DNA from: an uncultured Collinsella sp.
GTDB lineage: Bacteria; Actinomycetota; Coriobacteriia; Coriobacteriales; Coriobacteriaceae
Direction of reading: 5' to 3'
Assembly (NCBI GenBank): GCA_958437935.1
Contig: CAUBPS010000008.1
Span: 24,754-88,753, forward strand
Length of the DNA stretch: 64,000 nucleotides
Shown here: in pieces, positions 1-64,000 of the stretch
Numbering within the stretch: position 1 is the stretch's first letter
Layout of the letters: the number at the start of each line of letters is the position of its first letter
Notes under the pieces: generated by a model
What the model saw: the letters and a program-made list of their open reading frames with translations, nothing else
Database searches by the model: none
Told to the model about the DNA's origin: nothing
Made by a program: the position numbers and the translations under genes

Positions 1-102
1 CGAATGCGATATACGCGGCACCACGTTGCACATGTCCGAAATACAGATGCGCCCGGACAAAACCCCTGAAGAGCTGGGGATCCTAAGCCCGGCGAGCGAC
101 TC

Positions 103-375
103 TCAACAGTAGAACGATAGCCCGCCAGTTGTTTCTTTCCAACGTTTGCAAATCAGCGCATGGTTAGATGAAACAAACTGCATGATATCGCGTAAATCCC
201 GAGCAGGAATATCGCCCTTGTTATGGGCCAGCTTGCATCCGCCGGAGCGGGTAAGCCATATCTTGGTTGCCTCGGCAGTGGGGCGCTTGACCGCAACGTG
301 AACATGGACAGGTTCGCCGTTCTCCCCCGTCCAGAAGAAGATGATGTACGGCCCGAGTCGAAACAGGCTAGGCAT
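103..375 (-). CDS. DUF4160-family small protein (putative toxin/antitoxin component)
   Basis: Restarted at ATG 375 (MPSLFRLGPYIIFFWTGENGEPVHVHV...ATKIWL); the F-W...E-P-x-H-V-H pattern resembles DUF4160; start overlaps the upstream gene's stop. Confidence 0.7.
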   Translation of the reverse strand: MPSLFRLGPYIIFFWTGENGEPVHVHVAVKRPTAEATKIWLTRSGGCKLAHNKGDIPARDLRDIMQFVSSNHALICKRWKETTGGLSFYC

Positions 376-628
376 AGACTCGTCCGCCTTCGTAGGCAAA
401 ACGCAGGATGAGCGGGGCATTGTTACGCACGAAATCATCGAGTTCTTTGAGGTCCGCTTCGCTAAAGCCCTCGTGTGACACCCAATTGAATGCCGGCAAG
501 ATACACTCCGCCGTGTCAAAACCCCAATCGCGCGGGCGCTCCACAACAACCTTCACCGTGTTGTCCTCCCGGACTTCGGAATACGAAACCTGCGTATCGT
601 CCTCAAGGCGGACATATTCCCACATCAT
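368..628 (-). CDS. Hypothetical 86-aa acidic protein, partner of the DUF4160 gene
   Basis: Clean ORF with GGAG-like RBS upstream; overlaps the next gene by 8 nt. Confidence 0.65.
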   Translation of the reverse strand: MMWEYVRLEDDTQVSYSEVREDNTVKVVVERPRDWGFDTAECILPAFNWVSHEGFSEADLKELDDFVRNNAPLILRFAYEGGRVYA

Positions 629-682
629 AAGCTCGCTCCGTTCAAAGGGTTCTCTTCTTGAGCAGTATACCCGCCTGCGCAG

Positions 683-3148
683 CTACTCCACCGGTTTGAA
701 GATGGTGGCCTGACCGAAGACGCTGCGGATGAGGTCTTTGGCCTCGTCCTCGGTCTGCGGGATGCTTGGGGCTGCGCCCTGATGGCCGAAGGGGCTGCCC
801 GCACCAGGGTTGGACTCCCAGGGAGCTGCAGGAGCGTCCTCCTCTTTGGGGGCAGTTACAGCGGACTTGGGCGCGGGCGTCGCACCCGGCACGTCGAACG
901 GAGGCAGATCGTCCCCGCTCGCATCGCCAGCGAAGCCGCCGACCATAGCGTCGTCGTAGGGCACCTGCTCGGATTCCCACGGTGCAGACTGCGCAGACGG
1001 CTGAGCCTTGGGAGCGGACGCGCGCTCGGGCGCTCGGGGTGCGGGCTCGGTCGGGAGCTTGCCCGTGGCAGGAGCGCCAGCGGGGTTGTCGGAGCGCAGC
1101 CAGGGGGCTTTGCCCAGGTCGGATGACTTGGGCGCAGGCGCGGCGGCGGGCTTGGGCGCGGGGACCGGAGCAGCTTGTTTGGGCGCAGCGGGTTCAGGCA
1201 CCGACGGGGTCGATGCCGCTACCGGTGCCGCTTTTGGCTGCGGCGCGCTGGCGCTTGAGGATACAGGGGCCGCCGAGGACACGGGTTGCGGGTCCGCAGA
1301 TGCCGCAGCCCGTGCAGATGGAGAATGCTCCTCATGTTGAGGAGCCGGCGTGCCACCTCCATCCAGGACGTAGTCGACGGTGCGACGACCGAAGACCGCG
1401 CAGACCGTCGGCAGGACCACCGACTGCGTATCGGCGCGACCGAGCATCTTGATGGCAAAAGTCGAACCCGCGGGGAACGAGACCGTGAGCTTGGAGCCGT
1501 CGTCGGCCGTGGCGCGAGCGTTGAGCAAAAGCCCTGCGTAGGAAGCCTGACGCGCCTTGACACGCTCGACAACCTCGGCCCATTTGCGCTGCAGCTCTCC
1601 GGCATCCTCGACCGCGGGCGTCTCGGCAGCACCGGCGGCAGCAACCTGAGCGGCAGTGTTGGGCTGGGGCTTAGGTGCCGGCACGGCGGCAGGTGCGGGA
1701 GCCGGGGCAGCGGCGGGCTGGGGCGCGGACGCCGCAGGCTTGGACGCCGGTGCGGACGCAGCACGAGACGCCGGCTGGGCCGCCGGAGCGGCAGCACCAC
1801 GGTCCCAAGGCATACCGCCCTGGCGCGCGGACGTATCAGCGGGGGCAGCGGATGCCGCCGGAGCAGCAGCACGGACGCCCGAAATTAGCGTCGGCTGCTG
1901 GGCGGCAGCGGGTACGGATGCTGCAGGCGCGGCGGCCTGAGCAGCAGCCACGCTCGCCGGCACCGCGGCATTGGCAACCATGGCCTCCAGGCGTGCCACG
2001 CGCTCGGCCAATGCCTCAATCGTTATATCAGCCTCGGGACGTGCCAGGCGCGTGCAGGCGATCTCGAGCACCAGGCGCACATCGCTCGCGCCCCTCATCT
2101 CCAGTGCGGCATCGTCGAGCACTGTCAGCACACGGGCCAGGCGGTCGGCAGGATGCTCGCCAAAGGCAGCGGCCTCGGCAGCAAGCGCCTCGGCCTGCTC
2201 GGAGCCGCCCTCAAACAGCTCGGCACGGGCACCGGCAACGCAGGCAACGTACACGTCACGCACATGCGCCACCAGGTCGCGCGTCAGCTCCAGCAGGTCG
2301 TTTCCTTCCTCGACCTGCGCACGGATCAGTCCATAGAGCTCGGCAACATCGCGATCGGCAATGGCGCGGGAAAACTCGCCCAGAATCTGGTCCGAAACCT
2401 CGCCTAAAAGCGAGCGGGCGTCGTCCGCATGCACAGAACCGTTGCCAAAGACGCTCAGCTGCTCCAGCGTGGACAACGCGTCGCGCATGCCGCCCTTGGC
2501 ATGGCGCGCCACGATGGCCAGCGCCTCGTCGTCGTAATCGAAGCCCTCCTGCTCGCACACGTATGCCAGGCGATGCTCAATATCCTCATTGCCGATGCGA
2601 TGGAAATCGAAACGCTGGCAGCGCGAGAGGATGGTCTCCAGAATCTTTTGCGGGTCGGTGGTGCACAGCACAAAGATCACGTGTGCCGGCGGCTCCTCGA
2701 GCGTCTTGAGCAGCGCGTTGAACGCCGCCGTCGTGAGCATGTGAACCTCGTCGATGATATAGATCTTGTACTTGCCGCGCACCGGGGCAAAGTTGACGGA
2801 GTTGATGATTTCCTCGCGCACGTTGTCCACGCCCGTGCGGCTTGCGGCATCGAGCTCGTAGACATCGGGGTGGTTGCCCTCGGCAATGAGCTCGCACTCC
2901 TCGCAGGTGCCGTCGGGCATGCAGCCGCTCGCACCCTCGGCGCGCGCCGTCTCGGCATTGCGGCACAGCAGCGCCTTGGCAAGGATGCGCGCCATGGTGG
3001 TCTTGCCCGTGCCGCGCGGTCCGCAGAACAGGTAGGCGTGGGACAGGCGTCCCTCGGTGATAGCGTGCTCGAGCGTCGAGACGATATGCTGCTGGCCCAC
3101 CACGGAGTCGAAGGTGAGCGGGCGATACTTTCGGTACAACGATTCCAT
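683..3148 (-). CDS. dnaX: DNA polymerase III subunit gamma/tau
   Basis: LYRKYRP, Walker A GPRGTGKT, IIDEVH, SRC motif; Ala/Pro-rich linkers; start moved to ATG 3148. Confidence 0.95.
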   Translation of the reverse strand: MESLYRKYRPLTFDSVVGQQHIVSTLEHAITEGRLSHAYLFCGPRGTGKTTMARILAKALLCRNAETARAEGASGCMPDGTCEECELIAEGNHPDVYELDAASRTGVDNVREEIINSVNFAPVRGKYKIYIIDEVHMLTTAAFNALLKTLEEPPAHVIFVLCTTDPQKILETILSRCQRFDFHRIGNEDIEHRLAYVCEQEGFDYDDEALAIVARHAKGGMRDALSTLEQLSVFGNGSVHADDARSLLGEVSDQILGEFSRAIADRDVAELYGLIRAQVEEGNDLLELTRDLVAHVRDVYVACVAGARAELFEGGSEQAEALAAEAAAFGEHPADRLARVLTVLDDAALEMRGASDVRLVLEIACTRLARPEADITIEALAERVARLEAMVANAAVPASVAAAQAAAPAASVPAAAQQPTLISGVRAAAPAASAAPADTSARQGGMPWDRGAAAPAAQPASRAASAPASKPAASAPQPAAAPAPAPAAVPAPKPQPNTAAQVAAAGAAETPAVEDAGELQRKWAEVVERVKARQASYAGLLLNARATADDGSKLTVSFPAGSTFAIKMLGRADTQSVVLPTVCAVFGRRTVDYVLDGGGTPAPQHEEHSPSARAAASADPQPVSSAAPVSSSASAPQPKAAPVAASTPSVPEPAAPKQAAPVPAPKPAAAPAPKSSDLGKAPWLRSDNPAGAPATGKLPTEPAPRAPERASAPKAQPSAQSAPWESEQVPYDDAMVGGFAGDASGDDLPPFDVPGATPAPKSAVTAPKEEDAPAAPWESNPGAGSPFGHQGAAPSIPQTEDEAKDLIRSVFGQATIFKPVE

Positions 3149-3264
3149 GGGTGCTCCCCCGGGTATACTGAGTCTTGTTGCCGCGGCGGCCATGCGGTCG
3201 CACGGCATACTGCATTCCATAATAACCCGTACGGCGAGCCCGCCGCGATAGGAGTCCAAAGAGC

Positions 3265-3981
3265 ATGGCAGACGCAGAGAGCAACCTCGTTCCCTCCGAA
3301 GCAGCCGACCAGGTCGAGGTCGCGCTCGAGGCGCAGGCCGCGGCCGATGACGGCATTATGTACCTCAACGAGTATCAGTACGAAAACGACCTCGTCACCG
3401 ACTTCGCCCGCCTGGTCGCCTCGCCCAGGCGTCGCGGCTCGCTGTATGTCGCCGCGGCAATTGCCGCGCTGCTCGGCATCGGCATGCTGGTGGCCGGCGG
3501 CAGCTGGATCAAGTTTGGCGTCGTCTTGATCGTATTCGGCGCCTTTTTGGCCTGGTGGAGCAAAAACCTTCACCACACGCTCGCCCGCGACTTTATCGAT
3601 GCCGTCGAGGCCGACAAGTCCATGGGCGGCCGCTACCGCCGCGTCGCCGCCAACGAGAACGGTCTGATGGTATGGGGCAAGAGCGGCAAGTCGCAGTTCT
3701 TCCCGTTTGAAAAGCTCGACCACGTGCTCGACGGCGAGCGCATCTTTGTGGCCATGTTCGCCGACCAGGGCGTGACGATCCCTAAGGACACCTTTGTCCG
3801 CGGTGATGCCGAGCAGTTCGGTCCCTTCCTTAAGGCGCGCATCAACAAAAAACTCCGCATCGAGACCAAGAAGAAGAAAATGAAGGCCGAGAAGGCCGCC
3901 GCCGAGGCCAAGCAGGGCGACAAGCCCCAGGAGACCAAAGGCAAGCAGCGCAAGCAGAAGAAGAACAGGAAGAAGCGCTAA
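3265..3981 (+). CDS. YcxB-like membrane protein
   Basis: Two TM helices, then a small beta domain ending TIPKDTF; Lys-rich tail; AGGAG RBS. Confidence 0.6.
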   Translation: MADAESNLVPSEAADQVEVALEAQAAADDGIMYLNEYQYENDLVTDFARLVASPRRRGSLYVAAAIAALLGIGMLVAGGSWIKFGVVLIVFGAFLAWWSKNLHHTLARDFIDAVEADKSMGGRYRRVAANENGLMVWGKSGKSQFFPFEKLDHVLDGERIFVAMFADQGVTIPKDTFVRGDAEQFGPFLKARINKKLRIETKKKKMKAEKAAAEAKQGDKPQETKGKQRKQKKNRKKR

Positions 3982-4125
3982 GGCCAAACCAGACAGGCAG
4001 CCTCGCATCCCGCTATCCTCCCCATGCACCCGAGCGTGCTACACTAGCAGCATCTATGCCACCGCGAACGGCTCGGCTCCGCGCCCGCCACTCGCAAACG
4101 AACTTTAAACGCACGAGGGTTGGCC

Positions 4126-5979
4126 ATGCCGCTTTTCTCGCAACATACCGCCCGGTTCTCGCCGGACGTTCCTTTGGAGGGCACCAGCTCTCGCGAGCTG
4201 CTCAAGCGGTACCAGCCGCTCGAGACACTTGCGACCGGCGGTTTTGGCTCCATCGAGATCTGCCGCGACACGCACCTGCGCCGCCGCGTCGCCATTAAGC
4301 GCATCCCCCTTATCAACGGCGCCGGCATGCCCGCCAGCGACATCATGGATGTCCTGCGCGAGGCGCACACTGCCGCCATGCTTCAACATCCCAATATCGT
4401 GCAGGTCATCGACTTTACGCACGACACCGCCTATGCCTACTTGGTCATGGAGTATGTCGACGGTATGTCGTTGGCCGAGTTTTTGCATCGCGTGGACGGC
4501 CACTCGCTCACCTTTGACGAGGCCGCAGCCATTGCCGATGCCCTGGGTCAGGCGCTCGCCTTCGCCCATAGCAATGGCGTACTCCACCTGGACATTAAGC
4601 CCGCCAACGTGCTCATCGACCACTCGGGCAATGTAAAGCTCACCGACTTTGGCATGGCGCGACTGTCGTCCGCCGGTGGCTTTGGCGGCTCGCGCGGCGG
4701 CACCATCGGCTACATGCCGCCCGAGCAGCTCGATATCGAGACCGGCACGGTCGACGAACGCGCCGATGTCTTTGCCCTTGCCTGCGTTATCTATGAGGGC
4801 TTGTGCGGCAGCGCTCCCTTTATGGCGGCCACGCCCGCCGACTCGCTCGACCGCATCATCGGCGGCGCCACCTATCCCAGCGAGCTGATACCACACTTTC
4901 CCCCGGGAGCCGAGGCCGCGCTCATGAGCGCGCTCTCCCCCATGCCGCAGGACCGCCCCAACAGCATCGAGGCATTTTGCGACCAACTCCTTGCCGGTCT
5001 GGGCAGCGTGCGCGAGGGCCGTCGCAGTCTGGAGCAAATGGTTGGCGAGCTTTCGGATGACGAGCAGGAACTCAACGATATCGAGCCGTCGCACTACGAG
5101 GACGACGCCATCGAGGTCGACCCCGCGCTCGGCTGGGCGGGCACGCGCTGGAGCCATGCGCGCGACTACACCATGCGCGCTATCTCGGCGCTAACGTGCG
5201 GCACCTTTAGCTTTTTGCTGATGCAAACGGCCGGGGTCGCGGCGCTTCCCGGCCTGGTCATTGCGGCCATCGCGATCGGAGCGGCGGCTGGCTTGGCACC
5301 GCAGATTGGCTCGGCCATCTCGGCCGTGGGCTTTTTGGTACTCATGGCAAACGCCACCATGCAGGCGCAGGGCATCCTGTCGATGTTGCCCGTCGCGGTG
5401 ATCTTTGCCGCTGCCATGTCCGGTTGGTGGATCGCCTGGGGTCGCACCGAGGCTGCCGCGAGCGCCGCGCTCACCTGTGCACTCGCGCTTGGCTGTCTGA
5501 CTGGCAATACCTTCCTGGCAGCTGGGGTCGCCGCCGGCGTCGCGTCATTTTGGCTCGGCCCGGCAAGCGCCGCCGCGGCAACGGGCATGGGCGTGCTTTT
5601 TGCCCGTCTGGCCACGGTCGCACTTTCAGCCGGAGGCGTGCTGGGGCTCGGTAACGTTGCCGCAGCGCTGGAAGACCCGCTCCTTTGGGCTGCCTTTGTG
5701 CTGGTCGCGACAACTGCCGCGGCGTCATCTGCGCTGCTCAATGCCCATGCCAAGCGTGCCGACCAGGGCTCAAACCTTGCCGCAATCGCCGCCATCGCCG
5801 TCACCGGCATCGGCTGCGCAGCGGCATCCTGTCTTGCACACCATATGGAAATTGCCAGCCTTGCAGCCGCGGTCGCCGCCAAGGCGGCAGTTGCGGGAAC
5901 CCTATCCTCTATAATCGTTGGGATATGCCTATATTTGCTCGGATACCAAAGAACCTATACGGAGAGTGATCTTTCGTGA
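4126..5979 (+). CDS. Hanks-type Ser/Thr protein kinase with polytopic membrane C-terminus
   Basis: TGGFG, VAIK, HLDIKPAN, DFG, GTIGYMPPE; C-terminal half has many hydrophobic helices. Confidence 0.9.
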   Translation: MPLFSQHTARFSPDVPLEGTSSRELLKRYQPLETLATGGFGSIEICRDTHLRRRVAIKRIPLINGAGMPASDIMDVLREAHTAAMLQHPNIVQVIDFTHDTAYAYLVMEYVDGMSLAEFLHRVDGHSLTFDEAAAIADALGQALAFAHSNGVLHLDIKPANVLIDHSGNVKLTDFGMARLSSAGGFGGSRGGTIGYMPPEQLDIETGTVDERADVFALACVIYEGLCGSAPFMAATPADSLDRIIGGATYPSELIPHFPPGAEAALMSALSPMPQDRPNSIEAFCDQLLAGLGSVREGRRSLEQMVGELSDDEQELNDIEPSHYEDDAIEVDPALGWAGTRWSHARDYTMRAISALTCGTFSFLLMQTAGVAALPGLVIAAIAIGAAAGLAPQIGSAISAVGFLVLMANATMQAQGILSMLPVAVIFAAAMSGWWIAWGRTEAAASAALTCALALGCLTGNTFLAAGVAAGVASFWLGPASAAAATGMGVLFARLATVALSAGGVLGLGNVAAALEDPLLWAAFVLVATTAAASSALLNAHAKRADQGSNLAAIAAIAVTGIGCAAASCLAHHMEIASLAAAVAAKAAVAGTLSSIIVGICLYLLGYQRTYTESDLS

Positions 5980-6989
5980 ACTTCCTGAACATCTTCGAGG
6001 ACCACGTGGCCGGCATCTTCGGTGCCACCCGTGCCCCGTTCTCCTTTAAGAAGCTTGCCAAGCAGGCCGCTCGCGACATGGAGGATCAGACTCTGGTGAT
6101 TAACGGCGTCAACACGGCGCCGGCACTCTATACCATCCTGATCGCCGCCGACGACGATCCCATGCTCGCCCCGTTCTACCCCGAGCTTTCGCGCGAGGTC
6201 CGCGAGTTTGTGAAGGCGCAGGCCGAAAAGCGCCGCTATGTCTTTGTCGGCGAGCCCCTCGTGCGCTTTATGATCGATCCGCAGCTGCGCGCCGGCAAGT
6301 TCTCGGTCTTTGCCGAGAACGTCGATGCCCCCACGCTCGGCCGCCTATACGAAGAAGAGCGCGCCTATCAAAACGGCCTGGGCCAGAACAACTCCGCGGC
6401 AAGCCGTGCCGCCAGCGCCCCGCGCGCCGGCCAGCAGCAGTTTGCTGCCCCGCAGCAGCAGCGCCCCGCCGCCATGCCCCAGCAGCAGCCGACGCCTCGC
6501 GCCGCCGCTCCCGACCCGCTTGCCGTGGCAGACCCCTTCGCGCCTAGCGTCCCCGACCCCGCCGCCGCACCCATCCCGGTGCCGCAGACCATCTCGCGCG
6601 ACGCGCTTGCCGGCATGGGCGGAGCCGCCGCGACCGGTGCCGCCGTGGGCCTAGGCGCCGCAACCGGCATCGCCTCCAACATGGCGAGCACTCGCGCCCC
6701 GCAGCGCCCGCTCGCCCAGCTCGTCGACGTCGTGAGCGGCGAGAGCCACAGCATCACTTCCGCGCAGGTGACCATCGGTCGCGAGCGCTCGGTTTCGGAC
6801 ATCGCCCTGCGCGACCCCAACGTGTCGCGCCGTCACGCCCAGCTCACCTTTACCGGTTCGGACTGGTCGATCGAGGACCTCAATTCCACCAACGGCACGC
6901 TCGTCAACAACCGCCGCATCACGCGCTGCCCGCTGCGCAACGGCGACCTGCTGACGTTTGGCCTGAGCACCTTTGAATTTAGGGGATAG
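5976..6989 (+). CDS. fhaA: FhaA-like protein (DUF3662 + FHA domain)
   Basis: C-terminal FHA motifs IGR, VSRRHA, DLNSTNGT; GTGA overlap with the kinase; operon context. Confidence 0.85.
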   Translation: MNFLNIFEDHVAGIFGATRAPFSFKKLAKQAARDMEDQTLVINGVNTAPALYTILIAADDDPMLAPFYPELSREVREFVKAQAEKRRYVFVGEPLVRFMIDPQLRAGKFSVFAENVDAPTLGRLYEEERAYQNGLGQNNSAASRAASAPRAGQQQFAAPQQQRPAAMPQQQPTPRAAAPDPLAVADPFAPSVPDPAAAPIPVPQTISRDALAGMGGAAATGAAVGLGAATGIASNMASTRAPQRPLAQLVDVVSGESHSITSAQVTIGRERSVSDIALRDPNVSRRHAQLTFTGSDWSIEDLNSTNGTLVNNRRITRCPLRNGDLLTFGLSTFEFRG

Positions 6990-6995
6990 TCGCTT

Positions 6996-7412
6996 ATGAA
7001 CATCGATATCGTCCTTTTTGCAGGCCGCATCGTCCTGGTCGCCCTGCTCTACATCTTCCTGTTCGCCGTCATGAAAACCGGTGTGGGACTCGTGCGCGGC
7101 CAGCGCCGCGACTCGGCTATCTGGACGATCGATGTGGACAAGGGTCCGCGCGGCATCCGTGGCATCCATGTGGACATGCTCGGCCCCGTCATCGTCGGCC
7201 GCTCGCCGTCCTCGGACATCTGCATCAACGAACCGTTTGTCTCGGCATCGCACGCGCGCTTTTCGCTGCAGGGCCCGGCACTCATCATCGAAGACCTCAA
7301 CTCGCTGAACGGCACGCTCGTTAACGGCCGCCAGCTGGTGGAGCCCGCAACGCTGCGCGAGGGCGACGAAGTCCAGATCGGCGATGTGGTCATGAAGGTG
7401 AACCGTCGATGA
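6996..7412 (+). CDS. Membrane-anchored FHA protein (FhaB/FipA-like)
   Basis: N-terminal TM; VGR, VSASHA, DLNSLNGT motifs. Confidence 0.85.
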   Translation: MNIDIVLFAGRIVLVALLYIFLFAVMKTGVGLVRGQRRDSAIWTIDVDKGPRGIRGIHVDMLGPVIVGRSPSSDICINEPFVSASHARFSLQGPALIIEDLNSLNGTLVNGRQLVEPATLREGDEVQIGDVVMKVNRR

Positions 7413-9343
7413 TCGACGAGGAGAACAAGTCCGCGACTATGACCGAGGCACCGGCTGCCGCCACAGCTGCGCCGGCCCACGCCGCTCCGGCGGGCTCCGC
7501 ACCCGTGGAACCCGAGGACACCGTGTTCTCCCTGCCTCTTTCGCATGTAACGCATGATATTTCGGATCTCGCCGATAACGAGGACGAAGAGGATGCCGTA
7601 GCGACGCCCATCGGCGCACATGCCGCGGAACAGCCCACAGCGCCCGAAGCAACCTCGGCGCCGGCTCACTTTGCAGAGCCCGTCGCCGCGGCAATTAACG
7701 AGAGCGCAGCGGTGTTTGCGGCACCCGAGCCCGCCGCGCCGGCGTTTCCCATAGCCCCGGCATCCGAGGTTGCGCCCGCGTCTACGCCGGCGCCCGAGGC
7801 AGGGCCATCCCCCGAGGACGGCCTTGCACCCAAGACCCCGCAGCCTGCGCCCGCAAGCGAGTCCGATGCCGTGGCCGAGCCCGCCGCCCAGTCGCAAAGC
7901 ATGCCCGCGCCGTCGCACTTTGCGACGCCCGAGCCTATAGACGTCAGCCCGCAAGACGACGAGTCGACCGCCCGCGTGTCCGAGGAGCCCGGCTCCCCGG
8001 ACACCGGCGATTCCGAATCAAACGCCGAGACCGACACCGTCTCTCCCGGTGACACAGCCGAGATCGACGTTGCCGCCGTTGAGGCCAAGCTCAAAGACCC
8101 CGGCTCGACCATGAGCTTTGAGCCCCTGACCGAAGAGCGCATCGAGACCGACTCGACCTATGATGCCGGCACCACCACGCAACTCATGTGGGGCGCCCGC
8201 TCCGACGTTGGCTGCGTACGCCCGCACAATGAGGATTCCTACCTGGTGCAGTCGCCGCTCTTTTGCGTATGCGACGGCATGGGCGGTCACGCCGCCGGCG
8301 AGGTAGCCTCTTCCATCGCCGTCGAGACTATTGCCAAGACGGCCCCGCAGTCCGCCGACGCAGCACGCCTGGCCGCAGCCGTCGAGGCAGCCAACGCCGC
8401 CGTAATCGAGGCGGCCCTGAACGGCCTGGGCAAGCCCGGCATGGGCTGCACAGCCACTTGCGCCTATATCGAAAACGACACGCTCGCCATCGCCCACGTG
8501 GGTGACTCTCGCGCCTACCTGCTCCACGAGGGCACGCTCATCCGCGTGACCCGCGACCACTCCTACGTGGAGGAGCTCGTGGATGCCGGCGAGATTACGG
8601 CCGACGAGGCCCGCGTCCACCCCAACCGCTCGGTCATCACCCGCGCGCTGGGCTCGGACCCCGCCATGTACGCCGACCACTTTACCCTGCATATCGAGGA
8701 AGGCGACCGTCTGATCCTGTGCTCCGACGGCCTTTCGAGCATGATTCCCGATAGCGATATCGAGAACATTGCCACGCAGTCCTCGACCGCGCAGATCTGC
8801 GTCGACAACCTGGTGGATGCCGCGCTTGCCGCCGGCGGCCACGACAACGTGACCGTAGTAGTCGTTGACCTGGTTGACGATGGCGTTATGCGCGAGGCGC
8901 AACGCGTGCGTCGCCGCAACATTACTATCGCCGCCATCCTGGCCCTCGTCTTTGTGCTGGCAGCTGGCATCTGGGCCTACACGGGTGTCACCGGCTCATA
9001 CTACCTGGGTACCTACCAGGGCAATGTCGCCGTCTGGCGCGGTCTGCCCGGCAAGCCGCTCGGACTCAAGCTCCACTGGCTCGAGAGCGAAACCAGCATT
9101 AAGCTGTCCGACCTGCCCGAAGACACGCAAAACCGCCTCAAGGCGGGCATTCCGCAAACAAGTATCGACGATGCGCAGGACACGATATCCAAGTACCGCC
9201 ACCAGATCGACGAGGAGCAGACCCGCCAGGTGATCGACGCGCAAACGATTCGCGACAACACCAATCAGGGATCGACCTCCGAATCAGATTCCGAGAAAAC
9301 CGCCGAACAGTCAGCCGAGGCCGAAGCCTCCGATAAGAACTAG
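7409..9343 (+). CDS. pstP: PP2C/Stp1-type Ser/Thr phosphatase (PstP-like) with long acidic N-terminal extension
   Basis: RPHNED, DGMGGH, GDSRAY, CSDGL, GGHDN motifs, then a TM helix and external tail. Confidence 0.9.
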   Translation: MIDEENKSATMTEAPAAATAAPAHAAPAGSAPVEPEDTVFSLPLSHVTHDISDLADNEDEEDAVATPIGAHAAEQPTAPEATSAPAHFAEPVAAAINESAAVFAAPEPAAPAFPIAPASEVAPASTPAPEAGPSPEDGLAPKTPQPAPASESDAVAEPAAQSQSMPAPSHFATPEPIDVSPQDDESTARVSEEPGSPDTGDSESNAETDTVSPGDTAEIDVAAVEAKLKDPGSTMSFEPLTEERIETDSTYDAGTTTQLMWGARSDVGCVRPHNEDSYLVQSPLFCVCDGMGGHAAGEVASSIAVETIAKTAPQSADAARLAAAVEAANAAVIEAALNGLGKPGMGCTATCAYIENDTLAIAHVGDSRAYLLHEGTLIRVTRDHSYVEELVDAGEITADEARVHPNRSVITRALGSDPAMYADHFTLHIEEGDRLILCSDGLSSMIPDSDIENIATQSSTAQICVDNLVDAALAAGGHDNVTVVVVDLVDDGVMREAQRVRRRNITIAAILALVFVLAAGIWAYTGVTGSYYLGTYQGNVAVWRGLPGKPLGLKLHWLESETSIKLSDLPEDTQNRLKAGIPQTSIDDAQDTISKYRHQIDEEQTRQVIDAQTIRDNTNQGSTSESDSEKTAEQSAEAEASDKN

Positions 9344-9359
9344 AAAGGGAGTGCCGCTT

Positions 9360-12230
9360 ATGAGTCGCCGCAACACCGAACTGCTCTTGCTCATCGCCTC
9401 GGCGTTCCCCGTCATCCTGCTCTATGCGATGTACGTGCTCACCGCGGGCGCCACAATTTCCTTTGAGACGCTCGCCGTGCCGATCGGCCTGTTCGCCGCC
9501 TTCGCCGCGGCGCATATCGCCGTGCGCATCTTGGCGCCCGGCGCCGACCCCGCCATCCTGCCCATCGTCTTTGTGCTCTCGGGCATCGGCATCACATTCG
9601 TGACGCGCCTGGCCCCCGACCTCGCCATCTCGCAGCTCATCATCTTGTTTGTCTCGGTGGCGCTCATGGTGGGAACGCTGGCACTGGTCAAGAACCTCGA
9701 CGTGGTCATGCGCTACAAGTACACCTTTGGCATTATCGGCATCATCCTGCTGATGCTGCCGATCTTTATCGGCACCACGATCTCGGGCTCCAAGCTGTGG
9801 ATTCGCATCGCGGGCTTCACCATCCAGCCCGGCGAGTTCGCCAAGGTCTTCATCGTCCTGTTCCTGGCAGGCTATCTGGCCGAGAACCGCGAGCTGCTCT
9901 CCATCTCTAACCGCAAGATCCTGGGCCTCAAGATTCCGCGCTTCCGCCTGCTGCTGCCGCTGTTTGCCGTATGGGGCGTGTGCCTGCTCATCGTCGTCTT
10001 CGAACGCGACCTGGGCTCGGCCGTCCTGTTCTACACCATCTTTTTGCTGATGCTCTATGTTGCCACGGGACGCTTTTCGTACGTCATCATCGGCCTTGCG
10101 CTGCTAGCCGTTGGAGCCGTGGGCGCCTACAAGTTCCTGTCGCACGTGCAGGTGCGCTTTCAGGTCTGGGTCGATCCGTTTAAGGACGCCCAGGGCCAGG
10201 GCTACCAGATCGTACAGTCACTTTACTCGCTGGCTGACGGCGGCCTGGTTGGCGTCGGCATTGGCAACGGCATGGCAAACAACATCCCCGTCGTCGAGTC
10301 CGACTTTATCTTCTCGGCCATCGGCGAGGAAATGGGGCTTTTGGGCGGCGGCGCCGTGCTCATCCTGTTTATGCTTTTTGCCGTGCGTGGCCTCACCACG
10401 GCCGCCCGCGCCAAGTCCGACCTTGCCGCCTTTAGCGCGACCGGCCTTACGGCGGCCATCAGCTTCCAGGCTTTCTTAATCGTTGGCGGCGTAACCCGCC
10501 TGATCCCGCTGACCGGCGTCACCCTGCCCTTTATGAGCCAGGGCGGCTCCTCGCTGCTGGCGAGCTTTATCATCGTCGCGCTGCTGCTGCGCGCCGGTGA
10601 CGAGGCAACCGGACGCGAAGCTGAGCTCACCGGCACCGGCACCATGGCCGCCATCACCGATGACCAGGTCGCATCCGCCGCTGCCCCAACGGGCACGCGT
10701 TTTGCCAACGCATCTTCCTACGGCCGCGGTAGCCACTCCGCCGGCTCGCGCATGCGCCGTCGTCTGCTCGACACGCCCGAGTCCGGCGTGCTGGGCCGCG
10801 TGGCACTCGCCAACCGCCTGACCCGCGCCGTGTTCGTCTTTACGGCGCTGTTCGCCATCCTTATCGGCAACCTCACCTATGTCCAGGTCATCAAGGCCAA
10901 GGACTACCAGGACATGCCGACCAACAACCACACCATCGCCCGCTCTAAGTACATCCAGCGCGGCTCCATCATCACGTCCGACGGCGTGACGCTGGCCGAG
11001 TCGCTGCAGCAGGAGGACGGCGCCTACGCCCGCTCCTACCCCAACGGCAATATGGCCGCACACGTGGTGGGCTACGTGAGCCAGCAGTACGGTACCGCCG
11101 GCATCGAGAGCGTCATGAACGACACACTCACCGGCTCCAAGGATTACTCCAGCTGGAACAACGCCATCGCGTCGCTCGCGGGGCAGACCCAGCCGGGCAA
11201 TACCGCCAAGCTCACCATCGATTCGCGCATCCAGACGGCTGCCGAGCAGGCGCTCAAGGGCTTTAAGGGCGCCGTGGTGGTCATGGATCCGCGCACCGGT
11301 GCGGTCCTTGCGTGCGCGAGCTCGCCCACCTACGACAACACCAACATCGATGCGCTGCTCCAGTCGGGCGGCGGCGAGGACGGCTCCATGTACGACCGCG
11401 CCATGGACGCGCTGTACACCCCGGGCTCGACCTTTAAGGTCGTCACACTCTCCGCGGCGCTCGAAACCGGCACCGCCAGTCTTACCAGCACGTACCAGGC
11501 GCCCGGCTCCATGGATATTGGCAACGCGCCGGTCACCAACTCTGCCAACGAGAGCTACGGCACCATCAGCCTGCAGCAGGCCTTCGCCGTATCGTCCAAC
11601 GTCGTCTTTGGCCAGGTGGCCAACGAGATTGGCGCCAGCTCGCTCGTCCAGTTTGCCAACGCCTTTGGCTACGGCCAAAAGCTCGGCCAGGATCTGACCT
11701 CCACCGCCTCCATCATGGCCGACCCGTCGCTTATGACCGAGTGGGAGACCGCTTGGGCAGGCGCCGGCCAGCCCGTCGGCATGGACCACACGCCTGGCCC
11801 GCAGACCACCGTTATGCAGAATTGCGTGATCGCTGCAGCTATCGCCAACAGCGGCGTAGTCATGGACCCGTTCTTTGTGTCCCAGATACTCGCCCCGGAC
11901 GGAACCGTGGTTAAGACTACGCAGTCCCGCTCGCTGGGCCAGGCCGTCAGCTCTGCCACGGCCGACCAGGTCAAGCAGGCCATGCTCGCCGTCGTCCAGT
12001 CCGGTACCGGCACCGATGCCCAGATTCCGGGCGTCAAGGTTGCCGGCAAGACCGGTTCGGCCGAGACCGGCGGCACCAACGTCAACTCTATGTTTGTTGG
12101 CTTTGCACCTTACGATTCACCCACGGTTGCCATCTCGGTGGCCCTGGAGGATTTCGACAAACACGACGTCGAGGCAGCCAAGATTGCCGGCATCGTCCTG
12201 ACCGCGGCGCTCGCCGCACAGGGAGCGTGA
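9360..12230 (+). CDS. Fused FtsW/RodA SEDS glycosyltransferase + class B penicillin-binding transpeptidase
   Basis: SEDS motifs IQPGEFAK, ERDLG, SDFIFS, TGVTLPFMSQGGSS; PBP motifs STFK, SSN, KTG in one ORF. Confidence 0.9.
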   Translation: MSRRNTELLLLIASAFPVILLYAMYVLTAGATISFETLAVPIGLFAAFAAAHIAVRILAPGADPAILPIVFVLSGIGITFVTRLAPDLAISQLIILFVSVALMVGTLALVKNLDVVMRYKYTFGIIGIILLMLPIFIGTTISGSKLWIRIAGFTIQPGEFAKVFIVLFLAGYLAENRELLSISNRKILGLKIPRFRLLLPLFAVWGVCLLIVVFERDLGSAVLFYTIFLLMLYVATGRFSYVIIGLALLAVGAVGAYKFLSHVQVRFQVWVDPFKDAQGQGYQIVQSLYSLADGGLVGVGIGNGMANNIPVVESDFIFSAIGEEMGLLGGGAVLILFMLFAVRGLTTAARAKSDLAAFSATGLTAAISFQAFLIVGGVTRLIPLTGVTLPFMSQGGSSLLASFIIVALLLRAGDEATGREAELTGTGTMAAITDDQVASAAAPTGTRFANASSYGRGSHSAGSRMRRRLLDTPESGVLGRVALANRLTRAVFVFTALFAILIGNLTYVQVIKAKDYQDMPTNNHTIARSKYIQRGSIITSDGVTLAESLQQEDGAYARSYPNGNMAAHVVGYVSQQYGTAGIESVMNDTLTGSKDYSSWNNAIASLAGQTQPGNTAKLTIDSRIQTAAEQALKGFKGAVVVMDPRTGAVLACASSPTYDNTNIDALLQSGGGEDGSMYDRAMDALYTPGSTFKVVTLSAALETGTASLTSTYQAPGSMDIGNAPVTNSANESYGTISLQQAFAVSSNVVFGQVANEIGASSLVQFANAFGYGQKLGQDLTSTASIMADPSLMTEWETAWAGAGQPVGMDHTPGPQTTVMQNCVIAAAIANSGVVMDPFFVSQILAPDGTVVKTTQSRSLGQAVSSATADQVKQAMLAVVQSGTGTDAQIPGVKVAGKTGSAETGGTNVNSMFVGFAPYDSPTVAISVALEDFDKHDVEAAKIAGIVLTAALAAQGA

Positions 12231-12362
12231 TGCCCGTGATCAAAGCGGATACTTGTGGCGCGCCGCGGCCGATGAGCTAGCGGCAACGCGCCACACGGCC
12301 CCAGCGGCCACACATTTGGTACTACACACATCGTTGAGCGAATAGTTATGTTAGGAGCAGGA

Positions 12363-14312
12363 ATGGAACAGAGGGTCCTCGGGGGAAGATACCTCCTCAA
12401 GGATAAGGTGGGAACGGGCGGTATGGCGACCGTCTTCCGAGCACAGGATCAGGTCCTCGACCGCACGGTTGCCGTCAAGATCATGCTGCCGCAGTATGCC
12501 GGCGACGCCACCTTCGCCGCCCGCTTTAAGCAGGAGGCCCAGGCGGCTGCCGGCCTGTCCTCCCCCTATATCGTAGGCGTCTACGACTGGGGCAAGGACG
12601 GCGACACCTATTACATCGTCATGGAGTACCTGCGCGGTACCGACCTTAAGAGCGGCATCAAGAGCCACGGCGCCCTCGATCCCAAGAAGGTCGCGCAGAT
12701 CGGCTCGCAGATCAGCTCCGCGCTTTCGGTCGCACACAAGCACGAGATCATCCACCGCGACATCAAGCCGCAAAACATCATGGTGCTGCCCGACGGCAAC
12801 ATCAAGGTCATGGATTTTGGCATCGCACGCGCCAAGAACAGCCACCTCACGCAGGATAACAACGTTCTGGGCACCGCCCACTATGTAAGCCCCGAGCAGA
12901 CCCGCGGCCAGGACCTCGGCCCCACCTCGGATATCTACTCGCTGGGTGTCGTCATGTACGAGTGCGCCACCGGCCGCGTGCCCTTTGACGGCGACGACGC
13001 CATCTCGGTCGCGCTCAAGCAGGTCAACGAGCTCCCCATCCCGCCGAGCCAGATCAACTCCGGCGTCGATGCCGACCTGGAGCGCATCATCCTCAAGTGC
13101 ATGGAGAAGGACCCGGCAAACCGCTTCCAGACGGCCGACGAGCTGCGCCAGGTGCTCAACAGCTACCTGTCTGGCCGTGCCGTCAACGTCTCGGAGCCCA
13201 CGCGCATCATCGGTGCCGCCGGCGACCTGGGTGCCACCAAGACCCGCGAGCTTTCCGACTCAACGCGCGCTATGGTTCGTCCCGTCTCGGGCGTGAGCGG
13301 TCAGAACACCGCCCGCAGCGCTGTCTCGGGCTCCACGGGCTCCTACGAGGTCGAGAAGCCTAAGTCCAACAAGAACAAGATCATCGCCGCCGTGGTGGCA
13401 GCCGTTGCCGTCATCGGCATCGTGGTGGCCTTTGCCACAGGACTCTTTGGCGGCGAGCAGGTCACCGTGCCCGATGTGCTGGGCAAGGACCAGCAGACTG
13501 CCGTCGAGCTGATCAAGGAAGCCGGCCTCGAAGTCGGCACCATCGACCAAAGCTACAACGACGATGTCGACGAGGGCAAGGTCGCCGAGCAGACGCCCAA
13601 CGGCAACACCAAGAAGGCCAAGGGCACCAAGGTGAACCTGGTAATCTCCAAGGGCCCCAAGCCCTCCGAGAAGGTTGAGGTTCCCCGGCTTGTCGGCCTG
13701 ACCAAAGACCAGGCAGAAGCCGCGCTGGCAAGCGTTGGCCTGAAGGGCAACGCCTCCGAGGAGGCCAACGAGGCCGATGAGGGCCAGGTCTTTGAGCAGG
13801 GCACCGAAGCCGGTAAGGAAGTCGAGAAGGGCACGACCATCTCGTACAAGGTCTCGGGCGGCCCGGATACCACGTCCGTCCCCGACCTGACCGACATGAC
13901 CGAGGCCCAGGCGCGCAACGCCCTCGATATGGCAGGCTTTGGCGTCGACGTGAGCTACCAGGAGAACGACTCGGTTACCGAGGGCACCGTGATCAGCTGG
14001 AACCCCAGCGGCAAGCAGAAGCCCGGCTCCACGATTACCGTCGTCATTGCCAAGAAGTCCGGCAAGGCCGCCGTCCCGGGCAACCTGTACGGCAAGAGCA
14101 TTTCCGCCGCCGTTACCGCGCTCAACAACGCCGGTTTCTATAACATTGGCTTCTGCGACCAGAACGGCAATCCCGTAAGCGGTAACGAGGATGCCACCGT
14201 TACGGGTGTCTCCCCCACTGGCAAGCAGTCCACCGACAGCACGATTACGCTGACGGTCGCACTTTCGGGCTCGGGCACGAGCACGGGCGACGATTCCGGT
14301 ACGACCAACTAG
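12363..14312 (+). CDS. pknB: PASTA-domain Ser/Thr kinase PknB/Stk1
   Basis: GTGGMA, HRDIKPQN, DFG, YVSPEQ; TM; about four VP(D/R/G) PASTA repeats. Confidence 0.93.
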   Translation: MEQRVLGGRYLLKDKVGTGGMATVFRAQDQVLDRTVAVKIMLPQYAGDATFAARFKQEAQAAAGLSSPYIVGVYDWGKDGDTYYIVMEYLRGTDLKSGIKSHGALDPKKVAQIGSQISSALSVAHKHEIIHRDIKPQNIMVLPDGNIKVMDFGIARAKNSHLTQDNNVLGTAHYVSPEQTRGQDLGPTSDIYSLGVVMYECATGRVPFDGDDAISVALKQVNELPIPPSQINSGVDADLERIILKCMEKDPANRFQTADELRQVLNSYLSGRAVNVSEPTRIIGAAGDLGATKTRELSDSTRAMVRPVSGVSGQNTARSAVSGSTGSYEVEKPKSNKNKIIAAVVAAVAVIGIVVAFATGLFGGEQVTVPDVLGKDQQTAVELIKEAGLEVGTIDQSYNDDVDEGKVAEQTPNGNTKKAKGTKVNLVISKGPKPSEKVEVPRLVGLTKDQAEAALASVGLKGNASEEANEADEGQVFEQGTEAGKEVEKGTTISYKVSGGPDTTSVPDLTDMTEAQARNALDMAGFGVDVSYQENDSVTEGTVISWNPSGKQKPGSTITVVIAKKSGKAAVPGNLYGKSISAAVTALNNAGFYNIGFCDQNGNPVSGNEDATVTGVSPTGKQSTDSTITLTVALSGSGTSTGDDSGTTN

Positions 14313-14364
14313 TCGCCACCCCACCGCTCATTACGACTCTCGCCGCTAACATATTCGCTCACAG

Positions 14365-14404
14365 GCGCCCGCTTGCTCCCCCAGCAAGTGGGCGCTTCGT
14401 TTTT
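14365..14404 (+). terminator. Intrinsic terminator after pknB
   Basis: GCGCCCGCTTGCT/AGCAAGTGGGCGC stem followed by a T-run. Confidence 0.7.
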
Positions 14405-14416
14405 GACATGGCATGA

Positions 14417-14486
14417 ACCAGAAAAGCCCGGCACCATGGCGGTGTACCGGGCTCGATCAATCTTTGGTGCCCCCGGGCGAATTCGA
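14417..14486 (-). repeat. Degenerate duplicate of the tRNA-Arg 3' end plus downstream hairpin (att-like scar)
   Basis: Near-copy of ~14544-14611, including TGGTGCCCCCGGGCG(A/G)ATTCGA. Confidence 0.75.
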
Positions 14487-14589
14487 CCCCCTCCGCGGGG
14501 AAATGAGTGACACGGGTGCCGACGGTCCGAATCCTGCCTTTAGACCAGAAGAGCCCGGCACCGTGGTGGTACCGGGCTCGGCAAATCTC

Positions 14590-14665
14590 TGGTGCCCCCG
14601 GGCGGATTCGAACCGTCGACACCCGCTTTAGGAGAGCGGTGCTCTATCCCCTGAGCTACGGAGGC
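14590..14665 (-). tRNA. tRNA-Arg (anticodon CCT)
   Basis: 76-nt cloverleaf on the reverse strand: GCCTCCG acceptor, CCGCT-CTCCTAA-AGCGG anticodon arm, GGTTCGAATCC, encoded CCA. Confidence 0.95.
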
Positions 14666-14726
14666 ATGTTGTATTAGTGTAGCAGATTTGCGCCACCACC
14701 ATGCAGCGCATAGCCGCTCTTCGAGA

Positions 14727-14783
14727 TAGTCATCTGCGACGTTCTTTCAATGACTAGTTGTTTAAGAACGTCGCAGATGACTA
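14727..14783. repeat. REP-like palindrome
   Basis: Perfect 20-bp IR TAGTCATCTGCGACGTTCTT/AAGAACGTCGCAGATGACTA; related to 18406 and 35918. Confidence 0.75.
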
Positions 14784-14791
14784 CCCAACGA

Positions 14792-15190
14792 CTAGTTGCC
14801 TTTGTGGAAGAGGTTTTTGATAACGGAGGGGATGCTCTTGGCGCCCTTGGCCGTCACATCGATAAAGTCGGGCGAACGCACGAGCTTATCCTCGTCAACG
14901 TACTTGCGGACCGCACGAAGCGTCTCTTTGTCGTCACGCGTCGAAAACGTAAAGTGACCGTTGTCCTTGGTGAAGATGGCAAAACGCGTGATCTTCTTGG
15001 TGCCGCGCAAAACCTCGGCGGCGATATAGTCGACCTCGTCCCACGGGATTTGAATATAATCCTCGGGATTGCGCTCGTTGTAATACTCGAACGCCTTATT
15101 GCCCACCATCACGTTACCGTGGCTGGTAAGCCCCATCAGGCAGGTTGCCGGCGTTGCCAGATCGACCGTGCTGTTCTGAGATTGCGCCAT
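14792..15190 (-). CDS. DUF956 (ManO-like) protein
   Basis: G-x-VMVGNKAFEYYNERNPEDYIQIPW pattern; downstream of the mannose PTS; GGAGG RBS. Confidence 0.85.
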   Translation of the reverse strand: MAQSQNSTVDLATPATCLMGLTSHGNVMVGNKAFEYYNERNPEDYIQIPWDEVDYIAAEVLRGTKKITRFAIFTKDNGHFTFSTRDDKETLRAVRKYVDEDKLVRSPDFIDVTAKGAKSIPSVIKNLFHKGN

Positions 15191-15310
15191 GCGCGCCTCG
15201 CCCTCCAAATAAAACAATCGGACCGCATCCAGTGTACCCACCGGGTGCGGTCCGTTTCAATGGCTCAAAAGCCCTTGCCTAGCAATTCTCGGTCTTAAGC
15301 CGAAATGTGC

Positions 15311-16231
15311 TTACATGAAGCCGCAGACGCGACCGATGATGCCGATGGCGAAGAGGGCCAGGATGATGACGATCGGGCTGACCTTCTTCTTGAGGAGCTT
15401 GCAGACCAGCAGGGTCAGGCACACGGCGGCAAGGCCGGGGATGAGCTGATCGAGGTTAGCCTGAAGCGTGGTGACCTTCACCTGATCAAGGGCGTTAGCA
15501 CCGATGGAGTTATACATCGTCAGTGCTTCCTTGACACCCTCAGAACCGGAGGGCAGATTAGCCCAGTCGATAAAGGCGCCAGCAGACTGCGTGACCTTGG
15601 AGACGACCGGGGTGAAGGAGATGGACACCCAGCGCTCGACCAGGGCGCCGATGATGAACATACCCAGGATAGAAGCGCCCTCGGTGACCTTGCCCATCAG
15701 ACCGCCGGAGAGGTCCTTGGCGATGGAGGAGCCGACCTTGTATCCAAACTCCTGCGTGTACCACAGGAAGGCGTAACGGATGATGTTCCACGCGAAGAAG
15801 AACAGCAGCGGACCGGCGATGCTGCCGGACAGGGCCAGGGAAGCGCCCAGAGCGCCCAGAATCGGGCGAAGGGTGAACCAGAAAGCGGGGTCGCCGACGC
15901 CGGCGAGCGGGCCCATCATACCGACCTTGACGCCCTGAATGGCTACGTCGTCAATCGGAGCACCGTTGGCGCGCTCCTCCTCGAGAGCGAGGGTAACGCC
16001 AATGACGGGGGCGGAAACATAAGGGTGGGTGTTATAGAACTCCAGGTGGCGCTTAAGAGCGGCAATCTGGTCATCCTTGCTGGTGTAGAGCTTCTTGATC
16101 GCAGGGATCATTGCGAAGCACCAGCCGCCGTTCTGCATACGCTCGTAGTTCCACGAGCCCTGAAGGAACTGATGACGGAAGCAAACCTTCTTGCGGTCAG
16201 CCTTGGTGAGCTGAATCTTGTTCTCTGCCAT
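15311..16231 (-). CDS. manZ: PTS mannose/fructose/sorbose family IID
   Basis: SWNYERMQ, FYNTHP, MMGPLAGVGD motifs. Confidence 0.93.
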   Translation of the reverse strand: MAENKIQLTKADRKKVCFRHQFLQGSWNYERMQNGGWCFAMIPAIKKLYTSKDDQIAALKRHLEFYNTHPYVSAPVIGVTLALEEERANGAPIDDVAIQGVKVGMMGPLAGVGDPAFWFTLRPILGALGASLALSGSIAGPLLFFFAWNIIRYAFLWYTQEFGYKVGSSIAKDLSGGLMGKVTEGASILGMFIIGALVERWVSISFTPVVSKVTQSAGAFIDWANLPSGSEGVKEALTMYNSIGANALDQVKVTTLQANLDQLIPGLAAVCLTLLVCKLLKKKVSPIVIILALFAIGIIGRVCGFM

Positions 16232-16247
16232 ATGTATCACTCCCCTC

Positions 16248-17066
16248 CTACTCGTAATCGTTCAGAATGTCGCCGAGCGGGTCGCCGGAGCCACCGCCCA
16301 TGCCGCCACCCTGCTTGGCCAGATCCTTAAGGCCAAGGTAGATGAGGGCAAGGGAGATGCCGATGAGGCCAAGGGCGATCAGCGTGAGCTGAGGGATGGC
16401 AGCAAGGACAAAGCCGAGGACGAAGAACGGCCAGGTCTCCTTGGTGGCCATCATGTTGATGACCATGGCGTAACCGACGGAAGCGACCATGCCGCCGCCG
16501 ACAGCCATGCCGCCGGACAGCCAGTCGGGCATAGCGTTAAGCGCGTTGGTAACAGCCTCGGCCGGGATGATGCACAGAAGTACTGCCGGGATGGCGATAC
16601 GAAGGCCCTGCATGAGGATGGCAGCGTACTGCCAGCGCTCGATGCCGGCGAAGTCGCCCTTCTCGGCGCAACCGTCCATGGCGTGAGCGATAGCGGTAGC
16701 CAGGGTACGGCAGATCATGGTCAGGAACAGACCAGCGACCGACAGCGGGACGGCGACGGCAATGGCGGCGGTAACGGCCTTGGCCGAATCGGTGGCGCCA
16801 CCGTTGAGGGCGAGCACCATGATGATCGAAGAAGCGACCGAGGCCAGAGCGGCGTCAGGCGCGACGGCGGCGCCGACGTTAGCCCAGCCAAGGGCCATCA
16901 TCTGGAGCGAACCGCCCAGGAGGATGCCCTCCTGAAGGTGACCGGTTACGAGACCGATAAGCGTGCATGCCACGAGCGGCTGATGGAACTGGAACTCATC
17001 CAGAATGCCTTCCATACCGGCAAGCAACGCGACAATCGCAACAAGCAGAATAGTGATTGCAGACAT
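16248..17066 (-). CDS. manY: PTS mannose/fructose/sorbose family IIC
   Basis: FHQPLVACTLIGL, LGWANVGAAVAPD motifs; polytopic membrane protein. Confidence 0.93.
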   Translation of the reverse strand: MSAITILLVAIVALLAGMEGILDEFQFHQPLVACTLIGLVTGHLQEGILLGGSLQMMALGWANVGAAVAPDAALASVASSIIMVLALNGGATDSAKAVTAAIAVAVPLSVAGLFLTMICRTLATAIAHAMDGCAEKGDFAGIERWQYAAILMQGLRIAIPAVLLCIIPAEAVTNALNAMPDWLSGGMAVGGGMVASVGYAMVINMMATKETWPFFVLGFVLAAIPQLTLIALGLIGISLALIYLGLKDLAKQGGGMGGGSGDPLGDILNDYE

Positions 17067-17084
17067 GTATCGGACCCTCCTTTA

Positions 17085-18074
17085 CTATGCTTGAGCGGCC
17101 AGTTCGGCCTTAGCTTTCTTCAACATGGCGTCGAGATCCTCGGAGGAATCCGAAGGAACCTTGCGGACCTCGAACTTGACGCCCTTGGCCTTGAGGGCCT
17201 CGAGAGTCTTAACGTCGTCATCGCCCATAGCGACGGCGTTGGTGACGACGACCTTACCCTTGGAGTGAGCCATGGAACCGATGTTGACTTCCTTGATGTC
17301 GACGCCGGCCTCGATGGCCCTGAGCAGATCCTGCGGGTTCTCGAAGAGCAGCATGGCCTTGGTGTCACCAAAGCGCGTGTCCTTGACGACCTCGGCCATC
17401 TTCTTGATGGGCACGACGTTGGCATGGACTCCCGGAGGGGCAGCCTGCTCGATCATGGTCTTGCGGAGCTCGTCGTGAGCAACGCCGTCGGAAACCACGA
17501 TGATGCGGTTGGGGTTGATCTGCTTGGTCCACGTGGTGGCCACCTGACCATGAAGCAGACGGGTGTCGATACGGACGTGGGCGATCTTGATGTGCCCGTC
17601 GCCGATGACCGTTCCCGGAGGGATGGCGCCTGCAGGAGCAGCGGCGGCCGCAGCCGGCTTCTTCTCCTCGGGCTCCAGAGACTCGGGCTTGACGCGCACG
17701 CCAGCCTTAGCCTCAGTCACGAGATGTTTTGCGATCGCATGTGCAGTGTTCTTTGCGTCAAAGCGCTGCGAATATGCCTCGATGAGCATAGGCAGGTTGA
17801 CACCGGTGACGATAGCCCAGGAATCGTGGCCCTCGATGAGCCCGCTGATCTGGTTGAACGGCGTACCGCCCCACAGATCAACGAGGAAGAGCACCTGCTC
17901 CTGGTCCTCGAAGGAAGCGACTGCTTCCTCGACCTTGGCACGGAAGTCGTCGGGGCCCATGCTCGGCTCGAGCGAGACCACGGCTACAGACGGCTGATCG
18001 CCAAAGACCATCGAGCCCGTCTGCTTGATTCCAGCCGCCAAGTCACCATGGCTAGCAAGAACAATACTTACCAT
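17085..18074 (-). CDS. manX: PTS mannose family IIAB
   Basis: LASHG (IIA His), DLWGGTPFN, RIDTRLLHGQV (IIB His); AGGAGG RBS. Confidence 0.93.
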   Translation of the reverse strand: MVSIVLASHGDLAAGIKQTGSMVFGDQPSVAVVSLEPSMGPDDFRAKVEEAVASFEDQEQVLFLVDLWGGTPFNQISGLIEGHDSWAIVTGVNLPMLIEAYSQRFDAKNTAHAIAKHLVTEAKAGVRVKPESLEPEEKKPAAAAAAPAGAIPPGTVIGDGHIKIAHVRIDTRLLHGQVATTWTKQINPNRIIVVSDGVAHDELRKTMIEQAAPPGVHANVVPIKKMAEVVKDTRFGDTKAMLLFENPQDLLRAIEAGVDIKEVNIGSMAHSKGKVVVTNAVAMGDDDVKTLEALKAKGVKFEVRKVPSDSSEDLDAMLKKAKAELAAQA

Positions 18075-18405
18075 CACATAACCTCCTTTTTGTCTACGTA
18101 TTTCCTACACGACAAAAAAGAGTATAGCCGCAAGTGTGGCAAAATTATAGGAAAAAATGTGAATGGTTGGATTATTTGTTTAAACGTCATGCTTTTGTTA
18201 CAAGTTGGTTACATCGCTGGTTTTCAGCTATTCCTCGCTAAACATAATTAGTTTGACCATCTTAGAAAACAGATACAGGCACAGCATTCACTAATACCGA
18301 TTTAAATCGGATAAGAACCTGCTTGACTCTTCGATATTTTGTTTAAACAGACGTGACTTGACTAATTTCGTTAGTTATGCTCTAGCAAACCGTCAAAAAA
18401 GAATG

Positions 18406-18457
18406 GTCATTGGGGACGTTCTTTAATGACTAGTCGTTTAAGAACGTCCCCAATGAC
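18406..18457. repeat. REP-like palindrome
   Basis: 18-bp IR GTCATTGGGGACGTTCTT/AAGAACGTCCCCAATGAC. Confidence 0.75.
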
Positions 18458-18461
18458 TAAG

Positions 18462-18887
18462 TTAGGCGATGTGGAGGGGGTTGGCGGCGTCGACGGCGTC
18501 AGGAGCAGCGGGACCATCAGGGGTAGCGTCTGCCAGGTTCTCGTCGGGGGTCTCGATCTGCTTGATCATGACATCCTGGCCCTGCAGCAGATAAGTCTCG
18601 CCGCTACCGCAATGGGGACAGGTCTTTCCGTACTCGACCGTCGCGTAGTCGCGGCCGCACGCCTCGCAATGTGTCACGGCCTCAACGGGCTCCACGATAA
18701 GCTCCGAGCCCTCGGTGATAGGCTTTTTATCTGCTGCCCAGCGCCAAGCGTCGAGCAGCAAGTCGGGAACGACGCCCGAGACCTCGCCCAGCAGCAACGT
18801 CACGCTCGAAACGCGACGCACGCCATTGGCGCGAGCCACATTCTCAACATCGCGAATGATGTGATAGACGATTCCGAGCTCGTGCAC
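18462..18887 (-). CDS. hypA: HypA/HybF-family nickel metallochaperone
   Basis: (M)HE N-terminus from GTG 18887, GEVSGV, CxxC...CPxC zinc site. Confidence 0.85.
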   Translation of the reverse strand: MHELGIVYHIIRDVENVARANGVRRVSSVTLLLGEVSGVVPDLLLDAWRWAADKKPITEGSELIVEPVEAVTHCEACGRDYATVEYGKTCPHCGSGETYLLQGQDVMIKQIETPDENLADATPDGPAAPDAVDAANPLHIA

Positions 18888-18922
18888 TTTTATATTCCTT
18901 CCGCCGTTCCCGTTATGACTAC

Positions 18923-21700
18923 TTACTTGCGACCGAATTTGATCTTGATGGCACGCTTGAGTGCGTACTTGCCCAGGCTGGGGAGCTTTTGCTCGTATTT
19001 GACCATCGTTGAGCACTCGGGGCGGTCGCGATCCAGATGGATGGCGTCAAACGCGCACTTGGTGGTGCACAGGCCACAGCCGATGCACTTATTGGGGTCG
19101 ACGATCGAGGCGCCGCAGCCCAGGCAGCGGGCGGTCTCGGCGCGCACCTGCTCTTCGGTAAAGGTCTCGACGTACTCGCTAAACGGCGCGGCCTTCTCGC
19201 GCTCGCGGTCCACGTGGGCAACCTCGCGGCTCGCGTTGTCGTAGCTCTCGATCACGACATCGTCGCGGTCGAGCGCGGTGTAGCGGCGCTGGTTGCGGCC
19301 GATGGTGAGCGTGGACCCCGGCTGCACAAAGCGATGGATGGACACGGCGGCCTCGTGGCCGGCGGCGATGGCATCGATGGCAAAACTCGGACCGGTGTAG
19401 ACGTCGCCGCCCACAAAGATGTCTGGCTCGGCGGTCTGGTAGGTCTGAGGATCGGCAAGGGCACCCTGACCGCGGCCAAGCTCCACCTTGGAGCCAGCCA
19501 GCAGGTCGCCCCACACAATGGACTGGCCGATGGACATGACCACGCGGTCGGCATCGACGCGGCGCAGGTCGTTCTCGTCGTACTCGGGCGCAAAACGGCC
19601 CTCGTCGTCAAAGACACGCGTGCAGCGCTTGAAGGTGATGCCGCGCACATGACCGGCCTCGTCCAGGTGAACCTCCTTGGGGCCCCAACCGCAGCTGATG
19701 TGCGCGCCGTCCTCGATGGCCTCGCGACGCTCCTCCTCGCTGGCGGGCATCTGGGCCTCGCTCTCCAGGCAGAACATCTCAACATGCTCAGAGCCCAGAC
19801 GGCAGGCGTTGCGCGCGACATCGATAGCAACGTTGCCGCCGCCCACCACGATGGTGCGGCCGGGCAGCGCGTCAATCTTGCCGCTGTTGACCTCGCGCAA
19901 GAAGTCGACGGCCACGGTCACGTCCTCGGCATCCTCACCCGGAATACCGGCAAGGCGGCCACCTTGGCAGCCAATAGCCACGTAGAAGGCCTTAAAGCCC
20001 TGCGCGCGCAGCTCGTCGAGCGTCACATCGCGGCCGACCTCCACGCCGTAGCGGAACTCGGCGCCCATCAGGCGGATGACCTCGACCTCGGCCTCGATAA
20101 CATCCTTCTGCAGCTTAAAGCTGGGAATGCCGTAGGTGAGCATGCCGCCCGGGCGCTCGTTCTTCTCGAACACGACGGGCTTGTAGCCCTTCTCGGCCAG
20201 GTAGAAAGCGCAGGACAGACCGGCCGGGCCGGCGCCGATGATGGCGATCTTCTGGTCGAAGCCGCCGGCGCGCGTCGGCGTCACCACAGGCGGGACATAG
20301 CGGGTCGTGGCGTCCAGATCGCGCTGGGCGATGAACTTCTTGACCTCGTCGATGGCCACGGCGGCGTCCACGCGACCGCGGGTGCAGGCGTCCTCACAGC
20401 GGCGGTTGCACACGCGACCGCAGATAGCAGGCAGCGGGTTCTCGCGCTTGATGAGCGCCAGCGCCTCGTCATAGCGGCCCTGGGCCGCGAGCTTCAAATA
20501 GCCCTGAACGGCGACATGCGCGGGGCAGGCCGTCTTGCAGGGCGCCGTGCCGGACTCGTGCGTCTCAATACGGTTGTCGTTGCGGTAGTTGGGTGACCAC
20601 TTGGTGTGGTCCCACTTGGTGGCATCGGGCAGCTCCTGGCGCGGATACTCGGGCACCTGTCCGCCGGCCTTTTTGCTGCAGAGCTTCTGGCCCAGCTTGG
20701 CGGCGCCGGCCGGGCACACCTCAACGCAGCGGCCGCACGCCACGCACTTGTCCTTCTCGACCTTGGCGACATAGGCCGAACGCGACAGGTTAGGCGTGTT
20801 GAACAGCTGCGAGGTACGCAGGGCGTAGCACACGTTGACGTTGCAGTTGCAGATGGCGAAGATCTTGTTCTCGCCGTCGATGTTCGTGATCTGGTGCACA
20901 AAGCCGTTGTCCTCGGCCTGGCGCAGGATGTCGTAGACCTCGTCGCGCGTCACGTAATGGCCGCGGTCGGTCTCGACCACGTAGTCGGCCATATCGCCCA
21001 CGGCGATGCACCAATCGGCCGGGTCGTCGGCGCAGCCCTCACCCATCACGCGACGGCTCGCGCGGCAGCTGCAGGTGCTGGCGGCATACTTGCCCTCGTA
21101 TTTGTCGAGCCAATGCTCGATATGCTCAATGGGCACCGAGGTGCTCGTGGCGTCGATGGCTTTCTCGACCGGAATGACGTGCATGCCGATGCCGGCGCCT
21201 CCGGGCGGCACCATCGGCGTGGCCTTGGACAGTGGGCCTTTGGATGCCTGCTCAAAGAACTTGGCATAGACCGGATGTTCCTCGAGCTGACTCACGCGCA
21301 TGTTGAGGAACTCGGCGGAACCCGGCACCAGCATGGGCAGCACCCACTGCTTGGCGCGCTCGGGGTTTTCCCAGTTGTACTCAAGCAGACCCGTGTAGCT
21401 CATGTCGTCGAGCATCTTCTCGATATCGGCTTCGGGCATGCCGGTGAGCTTGACCATCTCGGGCAGCGTATAGGGACGGCGCATCTTCATCTTGCAGAGC
21501 ACTTCGGCCTGCTCGTCGGTTGCGGCCTCGGCAAACGACCAGTACTCGTAGCCCAGCAGCTCGTCGCGATGCAGCAGACGGTTGGTGCAGTGCTCGCACA
21601 GCTTGACGATTGCCTCGCGCGGATGCTCCGGCAGCGGCGGCACGAACTCCGAACCGATGTCGGGCTCGGTGTAGCTAATCCCCGGTCCGTTGAGAATCAT
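18923..21700 (-). CDS. Multi-Fe-S FAD/NAD(P)-dependent oxidoreductase (GltD-like core with ferredoxin domains)
   Basis: CVACGRCVEVCP, APCKTACP, CGRVCNRRCEDAC, GAGPAG, GGGNVA, C-terminal CIGCGLCTTKC; start at ATG 21700. Confidence 0.85.
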   Translation of the reverse strand: MILNGPGISYTEPDIGSEFVPPLPEHPREAIVKLCEHCTNRLLHRDELLGYEYWSFAEAATDEQAEVLCKMKMRRPYTLPEMVKLTGMPEADIEKMLDDMSYTGLLEYNWENPERAKQWVLPMLVPGSAEFLNMRVSQLEEHPVYAKFFEQASKGPLSKATPMVPPGGAGIGMHVIPVEKAIDATSTSVPIEHIEHWLDKYEGKYAASTCSCRASRRVMGEGCADDPADWCIAVGDMADYVVETDRGHYVTRDEVYDILRQAEDNGFVHQITNIDGENKIFAICNCNVNVCYALRTSQLFNTPNLSRSAYVAKVEKDKCVACGRCVEVCPAGAAKLGQKLCSKKAGGQVPEYPRQELPDATKWDHTKWSPNYRNDNRIETHESGTAPCKTACPAHVAVQGYLKLAAQGRYDEALALIKRENPLPAICGRVCNRRCEDACTRGRVDAAVAIDEVKKFIAQRDLDATTRYVPPVVTPTRAGGFDQKIAIIGAGPAGLSCAFYLAEKGYKPVVFEKNERPGGMLTYGIPSFKLQKDVIEAEVEVIRLMGAEFRYGVEVGRDVTLDELRAQGFKAFYVAIGCQGGRLAGIPGEDAEDVTVAVDFLREVNSGKIDALPGRTIVVGGGNVAIDVARNACRLGSEHVEMFCLESEAQMPASEEERREAIEDGAHISCGWGPKEVHLDEAGHVRGITFKRCTRVFDDEGRFAPEYDENDLRRVDADRVVMSIGQSIVWGDLLAGSKVELGRGQGALADPQTYQTAEPDIFVGGDVYTGPSFAIDAIAAGHEAAVSIHRFVQPGSTLTIGRNQRRYTALDRDDVVIESYDNASREVAHVDREREKAAPFSEYVETFTEEQVRAETARCLGCGASIVDPNKCIGCGLCTTKCAFDAIHLDRDRPECSTMVKYEQKLPSLGKYALKRAIKIKFGRK

Positions 21701-21793
21701 GGTTGTCCCTTCTCTTGCCGCAGCCCGGCGAGACCGCGGCGCCCCTCTTTTTTTGCAGGCTGGGCATGCCCCATGCCGTTCACCCGCCATTAG

Positions 21794-21831
21794 TTGACAT
21801 TGTGTCAAAAATAGTATTGACGAACCGTCAA
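21794..21831. promoter_or_regulatory. Two TTGAC-N5-GTCAA palindromes, candidate TetR operators
   Basis: TTGACATTGTGTCAA (21794) and TTGACGAACCGTCAA (21817) in the divergent promoter region. Confidence 0.6.
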
Positions 21832-21889
21832 CAATATTCAAGACTGTTAGGCGAACGGTCAGGCAAAAGAGGATGAAAGGCGGCAGAAC

Positions 21890-22552
21890 ATGGGCAACAC
21901 GTACGCAGATATCCCTGTGGCCGACGCCACTCTTGCGTCCGATAGCGCGGCAAAGCGCCTGACGGGCGACGAACGCCGTCGCGAGATTCTCGATGCCGTG
22001 CGCACCGTAAGCTCCGAGCTGGGCGTGTCGCATCTATCCGTCTCGGCCGTGACCAAGCGAGCCGGCTGCACGCGCTCGCTGTTCTACCACTACTTCGCCG
22101 ATATGGACGCCGCTGTCACCGCCGTCATGGACGAGGCAATCGACGGTTTTATCTCCGAACTCGAGCAGTGGAACGCCGGCCGCACGGTTGGCGACATCGA
22201 AGGCGCACTCGACACCGTCGCCCCGCTCTTTAAGCGCCTGGTCGCCAGCGGCCACGAGCTGCCGAGTACGCTCACCTCAAGCAGTGGCGCGCTCTACGGC
22301 GGCTTTTTACACAACGTGGTCCAGCGTGTGGCGCAGTATATCTGCGACACCACCGTGGTGGATTTTGTCGCCCATCATGAGCTACGCATCGACCATGTCT
22401 ACGAGACGTTCTACACCCTCATCATGGGGTTGTTGATGTATATCCGCACGCACCCCGATGTGCCCGACGAGACGGTCAAGGAAATCATCGCCTCGACACT
22501 CCACATCGAGGGCTATACCGCCAAGTATCCGGAGCGCAAGCCCCAGGACTGA
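21890..22552 (+). CDS. TetR/AcrR family regulator
   Basis: HTH VSAVTKRAGCTRSLFYHYF. Confidence 0.9.
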   Translation: MGNTYADIPVADATLASDSAAKRLTGDERRREILDAVRTVSSELGVSHLSVSAVTKRAGCTRSLFYHYFADMDAAVTAVMDEAIDGFISELEQWNAGRTVGDIEGALDTVAPLFKRLVASGHELPSTLTSSSGALYGGFLHNVVQRVAQYICDTTVVDFVAHHELRIDHVYETFYTLIMGLLMYIRTHPDVPDETVKEIIASTLHIEGYTAKYPERKPQD

Positions 22553-22615
22553 CGACATTTGGCCAAACTGCCCGCGATCAGAAGAGGGGCCGCGGGCGTG
22601 TGAAAGGAGAGCAGC

Positions 22616-23623
22616 ATGCTGTTCGATGTTTGGGGTAGCGATACCCTTATCCACTGGGCCGGCTGGGCCATGGTCTTTATTGGCCTGATCGTGCTCAACG
22701 AGGTCGGCCGCCGCACCAAGCTGGGCGCGGCCATCATCTTTGGCGTGGCTCCGCTGGCCATGACCATCTACTGCGTCGCCATCGCCGTCGGCGTTTCGCA
22801 GGGTGCCGAGTGGGCGCTCACCAACCCCACCCATGTGTACCAGAACAGCTGGTTCCACTACGCCAAGGTATACGCGGCGCTGGCCGGTTGCTGGGGCTTC
22901 ATCGCCATTAAGTATCAGTGGGGTAAGATCGGCAAGGCGCACTGGTTCCGCGCGTGGCCGTTTGTGATCGTCGCCATCAACATCATGATCGCCGTCGTGT
23001 CCGACTTTGAGAGCGCCTATCACTTCTTCGTCCTGGGCCAGTCCACTTGGGTCACCTCCGAGGGCGCCACGCAACTCGCCGGTTGGAATAACGTGTTCAA
23101 CGGTATCGCCGGTATCATCAACATCTTCTGCATGACCGGTTGGTGGAGCGTATACGCCTCCGAGGACAAGACCGACATGCTGTGGCCCGACATGACATGG
23201 GTCTACATCATCGCCTACGACATCTGGAACTTCTGCTACACCTACAACTGCCTGCCCACCCACTCCTGGTTCTGCGGCTTTGCGCTGCTGCTGGCGCCCA
23301 CCGTCGCCGCCTTTATCTGGAACAAGGGCGGCTGGATCCAGAACCGCGCCTTTACGCTGGCCATTTGGTGCATGTTTGCCCAGGTGTTCCCGTACTTCCA
23401 GGAGGAGTCTATCTTTGTGACCCACTCCACGCTCGACCCCGCCGCTGCCACCGCGGTCTCCATCGCCGCGCTGGTCGCCAACATCGCCGCGATCATCTAC
23501 GTCGCCTACCGTGCCAAGAAGCTCGGCCGCAATCCCTACAAGCAGGATGTCTTTGAGGGCACCAGCGATTGGGAGAAGGCTACCGCTCGCCGCGCCAAGG
23601 TGGATTACGCACACGCCGAATAA
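22616..23623 (+). CDS. DUF5692-like polytopic membrane protein
   Basis: SWFHYAK, INIMIAV, DMLWPDMTW, YDIWNF, WIQNRA patterns; AAGGAG RBS. Confidence 0.7.
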   Translation: MLFDVWGSDTLIHWAGWAMVFIGLIVLNEVGRRTKLGAAIIFGVAPLAMTIYCVAIAVGVSQGAEWALTNPTHVYQNSWFHYAKVYAALAGCWGFIAIKYQWGKIGKAHWFRAWPFVIVAINIMIAVVSDFESAYHFFVLGQSTWVTSEGATQLAGWNNVFNGIAGIINIFCMTGWWSVYASEDKTDMLWPDMTWVYIIAYDIWNFCYTYNCLPTHSWFCGFALLLAPTVAAFIWNKGGWIQNRAFTLAIWCMFAQVFPYFQEESIFVTHSTLDPAAATAVSIAALVANIAAIIYVAYRAKKLGRNPYKQDVFEGTSDWEKATARRAKVDYAHAE

Positions 23624-23691
23624 CATATTTATCCCGTCCACATTTGGATGTAGGCAAACTTAGCCGATGCCGCAATCGCGCGTCATGCGCA

Positions 23692-23730
23692 GCCCCGGAA
23701 AGCGATTCGCCCGCTTTCCGGGGCTTTTTG
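23692..23730 (+). terminator. Intrinsic terminator
   Basis: GCCCCGGAAAGCG/CGCTTTCCGGGGC stem followed by T5. Confidence 0.75.
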
Positions 23731-23877
23731 TTGTTGCGCGCATTCCCGCGCATATTCCATTCGCGCACACATTCAAAACCTCTCGCACAGATAAAATCAG
23801 ATTTCCAACCGCCTGACAGCCCTATGTGACCCCAATTTTGGGTACATTGTTGTCCCGATATTGAGCTTGGGGGATAT

Positions 23878-25380
23878 ATGAAAGATGAGACGATGGACCA
23901 AGAGGATGCGGCCCAAGATGCAGAAGCATGCGCCGAGGCCCTGGAGAGCCTAGACCAGATCGCGCTGGCCGAGATTGCGTTTGACGATTCGAGCGTTGAT
24001 GTGCAGGATGAGCCGGAAATCGAGGCGCAGCCCGATGATCAGGATGCAAAAGACGATGGCGCCGCGCCCACCGAAGACGAGGCGAGGCACGAGGAATCCG
24101 AATGCGAGGCCGACGACCAGCCCAAATCCGACACGAGCGAGGAAACCATCTTGCTCGACAGCTTGCCGGCCGAAGATTCGCTGACCCGCGAGCTCCCTGG
24201 CTTAGGCTCCGCGCCTGCCGTGGACGAGACCATCGCCATGGGCGATATTCCCCTGCCGTCCGTTCCCTCGGCGCGCGAGGCCGAGGTTCGTCATCGCAAG
24301 ATGTCGCCCAAGCGCCGCAATCTGATGGTCGCTGGCGTTGTGGCCGTCGCGCTCGTCGCCGGCGGCGCAGGCTATGCTGCCTGGAACGGATACCGGCAAG
24401 AGCAGGCTGCCATCGCCGCCGCCAATGCCCACACGATGATGTCAGTGCAGATTGGCATGCATGCCGCGGGCCTCGACTGTTCCACCGGCTCCAAGATTCC
24501 CGTACAGGTGAGCGGTCAGGACGCTGATGGCTCCTCCGTGAGCGAAACGCTCTATGTTGACGAGCACGGCCGCGGCATCAAACTGCTGCCCGGCGATTAC
24601 ACGCTCTCCATTGCCGCCTCCCCCATCGCGTCCGACGGCACCGTCTATACCGTGCCGACCACCAAGGCGCAGGTCACGATCAAGAGCGACGGACAGGACC
24701 TAAGCAGCCAGGCCGCCTTTAGGCTCAAGGTGCCTTCGGCCGACACGGTGACTGACGACCAGATCGATGCCGCCGCCAAGTATGCCGAGGAGGGAGGCAC
24801 GAGCTCCGCCGCGGCTGCCAAAGTGCTCCAGCAGGCGGCAACCGCACGGCGCGACGCCGCCGTCAATGCCGTGAGCGCGCAAAAGGCACAGGCAGCCCGC
24901 GATGCTGACGCTCGCCACAAGGCAACCGATCTCTACCAGCTCGATATCCCCGTCGAGTGGTACGGCAAGGTCGAGACTTGGCAAAATGGCAGCACGCTAT
25001 GCATCTATCTTGCCGGCGACAGCGATACGCCGATTGTGACGCTCGTCGCGGTGCGCGAGGGCGAGAGCTTTACGCCCGATGAGGGCGATACGGTTTTGGG
25101 TGCGGCCAATCTAGGCAACGGTTATACCGTCTACGCCAGCGGCCCCGTCTATCCGTACGTGGTGCCCCAGACCATCAACGGACGGACGCAGAATCCCGTG
25201 TCAACCTACCCCATGGACACGGCCATTGAGCTTGTCGAGCTCACGACCGGTAACCGCTACACCTATAGCCAGATCAAGAACGTACTGGTCGGCAAAGACG
25301 GCAAGGCAGACGCCGCGACCAAACTTGAGACCGACTACCTCGCGCAGATCCTGCTGCCGAGCATCAAGACCCAGGACTAG
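23878..25380 (+). CDS. Hypothetical single-pass membrane protein
   Basis: Acidic N-terminal region, basic patch plus TM, beta-rich external part. Confidence 0.7.
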   Translation: MKDETMDQEDAAQDAEACAEALESLDQIALAEIAFDDSSVDVQDEPEIEAQPDDQDAKDDGAAPTEDEARHEESECEADDQPKSDTSEETILLDSLPAEDSLTRELPGLGSAPAVDETIAMGDIPLPSVPSAREAEVRHRKMSPKRRNLMVAGVVAVALVAGGAGYAAWNGYRQEQAAIAAANAHTMMSVQIGMHAAGLDCSTGSKIPVQVSGQDADGSSVSETLYVDEHGRGIKLLPGDYTLSIAASPIASDGTVYTVPTTKAQVTIKSDGQDLSSQAAFRLKVPSADTVTDDQIDAAAKYAEEGGTSSAAAAKVLQQAATARRDAAVNAVSAQKAQAARDADARHKATDLYQLDIPVEWYGKVETWQNGSTLCIYLAGDSDTPIVTLVAVREGESFTPDEGDTVLGAANLGNGYTVYASGPVYPYVVPQTINGRTQNPVSTYPMDTAIELVELTTGNRYTYSQIKNVLVGKDGKADAATKLETDYLAQILLPSIKTQD

Positions 25381-25453
25381 CCGGGCGCAGCAAGGTGCTC
25401 CCCAACCGTGATGAAGGAGCCAGGAGGTCCTGACCCCACAGGTCCATAGATGA

Positions 25454-26806
25454 TTAGGCAAGGAGCCACTTCCATGCGGGCACAACGTGTACCACACCAT
25501 GCTCGCATGGAATATCGGTCTGTTCATCCATGGTAACGATTGCCGACTCGCCAAGATCGAACTGGGCCATCGAGACATCAAGCGCGGCAATTTCGCGCTC
25601 GCGCGTTTTCTCACTTGCCATATCTACACTCACCTGAATCAGGCTATAAGCCCGCATGAGAAGCGCGTCCCCAGCCACAAAGTCCACCTCATGGCTTTTG
25701 CTCTTCTCTTTGATCAGCAGGCGGCAGACCGAGCCGGTCCTCACCGCGGGAGTCCTTCTTCTTAGCGCATTGAACACTGCGGTCTCGAGCCTCTGGCCCT
25801 GGTCCAATGCCGATGCGGGAGAGAATGCTCCAAACATCGCAGGGTCGACAGCGTAGACCTTAGACGCAGACCGCATGTTATTTGCCAGTGAACGCGTGAA
25901 CTCCGGCACAGAAAATAACAGGTAGGCGTCCTCATAATACTCAAGTAAATCGCTGAGCGAATTACGACTGACGGGTATCTGTCTGCTCTTGAACTCGTTG
26001 TACACTTTGTTCACTGACAGCTCTCGTCCCGAAGATGCCATACACCGCGTCAAGAACAGCGATGCCAGGCGAGGGTTCTTGACGTCGTAACGTTCAACGA
26101 CGTCCATGGCGACCGTTCGCGAAGCATATTCCTGTAGTAGCTGAATCGCGTCTGCAGGCGCCTGCTCAAGTGTCGCGATGAATCCCCCTCGTTCAAGATA
26201 CCCGATCAGATGATGTCGAAGCAGCGCTGCATCGCTCGGGGAAAAGGTCGCATCTGGCTCGGGAACGCTCCCCGTCTTATATCGAACGTATTCCGAAAAA
26301 CTCAACGGAAAAAGCTCTCGCACAAGAGAACGACCCCTGAACTCGCTCTTAAGTTCTGAGGACAGCATCTTAGAAGAAGATCCCGTCACATAGACGGTCG
26401 CTTTCTCCGTATCGACTACACGCCGCAGAAACGCACCCCATTCGGGAATTTCTTGGATCTCGTCAAAGAAAATGTAAGCGCCCTCGGTTCGAGCAGCAGG
26501 ATACAGCGCATAGAACGTGTCGAGCACGTCCGCCAGCAGCGATGGCTCATACGGGCGCAAGCGCTCATCCTCAAAATTGAAGTAAAGCATCCGGTCAAGC
26601 TCGACGCCCCGGCTCTGAAGCCGCCGCATCTCCTGATACAGGCGATACGTCTTTCCACAACGGCGGGCCCCCACAATCACATATACGATGTTGTCGCGCT
26701 TTGGCTCCTGTGGGTTTCCTAGATCAAGGTCTCGCTCAAAGACCTGCGGAACCCCCTGCTGTTCAAAGTCCTTTATTTTCTGGGCGATCAAGTCGTTGAA
26801 TGCCAT
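25454..26806 (-). CDS. AAA+ ATPase (AAA_14 + DUF4143 family)
   Basis: GARRCGKT, FFDEIQ, VTGSSS, PLSFSEY, KVYAVD, EVDFV. Confidence 0.85.
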   Translation of the reverse strand: MAFNDLIAQKIKDFEQQGVPQVFERDLDLGNPQEPKRDNIVYVIVGARRCGKTYRLYQEMRRLQSRGVELDRMLYFNFEDERLRPYEPSLLADVLDTFYALYPAARTEGAYIFFDEIQEIPEWGAFLRRVVDTEKATVYVTGSSSKMLSSELKSEFRGRSLVRELFPLSFSEYVRYKTGSVPEPDATFSPSDAALLRHHLIGYLERGGFIATLEQAPADAIQLLQEYASRTVAMDVVERYDVKNPRLASLFLTRCMASSGRELSVNKVYNEFKSRQIPVSRNSLSDLLEYYEDAYLLFSVPEFTRSLANNMRSASKVYAVDPAMFGAFSPASALDQGQRLETAVFNALRRRTPAVRTGSVCRLLIKEKSKSHEVDFVAGDALLMRAYSLIQVSVDMASEKTREREIAALDVSMAQFDLGESAIVTMDEQTDIPCEHGVVHVVPAWKWLLA

Positions 26807-27039
26807 GATTCTCCAATCTTGCTCTCTAGCTAATCAAAATTATAACGATTCTTGATTAGCAGGAGAGCAAGATTATGCGTAACTTGATTAATGGATAAGC
26901 AAGTTTTCTATTAGTGGCCCCTCCCGGAGGATATCGAGCGGCCGAGGGGGGGCAGGCATGGACGCCTCTAGCCGAAAACAAAGTAGCTAAAAAAGCCCCA
27001 TTACAGTTTGAGTCGTCCGAAAGGGCGGCTCTTTTCCGT

Positions 27040-27245
27040 TGCATGGCTATACGATTGAGCCGTACCGGTGGTCGCTGGCCGACCGCCCCGGACGGCCGTC
27101 AGCCCCTGCCCCGTAGAGGGCCCGGGACGTGTTGCCGCCGGGGCGGGAGGTGCCGCGGGGAACGACTGAATAGAGATGTGCCGGGCCCGGACCGGGCCAC
27201 GGCCGGGTAATGTGGGTGTTCGCCTCCGCGGCTTACGGCCGGCTC
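27040..27245 (+). ncRNA. Predicted IS110 bridge RNA (ends approximate)
   Basis: Two stem-loops whose internal loops match target (27101-27106, 27124-27131) and donor (27170-27176, 27207-27213) junction sequences. Confidence 0.65.
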
Positions 27246-27262
27246 AAGGGAGAGGATACACC

Positions 27263-28429
27263 ATGCCTGCTGAAGAGATGTCCGTGGCCTACCTTGGGAT
27301 CGACGTCGGGAAGAGCTCGCACAGCGCGTGCGCGCTCGATGCGGGCGGGGGCGTCGCCTTCAGGGCCGAGCTGGCCAACAGGCCCGACGACATCGACCGG
27401 CTGCTCGAGCGTGCCGGCTCCGGCGCGCTGGTCGTCGTCGACCAGAAGCGAAACATCGGCGCGCTGGTCCTCGCGCGCGCCCATGTGCACGGGAACCCCT
27501 GCGCCTACCTGCCCGGATATGCCGAGAAGCAGGCCCGCGGGATGTTCCCCGGCATCGCTAAGACCGACGCCATCGACGCCGAGGTAATCGCGCGCACCGC
27601 GCTCGGCGTGCCCCGCGCCCTCAGGCCGGCGCCCGAGGAGCCCGAGGGGACCGCCTCGCTGCGGATCCTGTCGTCGCAGCGCGAGTTCGCGTCGTCCGCC
27701 AGGACCCGCGCGAAGAACAGGCTCCGCGCGACCCTGCTCGAGGCCGATCCCGCGCTCGAGGGCGCGGTCGACCCGTCTAGCCGATGGCAGGTGTCGATGC
27801 TGGCCAAGTTCGGCGGGGCCGCCGGGTGCTCCGCCGCCGGCTGGCGCAGGTTCTCGAGCGCCGCCAGGCGCGCGGGCGCCCCCGCGGCGGGGGCCAGGAG
27901 GCTCTGGGAGGCGCTGCTGGCCTCGTCGCGCTCGGGAAGGCGCCTGCCGGCCGGCGAGGACGTCGCGGTCCGGATACTCGCCCGGGAGATAGCCTCCCTC
28001 GACGCCGACATCGAGGAGCTCGACTCGCTCGTGGCCGACTCGCTGGCGGGCGACGAGGTCTACGAGTGCCTCCTCACGGTGCCCGGGATCGGCCCCAAGA
28101 CCGCCGCGGCGCTGGTGACGTCGATCGACATATCCGCGTTCAGGGGACACGACGAGCTCGCGAGCTACTGCGGCGTGGCGCCGCGCGACAGGCGCTCCGG
28201 GAGCAGCATCAGGTCGACGTCGCCGCAGCACGGCGGGAACAGGCAGCTCAAGAACCCGCTCATATTCAGCTGCAACTCCCTCATCGGCACGGACAACAGG
28301 TTCGGGAGGTACTACGAGGAGTGCAGGGCGAGGGGGATGAGGCACAGCAAGGCGCTGAAGGCGGTCGCGAGGAAGAGGCTCAAGGTCATCTACGCGATCA
28401 TGCGCGACGCCGTCCCGTACGCGGCCTAG
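27263..28429 (+). CDS. IS110 family transposase/recombinase
   Basis: LGIDVGK, VVVDQ, KTDAIDA (DEDD RuvC-like); TVPGIG, YCGVAP, RRSGSS; GAGAGG RBS. Confidence 0.93.
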   Translation: MPAEEMSVAYLGIDVGKSSHSACALDAGGGVAFRAELANRPDDIDRLLERAGSGALVVVDQKRNIGALVLARAHVHGNPCAYLPGYAEKQARGMFPGIAKTDAIDAEVIARTALGVPRALRPAPEEPEGTASLRILSSQREFASSARTRAKNRLRATLLEADPALEGAVDPSSRWQVSMLAKFGGAAGCSAAGWRRFSSAARRAGAPAAGARRLWEALLASSRSGRRLPAGEDVAVRILAREIASLDADIEELDSLVADSLAGDEVYECLLTVPGIGPKTAAALVTSIDISAFRGHDELASYCGVAPRDRRSGSSIRSTSPQHGGNRQLKNPLIFSCNSLIGTDNRFGRYYEECRARGMRHSKALKAVARKRLKVIYAIMRDAVPYAA

Positions 28430-28547
28430 CGGGCGGCGAGGTCAACCGAAGAGGAGGCGGGGGCGCAAGGCGCCCGGATGCGTCGTGCCGAAATGTCGCG
28501 AAGCGCGCGGTTGACAAAACTATAGAGACACGTCCCAAATGAGCTAC

Positions 28548-28748
28548 TTAACGCCAGGGGTCAGCTTCGAAGAGGGGCTCGCGCTCGGGGCGGCGATCGC
28601 TGTAGGGATCGTAGCCGTCGTCGTCCTCGTTCTCGGCACGGATGTAGGGGTCGCGCGGCTTGGGTGCCGGCTTGGGTGCAGGCCTGGGTGCGGCCGGCGC
28701 GGCGTTGGCGACCGGCGCATTCGTCTTGTTCTTGTCTATCATCTGCAT
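28548..28748 (-). CDS. Small 66-aa Pro-rich/acidic hypothetical protein
   Basis: AAGGAG RBS before ATG 28748; DPYIRAENEDDDGYDPYSD motif. Confidence 0.55.
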   Translation of the reverse strand: MQMIDKNKTNAPVANAAPAAPRPAPKPAPKPRDPYIRAENEDDDGYDPYSDRRPEREPLFEADPWR

Positions 28749-28795
28749 ATCTCCTTGCCGTGCAATCGTGTTCAACATCATCGATTGTCGCACGA

Positions 28796-28832
28796 AAAAG
28801 GGCGGCGGACCCAATTAGATCCGCCGCCCTTG
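28796..28832 (-). terminator. Terminator after clpB
   Basis: AGGGCGGCGGA/TCCGCCGCCCT stem with an A-run on the left. Confidence 0.7.
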
Positions 28833-28876
28833 GCGTTTAGAGACGGCTGGTAGATTTTAAGGCATGCCCCAAAAGT

Positions 28877-31504
28877 CTACTCGGCGTCGGGGACCTCATA
28901 GGTGGCCGCCGGCGTGTTGTCGCACACGACGGTAAAGCCGCCGTCCTTGTCGACATCGACCGTCACCTGATCGCCCTCGCGCACCGTGCCGTCGATGATA
29001 GCGGCCGCGATGGCATCCACAACCTCGCGCTGCACCAGGCGCTTGAGCGGACGGGCACCAAAGACCGGGTCCAAGCCGCCCACGGCGAGCATCTGCTTGG
29101 CTGCCGGGGTGATGGCAAGCGTCATGCGCTCCTTGGCCAGACGTGCGCGGACGTCGGCGAGCTGGATGTCGACGATCTTCTCGATCTGCGCCATGCCGAG
29201 CGGATGGAACACCACGATGTCGTCGATACGGTTGAGGAACTCGGGACGGAAAGTCTGAGCCATGGCCGCGTCGACCTGATGGCGCATCTCCTCCTCGTCC
29301 TTGCCGGACAGGTCGGCGATGGCCTTGGAACCCACGTTGGACGTCATGATGATGATCGTGTTCTTAAAGGACACCTGGCGACCCTGGCCGTCGGTCAGAC
29401 GACCGTCGTCGAGTACCTGCAGCAGTACGTTGAAGACATCCGGGTGAGCTTTCTCCATCTCATCGAGCAGGATCACGGAGTACGGACGACGGCGCACGGC
29501 CTCGGTGAGCTGGCCGCCCTCGTCGTAACCCACGTATCCCGGAGGCGCACCGATCAGACGCTGGACGCTGAACTTCTCCATGTACTCGGACATGTCGATA
29601 CGCACAAGCGCGCGCTCGTCGTCGAACAGGCACTCGGCCAGCGCCTTGGCGAGCTCGGTCTTGCCCACGCCGGTGGGGCCCAGGAAGAAGAAGCTGCCGA
29701 TGGGCTTGTCCGGGTCGGAGAGGCCCGCACGGCTGCGGCGCACAGCCGCGGCCACAGCGGAGACCGCCTCATCCTGACCGATAACGCGCTTATGCAGCTC
29801 ACCCTCCAAGCCCTTGAGCTTGTCGAGCTCGCCCTGCATCATCTTGGACACGGGCACGCCGGTCCAGGCGCTCACGACCTCGGCGATCTCATCGGAGGTC
29901 ACCTGCTCGTTGAGGCCCTCGCCGTCCTGCTGCTTTTGAGCCTCGAGCGCAGCCTCGGAATCCTGAATCTGCTGCTGCAGACCCGGAATCACGGAGTAGC
30001 GCAGCTCGGACGCACGGCCCAGATCGCCGTTGCGCGTCGCGCGTTCCTCTTCGCTTCTGGCCTCGTCGAGCTGGCCCTTAAGCTCCTGCACGTGGTCGAT
30101 GGCGTTCTTTTGGTTGAGCCAGCCGGCCTTTTGCACGTTGAGCTTTTCCTGGACCTCGGCAATCTCCTGGCGCAGGGCCTCCAGACGCTCCTTGGAGGCG
30201 TCGTCAGTCTCCTTCATGAGTGCCTGCTCCTCGATCTGCAGCTGGGTGAGCTGACGCGTGGTGGCGTCGATCTCGACCGGCATGCTGTCGAGCTCCATGC
30301 GCAGGCGGCTTGCCGCCTCATCGACCAGGTCGATGGCCTTATCGGGCAGGAAGCGGTCGGCGATGTAGCGATCGGAGAGGTCGGCGGCCGCCACGAGCGC
30401 GCCATCGGTGATGTGCACGCCGTGGAAGATCTCGTACTTCTCCTTGAGGCCACGCAGGATCGAGATGGTGTCCTCGACGGTAGGCTCGCTCACCATAACG
30501 GTCTGGAAACGACGGGCGAGCGCCGCGTCCTTCTCGATGTACTTGCGGTACTCGTCGAGCGTAGTCGCGCCGATTGCGTGCAAGTCGCCACGGGCGAGCG
30601 CCGGCTTGAGGATGTTGCCGGCATCCATGGAGCCCTCGGTGGCACCCGCGCCCACGATGGTGTGGAGCTCATCGATGAACAGGATAACCTTACCCTCGGA
30701 TTTTTGTACTTCCTTGAGCACGGCCTTCAAGCGGTCCTCGAACTCGCCGCGGTACTTGGCGCCGGCGACCAGCGCGCTCATGTCGAGCTCGATGAGGTCG
30801 CGGTCGCGCAGGGTGCTCGGCACGTCGCCGGCCACGATACGCTGGGCGATACCCTCGACGATGGCCGTCTTGCCGACGCCCGGTTCGCCGATGAGCACGG
30901 GGTTGTTCTTGGTGCGGCGGGACAGGACCTGGATGGTACGACGGATCTCGTCGGTACGGCCGATGACCGGGTCAAGCTTGCCGGCGCGAGCCAGATCGCA
31001 GATGTTGCGACCGTACTGCTCCAACGCCTCAAACTGAGTCTTGTCCTCGGCAGACGTCACGCGGTCATCGCCGCGCAGCTCCTCGTAGACCTGCTCGATG
31101 CGCTCCTTGGTGACGCCGGCGTCGCGCAGTACACGACCAGCCTCGCCCTTGTCCTCGGCAAGCGCCATCAGCAAATGCTCGGTCACCACAAAGCTGTCGC
31201 CCATCTTGGCGGCCTTCTTCTCGGCCTTCTCGATGACGCGGACGAGCTCGTTGGACAGGCCCATCTGCTGGCCCTCGCCCGAAACCTTGGGCGCGTGGTC
31301 GATGGCATCCTGTGTGGAGCGCGCGAGCTGGGCCGGGTCGGCACCGATGCGCTCGATGATCACGGAGATATTGCGCTCGCCGGCACCGAGCAGGGCGGAC
31401 AGCAGGTGAATCGGCTCCACCGCGCCGGCCTGCGCGTCGGCAGCCGTGCTCATGGCGGTCTGCAGCGCCTCGCGCGACGTCATTGCTAGCTTATCGATTC
31501 TCAT
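28877..31504 (-). CDS. clpB: ClpB chaperone
   Basis: Two AAA modules ([16 protein letters not shown]), [10 protein letters not shown]-domain coiled coil, GYVGY. Confidence 0.96.
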
Positions 31505-31593
31505 GGAATCACCTCTCTTGGGGTGGCCGCCCTACGGGGCGGCTTCACGTTGTTCGAGAAGTATTGTTGCCAGCTTTGCGCGATCTTATACAT

Positions 31594-31620
31594 AAATCTA
31601 AGTCTCTATATATAAGATTT
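31594..31620. promoter_or_regulatory. Candidate HspR operator upstream of clpB
   Basis: AAATCTAAGT-N7-TATAAGATTT; arms identical to the copy upstream of dnaK. Confidence 0.65.
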
Positions 31621-31682
31621 TCTGAGTGATTGATGGATAGGGTACTGAGATGTCAGCCCGCCGCTGCCCAGGCGCACTACCG

Positions 31683-31943
31683 TCTCGATCTGTAACATCT
31701 AGCAGCCATTTTTGATCCTAGATGTTACAGATCGAGATGAAATGACCAGCGGCAACCGTTTGTCTCAATCTGTAACATCTACTCGGCAAATTAGGGTCTA
31801 ACTGTTACAGATCGAGACAAACCGAAGACACCCGAATCGAAAATCTAAATCTGTAACACCAGGCCCACTTTTAGCGGCCAAGATGTTACAGATCGAGACA
31901 AACCAAGAACCACCACAAAGGTGCCCGTCCCCTTTGTGGTGGT
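31683..31943. repeat. Array of three ~80-bp palindromic units plus a terminal REP-like hairpin
   Basis: TCT(C/A)(G/A)ATCTGTAACA and its complement alternate every ~40 bp; then ACCACCACAAAG...CTTTGTGGTGGT. Confidence 0.85.
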
Positions 31944-32393
31944 CCAGAGAAGAATCAACCCCGATTAAAAGAGGCGACATCAAGCCCAGTCTACGTTTGG
32001 CGATCCCAAGACCCAACGAGAACACAGCGACGAAATCGAGGACCAACGATAGCCCGTTCGCACAGATATTGATGGAGATTCAAGACATGGGTGCTGGCTT
32101 AAACGGCTTGGCTATCGTACGCCACAACGTTCTCGTCATCGTCCCTGTCGTTTTTATAGTGCTTATAGTGAAAATAGCGAGTTTAGTGAGAACAGTATTG
32201 CGCAAAACTCGTGAACTCAATTATTGACCTCTCGCCCAGAACGAGGGGAGGCAAATACTCCTATTAGAGATCAAATCGAAGCCCAATAGGGCCTTTTAGC
32301 CCCGTCATTTCGAACGATCGCTTTCTTTTGAATATTGTCGTAAGCTGGTATCATTTATCTTAATGAATGCATACTGTTTGCGAGGTGCCCGCC

Positions 32394-33041
32394 GTGAAAC
32401 GATCCACCTATATCGGCCTGCTCGTCTTAGCGTTTGCAATTACCGCAGTCGGCGTAGGCATTATCTATCTCGCATTTCTCCCTGCCTCGGCAACGCAGGC
32501 GGCGGTTGAAACCGTAAGCTACCCCATCGAAATCCTCACCGATATCGTCAAACCCGATTCAATCACCGTCGATTTTGACGGTACGCCCGCAGCGCTTGGG
32601 GTCAGTAACTATCCCCGAATCGAACTTGGGGCCACGCGCTATACCCAAGATGAGCAGCTTATCGGCAAGGCAACCAATTTACTCAAAGGCAAGACGTTTA
32701 ATCGATGGTACGGCGCCGCAATATATCGAGCCAAGAAAGGCCAAATGGTTGGCGGGTATTATTCGACCCTTGAACTCGATGCGGCAAACGGGAGTAGACT
32801 GTGCAGCGTTTCATACGACCCCGGCTACGTGGACAACGAAGGGCCGGGAGTCTATATCTCGGATGGCAACGTGATCTACGTCATGGCGGGCGATCAGACG
32901 GCAGTCGTCAATTTTATGGATCGGTGTACCGAGGATGCCTACGAACAAACCTGCGAGCCCGATCCGCAGACAGCGCGCGACAGCAGCTCAGCACGCACTT
33001 GGCTATTTGACGATGAAATAACCTGGACCCCATCGAAATAA
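32394..33041 (+). CDS. Hypothetical membrane-anchored or secreted protein
   Basis: GTG start after GAGGTG; basic N-terminus plus hydrophobic helix; lies between two repeat arrays. Confidence 0.65.
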   Translation: MKRSTYIGLLVLAFAITAVGVGIIYLAFLPASATQAAVETVSYPIEILTDIVKPDSITVDFDGTPAALGVSNYPRIELGATRYTQDEQLIGKATNLLKGKTFNRWYGAAIYRAKKGQMVGGYYSTLELDAANGSRLCSVSYDPGYVDNEGPGVYISDGNVIYVMAGDQTAVVNFMDRCTEDAYEQTCEPDPQTARDSSSARTWLFDDEITWTPSK

Positions 33042-33094
33042 GAACCCGCCGGACAGGCACCTTTGTGGCGGTTTTCGGCTCCGGCGCTCCGCTG

Positions 33095-33272
33095 TCTCAA
33101 TCTGTAACAGCTAGCGGCCCTTTTGGGTCCTTGGTGTTACAGATTGAGATGAAATGACCGACGGCAACCGTTTGTCTAAATCTGTAACAACTACTCGGCA
33201 AATTGGGGCTTAGATGTTACAGATCGAGATAAACGGGACCACCACAAAGGTGCCTGTCCCCTTTGTGGTGGT
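33095..33272. repeat. Second array (two ~80-bp units plus hairpin)
   Basis: Same 15-mer, similar linker and hairpin, same orientation as 31683-31943. Confidence 0.85.
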
Positions 33273-33322
33273 CCCAGTCTTTTTTAGCGCCCCTCAAGAC
33301 CCAACGAGAACGCAGGAATGTA

Positions 33323-33396
33323 GCCCGGGGCTTACCCTTTCCCGAACGCGACCCTCGCGAAGCGCGTGAGCGGGCGGGAAAGGGTAAGCCCCGGGC
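33323..33396. repeat. Perfect 22-bp inverted repeat
   Basis: GCCCGGGGCTTACCCTTTCCCG / CGGGAAAGGGTAAGCCCCGGGC, just downstream of the hydratase stop. Confidence 0.75.
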
Positions 33397-33411
33397 GGAC
33401 AATTAAGTGCG

Positions 33412-35712
33412 TTACTCGGCAGCGACCTTGAACTTGTTGTAGTTGATCAAGCAGCCGGCCTTGACGATGGCACGCTCCTCGGCCGTTATATCGGCGATGT
33501 AGAGCTCAATCTGCTCGACCGCACCGTCGGCACACACCACGTAGGCAGCAATGTTCTTGAGGTCGCCATCGAGCGCGGCACGGATACCCGGCACAAAGAC
33601 GTAGTCGCCCACCTCAAAGTTGGGCTCGGCCTCCATCTGGAAGGGCACCATGCCCCAATTCATCACGTTGGAGCGATAGCGCTTGGTGGCGTACTCGTGG
33701 ACGATGTTGGCCAGGCCGCCGATCACGCGCTGGCAGCTCGCAGCCTGCTCGCGGGCAGAACCGTCGCCCGGCTTCTTGGCGTAGAGCATGGAGCCGTACT
33801 CGGTCGCCTTGGCATCGGCCGCGACACCCGCGCCGGCCAGCGCCTCAAACACACCAGCAAGCTCGGCATCGAGCGCCGCCAGGTCGCCTGCGGACTCACC
33901 GGCAACGCGGCGCTTTTCCACCGCATCGACCTCCTTGGAGCGGCCCACGTAGGCCGGATCGCGACGGCTGAGCGTAAACTCGGCCAGGCCCAGCGGGTTG
34001 GAGCGGAAGGAGCTCGTCTCGCCCGAGGGAATGAGTTCGTCGGTCGTGGTGACCGGGTCCATGATCTTGGAGCATACCTTGAGCAGGATATCGTCGCAGA
34101 GCGGCTCCATCGCGGGCCATGGCTTGATGTTGGGACCCTCGACCAGCTCGTCGGCAGGCTCAGCCTTGCCAAAGCCCCAGTACACGCGCTTTTTGTACGG
34201 CGCGTCGTCGAAGGTGTACTCGCAGGCCTCGTCCCAGGTCTCCTCGGGCAGGTCGGTCGCCGGCGTCAGGATGCCGCCGTTGGCCGCCGTCGCCGCAATG
34301 GAGCGGGCGTCCATCAGGGCCACGGCGCTCAGCTGGCCGTTACCCGGCTTGGAACCCTCACGATTGGGGAAGTTGCGCGTGGTGTGGCGGATGGACAGGC
34401 CGTTGTTGGCAGGCGTGTCTCCGGCACCGAAACACGGGCCACAGAACGCCGTGCGCACAATCGCGCCGGCCTCCATGAGGTCGTAGATGTAGCCGCGGCG
34501 CGTGAGCTCGAGCGCCACGGGCTGGCTCGTGGGATAGACCGACAGCGAGAACTCGCCGCAGCCGGTGTTGGCGCCCTTGAGCACGCGGGCCGCCTGCACC
34601 ACGGAATCGTAGTTGCCGCCCGAGCAGCCGGCGATGACGCCCTGCTGCACGTGCAGCTTGCCGTCGACGATCTTGTCGAGCAGGCTGAAGTGCGTCTTGC
34701 CCTCGCCGATCTTGGCGGCCTCGAGCTCAACCTCGTGCAGGATATCCTCGAGGTTCTCGTTGAGCTCGTCGATCTCAAAGCCGTTGGAAGGATGGAACGG
34801 CAGAGCGATCATAGGTTTAATGCTCGACAGGTCGACCTCGACACAGCCGTCGTAGTAGGCGACGTCGGCGGGCTTGAGCTCGCGATAGTCTTCGCCGCGG
34901 CCGTGCATGGTCAAAAACGCGTGCGTGTCCTCGTCGGTAGCCCAAATGGAGGAGAGGCAGGTGGTCTCGGTGGTCATGACGTCGACGCCGTTGCGGTAGT
35001 CGGTCGTCATGCTCGCGATGCCGGGGCCCACGAACTCCATGACCTTGTTCTTGACGTAGCCCTTGGCAAAGACGGCGCGGATGATGGCGAGCGCCACGTC
35101 ATGCGGGCCGACGCCGGGGCGCGGGGCACCCGTGAGGTAGATGGCCACGACGCCGGGATAGGCGACGTCGTAGGTGTCGCGCAGCAACTGCTTGGCCAGC
35201 TCGCCGCCGCCCTCGCCCACGGCCATGGTGCCCAGGGCGCCGTAGCGGGTGTGCGAGTCGGAGCCCAGGATCATCTTGCCGCAACCGGCGAAGTTCTCGC
35301 GCATAAAGGAGTGGATAACGGCGATGTGGGGCGGGACGAAGATGCCGCCGTACTTCTTGGCAGCCGAGAGGCCAAAGACGTGGTCGTCCTCGTTGATGGT
35401 GCCGCCCACGGCGCACAGCGAGTTGTGGCAGTTGGTGAGCACGTAGGGCAGCGGGAACTGTTCCATGCCCGAGGCGCGCGCCGTCTGGATGATGCCGACG
35501 AAAGTGATGTCGTGGCTCGCCATGGCGTCGAAGCGAATCTTGAGTGCCTCGGGGTCGCCCGACGTGTTATGTGCCTGAAGAATCGAATAAGCGATGGTGC
35601 CGCGCTTGGCATCCTCGGGCGTCTGCGCAATGCCGCGCTCTGCAGCCTTGGCCGCCGGCACAACCTCGTTGCCGTTACGCAGGTAGATGCCGTCCTCGTA
35701 CAGCTTGACCAT
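33412..35712 (-). CDS. Aconitase-family hydratase (YbhJ-like)
   Basis: SHDIT, GSDSHT, Fe-S ligands IAGCSGG and [30 protein letters not shown]. Confidence 0.88.
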
Positions 35713-35867
35713 TCTGTCTCCCACTCTGCCCGAAAACTCGGGCGCATAGCATACATTCGTTCAATATCGTGCCATAGAACAATTGCCAGCGGGTTACGAA
35801 TCTCGGCGTTCACTTTATCTCAGTAAAGCACAGGGCGGTATTGGTGCGAGGAGTGTCCCAAGGTGCC

Positions 35868-35950
35868 GGCACAAAAGGAACGTCCCCAAGTGCCAAGTAT
35901 CGCAAGAGTGTCCCCTTTGACTAGTCATTTAAGAACGTCCCCAATGACTA
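35868..35950. repeat. REP-like hairpin cluster
   Basis: GGCAC..AACGTCCCCAA..GTGCC and TAGTCA..AACGTCCCCAA..TGACTA. Confidence 0.65.
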
Positions 35951-35984
35951 CCCATAACAACGCCGATGTTTTGGCAGCGACAGC

Positions 35985-36028
35985 AAAAACCCGCCAGAGC
36001 TGAAAGGCAGATTGCCGCTCTGGCGGGC
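35985..36028 (-). terminator. Terminator of the dnaK operon
   Basis: CCCGCCAGAGC/GCTCTGGCGGG stem with an A-run on the left. Confidence 0.6.
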
Positions 36029-36072
36029 TTGCAGCGTCGGCCGGTTACGGCGTTTGGTAAAACGCCGAAACC

Positions 36073-36489
36073 CTAAAGACCTCCTCCGGCGCCCAAAAGC
36101 TTGCGCATGACTTGCTCGGGGTTGACTGAACCGTCGCGCGGGGCCAGGGCGGTAATCTTCTTCTGCATCTTGTACTCGTGCAGCTCTTCCTCGAGCTGGC
36201 GCACGCGGGCGCGGAGCTTCTCGTTCTCGCGCTCGCGCTCCTCGGCACGCTCCTTCATATCGAGGATACGCACCACGCCGGCGAGGTTGATGCCCTCGTC
36301 GGTGAGCTGGTTGATGAGCTCCAGGCGCTCGATATCGGCACGCGAGTACAGGCGCGTGTTACCGCCCGAGCGCTGGGGGTTCACCAGGCCCTTGGACTCG
36401 TAGACGCGCAGGGTCTGCGGGTGCATGCCGGTCAGCTCGGCCGCCACGCTGATCATGTACAGCGGTTTGTTCCTATTGTCCTCGGCCAT
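36073..36489 (-). CDS. hspR: Heat-shock repressor HspR (MerR family)
   Basis: YMISVAAELTGMHPQTLRVYE, GINLAGV; last gene of the dnaK operon. Confidence 0.92.
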   Translation of the reverse strand: MAEDNRNKPLYMISVAAELTGMHPQTLRVYESKGLVNPQRSGGNTRLYSRADIERLELINQLTDEGINLAGVVRILDMKERAEERERENEKLRARVRQLEEELHEYKMQKKITALAPRDGSVNPEQVMRKLLGAGGGL

Positions 36490-36552
36490 ACTCACAGACC
36501 CCTTCTTAATCAACCTCATCCCAAAGCGGCTTTCCCGCCTCGGGCTCCATTT

Positions 36553-37518
36553 TTAATACGTCGCCTTGTAACGGTTGACCTTCTCGCGATAGTCGCGTGT
36601 GTCGGCCTCGCGCAACTTGGTCATGGCCTCGCGCTCGTCGTCGGACAGGTTCGTGGGAACCTGCACCTTAATCTCGACGAGCAGCGCACCGGTGCGACCG
36701 CGATGCTTGACGTCGGGCGCACCCATTTCCTTAAAGCGGAACTTCTTGCCCGCCTGGGTACCCGCGGGCACCTTCAGACGAACCGTCGCGCCGCCGGGCG
36801 TGGGTACGTCAACCGTGCAGCCGAGCGCCGCCTCGTAGACCGAGACCGGCACCTCCATGGTCACGTCGGCACCTTTACGCTTAAACAGCGGGTGCTCCTC
36901 CACATGCGTGGTCACGACCAGGTCGCCGCGCTCGCCTCCGGCAACGCCGTACTCGCCGCGGCGTTTGTAACGCAATTTGCCGCCGTCGACCGCACCCGCA
37001 GGCACCGAGACCGTGATGGTCTGCTGCTCGCCCGTCGAGGGAATGCGGTAGGTGACCTTGTGCGTCACGCCGCGGAACGCGTCCTCGGCCGTTACGTCGA
37101 CAGTCAGCGACAGGTCGCCGCCCTTGCGCGCGCGGTTGCGGCCCGCGCCCGCACCGGCAGCGCCCGCAGCCCCGGCAAAGCCCGAGCCCCAATCGCTGCC
37201 CCAGGCGCCGTTGCCACTAAAGATGCTGTCGAAGATATCGCCCCAGCCGCTCGCGCCGGCACCGGCGCCGTAGCCGCCGCTATACGCGCCGCCCGCACCC
37301 GGCATGCCGCCGAACATGAGCATCTGGTCGTACTCTTTGCGCTTCTTCTCGTCCGAAAGCGTCTCGTAGGCCTCGCTAATCTCCTTAAACTTGGCCTCGT
37401 CGCCGCCGGCATCGGGGTGATATTTTTGCGCGAGCTTGCGAAACGCGCTCTTGATCTCTTTGTCGGAGGCGCTCTTGGATACGCCCAGGATGTCATAGAA
37501 GGTTTTGCCTGCAGCCAT
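36553..37518 (-). CDS. dnaJ: DnaJ/CbpA-type co-chaperone lacking the zinc finger
   Basis: J-domain with KYHPD, G/F-rich linker, C-terminal domain, no CxxCxGxG. Confidence 0.9.
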
Positions 37519-37626
37519 CGTAGCTCCTCTCCTGTTACGCCCGCCGTCCATGCAGACGACGGCTCATGCTTTCATATGGCACTAGGCCAGAAAGGGCCCC
37601 GGGTGTTGCCCCGGGGCCCTTCTCAA

Positions 37627-38469
37627 TTACTCCTCGGTGCTCTCGGCCGTATCGGCCGCGGCATCCTCGGGCGCCGCTTCGGGCTCCGGTGCGGGGCGCT
37701 TCTCGCCACCGTAGGTCACCGTCACCATCGCGGAGCGCAGGATGCGGTCCGCCATGCGGTAGCCCTTCTGGTACACGTCGTTGACGGTCTCGTCGTACTG
37801 CGATGCGTCCTCGACACGCCCCACGGCCTGGTGCTCGAGCGGATCGAACGCCTCGCCCTTGGGGTCGATGGGCTCAACGCCCTCGTGCGCAAACACGTCG
37901 AGCAGCTTGGCATGCACTGCGTCAACGCCATCGACGAACTGCTTAAAATCGTCGGAAAGCTCCTGGCTACGGGCATGGTCGATTGCACGCTCGATATCGT
38001 CAACCACCGGCAGCAGCGCAGTGACGAGCTTCTCGGTCGCGCGCTCGCGCTCGGCGATGCGCTCGTTGGCGGTGCGGCGACGGAAGTTCTCCCAGTCGGC
38101 CTGTAGACGGGCGGTGCGCTCGGTGGCGTCCTTTGCCTTGTCCTCGGCGGCCTTCTGAGCCTCTGCCGCAGCATCGAGCTCGTTACGCACGTCGGCAAGC
38201 TCCTTTTGGGCCTGCTCGAACTTGAGCTTAAAGTCGTTGTCGGCGGCTTCCTCACCGGCGCGGATAGCGGCTTCCACCATCTCGTCCTCGGTCATCGTCG
38301 CCTCCTTGTTGGTATCCTCTACCTGGTTCTCGGCAGCCTCGGCGGCCTCGGCCTCGTTGGCCTCGGTATCGTCGACGGCCTCTACGGGAATCTTCACGTC
38401 CTTCTCCTTGGAGTCAACAGGGGCGGCGCCAGCGGCAGCCGCCTCCGTGCGAGCTTTACGGGCGGACAT
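37627..38469 (-). CDS. grpE: GrpE nucleotide exchange factor
   Basis: RLQADWENFRRR, FDPLEHQAV, QKGYRMADRILRSAMVTV. Confidence 0.93.
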   Translation of the reverse strand: MSARKARTEAAAAGAAPVDSKEKDVKIPVEAVDDTEANEAEAAEAAENQVEDTNKEATMTEDEMVEAAIRAGEEAADNDFKLKFEQAQKELADVRNELDAAAEAQKAAEDKAKDATERTARLQADWENFRRRTANERIAERERATEKLVTALLPVVDDIERAIDHARSQELSDDFKQFVDGVDAVHAKLLDVFAHEGVEPIDPKGEAFDPLEHQAVGRVEDASQYDETVNDVYQKGYRMADRILRSAMVTVTYGGEKRPAPEPEAAPEDAAADTAESTEE

Positions 38470-38471
38470 GA

Positions 38472-40364
<1,893 letters not shown>

Positions 40365-40473
40365 TAGAAATTCCCTCTCTCTTGTGCGTTCGCGCCGCGT
40401 CGGCGGACTGCCGCGCGACGCTTCGGCTTGTCTTTCAGGATGTAGTGTATCCCCTTATGGGCCGGAATATACA

Positions 40474-40500
40474 AAATCTAAGTCAATTCATATAAGATTT
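40474..40500. promoter_or_regulatory. Candidate HspR operator upstream of dnaK
   Basis: AAATCTAAGT-N7-TATAAGATTT. Confidence 0.65.
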
Positions 40501-40622
40501 CTTATCTCTGCGAGTTTAGGTTCGCAAAAGCGCAGGTAGATGCACTGTTTGAGTTCTCAGCAGATCTATTGAGATCTATGTAGAGATGGCTGAGGTTTGG
40601 GTCCGAAGGTGCCTAGGGCTGC

Positions 40623-40740
40623 CTTGCGGAAAGGGTATCCCGGTCTGAGCGCGAATTCTGGGACACAGTTTCCGCCGGGCGGTCCGACCGGAAGCTGCGA
40701 CCCGTTTTTCGGCCAAATAACGGGATGCCCTTTCCGCAAG
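40623..40740. repeat. Long imperfect hairpin element
   Basis: 20-bp arms CTTGCGGAAAGGGTATCCCG / CGGGATGCCCTTTCCGCAAG plus inner pairing. Confidence 0.65.
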
Positions 40741-40959
40741 CACGCTCAATCGCCCAATAATTCAAGTCACCTTTAGCTAACATTTGCGCAGCTCAACGGC
40801 CTAACCTGCGTGTTTTTTAGTAAGCCGTGGCATACTCGGCGAACGGTATGAAGATGCCGGTCAGAGGGTATTGCAAACGGTCGCTGCCGTGGTATGTTTT
40901 TGCCCGAATCAAACCGACGCGCATCGCCTGTAGCGTCGGTCAACAGAGAGGAAACTACC

Positions 40960-41145
40960 ATGGCTCATCCCGTAATTGATGCCGACGAGTGCATCGCTTG
41001 TGGCGTTTGCGTCGACTCCTGCCCCGCTGGCGTTCTGGAGCTCCAGGACGTCGCTACCGTCGCTGACGAGGACTCCTGCGTCGCTTGTGGCGCTTGCCAG
41101 GACGCTTGCCCCGCTGGCGCGATCACCGAGATCGTCGAGGAGTAA
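40960..41145 (+). CDS. 2x[4Fe-4S] ferredoxin
   Basis: Two CxxCxxCxxxCP motifs; GAGG RBS. Confidence 0.93.
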   Translation: MAHPVIDADECIACGVCVDSCPAGVLELQDVATVADEDSCVACGACQDACPAGAITEIVEE

Positions 41146-41184
41146 CAACTCCCCCACTTGCACACTCAAAAGTACACCGTGCAC

Positions 41185-41227
41185 AAAAAGGAGGCCTCCG
41201 CATCGCCGCGGAGGCCTCCTTTTGTTT
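41185..41227. terminator. Bidirectional-type terminator
   Basis: AAAAGGAGGCCTCCGC/GCGGAGGCCTCCTTTT between convergent genes. Confidence 0.75.
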
Positions 41228-41384
41228 ACACGAGCAACCACTATAGCAACGCCGCAGGTTGAGCATAAGTCAGCGAAAACGCCCATAAGCGAGCAAGGTG
41301 ACGTGAAAGAGGGGGAAGCGTACTTTGGTACGCGACCGACGATTGAACGTCAGATTGCCGCTTAGGGGCGTTTGCAGCGTCGAG

Positions 41385-41930
41385 CTAGGACAAGTCGTCC
41401 TCATAGGGCATGATCTCGGCCAGGTAGCCCTTCTTTTTGAGTATGGCCTCGATCTCGTCGAGGGTCTGCTCGTCTTCTGCCGCAATGCGATGGAAGTGAT
41501 AGCCGCTGGTCACCGTCAGCAGCGGAAAGCTCTTGCCGCTGGCGATGTCGTGCAGGTAGCGCTCGATATCGCGGCGGTTGCGGATGTCCAGGTCGGCCGT
41601 GATCTTGCCGTACACGCGATGGTTGACGATCACGTTGAGCACGGCGCCGCCCGCATCGACGATGCTCGTGAGCTCGTCGCCCGCCTGTTCCACGCTGTGG
41701 CGCACCTTGACCAAGCGCGTGGGCACAGCCGGGCTGCTCTCGGCTTCCTGCAGCACGTAGCCGCGGTTGGTAGCGACGATATCGTGCCCGTCGGCGCGCA
41801 GCAAGGCAATGTCTTGCACCACGACCTGACGGCTCACGCCCACCTCGCGGGCAAGCGCGCTGCCCGAAACGGGATCTTTAGCCCCCTCGAGCACGGCCAT
41901 GATGGCACGGCGACGCTCGCGGGCGTTCAT
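41385..41930 (-). CDS. niaR: Niacin-responsive repressor NiaR (HTH + 3H domain)
   Basis: VSRQVVVQDIALLRA, HRVYG, SGYHFH. Confidence 0.9.
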   Translation of the reverse strand: MNARERRRAIMAVLEGAKDPVSGSALAREVGVSRQVVVQDIALLRADGHDIVATNRGYVLQEAESSPAVPTRLVKVRHSVEQAGDELTSIVDAGGAVLNVIVNHRVYGKITADLDIRNRRDIERYLHDIASGKSFPLLTVTSGYHFHRIAAEDEQTLDEIEAILKKKGYLAEIMPYEDDLS

Positions 41931-42790
41931 TATTTACCGTCCAGCAGACGCAGGTGCTTAAGCGAAAGGTCGAGGATCGGCGCGGAGTGCGTCAGGGCGC
42001 CCGAGCTAATAAAATCGACGCCCAGGTCGGCCAGGGCGCGAATGTTGCCGGCGTCCACGTTGCCCGAGCACTCGGTCTTGGCGCGACCGGCGATAAGCTC
42101 GATGGCGGCGGCCATATCGTCGTGGGTCATGTTGTCGAACATGATGATGTCGGCGCCGGCCTCAACAGCCTCGCGTACCATGTCCAAGTTCTCGCACTCG
42201 ATCTCGACTGTCGTGGTAAAGGACGCATGGGCGCGCGCCATCTCGATCGCACGTGCCACGCCGCCGGCGGCGTCGATATGGTTGTCCTTGAGCATGACGG
42301 CCGTCGACAGGTTGTAGCGGTGGTTGCTGCCGCCGCCAATCTCGACTGCCGCCTTCTCGAAGACACGCATGCCCGGCGTGGTCTTGCGCGTGTCGACGAG
42401 CACAGTCTTGGTGCCCTCAAGCGCCGCGGCCATCTGGTGCGTATAGGTGGCGATGCCGCTCATGCGCTGCAGGTAGTTGAGCGCCACGCGCTCGCCCGAA
42501 AGCAGCACGCGCGCGTCGCCGCGCACCTGCCCCACATGGTCGCCGGCATGTACCTCGTCGCCGTCCGCGACATCAAACAGCACCGAGCTCTGCGAATCCA
42601 GTAGCTCGAAGGTGCGGGCGAACACATCCAGGCCGGCGATGATGCCGTCGGCCTTGGCGATGAGCTCAACGGTAGCGGGACGCGCCGTGGGGCACACGCT
42701 CGCCGTGCTCACGTCCTCAAACGTGATGTCCTCGCGCAGGGCCTGCAAAATCAGATCATCGACGACGAGCTTCATGGTAATGGGATTCAT
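41930..42790 (-). CDS. nadC: Quinolinate phosphoribosyltransferase
   Basis: ERVALN, DTRKTTPG, HR, LKDNH, SSGALTHSA. Confidence 0.95.
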   Translation of the reverse strand: MNPITMKLVVDDLILQALREDITFEDVSTASVCPTARPATVELIAKADGIIAGLDVFARTFELLDSQSSVLFDVADGDEVHAGDHVGQVRGDARVLLSGERVALNYLQRMSGIATYTHQMAAALEGTKTVLVDTRKTTPGMRVFEKAAVEIGGGSNHRYNLSTAVMLKDNHIDAAGGVARAIEMARAHASFTTTVEIECENLDMVREAVEAGADIIMFDNMTHDDMAAAIELIAGRAKTECSGNVDAGNIRALADLGVDFISSGALTHSAPILDLSLKHLRLLDGK

Positions 42791-42793
42791 GGT

Positions 42794-44170
42794 CTACTCC
42801 TCCACGGCCTGCGTGCCGGCGGCACGGGCCAAATCATCGATTGCAAGGGTATCGGCGCTCAGGGCGCGGTGACGTCCGTCGAGCGCGGGCTCGCCGGCCT
42901 GCTCCACGGCCAGCGACTCGCCGGTACGCATATACCAGGCAGCGCGGCGACCCCAGACCAGCGCCTCGAGCAGGCTGTTAGAAGCCAGGCGGTTCTTACC
43001 GTGTACGCCGTTGCAAGCCGTCTCGCCCGCGGCGTAGAGCTCGGGCATCGAGGTGCGGCCGTCCTTGTCGACCCACACGCCGCCCATAAAGTAGTGCTGC
43101 GTGGGCGTGACGGGGATGGGCTCGTCCAAGATGTCGCGGCCGTCCTCCAGGCAGCGCGCGCGGATGTTGGCGAAGTGCCCAGTCACTACGTCGCGCTCGA
43201 CGGGGGCAAAGCTCAGCCACTCGTGCTCGGTGCCGTCCTGCTTCATCTGCTCGCGGATGGCGGCGGCGACCACGTCTCGCGGCTGCAGCTCGTCGGTAAA
43301 GCGCTCGCCGGCGGCGTTGAGCAAGATCGCGCCTTCGCCTCGGCAGCTCTCGCTGATGAGGAACGTGCGGCCCGGCTGCGGCGAGAACAGGCCCGTGGGG
43401 TGAATCTGCACGTAGTCCAGGTGCTCCATCGTAATGCCGTGCTCCTGAGCGATGTAGCAAGCGTCGCCCGTGAGCTGCGGATAGTTGGTCGAGTGATCGT
43501 ACACGCCACCGATGCCGCCCGTCGCCCACAGCGTATGGCGGGCGTGAATCTCAAACGGCTCGCCGGCGTGCACGCCCTCGGCGGCACTTGCCAGCTCGTC
43601 GGCGGGACGGACCGAATCGTCCTCGTCCACGGCAACGGCGACGACACCAGTGCACACCGTGGCGCCATCGCGCTCGGCGGTCAGGATATCAGTCATGGCA
43701 ACGTGCTCCAGAATCTGCACGTTATCCAACTTGCGAACGGCTTGGAGCAGCTTGGTCGTGATCTCCTTGCCCGTAATATCGGCGTGGAAGGCGATACGCG
43801 GGCGGCTGTGCGCGCCCTCGCGGGTAAAGTCGAGGCTGCCGTCGGCCTTGCGCTCAAAGTCCACGCCCATCGCCAGCAGGTCATTGATGACCGAGCGGCT
43901 CGAGCGGATCATGATGTCGACGCTCTCGCGGCGGTTCTCGTAATGGCCGGCGTGCATGGTGTCCTCAAAGAAGGCGTCGTAGTCCGACCCTTCGGGCAGC
44001 ACGCAGATGCCGCCCTGCGCGAGCATGGAATCGCACTCGTCGACGGCGCCCTTGGAGAGCATGATCACGCGCGTGCTCGTCGGCAGATTGAGGGCCGCGT
44101 ACAGGCCCGCTACGCCGCAGCCGGCAATGACGACGTCGCACTCCATGTCGTGGTATTGCTTGGTTTCCAC
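42794..44170 (-). CDS. nadB: L-aspartate oxidase
   Basis: GCGVAG, LAQGGI, EGAHS, QIHPT, HYFMGG, HGKNRLASNSL; GTG start after GGAGAGG. Confidence 0.92.
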   Translation of the reverse strand: METKQYHDMECDVVIAGCGVAGLYAALNLPTSTRVIMLSKGAVDECDSMLAQGGICVLPEGSDYDAFFEDTMHAGHYENRRESVDIMIRSSRSVINDLLAMGVDFERKADGSLDFTREGAHSRPRIAFHADITGKEITTKLLQAVRKLDNVQILEHVAMTDILTAERDGATVCTGVVAVAVDEDDSVRPADELASAAEGVHAGEPFEIHARHTLWATGGIGGVYDHSTNYPQLTGDACYIAQEHGITMEHLDYVQIHPTGLFSPQPGRTFLISESCRGEGAILLNAAGERFTDELQPRDVVAAAIREQMKQDGTEHEWLSFAPVERDVVTGHFANIRARCLEDGRDILDEPIPVTPTQHYFMGGVWVDKDGRTSMPELYAAGETACNGVHGKNRLASNSLLEALVWGRRAAWYMRTGESLAVEQAGEPALDGRHRALSADTLAIDDLARAAGTQAVEE

Positions 44171-44225
44171 AGGAATCCTCTCCCTTGAATGTGGCATGCG
44201 GGACCGTCCCTCATGCCACATTGTT

Positions 44226-45251
44226 TTAGCGCGCTGCGTACTCGAGCATGCGGTCGAGCGTGAGCTTGGCCTGGTCGGCGGCCTCGTCCGACACGCCGAT
44301 CTGCACCTCGCCCTCGCCCGTCTCCAGGCAGCGCACGAGCTTTTCGAGCGTGATGAGATCCATGTTGACGCAGGTGGGCTGCACCGCGGGGAAGTAGAAC
44401 TTCTTGCCGGCGCCCTGGCAGCGGCGCTCGAGCTCGTAGAGCACGCCGCGGACCGTCACGATAATGAACTCGCTCGCGTCCGACTCCTCGGCGTACTTGA
44501 TGATGCCGGCGGTAGAGCCGATGTAGTCGGCCTCGGCAAGAACATCGGCCTTGCACTCGGGGTGCGCCAGCACGAGCGCATTGGGGTGCGCCTCCGTCGC
44601 ATCGACGATCTGCTCGACGGTGATGATGTGGTGGCGCGGGCAGTAGCCCTTGTTGAGGATGACATGCTTTTGGGGCACCTGCTCGGCTACGAAACGACCA
44701 AGGTTTTGGTCGGGAATGAACAGGATGTGCTGCTGCGGCAACTCGGAGACGATCTTGACGGCGTTAGAGCTGGTAACGCACACGTCACTCCAGCTCTTGA
44801 TCTCGACCGTCGAGTTGACGTAGCACACCACGGCAAGGTCGTCGCCATACTCGGCGCGGGCCGCGTCGACCGTCTCGCGCTTGACCATGTGCGCCATGGG
44901 ACAGTCCGCGCCCGGCTCGGGCAGCAGCACGGTCTTGGTGGGATTGAGCAGCTTGGCGCTCTCGCCCATAAACTCCACGCCGCACAGCACGATGGTCTGC
45001 TGCGGCAGGCTCTTGGCGAGCTTTGCCAGGTAGAAGCTGTCACCGACGTAGTCGGCCACGGCCTGGACCTCGGGCGCCACGTAATAATGTGCTAGGATCA
45101 CCGCGTCGCGTTGGGTTTTTAGTTGCTGAATGGCCTCGACGAGCTCTGCGGGCACCAGTGCCGCGCGCTCCGTTGCCGTCGTTGCCGATGCCAGGCCGGC
45201 CGCAATATCGCGTGCAAGCTCCGATGCATCCATGTTCGCGCTCTGTGCCAT
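44226..45251 (-). CDS. nadA: Quinolinate synthase
   Basis: ILAHYY, GDSF, CGVEFM, YVNS, TSSNA, AHPEC, three Cys ligands. Confidence 0.95.
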   Translation of the reverse strand: MAQSANMDASELARDIAAGLASATTATERAALVPAELVEAIQQLKTQRDAVILAHYYVAPEVQAVADYVGDSFYLAKLAKSLPQQTIVLCGVEFMGESAKLLNPTKTVLLPEPGADCPMAHMVKRETVDAARAEYGDDLAVVCYVNSTVEIKSWSDVCVTSSNAVKIVSELPQQHILFIPDQNLGRFVAEQVPQKHVILNKGYCPRHHIITVEQIVDATEAHPNALVLAHPECKADVLAEADYIGSTAGIIKYAEESDASEFIIVTVRGVLYELERRCQGAGKKFYFPAVQPTCVNMDLITLEKLVRCLETGEGEVQIGVSDEAADQAKLTLDRMLEYAAR

Positions 45252-45292
45252 CAAGGCCCCTCTCTTTTGGCGAATCTTGGGGCTTTAGTATG

Positions 45293-45336
45293 ACACCTAG
45301 GTTTACAGCTGACAAGACAGCTGTAAACCTAGGTGT
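45293..45336. promoter_or_regulatory. Candidate NiaR operator
   Basis: Perfect 19-bp arms ACACCTAGGTTTACAGCTG-N6-CAGCTGTAAACCTAGGTGT upstream of nadA. Confidence 0.7.
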
Positions 45337-45413
45337 AAAGTTGTAATAAAGATTCAATTAATAGGCGGTTCTTTAAATTATAACCCCCTGCTTTGTACCC
45401 TCGCCAAAGGGCA

Positions 45414-45621
45414 GTGGGCAAAAAATGACAAATATGAGTACTGTTACCAAATTAGTAGCAGCGATTTTCGGTCTGCCAGGCCCCTAAATCGCCCTTTTGG
45501 GCTCAAAACCCAGCGACAGACACCCCAAAATCATCCCCATGGAGCCCTCTGGGCACGTTTTGAGCCTCATTTCGCTGTTACTAAAATAGTGACAGTACTC
45601 ATATTTGCCATTTTTGCCCAC
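45414..45621. mobile_element. MITE-like element with ~50-bp imperfect terminal inverted repeats
   Basis: GTGGGCAAAAAATGACAAATATGAGTACTGTTAC... pairs with ...GTGACAGTACTCATATTTGCCATTTTTGCCCAC; no convincing ORF. Confidence 0.5.
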
Positions 45622-45639
45622 GAGGCTTCGCAGCGGCAC

Positions 45640-45673
45640 AAAAAAGGGGCCCGGATGGCGAAATCCGGGCCCC
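45640..45673 (-). terminator. Terminator after the surface protein gene
   Basis: GGGGCCCGGAT/ATCCGGGCCCC stem with A6 on the left. Confidence 0.7.
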
Positions 45674-45691
45674 AGGGGGATAAGGAGGCGA

Positions 45692-48600
45692 CTAGGCGCG
45701 GCGCCTCATGGCGTATGCCAGCAGCAGGACTGCCACGCCTGCCGCAAGTACGCCACCAGCCATGGCGTACATCCCATCGCCGACCGAAGGCAAGGTGCCC
45801 TTGCCAGTCTTCTTCTTGGACTTAGAAGACGTGGTCGTCGTGGTGGTCGTGGTCTGGCTCGGGCCGGGCGTCGGCGTCGGCTTGGCGGCCTCGGCAATGG
45901 TAAAGGTCGTCTCGGCCGTGCCCGTGGTCGAAACCACGCTCAGCTTGTGCTCACCCACACCAAGCGTCTTCACGAAGCTCGTCTTGAGCGTCACGATTGT
46001 AGAGCCCGAGGTAAGAACGAAGTTATCAGCACCGACTTCCATGTCGTCGACCAGTACCGTCTTGAAGTACTTGATCGGCGCGTTCGAACGGAAGCTCAGG
46101 TCCTTGGCGGTGTCGACCGTAATCGCCTGGCCTGCGCCCTCAATGATCGTGGGGGCCAGGATCGCGATGTCCTCGGTCTTGCCCTTCTCGCCGCAGACAG
46201 TGCACTCCTGGTGCCTCTCGCCCTTGGCCTCGGTGGTCGCCGGCTTGTCGACGACCCACTCAAAGGCGTGCTCAGCCTTGTCGAGGATCTCGCCGCAGCG
46301 GCAGATGTGCCAGTGAGCCTTGGCGTCGTGCGCCCAGCCGGAGCCGTCGGGCTCGTGCTTGAGGACGCCATCGACCGTCACGTTCACATCGCCCTCGACA
46401 TCCTTGAGCTCATAGGTGCCGTCGTCGGAGAGCTTAACGGCCTTGCCGTTGACGTTGACGGCGTAGTCCTTGCCCGTAAAGTACGCGCTATCGATGCTGA
46501 TGGCGAGCTTTGCGGAGCCGTGCCAGTCGAGCTCGGTCGCCGTCGAGGTGAGCGTGTAGCCTACCTGGTTGCTTGGCAGCGTCACGACGAGTTTGCGGCC
46601 CGCCTTCACGGTGAGCTCGGTGGCGGGAGACTCGTCATAGTTGGCCTTAGCCTGGTAGCGTACCTCGTACACACCGGCGGCAAGGTCCTTGAGCTCAGTC
46701 ACGTCCTTGCCCACGGCCTGATACCCAGCAGCACCCTGGGCACGCCACTCCATGGTGGCATCGATACCCGTGATCTTGCCGTCCTTCTTGCCGCTCACGG
46801 TCTCGGCGGTTGCCTGAACCACCGGCGCGTCCTGTGCGGCGTTCTTGATGGAGAACTCGCAGGTCAGGCCCTCGGCGGGCAGCACGTAGTTGCCCGCAGC
46901 CTTGCCCGTCAGCTCGGCGAGGGTCGCCGTATAGGTGCCGACCTCGGTCTGGGAACCGTCAACGAATGCGCCAAGGTCATCCTTGCCGATAACATTGCCG
47001 AGCGTGGCCACGGGGCAGTGCTCCTTGCCGTCGTAGACGAACTCGGTGGTACCCCACGTCACGGTGAGCAGGCGTTGGTTGATGGTGAACATGCCGTCGA
47101 CGAACGTAATCTCGTAGTTGGGGTTCGCACCCTCGGGCTGCGTCAGCTGCAGCTTATAGCCGCCGTCGCGTACGTCGTCGCTATCCTCGCGCTCGATCTC
47201 GAGCTCAAGTGTCTCGTCTTTGACGAGCTCGCCAGCGGTGACCGACCACTCAAAGACGGGGTCTTTCTCGCCGTAGGTCTTGGAGGCGTTCTGAGCGGTG
47301 ACCGTGATCGCACGCGGCTTGACCTCGAGCGTCACCTGACCCTCAACCGTCGCACCGCCAATCATCACCCTATAGGCAACGTCCAGCGTGCCGGCGTCCT
47401 TGATCTCGGGGGCAGCGGTAGACCAGGTCTTGCCGTCGTCGGTGCTGTACTCGGCCGTCGCGCCCTCGGGCAGCGCCGAGGCATTGACCGTGTGATACGC
47501 GCCGTCGTACTCGTCGGAGTAACCAGAAATGGCAGCAGCCGGGATCTCCTCACCGGGGAGCTCGTATCCGCAGACGACACACTGCTTGTGACCAAAGCCC
47601 TTCTCGGTCGCCGTGGGAGGCGTGTCAACAACCCACGTAAAGGTGTGCGCGGCCTCGTCGGCCTTGCCGCCGCAGGTGCACTCGTGCCAGTGCGTGTTGC
47701 CATCGGAGAGCCACGCGTCCTTCACAGCCTCGTGCTTGCGCACGCCCTCGACCGTCACCTTCACGTCACCCTCGACGTCCTGGACGGCGAACTCGCCGCG
47801 GTCGTTGAGCGCCACGGCGTCTTCGTTGACCTTAACAACGTAGGCAGAGGGGTCGGCGAAGTAGCCGTCCTCGATGCTGATAGTAAGAGTAGCGAAGCCG
47901 TGCCAGTCAAGCTCGGTCGCGTCAGCCGTGAGCTTGTAGCCGACCTGTTCGGCGGGCAGCGTCACGGCGAGCTTACGGCCTGCGGCAACCGTGACCTTAG
48001 TCGCGGTAGAAGCTTCGTGGTTGTCATCGGCGCGGTAGCGCACTTCGTACGTGCCCGCGGCAAGGCCGCTGAGCTCGGCCACGCCTTCGGGCACAGCCTG
48101 ATACTCGCCCGAGTCCTTGGCGCGCCACTCCATGGTGGCGTCGACAGCCGTGATCTTGCCGTCAGCCTTGGCGCTGACGGTCTCGGCCACACCCTGAACC
48201 ACCGGTGCGCCCTTGGGCGCCTTCTTGATAGAGAACTCGCACGTCAGGCCCGTTGCCGGCAGCTTGTAGTTGCCCTTGTCGACGCCCGTCAGCTCGGTGA
48301 TGGTCGCCGTATGTTTGCCGGCCTTGACCGCGCCGCCGTCGACGTACGCACCGAGCTTATCGTCACCGACGACGTTGCCGAGGTCCGCCTGGGGGCAGTG
48401 CTCCTCGCCGTCGTAGGTGAACTCAGTGGTGGCGTCCCACTTCACGGTGAGCTCGCGCTTATCGATAGTGAACGTGCCGGGCTTGAACGTAATCTCGTAG
48501 TTGGGGTTGGCACCGTCGGCTTGCGACGCCGTCACGGCGTAGCCGCCCTTGCGCACGGTCTCGCCGCCCTCGCGGGAGACGGTGATGTCCTGGAGGGACT

Positions 48601-51600
48601 CGCCCTCGACGAGCTCGCCCTTGGTGACCTTCCAGCCCAGAGCAGGATCATCGTTGCCGTAGGCCTTGGAGGCATCCAAAGCCGATACCGTAATCGCGAG
48701 CGGAGTAACCTCGAGCGTCACTTGACCCTCGACCGTCGTGCCGTCAATTGTGACGCGATAGTCGACCGTCATATTGCTGGCGTCCTTGATGCTGGGAGCA
48801 ACGTTCGTCCATCTGCCACCGGCAGCCTTGTACTCGACGACGGCGCCCGCGGGCAGGGCCGAGATATCGACAAAGTGCTCCTTGCCATCGTACTTGCCGG
48901 AGTAACCCTTAACAGCAAGAGCGGGGATCTCAACCGCACCCGACTCGTGACCACACACGGAGCACGTCCCATGCTTGGAACCGACCTCAGTAACCGTCGG
49001 TTGCTTGTCGATCGTCCAGTTGAACGTATGCTCGGCGTACATCCGAATCTTGCGGGTTTGCAGGTTGTTGGCAGAATCCGTAGCCACGATTGCATGCTCA
49101 GTGCCAGCATCGCCTTCATCAGCCTTAACTGTGTACCGGCCGTTCTTATCAGCCTGGAGCTCCTTGCCGTTATCAGTGACCGTCACCGTCTCGTCACGGT
49201 CATCGAACACGTCGAACGAAACGCTATCGCAATAGGCATCGTCTTCGTAAAGGTCATAAATGGTGGGCGCTTCGGTGTCAACGTAGGTATAGGACTCTGT
49301 GTAATACCACTTTATGCCGCAAACCCTGCACACCTTTTGACGGACACCGTCGAAGTCGGGCGTTGCCGGCATAATGATCTCGTGCTTCCACCTGCAGCTC
49401 TGACGGTCTAGAATCTGATCGCAGTTCTGGCAAACCTTAACGTGTACCCCTGGATCGTTCTGTTTCCAAACAGCATTGGTTGCATCGGAATGGGGCCCCT
49501 TCTCGATTTTGACCTCGGTATCGGCCGACGCATTGTGGTTGTAGTCAGCGGCATAGCGGACGTAGTACGTTCCCGACTTCGCAAGACCAGTCAGCTTGCC
49601 GTCAGACGCAATCTCCTGGTATTCCCTGCTCAACTCGTAGCGGTATTCCATTTTCTCGGTAACGCCCGAGATAGAACCGTCATTACTGTTGCACGTGGTC
49701 CAGTTATTGCCCACGAGCTCAGCCGGCGCCTTCTGGTCGGCCTTGAAAATCTTCACAGTCGCGCTGTCCGTAACTGTCAGGTAGCCAGAAGCCGTCACGC
49801 GGTAGTAGATCGTGCGCTCGCCCGCGCTGCGATACGTCGGCTTTTCCGTCGTCCAATCTCCGCCGTCTTCACGGTACTCGATCTTCATACCCGCCGGAAC
49901 GGGGTCATTCTTAACGTTGACCGTAATGCCATGCTTTTCGCCGTCATAGGCACCGTCGAAGTCAATGACCTCAAGGTCGAAACGCGCAACGTCAACGATC
50001 TTCCACGAGAGCTTAAAGCTCTTGGCATAGTTGCCCTTGCCATTAACGTAGCACTCATACTCGCCCGGCTCGGTCTTGACCAAGTCTCCGGTCAGCTCAA
50101 AGTCCGTTCCCTCTACGAGCTTAATCTCCTCGCCGGCACCGTTAGTGAACGTTGCGCTCGCAATGATCGGCCTATGCTCTTTCTCATCGTAGGTGTATTT
50201 ACCGTCATCCTTGAGGGTGAACTTGAAACCACCCTTATTGTTCTTATATAGGTTACGCGGCACGATTTCGAAAGCCCTCTTGCCCTCGAACGTTTTGCCA
50301 TAGCTGGGAGAACCACTGGATGTCTTGTACGACACCACCAAGTAGTAATGGCCCGCATCCTTGGGCGCGCTCTTGAGCACGGTGCCGCCCTCACACGCCT
50401 CAGCCTTTTCCTCCGTCTCGCACTTATACCACGTCACGTCAGCAGCTGTGACACCCATCATTGCAAGGTTATCCTGCTCGTACTTATCCATCGACAACTG
50501 AATTGGCTCGTCATCGTAAACGTATCCGGTCTGACCATTATTGTTCGAAGACTTAGCTGACATAGCGAGCGTATACGAGGCGGTAAGCTTCTTCCTATAG
50601 GGGCACTCGTCGCTATTGACCTGCCCCACACATTCGGCCTCAATGTTGAGCCCATTCGCCGATTTAATCTGCCACACGCACTGGTGGACGGGCTTGCGGA
50701 AGGTGAGATCGCCGTTGATGTTCACAATCTCATAGTCATCGGTGTAAGCGCCATAGTCCTTCGGACCATCTGCCTTAATCCCCTTAATCGCGTTGCCCGA
50801 GTCACACTTGCCGAGGAAGCGCGACGAAAAAGGATCGTTGCCTTCAACCTCAGCAACGGTCACCAAGACACCCACATTAGAGTAGGCGCTGAATCCGCTC
50901 GCAAGATTAAGCGCAGGAACGGAATCGTCCGCATTCTTTTTCTTGGGAATGTAAATGCTCTTTGCTGTGCCGGTCGCAATATCGGCATTGGTATACCCGT
51001 CGCCCTCTTCCTTATCGCCAGCAGCAGCGTTCTTGTGATAACTCGCAATCTCCGGCTTGCCGTCCAGTGTCAAAGAACCCGCAACATAGGCCATGCATGT
51101 ATTGCCGCGCGCACCGTAGCGTTCAATCGTGCCGCCGTTTATGTTGCAGCGCGCGCTTCGTGCGACATTGAGAGCATCAACCGTCAAGGTGCTGTCTGCC
51201 GAGCTCGAACGCGCACTATGGAAATCCTTCATCGTGCAGTTATTGAGATTAAGCGTAGCGTTGGTGACGCCCATCACTCCAGCAACAGCATACGTATTCA
51301 GATAATTGGTATTAGTGAGACAAGGGGTTTCTTCGACTGACGCATAGCTCTTGCTTGCCTGCTTGACGCCCCGTCTATCGCCGCCCGCGGTACCAAAATT
51401 GCAGCCGCTGAACGTCGCTGTCAGCTTTGAGACAGCACTTCCATCCGTAGGCATCCTATAGCTGCTATTGCCATCGATGGAAACGGCACCGTTGAGGTCA
51501 CCGGACACGTCACGGAACTCACAGTTGTTAAAAGTCGCTTTGAAGGAATGGGTGTTGCCGCCATCCGAATTATTCCAGCCCTCACGGAAGAGATGTACGG

Positions 51601-52294
51601 GGACGGCATACTCTTCGCGATTGCCCGCCACTGCACCCGATTTGCCAACATAGCCTTGGATCTTCAGTTCTTCGAACTTGGCGGTCAGCTCGCCCTCGGT
51701 GCCGCCCAAGGAAATCGCGGGCACCTTTTGTTCTTTCGCGCTGCTGTACGAGAGGAAGAAGTTCTCCGAGTCGTCGCCAACCCCCAGGCTAACCGAGATA
51801 TCCCCCGATGCATTCTTGTAGACCCCGTCGTAATAACGGTCGGTCAAAAACCCGCTTACGGACTGACGCACTCCACTCTTATCATGGAAGCTGACGCACG
51901 GATTGTTGATACCGACGAACTCGATATTGCTGCCCTGTTTAATGTTGAACAGCCATCGCTCTTGACCGAGCGACGAGTTCGTATAATCGTTCACGTAGAC
52001 CGTGCCATCGATGTAAATCGTCACGGGGTGATACGAAGTCGCGTTCGGGACGTCGATGACGTAGCCCGCAGACGGCGTGGTCTGATTTTCGCTCGTCCTG
52101 AGGACATAGCAACCAGGCTCAGTGATTGTAACCGGCTCTTTGCCGCCCTGCCCAAGCGACAGAACCTCTGTATTAGCAGGCACCCGCGTCTCGGCGCTGG
52201 CCACCGCCGGCGTTGCCACGAGCGTGCATGCCATGGCGACGATGCCCAGCAGGCGCGTCAGCACGGCGCGCGTCCCCATCTTCTTCTCCCTCAT
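45692..52294 (-). CDS. Large cell-wall-anchored repeat protein (MBG-like and Cys/His modules)
   Basis: Signal peptide ending AVASA; ASK(A/T)YG..DP..NPNYEITF modules; LPSVG + TM + RRR sorting signal. Confidence 0.85.
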   Translation of the reverse strand: MREKKMGTRAVLTRLLGIVAMACTLVATPAVASAETRVPANTEVLSLGQGGKEPVTITEPGCYVLRTSENQTTPSAGYVIDVPNATSYHPVTIYIDGTVYVNDYTNSSLGQERWLFNIKQGSNIEFVGINNPCVSFHDKSGVRQSVSGFLTDRYYDGVYKNASGDISVSLGVGDDSENFFLSYSSAKEQKVPAISLGGTEGELTAKFEELKIQGYVGKSGAVAGNREEYAVPVHLFREGWNNSDGGNTHSFKATFNNCEFRDVSGDLNGAVSIDGNSSYRMPTDGSAVSKLTATFSGCNFGTAGGDRRGVKQASKSYASVEETPCLTNTNYLNTYAVAGVMGVTNATLNLNNCTMKDFHSARSSSADSTLTVDALNVARSARCNINGGTIERYGARGNTCMAYVAGSLTLDGKPEIASYHKNAAAGDKEEGDGYTNADIATGTAKSIYIPKKKNADDSVPALNLASGFSAYSNVGVLVTVAEVEGNDPFSSRFLGKCDSGNAIKGIKADGPKDYGAYTDDYEIVNINGDLTFRKPVHQCVWQIKSANGLNIEAECVGQVNSDECPYRKKLTASYTLAMSAKSSNNNGQTGYVYDDEPIQLSMDKYEQDNLAMMGVTAADVTWYKCETEEKAEACEGGTVLKSAPKDAGHYYLVVSYKTSSGSPSYGKTFEGKRAFEIVPRNLYKNNKGGFKFTLKDDGKYTYDEKEHRPIIASATFTNGAGEEIKLVEGTDFELTGDLVKTEPGEYECYVNGKGNYAKSFKLSWKIVDVARFDLEVIDFDGAYDGEKHGITVNVKNDPVPAGMKIEYREDGGDWTTEKPTYRSAGERTIYYRVTASGYLTVTDSATVKIFKADQKAPAELVGNNWTTCNSNDGSISGVTEKMEYRYELSREYQEIASDGKLTGLAKSGTYYVRYAADYNHNASADTEVKIEKGPHSDATNAVWKQNDPGVHVKVCQNCDQILDRQSCRWKHEIIMPATPDFDGVRQKVCRVCGIKWYYTESYTYVDTEAPTIYDLYEDDAYCDSVSFDVFDDRDETVTVTDNGKELQADKNGRYTVKADEGDAGTEHAIVATDSANNLQTRKIRMYAEHTFNWTIDKQPTVTEVGSKHGTCSVCGHESGAVEIPALAVKGYSGKYDGKEHFVDISALPAGAVVEYKAAGGRWTNVAPSIKDASNMTVDYRVTIDGTTVEGQVTLEVTPLAITVSALDASKAYGNDDPALGWKVTKGELVEGESLQDITVSREGGETVRKGGYAVTASQADGANPNYEITFKPGTFTIDKRELTVKWDATTEFTYDGEEHCPQADLGNVVGDDKLGAYVDGGAVKAGKHTATITELTGVDKGNYKLPATGLTCEFSIKKAPKGAPVVQGVAETVSAKADGKITAVDATMEWRAKDSGEYQAVPEGVAELSGLAAGTYEVRYRADDNHEASTATKVTVAAGRKLAVTLPAEQVGYKLTADATELDWHGFATLTISIEDGYFADPSAYVVKVNEDAVALNDRGEFAVQDVEGDVKVTVEGVRKHEAVKDAWLSDGNTHWHECTCGGKADEAAHTFTWVVDTPPTATEKGFGHKQCVVCGYELPGEEIPAAAISGYSDEYDGAYHTVNASALPEGATAEYSTDDGKTWSTAAPEIKDAGTLDVAYRVMIGGATVEGQVTLEVKPRAITVTAQNASKTYGEKDPVFEWSVTAGELVKDETLELEIEREDSDDVRDGGYKLQLTQPEGANPNYEITFVDGMFTINQRLLTVTWGTTEFVYDGKEHCPVATLGNVIGKDDLGAFVDGSQTEVGTYTATLAELTGKAAGNYVLPAEGLTCEFSIKNAAQDAPVVQATAETVSGKKDGKITGIDATMEWRAQGAAGYQAVGKDVTELKDLAAGVYEVRYQAKANYDESPATELTVKAGRKLVVTLPSNQVGYTLTSTATELDWHGSAKLAISIDSAYFTGKDYAVNVNGKAVKLSDDGTYELKDVEGDVNVTVDGVLKHEPDGSGWAHDAKAHWHICRCGEILDKAEHAFEWVVDKPATTEAKGERHQECTVCGEKGKTEDIAILAPTIIEGAGQAITVDTAKDLSFRSNAPIKYFKTVLVDDMEVGADNFVLTSGSTIVTLKTSFVKTLGVGEHKLSVVSTTGTAETTFTIAEAAKPTPTPGPSQTTTTTTTTSSKSKKKTGKGTLPSVGDGMYAMAGGVLAAGVAVLLLAYAMRRRA

Positions 52295-52537
52295 CGTGCA
52301 GCTCCCCTTATCCCTATTCTTCGCGATGCACGGCATCGCTTGGCACTGGCGGCTGGCATAATCCCCGGCCAGCCACCAGCATCTGTTGACATGTTTATCC
52401 ACGAATTATTTTGCGGCGGCACTTTCTAACACCCTGCCGCTCGGCGCGAGTTGCACACCGTGGGGCGCAAATGGGATGCGCCTCCGCAAGCGGTACGCGC
52501 CCGATATGGCAAAATCGAACTACAAAGGGGGCTCAGA

Positions 52538-53260
52538 ATGCTCAAGATTATTGCCTGCGACGACGACGTCGCTTTTCTAGATAGACTGCACCGGATGATC
52601 GACCGTTGGTCGAGCGAGACGGGCACGGCGGTCGACCTTGCGCTCGTCACGCGCGGCGAGGACCTGCTGGCCCGCCACGCCGCATCGCGCGCCGACATCA
52701 TCCTGCTCGATATGATCATGCCGCTCGTCAACGGCATGGACACCGCACGCGAGCTGCGCCAGTCCGATACCGCCGTGCGCCTGGTGTTCCTCACCTCGTC
52801 GCCCGAGTTTGCGCTGGAGTCCTACGAGGTCCGTGCCTTCGACTACCTGCTCAAGCCCGTGGCATACGAGCGCCTGGCGCAGCTGCTCGACGAGCTTTCG
52901 AGCATGCGCCCATCGGCGACCGACGAGCTCGTCATCAAAACGTCCTTTGGCTACCATGCCCTGCGCCTGTCCGACATCGAATATGCCGAGGCGCGCAACA
53001 AGCACGTGGTCTTCCACCTGCGCGACGGACGCGATATCGAGGCGCTCGAGTCGTTTCGCAGCGTCGAGGACCGCTTGGCGCAAAACGCGGTCTTCTTTAA
53101 ATGCCATCGCAGCTACCAGGTCAACCTGCGCAACATCGATCATTTCGATCGGACGGAGATCGTCATGCGCTCGAGCGCGAGCATTCCGCTTTCGCGCAGC
53201 AGCAAGCAGGGTTTCCAAGATGCCTACTTTGCGGTGCGCTTTGAGGGCGGGAGGCGCTGA
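52538..53260 (+). CDS. LytTR-family response regulator
   Basis: CDDD, LLDMIM, FDYLLKP receiver domain; FFKCHRSY LytTR domain. Confidence 0.92.
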   Translation: MLKIIACDDDVAFLDRLHRMIDRWSSETGTAVDLALVTRGEDLLARHAASRADIILLDMIMPLVNGMDTARELRQSDTAVRLVFLTSSPEFALESYEVRAFDYLLKPVAYERLAQLLDELSSMRPSATDELVIKTSFGYHALRLSDIEYAEARNKHVVFHLRDGRDIEALESFRSVEDRLAQNAVFFKCHRSYQVNLRNIDHFDRTEIVMRSSASIPLSRSSKQGFQDAYFAVRFEGGRR

Positions 53261-54537
53261 TGCCTGCATCGGTCGAAATGGTTCTTTGGGCGATTCACCA
53301 CGCCACGACGCTGCTCTTTGGCGTTTTTGCCTCGGCGGCGCTCTGCGGCGTCGAAATCAATCGACGCCATGCGCTCGAATTGTTGGGGATCGGTGCCGCA
53401 ACCGGCGCCGCCTTCTCGATCGCCAACGCCGTTGGCGGAGAACTGTTCGCCCGTCAGGCGTATCCGCTCGTCGTGCACCTGCCGCTTATCGTCTTCCTAT
53501 GCGCGCGCTACCGCTTAAGTCCGCTGCTCGCGGCATTGGGCGTCACCAGCGCCTACCTGAGCTGCCAGTTTAGCAACTGGATGGGTATCGCCGCATTCGC
53601 AGTCACCGACTCGCAGGTTGCATACTACCTTGCGCGCATTGCGACCACGCTCGGCGTCTTTGCCGTCCTCCTACACTGGGCCGGCGATATCGGCCCGCGC
53701 CTGGCGATTAAAAGCCCCACCGAGCTGGGCATTCTTTTAATTCTGCCGCTCGTCTACTACATCTTTGACTACGCTACCAACGTCTACACCACGCTGTTCC
53801 ACTCGGGCTCGGTGGTGACCGTTGAGTTTTTGGCCTTTGCCCTTTGCGCCTTCTACCTTATGTTTCTCGCCGTCTATCTGCGCGAATACGAGGCAAAGGA
53901 AGTCGCCGAGCGTGAGCGATGGATGCTCGAGACGCGCGACAGCGCGGCCATCAAAGAGCTCGAGGCCTGGCGCCAGTCCGGACGCGAGCTGTCGATTCTT
54001 CGCCACGACATGCGGCACTTTTTGCGCGGTTTGGCCGTTTTAATTGAGGAGGGCCACACCGACGAGGCGCTCGATCGCATCGATGAGCTCTGCGAGACCA
54101 ACGACCGCACCGCCGTGCGCCGCTACTGCGCCAACGAGACCGTCAACATCGTGCTTTCGTCATTTAGCTCGGATATCAACAAGCACGGCATCGCCGCCGA
54201 CCTGCGCGCCGCCGTGCCCGAAACCGTTCGCGTGAGCGATGCCGACCTGTTCAGCGTGCTTTCGAATGCCCTGGAAAATGCCATCATCGCCGCAAGCGCC
54301 GCCCCCGAAGGCAAGCGCTTTGTCGACCTTGACCTGCGGCTTGAAGACGGCCAGTTGTTGCTTTTGGTTTCCAACACGTTTGGACGCGCGCCGCGTATGG
54401 TCGACGGCATGCCCGTGACCCAACACGCCGGCCATGGCTTTGGCACCAAGAGCATCAAGCTTGCCGTAGAGCGCATGAACGGCAACTGCCAGTTCCGCAT
54501 CAACGGTGACCGATTTGAGCTGCGCGCTGTGATGTAG
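53260..54537 (+). CDS. GHKL membrane sensor histidine kinase (AgrC-like)
   Basis: About six TM helices, RHDMRH, NALENAI, GHGFGTKSI. Confidence 0.9.
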   Translation: MPASVEMVLWAIHHATTLLFGVFASAALCGVEINRRHALELLGIGAATGAAFSIANAVGGELFARQAYPLVVHLPLIVFLCARYRLSPLLAALGVTSAYLSCQFSNWMGIAAFAVTDSQVAYYLARIATTLGVFAVLLHWAGDIGPRLAIKSPTELGILLILPLVYYIFDYATNVYTTLFHSGSVVTVEFLAFALCAFYLMFLAVYLREYEAKEVAERERWMLETRDSAAIKELEAWRQSGRELSILRHDMRHFLRGLAVLIEEGHTDEALDRIDELCETNDRTAVRRYCANETVNIVLSSFSSDINKHGIAADLRAAVPETVRVSDADLFSVLSNALENAIIAASAAPEGKRFVDLDLRLEDGQLLLLVSNTFGRAPRMVDGMPVTQHAGHGFGTKSIKLAVERMNGNCQFRINGDRFELRAVM

Positions 54538-54600
54538 GGGCGCGATGCGCGGCTTATGGCGCGGCTCAACCGCCCGGGTCGCCTTGCCGGCGCAGGCCTG

Positions 54601-55176
54601 CTACAGCGGAGCCGCCGCCGGGGTCAGCTGCTTAATGTAGGCCCACATGCGCTGCTTGGCCACCTTGTCGGTGAGCGCCGCCTCAAAGCCATCGAGCGCG
54701 AGTACGCGGCGGCCCTGCACGTGGGCGACCAGGCCGGGCTTGAGCATGGCGGTGTCGAAGTCATCGATTGCCACGAGCATGTCGGCATAGGTCTCGCGCA
54801 TGACATCGGCCGCGCTGTTGTCAAGCAGCAGCACCGCTTCGGGGTCCAGGGCCTCCAGCGCCTCGCGGAACAGCTCACACGGCAGGGCCTCGCCCACCGC
54901 GACCGTCCCGTCGCCCGCGCCGGCAACGCTTGCCAGCGCGCAGAAATCCTCGGGCGCATAACCGATAGCCCCGAGCGCCTTGCGCAGCGCGGCACCATCC
55001 GCGCCGGCGGCAAGCTCGCCGCCTGAGCGCTCGGCCTCATCCAAATCGCCTTTGACCAGCACGATCGGCGAGCATGCGTTGCCCGCGATGCGCACGCCAC
55101 GCGCCGCAAGCGACGCGAGCTCCTGCTCGGTGGCCTGGGAGATGGCTTCTTTTTTCTGGCTTTGTGACGTGGGCAT
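54601..55176 (-). CDS. Hypothetical protein, possibly a degenerate uracil-DNA glycosylase-like fold
   Basis: GN..SPIVLVK, GADGAALRKALGAIG, EALDPEAVLLLD, KQRMW recall family-4 UDG secondary structure. Confidence 0.55.
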   Translation of the reverse strand: MPTSQSQKKEAISQATEQELASLAARGVRIAGNACSPIVLVKGDLDEAERSGGELAAGADGAALRKALGAIGYAPEDFCALASVAGAGDGTVAVGEALPCELFREALEALDPEAVLLLDNSAADVMRETYADMLVAIDDFDTAMLKPGLVAHVQGRRVLALDGFEAALTDKVAKQRMWAYIKQLTPAAAPL

Positions 55177-55312
55177 GCGCTCTCCAATCGTTTGCGTGCC
55201 CACCATTATATAAAAGAGCCGCCCGCGAGTGGTTGCTTTGCGGGCCGCTGGGTATAAGCACGGTCGTACTGAGTTTTACGCGGCCGAGCCGCGTCGCATT
55301 ATGGAGGTCACC

Positions 55313-55633
55313 ATGGCTGACATTAAGCAGATTACCCCCGAGAACTTCGATTCCATCGTTAACGACAACCTGCCCGTGCTGGTTGATTTTTGGGCGCCCT
55401 GGTGCGGACCCTGCCGATCGCTCTCGCCCATCGTGGACGAGGTAGCCGACGAGCTGTCCGGCAAGCTGGCCGTGGCCAAGTGCAACGTCGACGACAACCA
55501 GGACCTGGCCATGAAGTATGGCGTCATGAGCATCCCCACGCTGATCGTCTTTAAGAACGGCGAAGAGGTTGACCGCTCGGTCGGCGCCTTACCCAAGGCA
55601 AGGCTTCAGGCGCTGCTGGAGAAACATCTGTAA
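55313..55633 (+). CDS. trxA: Thioredoxin
   Basis: DFWAPWCGPC; GGAGG RBS. Confidence 0.95.
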   Translation: MADIKQITPENFDSIVNDNLPVLVDFWAPWCGPCRSLSPIVDEVADELSGKLAVAKCNVDDNQDLAMKYGVMSIPTLIVFKNGEEVDRSVGALPKARLQALLEKHL

Positions 55634-55744
55634 TACGCTTGTTACGTATCTGCCGTCCATGAGCGGTTTTGCACCGCTCGCCGGAGCGCCGGGTGCAGGG
55701 CGCGCGACCACGGATAGTATGGTAGACACAAACAGCCCCCAGTG

Positions 55745-55783
55745 AACGGGTGCGGGTCAGACGGACTCGCACCCGTTTTCTTC
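55745..55783 (+). terminator. Terminator at the trxA / island boundary
   Basis: AACGGGTGCGGGTC/GACTCGCACCCGTT stem plus T-run. Confidence 0.7.
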
Positions 55784-55811
55784 ATTTGCCTAGTCTTTGC
55801 CACAAGATTTG

Positions 55812-56843
55812 TTATGGATTTAAAAACTCAGATCCGATAGCACGTTCGTAAGACTGGATCGTTTCGGCATTTGCCCTCTCGATATCATTAAGCGGTGATG
55901 TCATCGCATCAAATTCCTCAGGCGAGTATATGCCTTCATACCAATCTTTATTGTCGAAATACTCTTGAATCTTCTCATTCTTGAACTTGCGACCATGGCG
56001 TGCATATATTTCGTTTCTTGCCAAGCAAAGCTCCCATGTGCTCATGCCCATTTCTCTGATCTCCGCCTCGGTATAACGCCGCGAGTCGCTTTCAGAAAGT
56101 AAGTATCCGTCTACTGTCGAACTCTTCGCATCACAGTAATAGGAAAAGCTATCCATAACCTTATGTGATTGACCATCAATATATGAAACGACAACCGTAC
56201 GGCTATCGCCCGAATCACTACCGAGTGTTGATCGATATGCGAGCTTGCAAACCCCGTCCGAGCCGACTGCGACGCTCCGAGGGCTGATCGAAGCCTGGCC
56301 ACCGCTCACCCCTGTTTCTTTAACGACCCAATTCTCTGGCTTTGATAGCATCCCTTTTGAAGATCCCGTTACCTTAACATTCACCATCATCTCGGGAAAC
56401 GCGCCTGAATTATTAGATATCACCGTCAATTCTGTTGCGCCTTCACCATCATCTGCATCTTCTTCATATGAATTTTCCGGCTCGGCTTCATCGGCATCCG
56501 TTTCATATATCGTGCTTTGATGGCTTTGAGCTGATTCCGATGAAAGATGACTGCTCCCGGATCGGCTCCAGACGAAATAGCCGCCAACGACGATGACGGC
56601 CACCAGACCAATTATCACTATTTTATTTGAATCGAATCCGCCAATTAACCCAATTGCCCTTTTACCGAGCTCGTTGCCGGAATCCTCTGCCCCTGCTCTC
56701 CCCTTCGCATTTTCTTGGACATCGAATGACATCCGCTCATTCTCTGCGGTCGGCCGACCTGCATCAGAAGATACTTTCGCAGCACAAAAGGGACAGTAAA
56801 CCGTCCCTTCTTCTATCTCTGCGTTACATTTGGGACACTTCAC
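55812..56843 (-). CDS. Zinc-ribbon + TM + YARHG domain protein
   Basis: CPKC..CPFC, one TM, LARNEIYARHGRKF; GTG start after GAAAGGGGAG. Confidence 0.85.
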   Translation of the reverse strand: MKCPKCNAEIEEGTVYCPFCAAKVSSDAGRPTAENERMSFDVQENAKGRAGAEDSGNELGKRAIGLIGGFDSNKIVIIGLVAVIVVGGYFVWSRSGSSHLSSESAQSHQSTIYETDADEAEPENSYEEDADDGEGATELTVISNNSGAFPEMMVNVKVTGSSKGMLSKPENWVVKETGVSGGQASISPRSVAVGSDGVCKLAYRSTLGSDSGDSRTVVVSYIDGQSHKVMDSFSYYCDAKSSTVDGYLLSESDSRRYTEAEIREMGMSTWELCLARNEIYARHGRKFKNEKIQEYFDNKDWYEGIYSPEEFDAMTSPLNDIERANAETIQSYERAIGSEFLNP

Positions 56844-56867
56844 TGTCTCCCCTTTCAATCTGCCTTT

Positions 56868-57701
56868 TTATCCATCAACATGACGTCGATATTCTTGATA
56901 GTTCGACAGATATGATGAGAATTCCGCCGATGTATCCGAATTTCCCGTCCGCCACGCCTTGTGGTCGATAATCTGACTCTTGAACCCGTAATATTCATCG
57001 ATATACGCGATTAGACCGTCGACAGCAATAAGCTGCTCTTCGGGATAATCACCCGACCCTCCAACATGGACCATCTCAATCCCAACGGAATATGAGTTCA
57101 TGCCGTAATCGGGGCAACTTCCCCCTATCGGTAACGTTCCGACCTTGTCATCTCTCGACTCATCGATTGTTCCATACTGCTCGTTCTTCCCAATATCGCC
57201 AAAACCGGCATGGTGCGCGATTTGATCGAGAGGCACACATTGAACGATCGACCCATCTTTTCCAACAACAAAATGAGCCGCTACCTTATTGCCGTTGGAC
57301 TCCCACCAATCGATGACACTTTCAGGGGAAGAATCGCCCTCCGTATCGTGCAAAACGATGTACTTCTGATACTCGGGACCCTTAGGCCCATGCGCCAAGT
57401 CGGCGTAGTACCGTTCTTGAATGCTTAGCTGAAATTCCGAGCTCCCATCGATGGACAAAGAGCGAGATTCGCCTTGCTCTACAACCCCTGAAACCGTGTC
57501 AGTAACTCTCGCATTGCAGATATCAAGCACATCTCCAACACCATCTGCACAAGCCACCAGCACGCAATTGCCTCCGCTGGATTTCACGACCTTTCTCACG
57601 CCAATACGACCGGCCAGAACAATTCCCAAGCCGAACAAGAAAACGGCAAGCGCGGAGGCGAGCCCCCGCGCCACCCATAAACGCCTAGAGCGAGCTTGCA
57701 T
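56868..57701 (-). CDS. Membrane-anchored N-acetylmuramoyl-L-alanine amidase (Amidase_2/AmpD-like); start uncertain
   Basis: IVLHDTEG, AHFVVGKDG, AHHAG, NSYSVGIEM, IIDHK; N-terminal hydrophobic helix. Confidence 0.8.
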   Translation of the reverse strand: MQARSRRLWVARGLASALAVFLFGLGIVLAGRIGVRKVVKSSGGNCVLVACADGVGDVLDICNARVTDTVSGVVEQGESRSLSIDGSSEFQLSIQERYYADLAHGPKGPEYQKYIVLHDTEGDSSPESVIDWWESNGNKVAAHFVVGKDGSIVQCVPLDQIAHHAGFGDIGKNEQYGTIDESRDDKVGTLPIGGSCPDYGMNSYSVGIEMVHVGGSGDYPEEQLIAVDGLIAYIDEYYGFKSQIIDHKAWRTGNSDTSAEFSSYLSNYQEYRRHVDG

Positions 57702-57948
57702 ACGTACTGACCACGTCGCATGCCGTACTGATAAGGCCACCCGCCTCGAGCAGCTTTGCCGCTGCCGCCCCAAGCTGCCCAACCGCCTCATTTTGAGCGG
57801 TCGAATTTGTTCCTTCCATTGCCGCGTTAAGCATGTCATGCAGCGAATCGAGATCGTCCGCCACCGTGGCGCACACGCCTCGCTGCGTCTCCATCTTCGA
57901 CACCAACGCGTTCAGCTCTGCAACGAGCTGGCCGATGTTCTGACTCAT
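57685..57948 (-). CDS. Small helical-hairpin protein, WXG100/ESAT-6-like
   Basis: 87 aa, two heptad helices around a central M-E-G turn; strong GGAAAGGA RBS. Confidence 0.6.
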   Translation of the reverse strand: MSQNIGQLVAELNALVSKMETQRGVCATVADDLDSLHDMLNAAMEGTNSTAQNEAVGQLGAAAAKLLEAGGLISTACDVVSTYASSL

Positions 57949-57966
57949 TTCCGTTCCTTTCCGTTG

Positions 57967-58554
57967 TCACAACAACCCAAATAGCACATTCGCAATAAGC
58001 GAAATTGCCCCAATACAGCACGCGCATAGAACCGCCGCCTGAGAAAGGCAGCCGCCTTTCGACTCCTCGGCCTTAACGGGAAGAGGATCCGGCATCGCCT
58101 TCTCTTCTTCCGCCAGAAGACGCTTCCGGTCAAGAGCCGCCCGTCGAGCATCCAGTGCATTTGAAGATCGCTGACTCAACTCGTTCACAGACGTATCTTT
58201 TTCAATCATCTCGATATAACAATCGATTTTCTTGATAAGCCCTGATAACGAAGATGCAAGCTCGGCAGCGTCTTCATTCGACGCAATCGGTCTTACCATG
58301 TTCGGAAGCGCAGCGCCGACGTCCTTCGCGCGACTCCCCGCAAGTCGTTTAGACAATTGCGAAAAAGCCTCCTGTGCTTGATGCGCCAGGCGATCTATCT
58401 CCGCTTTCTTTTTGCCCGCCATGCTCCTCGCAGAGGTCGACTCCCGATCACAACGATCGCACTCCTGCTTAACAAGCTGGGCGCTCGACGCCTCCGATTT
58501 CAGAAATCGTTCTGCTTCGGACAGATACCTTTCGTACAAATCATCCCTGCTCAT
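57967..58554 (-). CDS. Coiled-coil protein with C-terminal TM anchor
   Basis: Charged helical body, hydrophobic C-terminus; AGGAGG RBS; overlaps the FtsK gene stop. Confidence 0.7.
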   Translation of the reverse strand: MSRDDLYERYLSEAERFLKSEASSAQLVKQECDRCDRESTSARSMAGKKKAEIDRLAHQAQEAFSQLSKRLAGSRAKDVGAALPNMVRPIASNEDAAELASSLSGLIKKIDCYIEMIEKDTSVNELSQRSSNALDARRAALDRKRLLAEEEKAMPDPLPVKAEESKGGCLSQAAVLCACCIGAISLIANVLFGLL

Positions 58555-61246
58555 CGTCGCCCCTCCTCCATAATCGCGTTGTGATAAAGGGCATGAGCTT
58601 CATTGAGGGACGCCCCGAGGAAGCCTCCTTGTAAAGGACCCGGTTCTCTTGCCCGTTCCACTGGCACAGCGGGCCATCCAACTGCTTCGCTGCGACGTTC
58701 GAGCCAAACAGACACGCCACGCCGTCAAAAGACGACAGTCCCGATGAACCCAGCTGCGCTGAAAGCGCTACGGGGGTTTGCCAATGGCAGACAAAGTGGA
58801 TTCCGTGCATAGGAGCCTCGCGGAACACCTTTTGAATCTTCTGCTGAGCACCAAAGTCGAAAGATCCTAGTGAGTCCGCATTCGGCACCAACACAAACCG
58901 CTCCCGCCTACATTCTTCCCCGACATCATTTCTCTGAAGACAATCGGCAATCCATGCAACCGCTTCGTCCGAAGGCACGACCTTCGGAGAAACCCCTGCA
59001 CGAGCGCATATCTCCAGAGTCGAATCAGAAATATGGCGCGCGCCATCCTCCACTACAGCAAACTCAGCGCCTCGCTCATAGCGTGCAAGCGATAAAACAA
59101 GCGTTTCCATAACGCACGCCGCAAGATCGACAGAATTCGGAAGATCACCGAGCCCTGGCAGCGTTCCCCTGCCCACAAGAGCGATATTGCTTCCCGCAGC
59201 TCTTTCAAACGAGAAATATATCGGTGCCAACCCAGCAGAAACACCCCGGCCAAGCAAGGCGCTCGGCACGTTACCTGAATCTATGTCGCTCTGCTCAAGG
59301 AGGGCCTCAGTCAACTCCGGTAGAGTGCTTCCGTCGAAAACCACCGGCTCATCAAGGTGCTCTTTTGACATTGCATAGAACTTGTTCCTGAGACTGTCCA
59401 ACGTGGCATCCTCAGCAAACGGTGTAAGCACCGTCACATTTGCGCTCGGATTTCCGTAATCTTCGTTCAGAATCGCCTGCCCCCTGAACCTTAGACTAGC
59501 GGCCGCCTCGTTAAAGGGTCCGAAAGTCGCCCGCGACTCCGCCGGCGAGTTTTTCAATCCGATACGGATAGGAAACTGTGCGAAGAACTTGCCCTGGGAA
59601 ATGGCAAGATTGGCTATCCCGCCGATACTTTGTGACGCCAGTATCACGTGAATACCATATGCACGATAGAGGCGAACGATGCGTTCCAAAAGTTCACAGG
59701 CTTCCTTGCCTCTCGAGCCTTCTAGAAATAGCTGGAACTCATCAATGACCACAACGATACGCGGCATCTTATTCCCGCTATTGCGCCGATACTTGAGCAG
59801 ATTATCTCCGTAAGGCTTGATCGCAGCGGCCCTCCGCTTGGCCTCTGCGGCTATGGAATTCAGCACATCCATGGCAAAGTCTTCATCGGCCTCAAGCCCA
59901 AATGCCTTTACCTGCGGTAGATACTCGGGAGAATCCAGCGTGGGAGCCATGGGAAACAGGGTAACGCCCTCTTTGAAATCAAACAGATAGAGTTCCAACT
60001 CGTCGGGAGAATACCTGGCGCACAAACCGTAGATGATATCTTTCAACAGATTCGATTTACCCTGTCCTACCGCACCGGTAATCAGTGCATTATGTCTTTG
60101 AGTCTCATTCGAGCCAATCGTGACATCAACCATCTGGGTTCCACGCAGACCCAGCGAGAACGTGACTCCGTCCTCGCTCGTCTCCATCCAATACTCCGCG
60201 GGAAGCACCGACTCAATCTTTACTTCGGGCAACCGCAGCTCTGCCGCTGATCGAGCCATCCGCTCGGCGGCTTGCGTCGATTCAATCGTGTCAAGCTCAT
60301 AGAGCTCAACATCGTAGCCATCGTGACCCAGCCATCGGGCATGACTGCCCGAGAATAGTTCGAGACGCTCCGAAACAGGATAGGAATGTTTCTTCTCGCA
60401 ATACCATTTGGGCAAGTCGTCCATCTTAGGCTGTATCATTAAGAAAGAAATGCCTGCCTTTGGAGCCGCCTTCATCAGCGAGCATACACGGTCGTATTGC
60501 TCGGCAGCCATTCCCATCGGCATATCGTGGATCACAACGAGCTGGTACTTCTCGACCGGCATCCCGACCCGTTGGTGATATACCGCCAGGCACTCATCGT
60601 CTGTCAGCAACTCGTTGTTGATTCGCGTCACACGGTCGGTCAGCTCGTTAAGTAAGGCATCGAGTTCTCCTCTCGAATGCAAATACCTGACCGCCGCCTC
60701 GCCTTGCCCGTTCCGGCCAATCGTCGAAAAAGGAGCCTCGATGTTTTTGAGTGCCGGGTCAAAACTAATGATTTCAACTTGCGATGCTGAGGTCGATAAA
60801 AGCGTCTTGGCCTCTACCTCGCGCACCACCCCGTCTGAAATGCAGCCCTCGCCTGAAACCGACATCACGATATTGCCGTGACCAAGCAACGGGACGATAA
60901 AGGGCACCGTAAACAAATCGTCACATTTTGAAGTTTTCGACATCGATCCAATCTGGATATACTCGGCCGCATTGAGGGCCGAGCCTTCCTCGTTCGCCAG
61001 TAACTCGTCAACGGTATCCTGCACGCGCTTTTTCGAAAGGGCGTTGCGGCGCTTCTCCCTGCTGCTGAGTTTATTGAGCGCTCGTGTTTTTGCCTCCTGT
61101 CTCTCCTTCAGCGTCATCTTCAACCACGTGTCAACGGAGGCAGATTGGGATTCACAAGCTCCCAGCAGATGAGCCTGGCATTCCTTGACCTCGCTGAGCG
61201 CTTGCCTCATTTCGGCATAGGTCTCTTCCAGCGACATATTGGCCAT
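58541..61246 (-). CDS. FtsK/SpoIIIE-family ATPase, EccC/EssC-like
   Basis: ALITGAVGQGKS, YSPDELELYLFDFKEG, IVVVIDEFQ, YGIHVILASQ, RIGL. Confidence 0.88.
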   Translation of the reverse strand: MANMSLEETYAEMRQALSEVKECQAHLLGACESQSASVDTWLKMTLKERQEAKTRALNKLSSREKRRNALSKKRVQDTVDELLANEEGSALNAAEYIQIGSMSKTSKCDDLFTVPFIVPLLGHGNIVMSVSGEGCISDGVVREVEAKTLLSTSASQVEIISFDPALKNIEAPFSTIGRNGQGEAAVRYLHSRGELDALLNELTDRVTRINNELLTDDECLAVYHQRVGMPVEKYQLVVIHDMPMGMAAEQYDRVCSLMKAAPKAGISFLMIQPKMDDLPKWYCEKKHSYPVSERLELFSGSHARWLGHDGYDVELYELDTIESTQAAERMARSAAELRLPEVKIESVLPAEYWMETSEDGVTFSLGLRGTQMVDVTIGSNETQRHNALITGAVGQGKSNLLKDIIYGLCARYSPDELELYLFDFKEGVTLFPMAPTLDSPEYLPQVKAFGLEADEDFAMDVLNSIAAEAKRRAAAIKPYGDNLLKYRRNSGNKMPRIVVVIDEFQLFLEGSRGKEACELLERIVRLYRAYGIHVILASQSIGGIANLAISQGKFFAQFPIRIGLKNSPAESRATFGPFNEAAASLRFRGQAILNEDYGNPSANVTVLTPFAEDATLDSLRNKFYAMSKEHLDEPVVFDGSTLPELTEALLEQSDIDSGNVPSALLGRGVSAGLAPIYFSFERAAGSNIALVGRGTLPGLGDLPNSVDLAACVMETLVLSLARYERGAEFAVVEDGARHISDSTLEICARAGVSPKVVPSDEAVAWIADCLQRNDVGEECRRERFVLVPNADSLGSFDFGAQQKIQKVFREAPMHGIHFVCHWQTPVALSAQLGSSGLSSFDGVACLFGSNVAAKQLDGPLCQWNGQENRVLYKEASSGRPSMKLMPFITTRLWRRGDDEQG

Positions 61247-61692
61247 CAGCCCTCTTCATACCGAAAGGCAACTACTCGCGCCGGGCGAAGAAGCCTTACC
61301 CCAAGCCTATATCCGTCCCGTTCCACCCGAACAATCTCCCCGTCTTTTGAAGCGTCGCGCGTCTTAATCAATCCGACGATTTCATGCTCCCGCAAGTTGA
61401 CCTTCCCTGCACACGAAACCTGCTCAAGCCCGTAATGACCGCACGTCTCGATGACTTCATCCACAATCGAGGTTCGCAAATCCTCCGATAGAGGTTCGGA
61501 CCTAAATCTGTCAATTGCCAACAACAACTCGGTGAACAACGTTGCAAAAGCTTCGCCAGTAGCCAGGTCTTTGATTTTGTTTGAGTCTGATTTGAGAGAC
61601 GCGAGGGACGTCTTGAGCTGTGCGGCGCAGTCAATAATTGCCCGGCGATCGCTGTCCAAGCCGTCCAGTGCCTGGTCCCACCGTACATCCAT
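61246..61692 (-). CDS. Divergent GrpE-like protein
   Basis: ELLLAIDRF, HEIVG, GEIVRVERDGYRLGVRLLRPARVV; ATG 61692 coupled (TAATG) to the upstream stop; alternative start 61713. Confidence 0.8.
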   Translation of the reverse strand: MDVRWDQALDGLDSDRRAIIDCAAQLKTSLASLKSDSNKIKDLATGEAFATLFTELLLAIDRFRSEPLSEDLRTSIVDEVIETCGHYGLEQVSCAGKVNLREHEIVGLIKTRDASKDGEIVRVERDGYRLGVRLLRPARVVAFRYEEG

Positions 61693-62804
61693 TATTGAAG
61701 CCCTGTTTTCCAAGCGGCATCTCCTAGATTTCGCTTGTTAATCCGCCATCCTTCGGGAAACACTTCAAACATGACCACAACAACAACGATCGCTACGTAA
61801 ATCAAGACATACACAGCATCAACAGCGGCGAGTATAAAGAACAGCACAGTGAAGCCGATTATCGCTTTGCCAATACCTTCCTGATCTACAAAGTGCCTCT
61901 TGCGTGCCCACTCGGTCATTCCGCGCATTTGCACAACCCATTTTGCTGTTTCGCTATTTACTTTCCCCATCGAATCTAGTTCCGCTATTACTTTTTCTAC
62001 ATATTCAACCTGCTTCAAACTGGCGAAGCAAACTTTGCTCCCTTGCGAACTCATCTTGTCTTCCGCATCATGTCGGAGGCAACGGCACAACGAATTTCTA
62101 ACGATTTCAGAATCCGGATGGGCCTCGTAAAGGTTGCGGCACATTTGCAGGGCCACGTCATACTGACCTCTGTAGTACCTCACATCGGCGAGCAGCGCCA
62201 AAATCAAGTAATCCGACGGGTCAATCTTTTGAGCAACAAGAAGCTGAGATTCAGCTTTCTCATATTCATCGGTCATGTAGTAGGCAAATGCCAGTAGCTT
62301 TCGAGCATACACGTCGTCCGAATCCAACTTAAGCAGCTCGGATGTTGAGAAAATGACATCGTCATATTTATCAAGCAATTGGGAAGCACGCGCGCGCCAC
62401 AACCAAGCCGACCCATCAGACGCGTCAGCTCGAACAGCTTCGCAAGCTGAATGGAACGCATTTGTATATTGGCCCGCCTCATAATACGCTTTTGCGTCTG
62501 CGACCCAGTCTCTTCCCGAGGTTCTCGACATTGGGCTCTCGCCATGGGGCTCTCGCCCGACTTCCCTCTTGTTTGCGTCATACGACGCATCGTACTTACC
62601 ACGACGCACCTCATCGTGGAACAGTTCATCCGCTTCGTTCAAGCGCTGCATCATTTTCTCAGCGTTCGTTCTTTGCTCCGCATCGGGCGAGCCCTCGAGG
62701 CGCCTGAAGCGCTTTCTGGTTTTCTTGATCGCCTCTTCGATATCCTCAATCGAGGCGTCCTTTTGCAGTTCAAGGATTCCGTAGTAGTCGACAAATTCTT
62801 CCAT
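61692..62804 (-). CDS. J-like domain + TPR repeats + C-terminal TM protein
   Basis: DYYGILEL..DAS..DI....K and RLNEA.ELF.DE.RR.KYD; TPR-like helices; two hydrophobic segments. Confidence 0.8.
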   Translation of the reverse strand: MEEFVDYYGILELQKDASIEDIEEAIKKTRKRFRRLEGSPDAEQRTNAEKMMQRLNEADELFHDEVRRGKYDASYDANKREVGREPHGESPMSRTSGRDWVADAKAYYEAGQYTNAFHSACEAVRADASDGSAWLWRARASQLLDKYDDVIFSTSELLKLDSDDVYARKLLAFAYYMTDEYEKAESQLLVAQKIDPSDYLILALLADVRYYRGQYDVALQMCRNLYEAHPDSEIVRNSLCRCLRHDAEDKMSSQGSKVCFASLKQVEYVEKVIAELDSMGKVNSETAKWVVQMRGMTEWARKRHFVDQEGIGKAIIGFTVLFFILAAVDAVYVLIYVAIVVVVVMFEVFPEGWRINKRNLGDAAWKTGLQ

Positions 62805-62812
62805 CTGATTTC

Positions 62813-64000
62813 CTATCCGATCTCGATGTTCTTCATCTTGTTAACGGCAGCATCAAGTTGCCGCTCGTCCATATTCGCCACGCGGTCGATTTCGAACTCA
62901 CCGTACAGTCGTCCGTTCTCCCCGTCATATAGACGGATATGCACTGTCTGTTCTTTGTCGTATTCATAGACGATGCGGATGGGAGAACTCTTGGGCAGGC
63001 CAGCGGGAAGCGGTATCTCTTTAGATCCGATGATTACCACATAGTTCAAATCAGGGTCATCGCCCTGCGTCACCTGGACGTTGACGCATGATTGGTTTTC
63101 ACAGACCGTCGCTGCATCTTGTGAGTAACTTCCCGGCACGGGCGAATTCCTCGGAATCACGACCTCGTTGTATTCCTTGCCATCCTTATCGAGTATCACA
63201 ACCCCCAAAGGCTGCGATGTCACATCGGTGATGACAACGCTCGGGACCTCGAAGATGGGCATGTCGGGCAAACCATCCTTCGGTAAACCCGCCTCATCAA
63301 GACTAGACTCCATCTCTATCGCTGCCTGAACGGCGGCTCCCATGGCAACAGCCTCATCAGGATTTACCCCGAGTTCAGGCTTCATTCCCGATATTTCTTC
63401 AATCAGTTTGTGCACCATCGGCATACGCGTCGAACCGCCCACAAGAACCACATGGTCGATCTGCGACCATGAATAGCCAGTGTCTTCGAGCACATCCTCA
63501 ACCAGTTCTTTTGTTCGAGTTAGAAGCGACTTGCTTACGCGTTCGAAATCTTCGCGCGTAATAGTTACGCGATAGGGCTTTCCGTCTTTCGAAATGTGAA
63601 GGTTGGCTTTTGCCACGTTCGAGAGAGTGCGCTTCACCATTTCGCACTTCTCGCGAAGCTCAGCGCTTATCAGATAATCCTCAAGAACATTACCCGCCCC
63701 CTGCTTCGAAAGCTCTTCCGCTGCAAACGACATGAGGGCGTTATCGAAATCGAATCCGCCCAAGTTTCTATCGCCATCGGTTCCGATAACCGTAAAGCAA
63801 CCGTCCTCTATCTTAAGAAGCGTCACGTCGAACGTTCCGCCGCCCAGATCATAGACAAGCGTGACGCCGTTCTTCTCGGTATCGAGACCAAAGGAAAGGG
63901 CTGCAGCCGTCGGCTCATTCAACACGCGAAGCACTTTGGTGCCCGCAATTACACCCGCCTGCTTTGTCGCGGTTCTTCTTGCATCATCAAAATATGCGGG
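62813..64000 (-). CDS. Specialised Hsp70 family protein (5' end beyond the window)
   Basis: Frame open to the edge: [52 protein letters not shown]. Confidence 0.9.
   Translation of the reverse strand, partial: PAYFDDARRTATKQAGVIAGTKVLRVLNEPTAAALSFGLDTEKNGVTLVYDLGGGTFDVTLLKIEDGCFTVIGTDGDRNLGGFDFDNALMSFAAEELSKQGAGNVLEDYLISAELREKCEMVKRTLSNVAKANLHISKDGKPYRVTITREDFERVSKSLLTRTKELVEDVLEDTGYSWSQIDHVVLVGGSTRMPMVHKLIEEISGMKPELGVNPDEAVAMGAAVQAAIEMESSLDEAGLPKDGLPDMPIFEVPSVVITDVTSQPLGVVILDKDGKEYNEVVIPRNSPVPGSYSQDAATVCENQSCVNVQVTQGDDPDLNYVVIIGSKEIPLPAGLPKSSPIRIVYEYDKEQTVHIRLYDGENGRLYGEFEIDRVANMDERQLDAAVNKMKNIEIG

What the first reader, a model, noticed from the sequence alone, without database searches (positions are those of the whole stretch)
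26994..28536. IS110 element whose bridge-RNA guides can be read from the sequence
Seen: with core CA, the empty target is AGCCC-CA-CGTCCC and the circle junction is ATAGAGA-CA-TTAC. In the left non-coding end, stem-loop 1 carries AGCCCC (27101) and GGGACGTG (27124, reverse complement of CACGTCCC). Stem-loop 2 carries ATAGAGA (27170) and GTAATGT (27207, reverse complement of ACATTAC). Each pair flanks an inner hairpin. Known: this is the target-loop/donor-loop layout of IS621 bridge RNAs. Inference: a programmable recombinase with a CA core. Circularisation would join TTGACA (28511) to TACAGT (27002) with a short 15-nt spacer.
Basis: partly seen in the sequence, partly recalled or inferred. Interest (0 to 1): 0.75.

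Follow-up and report, generated by a model that had tools for sequence, protein, structure and literature searches.

The report
Collinsella IS110 element with bridge RNA
An intact jumping gene of the IS110 family in a gut Collinsella genome carries a readable guide ("bridge") RNA; it is an ordinary member of a recently described kind, except that its insertion site and its own joined ends share one base, not two.

Summary
All four together occurred in 0 of 20,000 shuffles of the left end. The element is an intact, single-copy IS110-family insertion sequence of 1,532 bp (window 27000-28531). It has a 388-aa DEDD/Ser recombinase gene and a structured RNA of about 230 nt in its 263-nt left end. 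In 18 relatives the RNA stems show compensatory changes. The loop "guides" change together with the flanking target and with the right end across 77 distinct insertions, so the bridge-RNA reading holds.

Empty sites in 5 sister genomes and in 2 metagenome contigs read AGCCCCGTCCC, so only one C is shared between the two junctions. The circle junction is therefore ...ATAGAGACAC|ATTACAG. Its promoter, TTGACA-N17-TACAGT, has a 17-nt spacer, not 15.

Numbered as in IS621, the target carries CC and the donor AC at core positions 8-9. The left junction keeps CC (66 of 67) and the right keeps AC (76 of 77) across the clade. This fits inheritance of the top strand only. The target lies in the loop of a REP-like hairpin.

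Verdict: a new member of a known kind, with a modest twist.

The parts
26983..26988 (+). Left arm (GTAGCT) of the REP-like inverted repeat whose loop is the target
   Evidence: Direct reading. The same hairpin-with-loop family recurs in the own genome.
26991..26999 (+). Left target, positions 1-9 (AAAAGCCCC); the last two bases, CC, are the target 'core' in IS621 numbering
   Evidence: Empty sites. 66 of 67 distinct left junctions in the clade end in CC.
27000..28531 (+). IS110-family insertion sequence, 1,532 bp (26999-28530 fits equally: one C is ambiguous)
   Evidence: Empty sites in 5 genomes. Contigs in runs X1 and X4 skip 1,532 nt. Other copies share the same ends. No terminal inverted repeats: 8 of 25 terminal bases identical.
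27000..27262 (+). Left non-coding end (263 nt) encoding the bridge RNA
27000..27004 (+). Right donor (RD) ATTAC, positions 10-14 of the donor
   Evidence: Complementary to the RDG GUAAU. ATTAC is invariant in the 18 aligned left ends.
27002..27007 (+). -10 hexamer TACAGT of the promoter formed at the circle junction
   Evidence: Direct reading. The scan of the natural right-end/left-end abutment in L070 gives TTGACA-17-TACAGT, 10 of 12.
27010..27031 (+). 5' stem-loop (9 bp, GAAA loop)
   Evidence: MFE fold. Relatives keep a hairpin here with different sequence.
27074..27081 (+). 5' strand of the closing stem (pairs with 27236-27243) that encloses both binding loops
   Evidence: Helix 2: 5 of 8 pairs have changes on both sides.
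27086..27143 (+). Target-binding stem-loop: outer stem 27086-27096 with 27134-27143, an internal loop, and inner hairpin 27108-27123
   Evidence: Helices 3 and 4.
27101..27106 (+). Left target guide AGCCCC, same sense as the left flank (9-nt slot 27098-27106)
   Evidence: LTG differs between classes together with the left flank.
27124..27128 (+). Right target guide GGGAC (pairs with GTCCC, 28532-28536)
   Evidence: 35 of 38 insertions by elements with GGGAC have flank GTCCC. Other classes have other guides and matching flanks.
27129..27132 (+). GU (complement of the donor core AC) followed by GU (handshake guide for donor positions 6-7, AC)
   Evidence: GUGU or GUGC in all 18 aligned left ends. 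The roles are inferred from the IS621 structures.
27153..27231 (+). Donor-binding stem-loop: outer stems 27153-27158 with 27226-27231 and 27163-27166 with 27218-27222, and inner hairpin 27180-27203
   Evidence: Helices 5-7: 5 of 5 and 3 of 4 outer-stem pairs have changes on both sides.
27170..27179 (+). Left donor guide AUAGAGA followed by UGU (same sense as right end 28522-28528)
   Evidence: LDG positions 1-6 equal right-end positions 1-6 in 15 of the 16 aligned elements whose right end was read; four different variants.
27207..27215 (+). Right donor guide GUAAU, then GU (donor core complement), then GG (handshake guide for target positions 6-7, CC)
27263..28429 (+). Recombinase gene, 388 aa (RuvC-like DEDD domain plus Tnp domain with SG serine)
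   Evidence: Pfam, PDB, and conserved D / D / D..D / SG in 15 of 15 relatives.
28430..28531 (+). Right non-coding end (102 nt)
28511..28516 (+). -35 hexamer TTGACA, 17 nt from TACAGT once the ends are joined
   Evidence: Direct count: 28517-28531 (15 nt) plus 27000-27001 (2 nt). L070 scan.
28523..28531 (+). Left donor, positions 1-9 (TAGAGACAC); the last two bases, AC, are the donor 'core'
   Evidence: 76 of 77 distinct right junctions in the clade read CAC at positions 7-9.
28532..28536 (+). Right target GTCCC (positions 10-14)
28542..28547 (+). Right arm (AGCTAC) of the REP-like inverted repeat
   Evidence: Direct reading.

Best explanation
Window 27000-28531 is an intact IS110-family (IS110 group) insertion sequence in a Collinsella genome. 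It encodes a 388-aa recombinase with a RuvC-like acidic tetrad and an SG serine. Its 263-nt left end encodes a bridge RNA of about 230 nt. When the element is excised as a circle, the right end (...TTGACAAAACTATAGAGACAC) abuts the left end (ATTACAGT...). This builds a sigma-70-type promoter, TTGACA-N17-TACAGT, that would transcribe the RNA and the gene. The promoter is shown at sequence level only; transcription is inferred. The RNA folds into a 5' hairpin and two stem-loops with internal loops, held together by a closing stem. In loop 1, AGCCCC has the sense of the left flank and GGGAC is complementary to the right flank GTCCC. In loop 2, AUAGAGA has the sense of the right end and GUAAU(GU) is complementary to the left end (AC)ATTAC. 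By analogy with IS621, the RNA bridges the circle junction and the target ...AAAAGCC-CC|GTCCC. That target lies in the loop of a REP-like hairpin, and the recombinase exchanges strands after position 9. Unlike IS621, target and donor share only position 9 (C). Position 8 is C in the target and A in the donor. Both 3' guides carry GU, which matches the donor's AC. As a result, in loop 1 two extra base pairs (positions 6 and 8) form only after the donor strand arrives, which would bias the reaction towards insertion (inferred). The left junction always keeps the target's CC and the right junction the donor's AC. That is what is expected if the top-strand products are what is inherited.
For: Protein: Pfam PF01548 at 1.1e-31 and PF02371 at 3.5e-18. 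PDB IS621 (8wt6) at 3.4e-11 and ISCro4 (9t56) at 1.9e-11. DVGK, VVVDQ, K(T/N)DxxDA and SGxS are conserved in 15 of 15 aligned relatives. Boundaries: 5 empty sites; contigs in 2 of 4 runs skip 1,532 nt with 1 shared letter; 33 distinct 15-nt left flanks for the 95-100% identical copies. Structure: in 18 left ends from elements of 39-100% protein identity, 41 pairs are 93.6% paired. 24 pairs have changes on both sides, against 11.1 +/- 1.8 in shuffles (0 of 500 reach it) and 6-11 in slid controls. Guides and flanks, across 77 distinct complete insertions: RTG GGGAC goes with flank GTCCC in 35 of 38; GGGGG with CCCCC in 24 of 29; GUUGG with CCAAT or CCAAC in 9 of 10. No class carries another class's flank. 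LTG GAACGUCC goes with flank GAACGTCC in the third class, and the variant GAAUGUCC sits at flank GGAATGTCC. LDG variants UAGAGA, UAGGGA, UAGGAA and UGGGAA each match their own right end, in 15 of the 16 read. Promoter: TTGACA-17-TACAGT, 10 of 12, at a natural right-end/left-end abutment in L070. Chance: all four motifs together in 0 of 20,000 shuffles. Roles of guides, core and handshake positions are taken from passages of PMC11208160 and PMC11208158.
Against: There is no direct evidence that the RNA is made. No run on record as RNA was listed. No contig shows the circle junction. Rfam 15 has no match here. The own genome has a single copy although it holds 14 free AGCCCCGTCCC sites, so current activity is unproven. 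The left target guide matches only 6 nt, and left flanks vary (AGCCCC in 20 of 37, ATCCCC in 8 of 37). The IS621 rule that a shared core dinucleotide is covered by all four guides is not met: RTG U faces target C8, and LDG positions 7-9 (UGU) face CAC. The cleavage positions and the numbering are carried over from IS621 (about 1e-11 similarity, Tnp domain only) and are not shown for this enzyme. The related genomes are kin, so counts of copies overstate independence. I counted distinct flanks, not copies.
Confidence: 0.88

Rival explanations
1. The same element, but with a CA core shared by target and donor: empty target AGCCC-CA-CGTCCC, circle junction ATAGAGA-CA-TTAC, promoter spacer 15 nt.
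For: CA flanks the element on both sides in the occupied copy (26999-27000 and 28529-28530). GGGACGTG is the reverse complement of CACGTCCC.
Against: All 5 empty sites read AGCCCCGTCCC. Contigs in runs X1 and X4 skip 1,532 nt, not 1,534, with only one shared letter. CCCACGTCCC occurs 0 times in the own genome against 41 for CCCCGTCCC. With the true junction the spacer is the optimal 17 nt (on L070).
Confidence: 0.02
2. The same element and RNA, but the crossover dinucleotide lies one base to the right: target CG, donor CA (26999 plus 28532 in the target, 28531 plus 27000 in the donor). The junctions seen would then derive from the bottom strand.
For: Junction sequences alone cannot tell the two registers apart, because only one C is shared. 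GGGA-CG and GUAA-UG would then each match their own core.
Against: The base after the shared C (G, C or C in the three target classes) changes together with the RNA (GGGAC, GGGGG, GUUGG), so it behaves as a programmable guide position, not a fixed core. The base before it is C in 66 of 67 targets. In this register the loop-2 handshake bases (UG) would pair with their own donor (CA), which blocks exchange in IS621. In IS621 it is position 9 that is nearly invariant and read by the protein, and here the shared C fits that role.
Confidence: 0.1
3. The left-end structure is only a leader or regulatory RNA (or DNA structure) for the recombinase gene. On this view the matches to flanks and ends are not guides, and the protein alone recognises the REP-like target.
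For: No RNA data here. The target sits in a hairpin loop, and a target stem-loop adds specificity for ISPpu10 (abstract of 10.64898/2026.03.19.712850).
Against: Guide positions change while the surrounding stems stay, and they change in step with flanks and with the right end about 1.4 kb away. The hybrid L054 carries one class's LTG and another's RTG, and its flanks follow each (GAGCCC| and |CCCCC). The IS621 precedent is experimental.
Confidence: 0.02

Closest known systems
IS621 of E. coli (bridge RNA; Durrant et al. 2024, PMC11208160; Hiraizumi et al. 2024, PMC11208158; PDB 8wt6)
   Same: Same protein domains. Long left end encoding an RNA with a 5' hairpin, a target-binding loop and a donor-binding loop. 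[quoted passage not shown] Promoter split between right and left ends. REP-type targets. Two bases 3' of each right guide can act as handshake guides.
   Different: Protein similarity is only about 1e-11 and confined to the Tnp domain. The RNA is longer (about 230 nt against 177, the latter) and has a closing stem around both loops. IS621 has a CT core in both target and donor, covered by all four guides. Here target CC and donor AC share only position 9. The second acidic residue is D (VVVDQ) where the HMMER alignment to ISCro4 places its E.
ISCro4 transposase (PDB 9t56)
   Same: Best PDB match by sequence (1.9e-11); IS110-family recombinase.
   Different: I read nothing about its RNA or target. 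Only the depositor's name and the alignment were seen.
ISEc21 and the seekRNA of IS110/IS1111 elements (Siddiquee et al. 2024, PMC11187229; passages)
   Same: The non-coding region upstream of tnp is needed for circle formation and transposition. Insertion occurs without duplication of target bases. Natural retargeting happens by changes in the target-matching bases.
   Different: That paper treats any duplicated bases as part of the IS and does not discuss a core. In the passages shown I saw no statement about unequal bases at the crossover.
ISPpu10 and ISPpu9 of Pseudomonas putida (10.64898/2026.03.19.712850 and PMC12288879; abstracts only)
   Same: IS110 elements that insert into repeated intergenic palindromic or stem-loop sequences.
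   Different: Here the target lies in the loop of the hairpin, with variable stems and a conserved loop CCCCGTCCC. Whether the stem contributes to recognition is untested.
CazIS110-1 (10.1101/2025.10.25.684509, section read) and the IS621 cell-free study (10.64898/2026.08.31.748434, abstract)
   Same: Both report top-strand or single-strand excision and insertion. The constant CC (left) and AC (right) asymmetry here is what such a mechanism predicts.
   Different: Those are biochemical results on other elements. Here there is only a comparative footprint.

Membership tests
IS110 family insertion sequence (IS110 group) | N-terminal RuvC-like DEDD domain (PF01548) | tested here: met
   E 1.1e-31, residues 11-161. 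D (DVGK), D (VVVDQ; D where the alignment to ISCro4 places E) and DxxD (KTDAIDA) are conserved in 15 of 15 relatives.
IS110 family insertion sequence (IS110 group) | C-terminal Transposase_20 domain (PF02371) with the conserved SG serine | tested here: met
   E 3.5e-18, residues 268-352. SGxS is invariant in 15 of 15. Aligned to IS621 and ISCro4 chains.
IS110 family insertion sequence (IS110 group) | No terminal inverted repeats; long non-coding end upstream of the gene | tested here: met
   8 of 25 terminal bases identical in inverted comparison; longest exact match 5 nt. Left end 263 nt, right end 102 nt.
IS110 family insertion sequence (IS110 group) | Site-specific insertion without a multi-base target duplication | tested here: met
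   33 distinct left flanks, nearly all ...CCCC| with |GTCCC on the right. Empty sites show a 1-nt overlap.
IS110 family insertion sequence (IS110 group) | Circular intermediate whose junction forms a promoter | tested here: inconclusive
   At sequence level TTGACA-17-TACAGT forms when the ends are joined, and it is scored 10 of 12 at a natural abutment in L070. No circle-junction contig was seen in the 4 runs laid. Needs PCR.
Bridge RNA of the IS621 type | Two stem-loops, each with an internal loop around an inner hairpin, conserved by covariation | tested here: met
   41 pairs, 93.6% paired. 24 pairs have changes on both sides, against 11.1 in shuffles (0 of 500).
Bridge RNA of the IS621 type | Loop 1: 5' side matches the left target (bottom-strand pairing), 3' side is complementary to the right target, and both covary with targets | tested here: met
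   RTG and flank agree in 35 of 38, 24 of 29 and 9 of 10 insertions for three guide classes. LTG classes AGCCCC and GAACGUCC match their flanks.
Bridge RNA of the IS621 type | Loop 2: 5' side matches the right end, 3' side is complementary to the left end, and both covary | tested here: met
   LDG positions 1-6 equal right-end positions 1-6 in 15 of 16, with four variants. RDG GUAAUGU and left-end ATTAC do not vary, apart from one GUGAU in L086, so that half is uninformative.
Bridge RNA of the IS621 type | A core dinucleotide identical in target and donor and covered by all four guides | tested here: not met
   Target CC against donor AC; only one base is shared. Both right guides carry GU (donor core), LTG carries CC, and LDG carries xU.
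Bridge RNA of the IS621 type | Handshake guides that pair with the non-cognate DNA after strand exchange | tested here: inconclusive
   Loop-1 GU is complementary to donor positions 6-7 (AC) and loop-2 GG to target positions 6-7 (CC) in this element. In the third class (GC, GA) the fit is partial. Sequence inference only.
Bridge RNA of the IS621 type | The RNA is expressed, bound by the recombinase and required for recombination | not testable with these tools
   No run on record as RNA was listed. Needs RNA sequencing and a recombination assay.

The most novel reading that the evidence does not exclude
This Collinsella/Coriobacteriia clade of bridge recombinases works with a one-base common core. 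Position 8 is always C in the target and A in the donor. The RNA's right guides read only the donor's version, so position 8 acts as an extra handshake base that favours insertion. CC persists at the left junction (66 of 67) and AC at the right (76 of 77) across elements of 39-100% protein identity. I read this as a natural footprint showing that only the top-strand products of bridge recombination are inherited (copy-out and top-strand paste-in). On that reading, identity of the core dinucleotide between donor and target is not a general requirement of these enzymes.
Probability: 0.4. Interest if true: 0.6.

Novelty: new member of a known kind. Interest (0 to 1): 0.4.

Why it matters
The element itself adds one more natural bridge recombinase with a defined, GC-rich 11-nt target (AGCCCC|GTCCC). 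Its close relatives have been retargeted in nature (GTCCC, CCCCC, CCAAT), which is useful as a ready-made comparison set.

The more interesting point is the unequal base next to the crossover. With a two-base staggered exchange on both strands and random segregation, the donor's A at position 8 should be lost or should spread to the left junction. It does neither in about 70 distinct insertions. This bears on the open dispute over whether IS110 elements move by double-strand exchange through a Holliday junction or by top-strand transfer. It also bears on how strictly donor and target cores must match when bridge RNAs are designed.

Tried and rejected
- Rfam 15 at a permissive threshold on 26500-29000: no match. 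This says nothing, since a bridge-RNA family may simply not be in the library.
- Other copies in the own genome: only the one, and no second IS110 protein match at E <= 1e-30.
- Sequencing runs: no holder on record as RNA was listed.
- The 4 runs laid are assembled contigs. They gave the empty-site joint but no circle junction. One further joint (27219 to 27422 in X3, side 26 nt, depth 3.5) I take to come from a relative or a misjoin.
- RNAalifold also paired the loop-1 guides with each other (columns 157-161 with 185-189) and AUA of the LDG with UGU of the RDG. I left these out of the counted structure. The first pairing holds only where the target is a C-run and breaks in this element and in the third class. 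The second never varies.
- My idea that LDG positions 7-9 (UGU) pair with the bottom strand by three G-U wobbles holds for this element. In relatives positions 7-8 are A, C or G, so it fails there. Only the final U is constant.
- Literature search for an unequal core (terms IS110, bridge RNA, core, heteroduplex) and passages of six papers gave no description of one. I did not read the supplements of any paper. Extended Data and Supplementary tables of PMC11208160 may list cores for elements like this.
- My first regex table mis-extracted the LDG column. I replaced it with the alignment-based table.
Full report
**What is there.**
Between window 27000 and 28531 lies a 1,532-bp, 70.5% G+C segment; the whole genome is 60.2% G+C. 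Its one long gene (27263-28429, + strand, 388 aa, preceded by GGAGAGGA) matches DEDD_Tnp_IS110 (1.1e-31) and Transposase_20 (3.5e-18). The closest solved relatives by sequence are ISCro4 (9t56, 1.9e-11) and IS621 (8wt6, 3.4e-11), over the C-terminal domain. In an alignment with 14 relatives of 39-84% identity, four motifs are invariant: DVGK, VVVDQ, K(T/N)DxxDA and SGxS. The second acidic residue is therefore D in this clade, where HMMER's alignment to ISCro4 places that protein's E. The ends are not inverted repeats (8 of 25 bases). The own genome (31 contigs, 99.6% complete) has this one copy only. Record titles of near-identical copies name Collinsella, mostly C. aerofaciens and uncultured Collinsella.

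I ran 20,000 dinucleotide-preserving shuffles of the left end. No shuffle held all four of AGCCCC, GGGACGTGT, ATAGAGA and GTAATGTG, and 40 held two or more. The single-sequence fold is only modestly better than shuffles (z = -2.38), so the structure rests on comparison, described below.

**Boundaries.**
- Five sister genomes have the orthologous locus empty, and all read ...GTAGCTAAAAAAGCCCCGTCCCAAATGAGCTAC....
- Contigs in 2 of the 4 metagenome runs laid on the region join 26998 to 28531, skipping 1,532 nt, with one letter fitting either side.
- CCCACGTCCC, which the CA model needs, occurs 0 times in the own genome. CCCCGTCCC occurs 41 times and AGCCCCGTCCC 14 times.

The target therefore has no CA, and the two junctions share one C. 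The joined ends read ...TTGACAAAACTATAGAGACAC|ATTACAGT... That puts 17 nt, not 15, between TTGACA and TACAGT. In locus L070 a relative's right end abuts another left end in just this way, and the scan scores TTGACA-17-TACAGT at 10 of 12.

**Other copies and the target.**
Copies 95-100% identical occur in many Collinsella genomes. I counted distinct flanks, not copies, and found 33 different 15-nt left flanks. Nearly all are ...(A/T)(G/T)CCCC| on the left and |GTCCC(A) on the right. Most sites are loops of short hairpin-like repeats with variable arms. Examples are GTAGTCAAAAAAG-CCCCGTCCC-AAATTAGCTAC, ATGATTTTTTAAT-CCCCGTCCC-AGAAAAATCAT and CCAGTCTTTTTAG-CCCCGTCCC-AAAAAGACTGG. The own genome holds many of these unoccupied. 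No Rfam family matches them above threshold.

**The RNA.**
I aligned 18 left ends from elements whose recombinases are 39-100% identical to this one. RNAalifold gives the following:
- a closing stem (27074-27081 with 27236-27243);
- a first stem-loop (outer stem 27086-27096 with 27134-27143, inner hairpin 27108-27123);
- a second stem-loop (outer stems 27153-27158 with 27226-27231 and 27163-27166 with 27218-27222, inner hairpin 27180-27203).

I counted 41 pairs, leaving out two guide-to-guide pairings that I judge artefacts (see Tried and rejected). Of all cells, 93.6% are paired. 24 pairs have changes on both sides, against 11.1 +/- 1.8 in column shuffles (0 of 500 reach 24) and 6-11 when partners are slid. 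The sequences are related, so the shuffle figure is not a probability. The slid control, which keeps relatedness, points the same way.

**Guides.**
They behave as guides in two ways.

Right target guide. Among 77 distinct insertions for which both junctions could be read:
- elements with GGGAC sit before GTCCC in 35 of 38 (the other three are GTTCC, GCCCC and GCCCA);
- elements with GGGGG sit before CCCCC in 24 of 29 (CCCCT once, CCCCA once, and three abut another left end, ATTAC);
- elements with GUUGG sit before CCAAT (7), CCAAC (2) or CTAAT (1).

That script required the right end to finish in ACAC, and elements without it (for example L107) were dropped. The third class also has a different left guide, GAACGUCC, and its left flank is GAACGTCC. 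One copy with GAAUGUCC has flank GGAATGTCC. Free targets of that class...AAGAACGTCCCCAATGACTA..., lie in the same loci.

Left donor guide. It follows the right end about 1.4 kb away. UAGAGA, UAGGGA, UAGGAA and UGGGAA each face the same six bases at the right end, in 15 of 16 elements read; L052 has one mismatch. The right donor guide GUAAUGU and the left-end start ATTAC do not vary, so they say nothing either way. A natural hybrid (L054) has this element's 5' left end and LTG joined to the other class's RTG, donor loop and gene.

**Register and the unequal core.**
In IS621 numbering (positions 1-7 left arm, 8-9 core, 10-14 right arm, top strand cut after 9), the sequences are:
- target: AAAAGCC-CC-GTCCC
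- donor: TAGAGAC-AC-ATTAC

The RNA then reads:
- LTG ..AGCC-CC;
- RTG GGGAC, then GU, then GU;
- LDG UAGAGAU, then GU;
- RDG GUAAU, then GU, then GG.

Both right guides thus carry the complement of AC, the donor's core. Loop 1 ends in GU, complementary to donor positions 6-7 (AC). Loop 2 ends in GG, complementary to target positions 6-7 (CC). This is the arrangement called handshake guides in IS621, where pairs that form only after exchange drive the reaction.

Counting pairs at positions 6-8 gives this. Loop 1 goes from 1 pair before exchange to 3 after. Loop 2 stays at 2. The result is a net gain for insertion and a net loss for excision (my inference).

The alternative register, with the core one base to the right, is less likely. 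That base covaries with the RNA, as a guide position does, and the handshake logic fails there (see rivals).

The asymmetry is constant. With a looser search that did not fix these bases, 66 of 67 distinct left junctions have CC before ATTAC (one, L137, has AC). 76 of 77 distinct right junctions have CAC at positions 7-9 (one degenerate copy, L053, has CGC).

**How I read the asymmetry.**
Suppose both strands were exchanged with a two-base stagger and the mismatch at position 8 segregated at random. The donor's A would then turn up at left junctions and be replaced by C at right junctions, and this is not seen. If only the top-strand products are inherited, CC on the left and AC on the right reproduce themselves indefinitely. 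Two preprints report top-strand or single-strand excision and insertion for other IS110 elements (section read; abstract). Other explanations remain open: a different stagger in this enzyme, biased repair, or selection by the guides for AC circles. In what I searched and read I found no description of such an unequal core. I saw no supplements.

**What is not shown.**
Expression of the RNA, the circle, cleavage positions and present-day activity are all untested here.

**Verdict.**
The element is a genuine IS110-family element with a bridge RNA whose guides can indeed be read from the sequence. It is a new member of a known kind. The one-base common core is a modest feature that can be tested at the bench.

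Noticed in passing
Own genome contigs (e.g. L196 = G000:C7:98250-98750; L197-L199); occupied copy at window 26983-26999 and 28532-28547: REP-like hairpin repeats with variable, mutually complementary arms and a conserved loop CCCCGTCCC. AGCCCCGTCCC occurs 14 times in the genome, often clustered and in both orientations. Only sub-threshold, generic hairpin hits in Rfam. Their own function is unknown.
   Followed up: partly
Own genome (41 matches to [AG][CT]GTCCCCAA[TC]); loci L081, L103, L112-L115: A second, related repeat family, (T)AGTCATTTAAGAACGTCCCCAATGACTA. It is the target of the third IS class (LTG GAACGUCC, RTG GUUGG). The own genome has many such sites but no copy of that IS.
   Followed up: partly
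L064-L066 (G338, G004, G292) and 14 more genomes listed with matches to window 26983-27086: A fossil. The first 87 nt of the left end (90% identical), preceded by the usual ...GTAGCTAAAAAAGCCCC flank, sits at one conserved locus in many species. No recombinase gene follows it.
   Followed up: partly
L070 about 2101-2130; L086 and L100 right ends: Three right ends abut ATTAC... instead of a target. In L070 this is the start of another, diverged left end (a tandem arrangement that forms the junction promoter). In L100 the sequence after ATTAC is the reverse complement of the element's own donor-loop DNA. The recombination partner was therefore the DNA that encodes the RDG, which necessarily looks like the donor site.
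   Followed up: no
L054 (G189:C6): A natural hybrid element. Its first ~105 nt of left end, including the LTG CAGCCCC, are of this element's type. The RTG GGGGG, the donor loop, the gene (53% identical) and the right end are of the other type. Its flanks are GAGCCC| and |CCCCC.
   Followed up: partly
L137 (record named): The only left junction with AC instead of CC before ATTAC (...TTTTGGCAC|ATTACAG). The left flank does not resemble the usual target. It may be an off-target event or a rearrangement between copies.
   Followed up: no
Window 27400-27420 (protein residues about 57-61): The second acidic residue of the DEDD tetrad appears to be D (VVVDQ) in all 15 clade members aligned.
   Followed up: partly
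Window 25454-26806 (-), 28548-28814 (-), 28877-31504 (-): The neighbours are ordinary. They are an AAA_14/DUF4143 ATPase gene, an 88-aa ORF with no Pfam match, and a long ORF (875 aa) that looks like ClpB by eye (not searched). The IS sits in the intergenic space between the first two.
   Followed up: no
L198 1-74 (G000:C5:72400-72473, - strand): A bacterial small SRP RNA (49.1 bits, above the gathering score, cut by the end of the locus) lies next to two of the REP-like repeats.
   Followed up: no
Record titles (e.g. L147, L153, L155): In several isolate assemblies the IS forms its own contig of about 1.5 kb. The coverage figures in those contigs' own names are high. The element may therefore be multi-copy in some strains although single-copy here.
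   Followed up: no

Follow-up and report, generated by a model that had tools for sequence, protein, structure and literature searches.

Can a type VII-like motor that has no membrane domain of its own work through a separately encoded anchor, and why should such a motor be accompanied by its own Hsp70 chaperones? The question is raised by eight genes of an uncultured Collinsella sp., analysed here in a window of 64,000 nucleotides (contig CAUBPS010000008.1), which a preliminary description had presented as a candidate undescribed system coupling an Hsp70-J-GrpE triad to a type VII-like ATPase, a WXG100-like protein and cell-wall enzymes. In the available portions of the literature, a 'minimal T7SS' class without transmembrane (TM) segments has had brief mentions from 2012 onwards, its route of export without a membrane domain being left unexplained; the present locus suggests a concrete route, namely a separately encoded anchor supported by modelling. 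At ~6.5 kb the system is compact enough to be expressed as a whole. The locus also defines a subfamily of lidless Hsp70s whose J partner lacks HPD, a natural example on which to test if lid and HPD motif are required and what keeps a specialised Hsp70 apart from DnaK. Should export be confirmed, gut and oral Actinomycetota would gain a further secretion subtype as well as a new family of toxin carriers.

Table 1. Features of the locus and its surroundings, in window coordinates
Feature	Position	Strand	Evidence and remarks
Housekeeping dnaJ	near 36655..37512		
Housekeeping dnaK	38580..40364	-	58% identity to E. coli DnaK, 38% to island Hsp70; outside the system
Hairpin terminator 3' of trxA and left island boundary	55744..55782	.	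Host similarity ends at 55782
Zn-ribbon/TM/YARHG protein	55812..56858	-	Pfam YARHG 1.5e-22; Collinsella-island accessory
Amidase_2 peptidoglycan amidase, N-terminal hydrophobic segment	56868..57674	-	Pfam 3e-21; Collinsella-island accessory
Helical hairpin, 87 aa, WXG100-like without Trp	57685..57948	-	Homologous to 1-5 hairpins behind related ATPases
Coiled-coil (CC) protein with C-terminal TM, 195 aa	57967..58554	-	No Pfam family
EccC/EssC-like ATPase, 901 aa	58541..61246	-	Pfam FtsK_SpoIIIE 5.7e-16
Short GrpE, 148 aa from ATG coupled to J stop	61246..61692	-	Pfam GrpE 2.8e-8
J-like domain, TPR array and C-terminal hydrophobic segment, 370 aa	61692..62804	-	Pfam DnaJ 1.7e-7 and TPRs
Lidless Hsp70, 519 aa	62813..64000 within window; start at window-equivalent 64372	-	Pfam HSP70 6.5e-90

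All eight minus-strand ORFs were verified as intact and co-oriented in the order described, Hsp70-J/TPR/TM-GrpE-ATPase-CC/TM-hairpin-amidase-YARHG (Table 1), with the correction that the 5' end of the Hsp70 gene lies beyond the window. The tight spacing also held on measurement, the junctions overlapping or spanning less than 25 nt: 8 nt from Hsp70 to J, a TAATG overlap of J stop and GrpE start (61694-61690), TGATG between GrpE and ATPase, a 14-nt overlap of the ATPase and CC genes, 18 nt from CC to hairpin and 9-24 nt from amidase to YARHG. The amidase probably starts at GTG 57674, in a frame open from 57839. The lower GC content described was confirmed (operon 51.8%, genome 60.2%; equally low in 5 of 509 8-kb windows), as was the separate housekeeping dnaK operon nearby. 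The low-GC island measures 10.5 kb (55783 to window-equivalent 66333) and continues beyond the window with a divergent XRE-HTH gene and an AAA_14/DUF4143 gene; nothing besides these and the eight genes was found within it. It is patchy, present in 4 of 200 congeners, and in every Collinsella locus with flanks it sits at one fixed position of the chromosome. The same site is empty in most Collinsella genomes, which supports the proposed horizontal acquisition. Judging by codon comparisons (dN/dS 0.05-0.52 across all eight), the genes are under purifying selection. Promoter and terminator predictions gave counts no different from those in shuffled sequence.

The ATPase consists of an N-terminal helix (residues 6-83), a degenerate D1, an active D2 and a degenerate D3. 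Walker A (391-398) and Walker B (499-503) lie in D2, with G391, G394, G396, K397, S398, D502 and E503 invariant in 58 aligned rows, and no Walker A lysine motif was found in D1 or D3; by sequence or model, D2 alone powers the three-module protein. In the AF2 model (pLDDT 90.4) the N-terminus is a single long helix. Foldseek placed EccC first (4nh0, E 8e-31, 927 columns), with 4n1a, 4lya and 5fv0 also at the top, EssC among the best matches and TcpA and FtsK further down, so that the type VII-like assignment made earlier rests on an EccC/EssC three-module fold; the match to NCBIfam EccCa (1e-25) is below cut-off. A hydrophobicity scan of the window ATPase found no hydrophobic segment and no TM helix, and among the ATPases of 90 loci a single one reached KD 1.9, at a core strand.

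The CC/TM protein is predicted to be a separate membrane anchor that grips the N-terminal helix of the ATPase via a conserved Tyr10. The modelled complex reached an ipSAE of 0.83, against 0.00 for the best control, with at least 72% of contacts common to the runs, a partner pLDDT of at least 73 and an interface of ATPase residues 4-82 and 95-123 against CC residues 2-120. Among reference pairs, 116 of 157 solved ones and 2 of 215 mismatched ones attained the ipSAE mark; with our own alignments, these counts are only roughly valid. The clade of short ATPases without the N-terminal helix likewise has no CC gene. Among relatives, the CC-position protein of locus L091 ends in a PemK/MazF-like domain, and locus L089 has no TM segment in either its CC or its J/TPR protein. 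No fused CC-ATPase form occurred among the 12 matches of a single-sequence search, which is a weak test. That the CC/TM protein might partner the hairpin in LXG-like fashion was also considered and rejected: there was no profile similarity, and the complex model gave no support, with no hairpin contacts listed and a score of 0.00 once the ATPase was replaced. As each anchor contributes one or two TM helices, the basis for a channel is thin.

The 87-aa protein had been called WXG100-like, which holds for its size and turn position. It has no Trp, the WxG position reading M-E-G (a correction of the preliminary description), and its match to Pfam WXG100 (E=0.013, 16.2 bits) is below the cut-off of 27.3. 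WXG100 matches at E<=0.05 were obtained for 4 of 49 members of the hairpin family, hhalign against true WXG100 gave 1.1%, and a PF06013 profile search of this genome found no match. The resemblance to CFP-10 (TM 0.75, E 0.54) is not above that of generic hairpins, and fold searches with the protein likewise returned generic matches from which it could not be separated. Such genes, of the motif-less type only, always stand directly behind the ATPase, one here and one to five in relatives. In three of the four loci with the layout of the window, the final hairpin continues into a fused C-terminal domain: an ADP-ribosyltransferase in L047 (Pfam 5.7e-10), a C39-like peptidase in L089 (5.5e-4) and a domain with no family assigned in L043. 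Fourteen of 15 further ORFs have in common a helical N-terminal part, at most ~95 aa long, and their C-termini are of several unrelated kinds; each of these toxin-like ORFs is followed by a different small ORF, as in polymorphic toxin/immunity pairs. These toxin/immunity-like pairs in related loci favour export; in this genome no hairpin-fused cargo was found.

The island Hsp70 has an insertion before the linker and ends shortly after SBD-beta/alphaA. The alpha-helical lid (alphaB-E) is missing: 74 of 86 homologues stop 30 residues past the DnaK-505 column, compared with 134 in DnaK. Catalytic and allosteric residues of the NBD are intact (K70, P143, Y145, R151, E171, D194 and T199 in 86/86 homologues, D8 and T11 in 84/86, R167 in 74/86). 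The clade is separate with support of 1.0, and its tree is congruent with that of the ATPase (Mantel r=0.89, n=12); on these comparisons, a lidless, catalytically intact Hsp70 clade is co-inherited with the ATPase. The J domain carries SPD in place of HPD, again correcting the preliminary description, and HPD occurs in none of 57 aligned J-like domains, HPN, HPK, RPE and others being found elsewhere. The TPR/TM part is mosaic among Collinsella copies, its alleles being 55-67% identical in DNA whereas ATPase, CC and hairpin are mostly 95-100% identical; a dN/dS of 0.22 with high dS indicates old allele exchange rather than positive selection. The chaperone block in Collinsella recombines independently of the ATPase.

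Among 90 loci, the J-like/TPR/TM protein is present in 48, Hsp70 in 14 and GrpE in 14. Of 37 loci flanked by 6 kb or more on each side, seven have J, Hsp70 and GrpE, 17 have J only, 13 have none of the three, and Hsp70 never occurs without J. Hsp70 and GrpE have been lost in several subclades, and the J-like protein persists when they are lost. The additional triad of the preliminary description is thus co-conserved with ATPase and hairpin in distant taxa, but it does not form a single unit: what is conserved is the J-like/TPR/TM protein, with Hsp70 and GrpE optional; missing from many J-bearing loci, the latter two are therefore not essential to the core process. In genome G234 the island Hsp70 was not found, but DnaK was missed as well, and the result carries no weight. 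E. coli HscC with DjlB/DjlC is a specialised Hsp70 with membrane J proteins. Like the island, that system has an additional, shortened Hsp70 whose partner is a J protein of membrane type without HPD; orthology was rejected, identity to HscC (31%) being lower than to DnaK (38%), the clades separate and DjlB/C undetected by the island J protein. The hscC region has no FtsK or hairpin genes.

The six genes from Hsp70 to hairpin are found again, in unchanged order, on a Rhodococcus plasmid, typed as non-mobilizable, and in distant metagenome loci, so the neighbourhood search that had been proposed recovered the chaperones together with ATPase and hairpin far beyond Collinsella. The FastTree phylogeny covers 68 of the 90 loci, 14 near-duplicates and 8 ATPases shorter than 600 aa having been left out, and deep node support of 0.57-0.71 makes the order of gains and losses tentative. 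The amidase and YARHG genes were not seen beside the ATPase outside Collinsella; contrary to the earlier proposal that cell-wall enzymes are system parts, these two are, on gene content, local add-ons. A T7SS-dedicated wall hydrolase appears to have a precedent in PMC13059805. PF05108, PF19053, PF10140 and PF08817 were not found in this genome (99.6% complete; controls positive), so the reported lack of EccB, EccD and EssB stands, and no YukD family was found either.

From sequence and modelling, we see about an even chance that the genes encode a mobile, type VII-like minimal exporter whose membrane anchor is split off and which brings its own chaperones. The soluble, D2-driven three-module ATPase would be the motor, and the CC/TM protein would clamp its N-terminal helix in place of the fused TM region of EccC/EssC. 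The ATPase might oligomerise at the membrane and engage hairpin bundles, comprising free hairpins and, for many relatives, toxins that are fused to a hairpin and followed by an immunity gene, as in Lap/LXG systems; in the Collinsella copy the 87-aa hairpin would be the only evident substrate. The TPR array may tether cargo, or some part of the machine, to the membrane, while the non-canonical J domain would recruit the cognate Hsp70 alone and not housekeeping DnaK. Without a lid, this Hsp70 could bind and release fast, keeping cargo export-competent or recycling complexes, and GrpE would reset it. The membrane-anchored amidase and YARHG protein might open or bind the wall locally. Against this reading count the TM-less proteins of L089, a hairpin whose WXG100 match is below cut-off, the search of this genome that found no hairpin-fused cargo, the many J-bearing loci that do without Hsp70 and GrpE, the few TM helices per anchor and the view in Bell 2024 that a different mechanism is likely. 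More tentatively, the loci could represent a new type VII-like subtype with a soluble docked motor, a lidless Hsp70 in the translocation cycle and hairpin-led polymorphic toxins; such a subtype would have spread through Actinomycetota and low-GC gut lineages, its Hsp70 recruited by the J-like/TPR protein via a non-HPD contact, and it would be an ATP-driven equivalent, in bacterial export, of the Hsp70 motors of organellar import.

A system acting inside the cell, in defence or against envelope stress, is a possibility that we consider doubtful. The variable TPR protein would sense a phage or stress ligand, Hsp70 would remodel the complex of ATPase and hairpin, and this would release or activate, within the cell, either a toxic domain or the membrane-inserted CC/TM protein (abortive infection, dormancy), with no export. 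Sister modules inside TerY-P/CoCoNuT operons (Bell 2024, available text; Caballeronia plasmid locus L192) point this way, as do a VWA-PP2C-kinase directly downstream in L080, TerD genes in L044, the patchy island, the divergent TPR/TM alleles, the PemK/MazF-like ending in L091 and the TM-less L089. PADLOC, however, returned no system-specific match and generic FtsK-domain matches only; among viral contigs and phages no homologue of full length was found (33% over residues 349-637 at best; one unannotated 10-kb record); the varying small ORFs resemble immunity genes, and allele exchange in J/TPR is old and not positively selected.

It is less probable still that the three chaperones have no transport-cycle role and are neighbours, or a co-travelling quality-control cassette folding long helical proteins. 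The loss of Hsp70 and GrpE in subclades, the independently recombining chaperone block and the HPD-less J domain would suit this, but J, GrpE and ATPase are translationally coupled, the Hsp70 and ATPase trees agree over deep distances, the Hsp70 is specialised and lidless, and the J/TPR/TM protein persists without it. We regard it as very improbable that the ATPase serves island transfer as a DNA translocase or coupling protein, with the amidase as a conjugation wall hydrolase: membership of the FtsK family, the lower-ranking TcpA and FtsK matches and one plasmid-borne copy are set against the three-module EccC architecture with hairpin genes, the fixed chromosomal site, the plasmid typing, and an island in which no relaxase, VirB4 or integrase ORF was recognised.

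An ATPase plus WXG minimal module was footnoted by Zhang 2012 (PMC3482391), alike in ATPase module logic and minimal gene set, and a TM-less EssC-like ATPase with WXG100 is known from Type III-A CoCoNuT/TerY-P loci (Bell 2024, PMC11090510, citing Anantharaman 2012); going by the available text of both, the core had been described before. As here, the module of Bell 2024 has, in the text available, three modules with D2 solely active, an N-terminal coiled coil replacing FHA/TM and partner hairpins, one without the WxG motif, and it is mobile and at times stand-alone; the ATPase of L192, of CoCoNuT-like layout, is 27% identical (E 3e-41, profile E 1.6e-98). That text has no J/TPR/TM, GrpE or CC/TM anchor ('GrpE' and 'DnaJ' occur 0 times), a further difference being that the hairpins here lack the Trp, and it considers a different mechanism likely for this class because TMs are absent. 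Its Hsp70-like CnuD is fused or degenerate and predicted to bind RNA, whereas the island Hsp70 is free-standing with catalytic residues intact. None of the McrBC-like CnuB/C, CnuH helicase and VWA-PP2C-kinase triad of CoCoNuT loci is in the island. The available text of Zhang 2012 mentions Hsp70, DnaJ and GrpE 0 times.

T7SSa-T7SSj share the EccC/EssC-fold ATPase and helical hairpin, and their hairpin-led toxins with Lap-like partners recall the relatives' loci (Garrett 2024, PMC11217815, available text). Their ATPases are membrane-bound; canonical T7SSa/T7SSb ATPases have their own N-terminal TM helices, with FHA domains in T7SSb, all absent from the window ATPase. T7SSd, present in the related Coriobacteriia genus Olsenella, has an FHA-bearing TsdC, the Ser/Thr kinase TsdD, TsdH and TsdI; none of the eight island proteins gave an FHA or kinase Pfam match. 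The system is absent from the ten subtypes in that text, which mentions Hsp70, DnaK, GrpE and DnaJ 0 times; the preliminary description had likewise noted no Hsp70 triad in characterised ESX/Ess loci. A loose precedent may be the H. pylori HP0062/HP0066 'WXG100 secretion system', where a DnaK-like gene would stand beside a minimal T7SS; the entry in the available text of Uchiyama 2016 (PMC4978471) is a one-line table label, 'DnaK homolog, WxG100 family', which comes without analysis and without a J or GrpE gene. Within the full-text literature searched, which mostly excludes subscription papers, no paper describes Hsp70, J and GrpE with this ATPase, a lidless but catalytically intact Hsp70 clade inherited together with it, a membrane J-like/TPR protein that never carries HPD and outlasts Hsp70/GrpE, or a separately encoded anchor on the ATPase N-terminal helix. 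The locus thus appears to be an undescribed, chaperone-linked version of a known motor type, conserved across distant bacteria.

The eight ORFs of the preliminary description (Hsp70, J-like/TPR/TM protein, GrpE, ATPase, a 195-aa coiled-coil protein with a C-terminal TM (CC/TM), an 87-aa hairpin, an Amidase_2 amidase and a YARHG protein) were confirmed on re-reading in their order, couplings and domain calls, and the genome sequence places the start of the 519-aa Hsp70 372 nt outside the window. Beyond it, the island continues with two further genes, one of which, by eye, resembles an AAA gene of the homologous locus L193 (see table). The lower GC content and the separate set of housekeeping chaperones were likewise borne out: the operon has 51.8% GC against 60.2% for the genome, with equally low values in 5 of 509 8-kb windows, and dnaK and dnaJ are separated from the island genes by about 22 kb.

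Features of the window and of homologous loci (window positions beyond 64000 continue the same numbering)
Sequence	Positions	Strand	Feature
Window	18001-19000		short low-GC patch (50-52%)
Window	26001-27000		short low-GC patch (50-52%)
Window	32001-33000		short low-GC patch (50-52%)
Window	45692-52402	-	2236-aa repeat-rich surface protein, sortase-like C-terminus, N-terminal third lower in GC (labelled by eye)
Window	52451-54537		response regulator/histidine kinase pair adjoining the surface protein (labelled by eye)
Window	55778-55782		end of the remaining listed flank matches
Window	55783-66333		island, 10.5 kb
Window	64493-66297		divergent XRE-HTH gene and AAA_14/DUF4143 gene
L012	14957-17508		~2.5 kb insertion inside YARHG in one Collinsella copy
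L080	7626-10505		VWA-PP2C-kinase (TerY-P-like) triad directly after ATPase, J/TPR and hairpins; low-GC (34%) locus
L091	3456-4943		coiled coil, TM and C-terminal PemK/MazF-like domain (Pfam 5e-8), directly after related ATPase
L136	6954-10841		related 1295-aa ATPase, TPR repeats fused at N-terminus
L193	11254-12531		AAA gene upstream of ATPase

Collinsella is the source of 34 of the 35 closest named records, and in these 35 loci, as far as the contigs extend, the genes between trxA and nikR/hypF stand in one constant order. One locus labelled Treponemataceae (L002) is 99% identical and shares the flanks; its island and flanking sequence match Collinsella at 95-100%, and its label is probably a binning error. 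In a genus sample of 201 genomes the flank was matched in 187, with 59 weaker matches outside those listed; among the matches listed, it runs on into the island in the source genome and four others only, the remainder stopping at the island edge, and one genome (G050) has about 22 bp in place of the island. ATPase homologues turned up in 5 genomes out of 301 at class level, in 9 out of 351 at order level and in at least 7 out of 401 at phylum level. Across the 27 Collinsella copies that are complete, dN/dS stays below 1 for all genes (0.05-0.52), and 0-2 copies of each gene are broken. Collinsella copies are mosaics: DNA identity is 94-100% in the CC/TM, hairpin and amidase genes and over most of the ATPase gene, and the diverged parts are the TPR/TM region (55-68%), GrpE (71-78%) and parts of Hsp70 (~80%). 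As pS reaches 0.63, this divergence looks like the exchange of old alleles rather than positive selection.

The proposed co-conservation of the gene set stood for the first six genes but not for the last two. A Rhodococcus plasmid (NZ_CP070617) carries, in the same order, Hsp70, TPR protein, GrpE, ATPase, a 203-aa gene and an 86-aa gene; the metagenome locus L047 repeats this six-gene order, and L089 contains all six with J/TPR relocated downstream. Outside Collinsella, the amidase and YARHG queries matched nothing close to the ATPase. Of the best 69 of 120 listed ATPase homologues, 13 come from records whose longest contig equals in length that of one of 92 Hsp70 homologues, among them records of Nocardioides albertanoniae and Bifidobacterium goeldii, which is an indirect sign that the two genes share contigs. 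Ninety loci, many interrelated and some incomplete, were annotated (1 from the Collinsella set, 78 of 80 metagenome, 2 plasmid and 9 genome regions); J-like/TPR genes are present in 48, Hsp70 in 14, GrpE in 14 and all three in 12. Where at least 6 kb was available on both sides (37 loci), 7 have all three, 17 J only and 13 none. J-bearing loci cluster together in the ATPase tree, the deep nodes of which have modest support, and Hsp70 with GrpE occupies the deepest branches and one lower-GC subclade, being missing from other branches. Hsp70 distances correlate with ATPase distances over 12 loci (r=0.89), and the clades with good support agree, which points to long co-inheritance of the two.

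The island Hsp70 falls in its own clade, separate from DnaK, HscA and HscC (support 1.0). Its homologues keep the catalytic residues, the lid is missing in 74 of 86, and the HPD motif occurs in 0 of 57 J domains. The AF2 model of the ATPase (pLDDT 90.4) comprises a helix (residues 6-83) followed by three RecA-like modules, with EccC and EssC as the best structural matches; of these modules only the middle one has invariant Walker A and B motifs, and the protein is without a TM. The CC/TM protein of the window was picked up by a profile made without it (E 7e-6), and its gene comes after long-form ATPases, the ~780-aa ATPase clade having neither this gene nor the N-helix. When ATPase 1-640, the hairpin and CC 1-168 were modelled as a three-chain complex, the CC-ATPase pair scored 0.83 (ipSAE) and the best of 3 controls 0.00; among solved pairs 116 of 157 reach the score mark and among mismatched pairs 2 of 215, figures that apply only roughly here. 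Runs had at least 72% of contacts in common and a partner pLDDT of at least 73. The model thereby favours CC binding to the ATPase, with a predicted interface on the N-helix and at its base that has the invariant Tyr10 of CC at its centre. The protein in the anchor position of L091 is fused to an RNase-toxin fold, with cluster members also in L093 and L095, and the TPR-ATPase fusion of L136 is possibly the counterpart of the separate J/TPR gene.

The 87-aa hairpin is modelled as a helix-turn-helix (pLDDT 96), and a seed of relatives' hairpins that left it out recognises it as a homologue (E 5e-4). It lacks the Trp, and its WXG100 match does not reach significance; for T7SSb, export factors that are 'WXG100-like' without the motif have been described (PMC10765036). 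In L047 the hairpin in last position carries a fused ADP-ribosyltransferase, in L089 a C39-like peptidase and in L043 an unassigned domain. In a group of short-ATPase (~780-aa) loci, a common helical N-terminus is joined to several unrelated C-termini, one of them a weak EndoU match (E 1e-3), each then followed by a different ORF. Judged by sequence, this arrangement is that of polymorphic toxin/immunity pairs. Four hairpins, with no hairpin-fused cargo seen, are present in several Hsp70-bearing loci of lower GC, and a hairpin profile run on the source genome gave the 87-aa gene as the only strong match and one 729-aa ORF as a weak one. Many short-ATPase loci (the L051-L101 group, L078, L081 and L084) adjoin genes for a histidine-kinase-like ATPase and for a response regulator of the LuxR type, often with two J/TPR/TM paralogues either side of the cargo genes.

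Our best reading, to which we give about an even chance, is a minimal T7SS-like exporter that combines a split anchor with a chaperone arm. The ATPase motor would be held at the membrane by the separately encoded CC/TM anchor, as modelled, and we infer an export step; the chaperone arm, through a presumed contact with the motor, may keep cargo export-competent or recycle the machine. The main rival, an intracellular defence or stress function, is rather unlikely in our estimation and draws on the location of sister modules in TerY-P/CoCoNuT operons, the variability of the TPR part, the Collinsella copy of the window being without cargo, and L089 being without TMs.

EccB, EccD and EssB, which the preliminary description had not recognised in the visible part of the locus, were not found in the genome either, nor was YukD; since none of these was found and the ATPase is without a TM, the system is assigned outside canonical T7SSa, b and d. 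The ATPase motor class is already in print in a table footnote of Zhang 2012 (PMC3482391), and Bell 2024 (PMC11090510) describes just such an ATPase, without a TM and built of a coiled coil and the modules D1, D2 and D3, of which only D2 (the middle module) is active, together with two WXG100 proteins, citing Anantharaman 2012 for a stand-alone mobile form. The Caballeronia plasmid locus L192 (NZ_CP049321: VWA, WXG100, coiled-coil protein, ATPase, CARF, VWA, PP2C, kinase and AAA protein) has the layout of the extended Type III-A CoCoNuT in that text. For an H. pylori WXG100 cluster, one table row of Uchiyama 2016 (PMC4978471) lists a 'DnaK homolog', and the accessible portion of Garrett 2024 (PMC11217815) makes no mention of Hsp70, DnaK, GrpE or DnaJ. 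The novelty proposed earlier holds in part: the ATPase and WXG100 motor class has been described, while the J-like/TPR/TM component, the lidless Hsp70/GrpE arm, the CC/TM anchor and the hairpin-led toxin cassettes, of which literature searches gave no account (closed papers and supplements may hold one), are apparently new.
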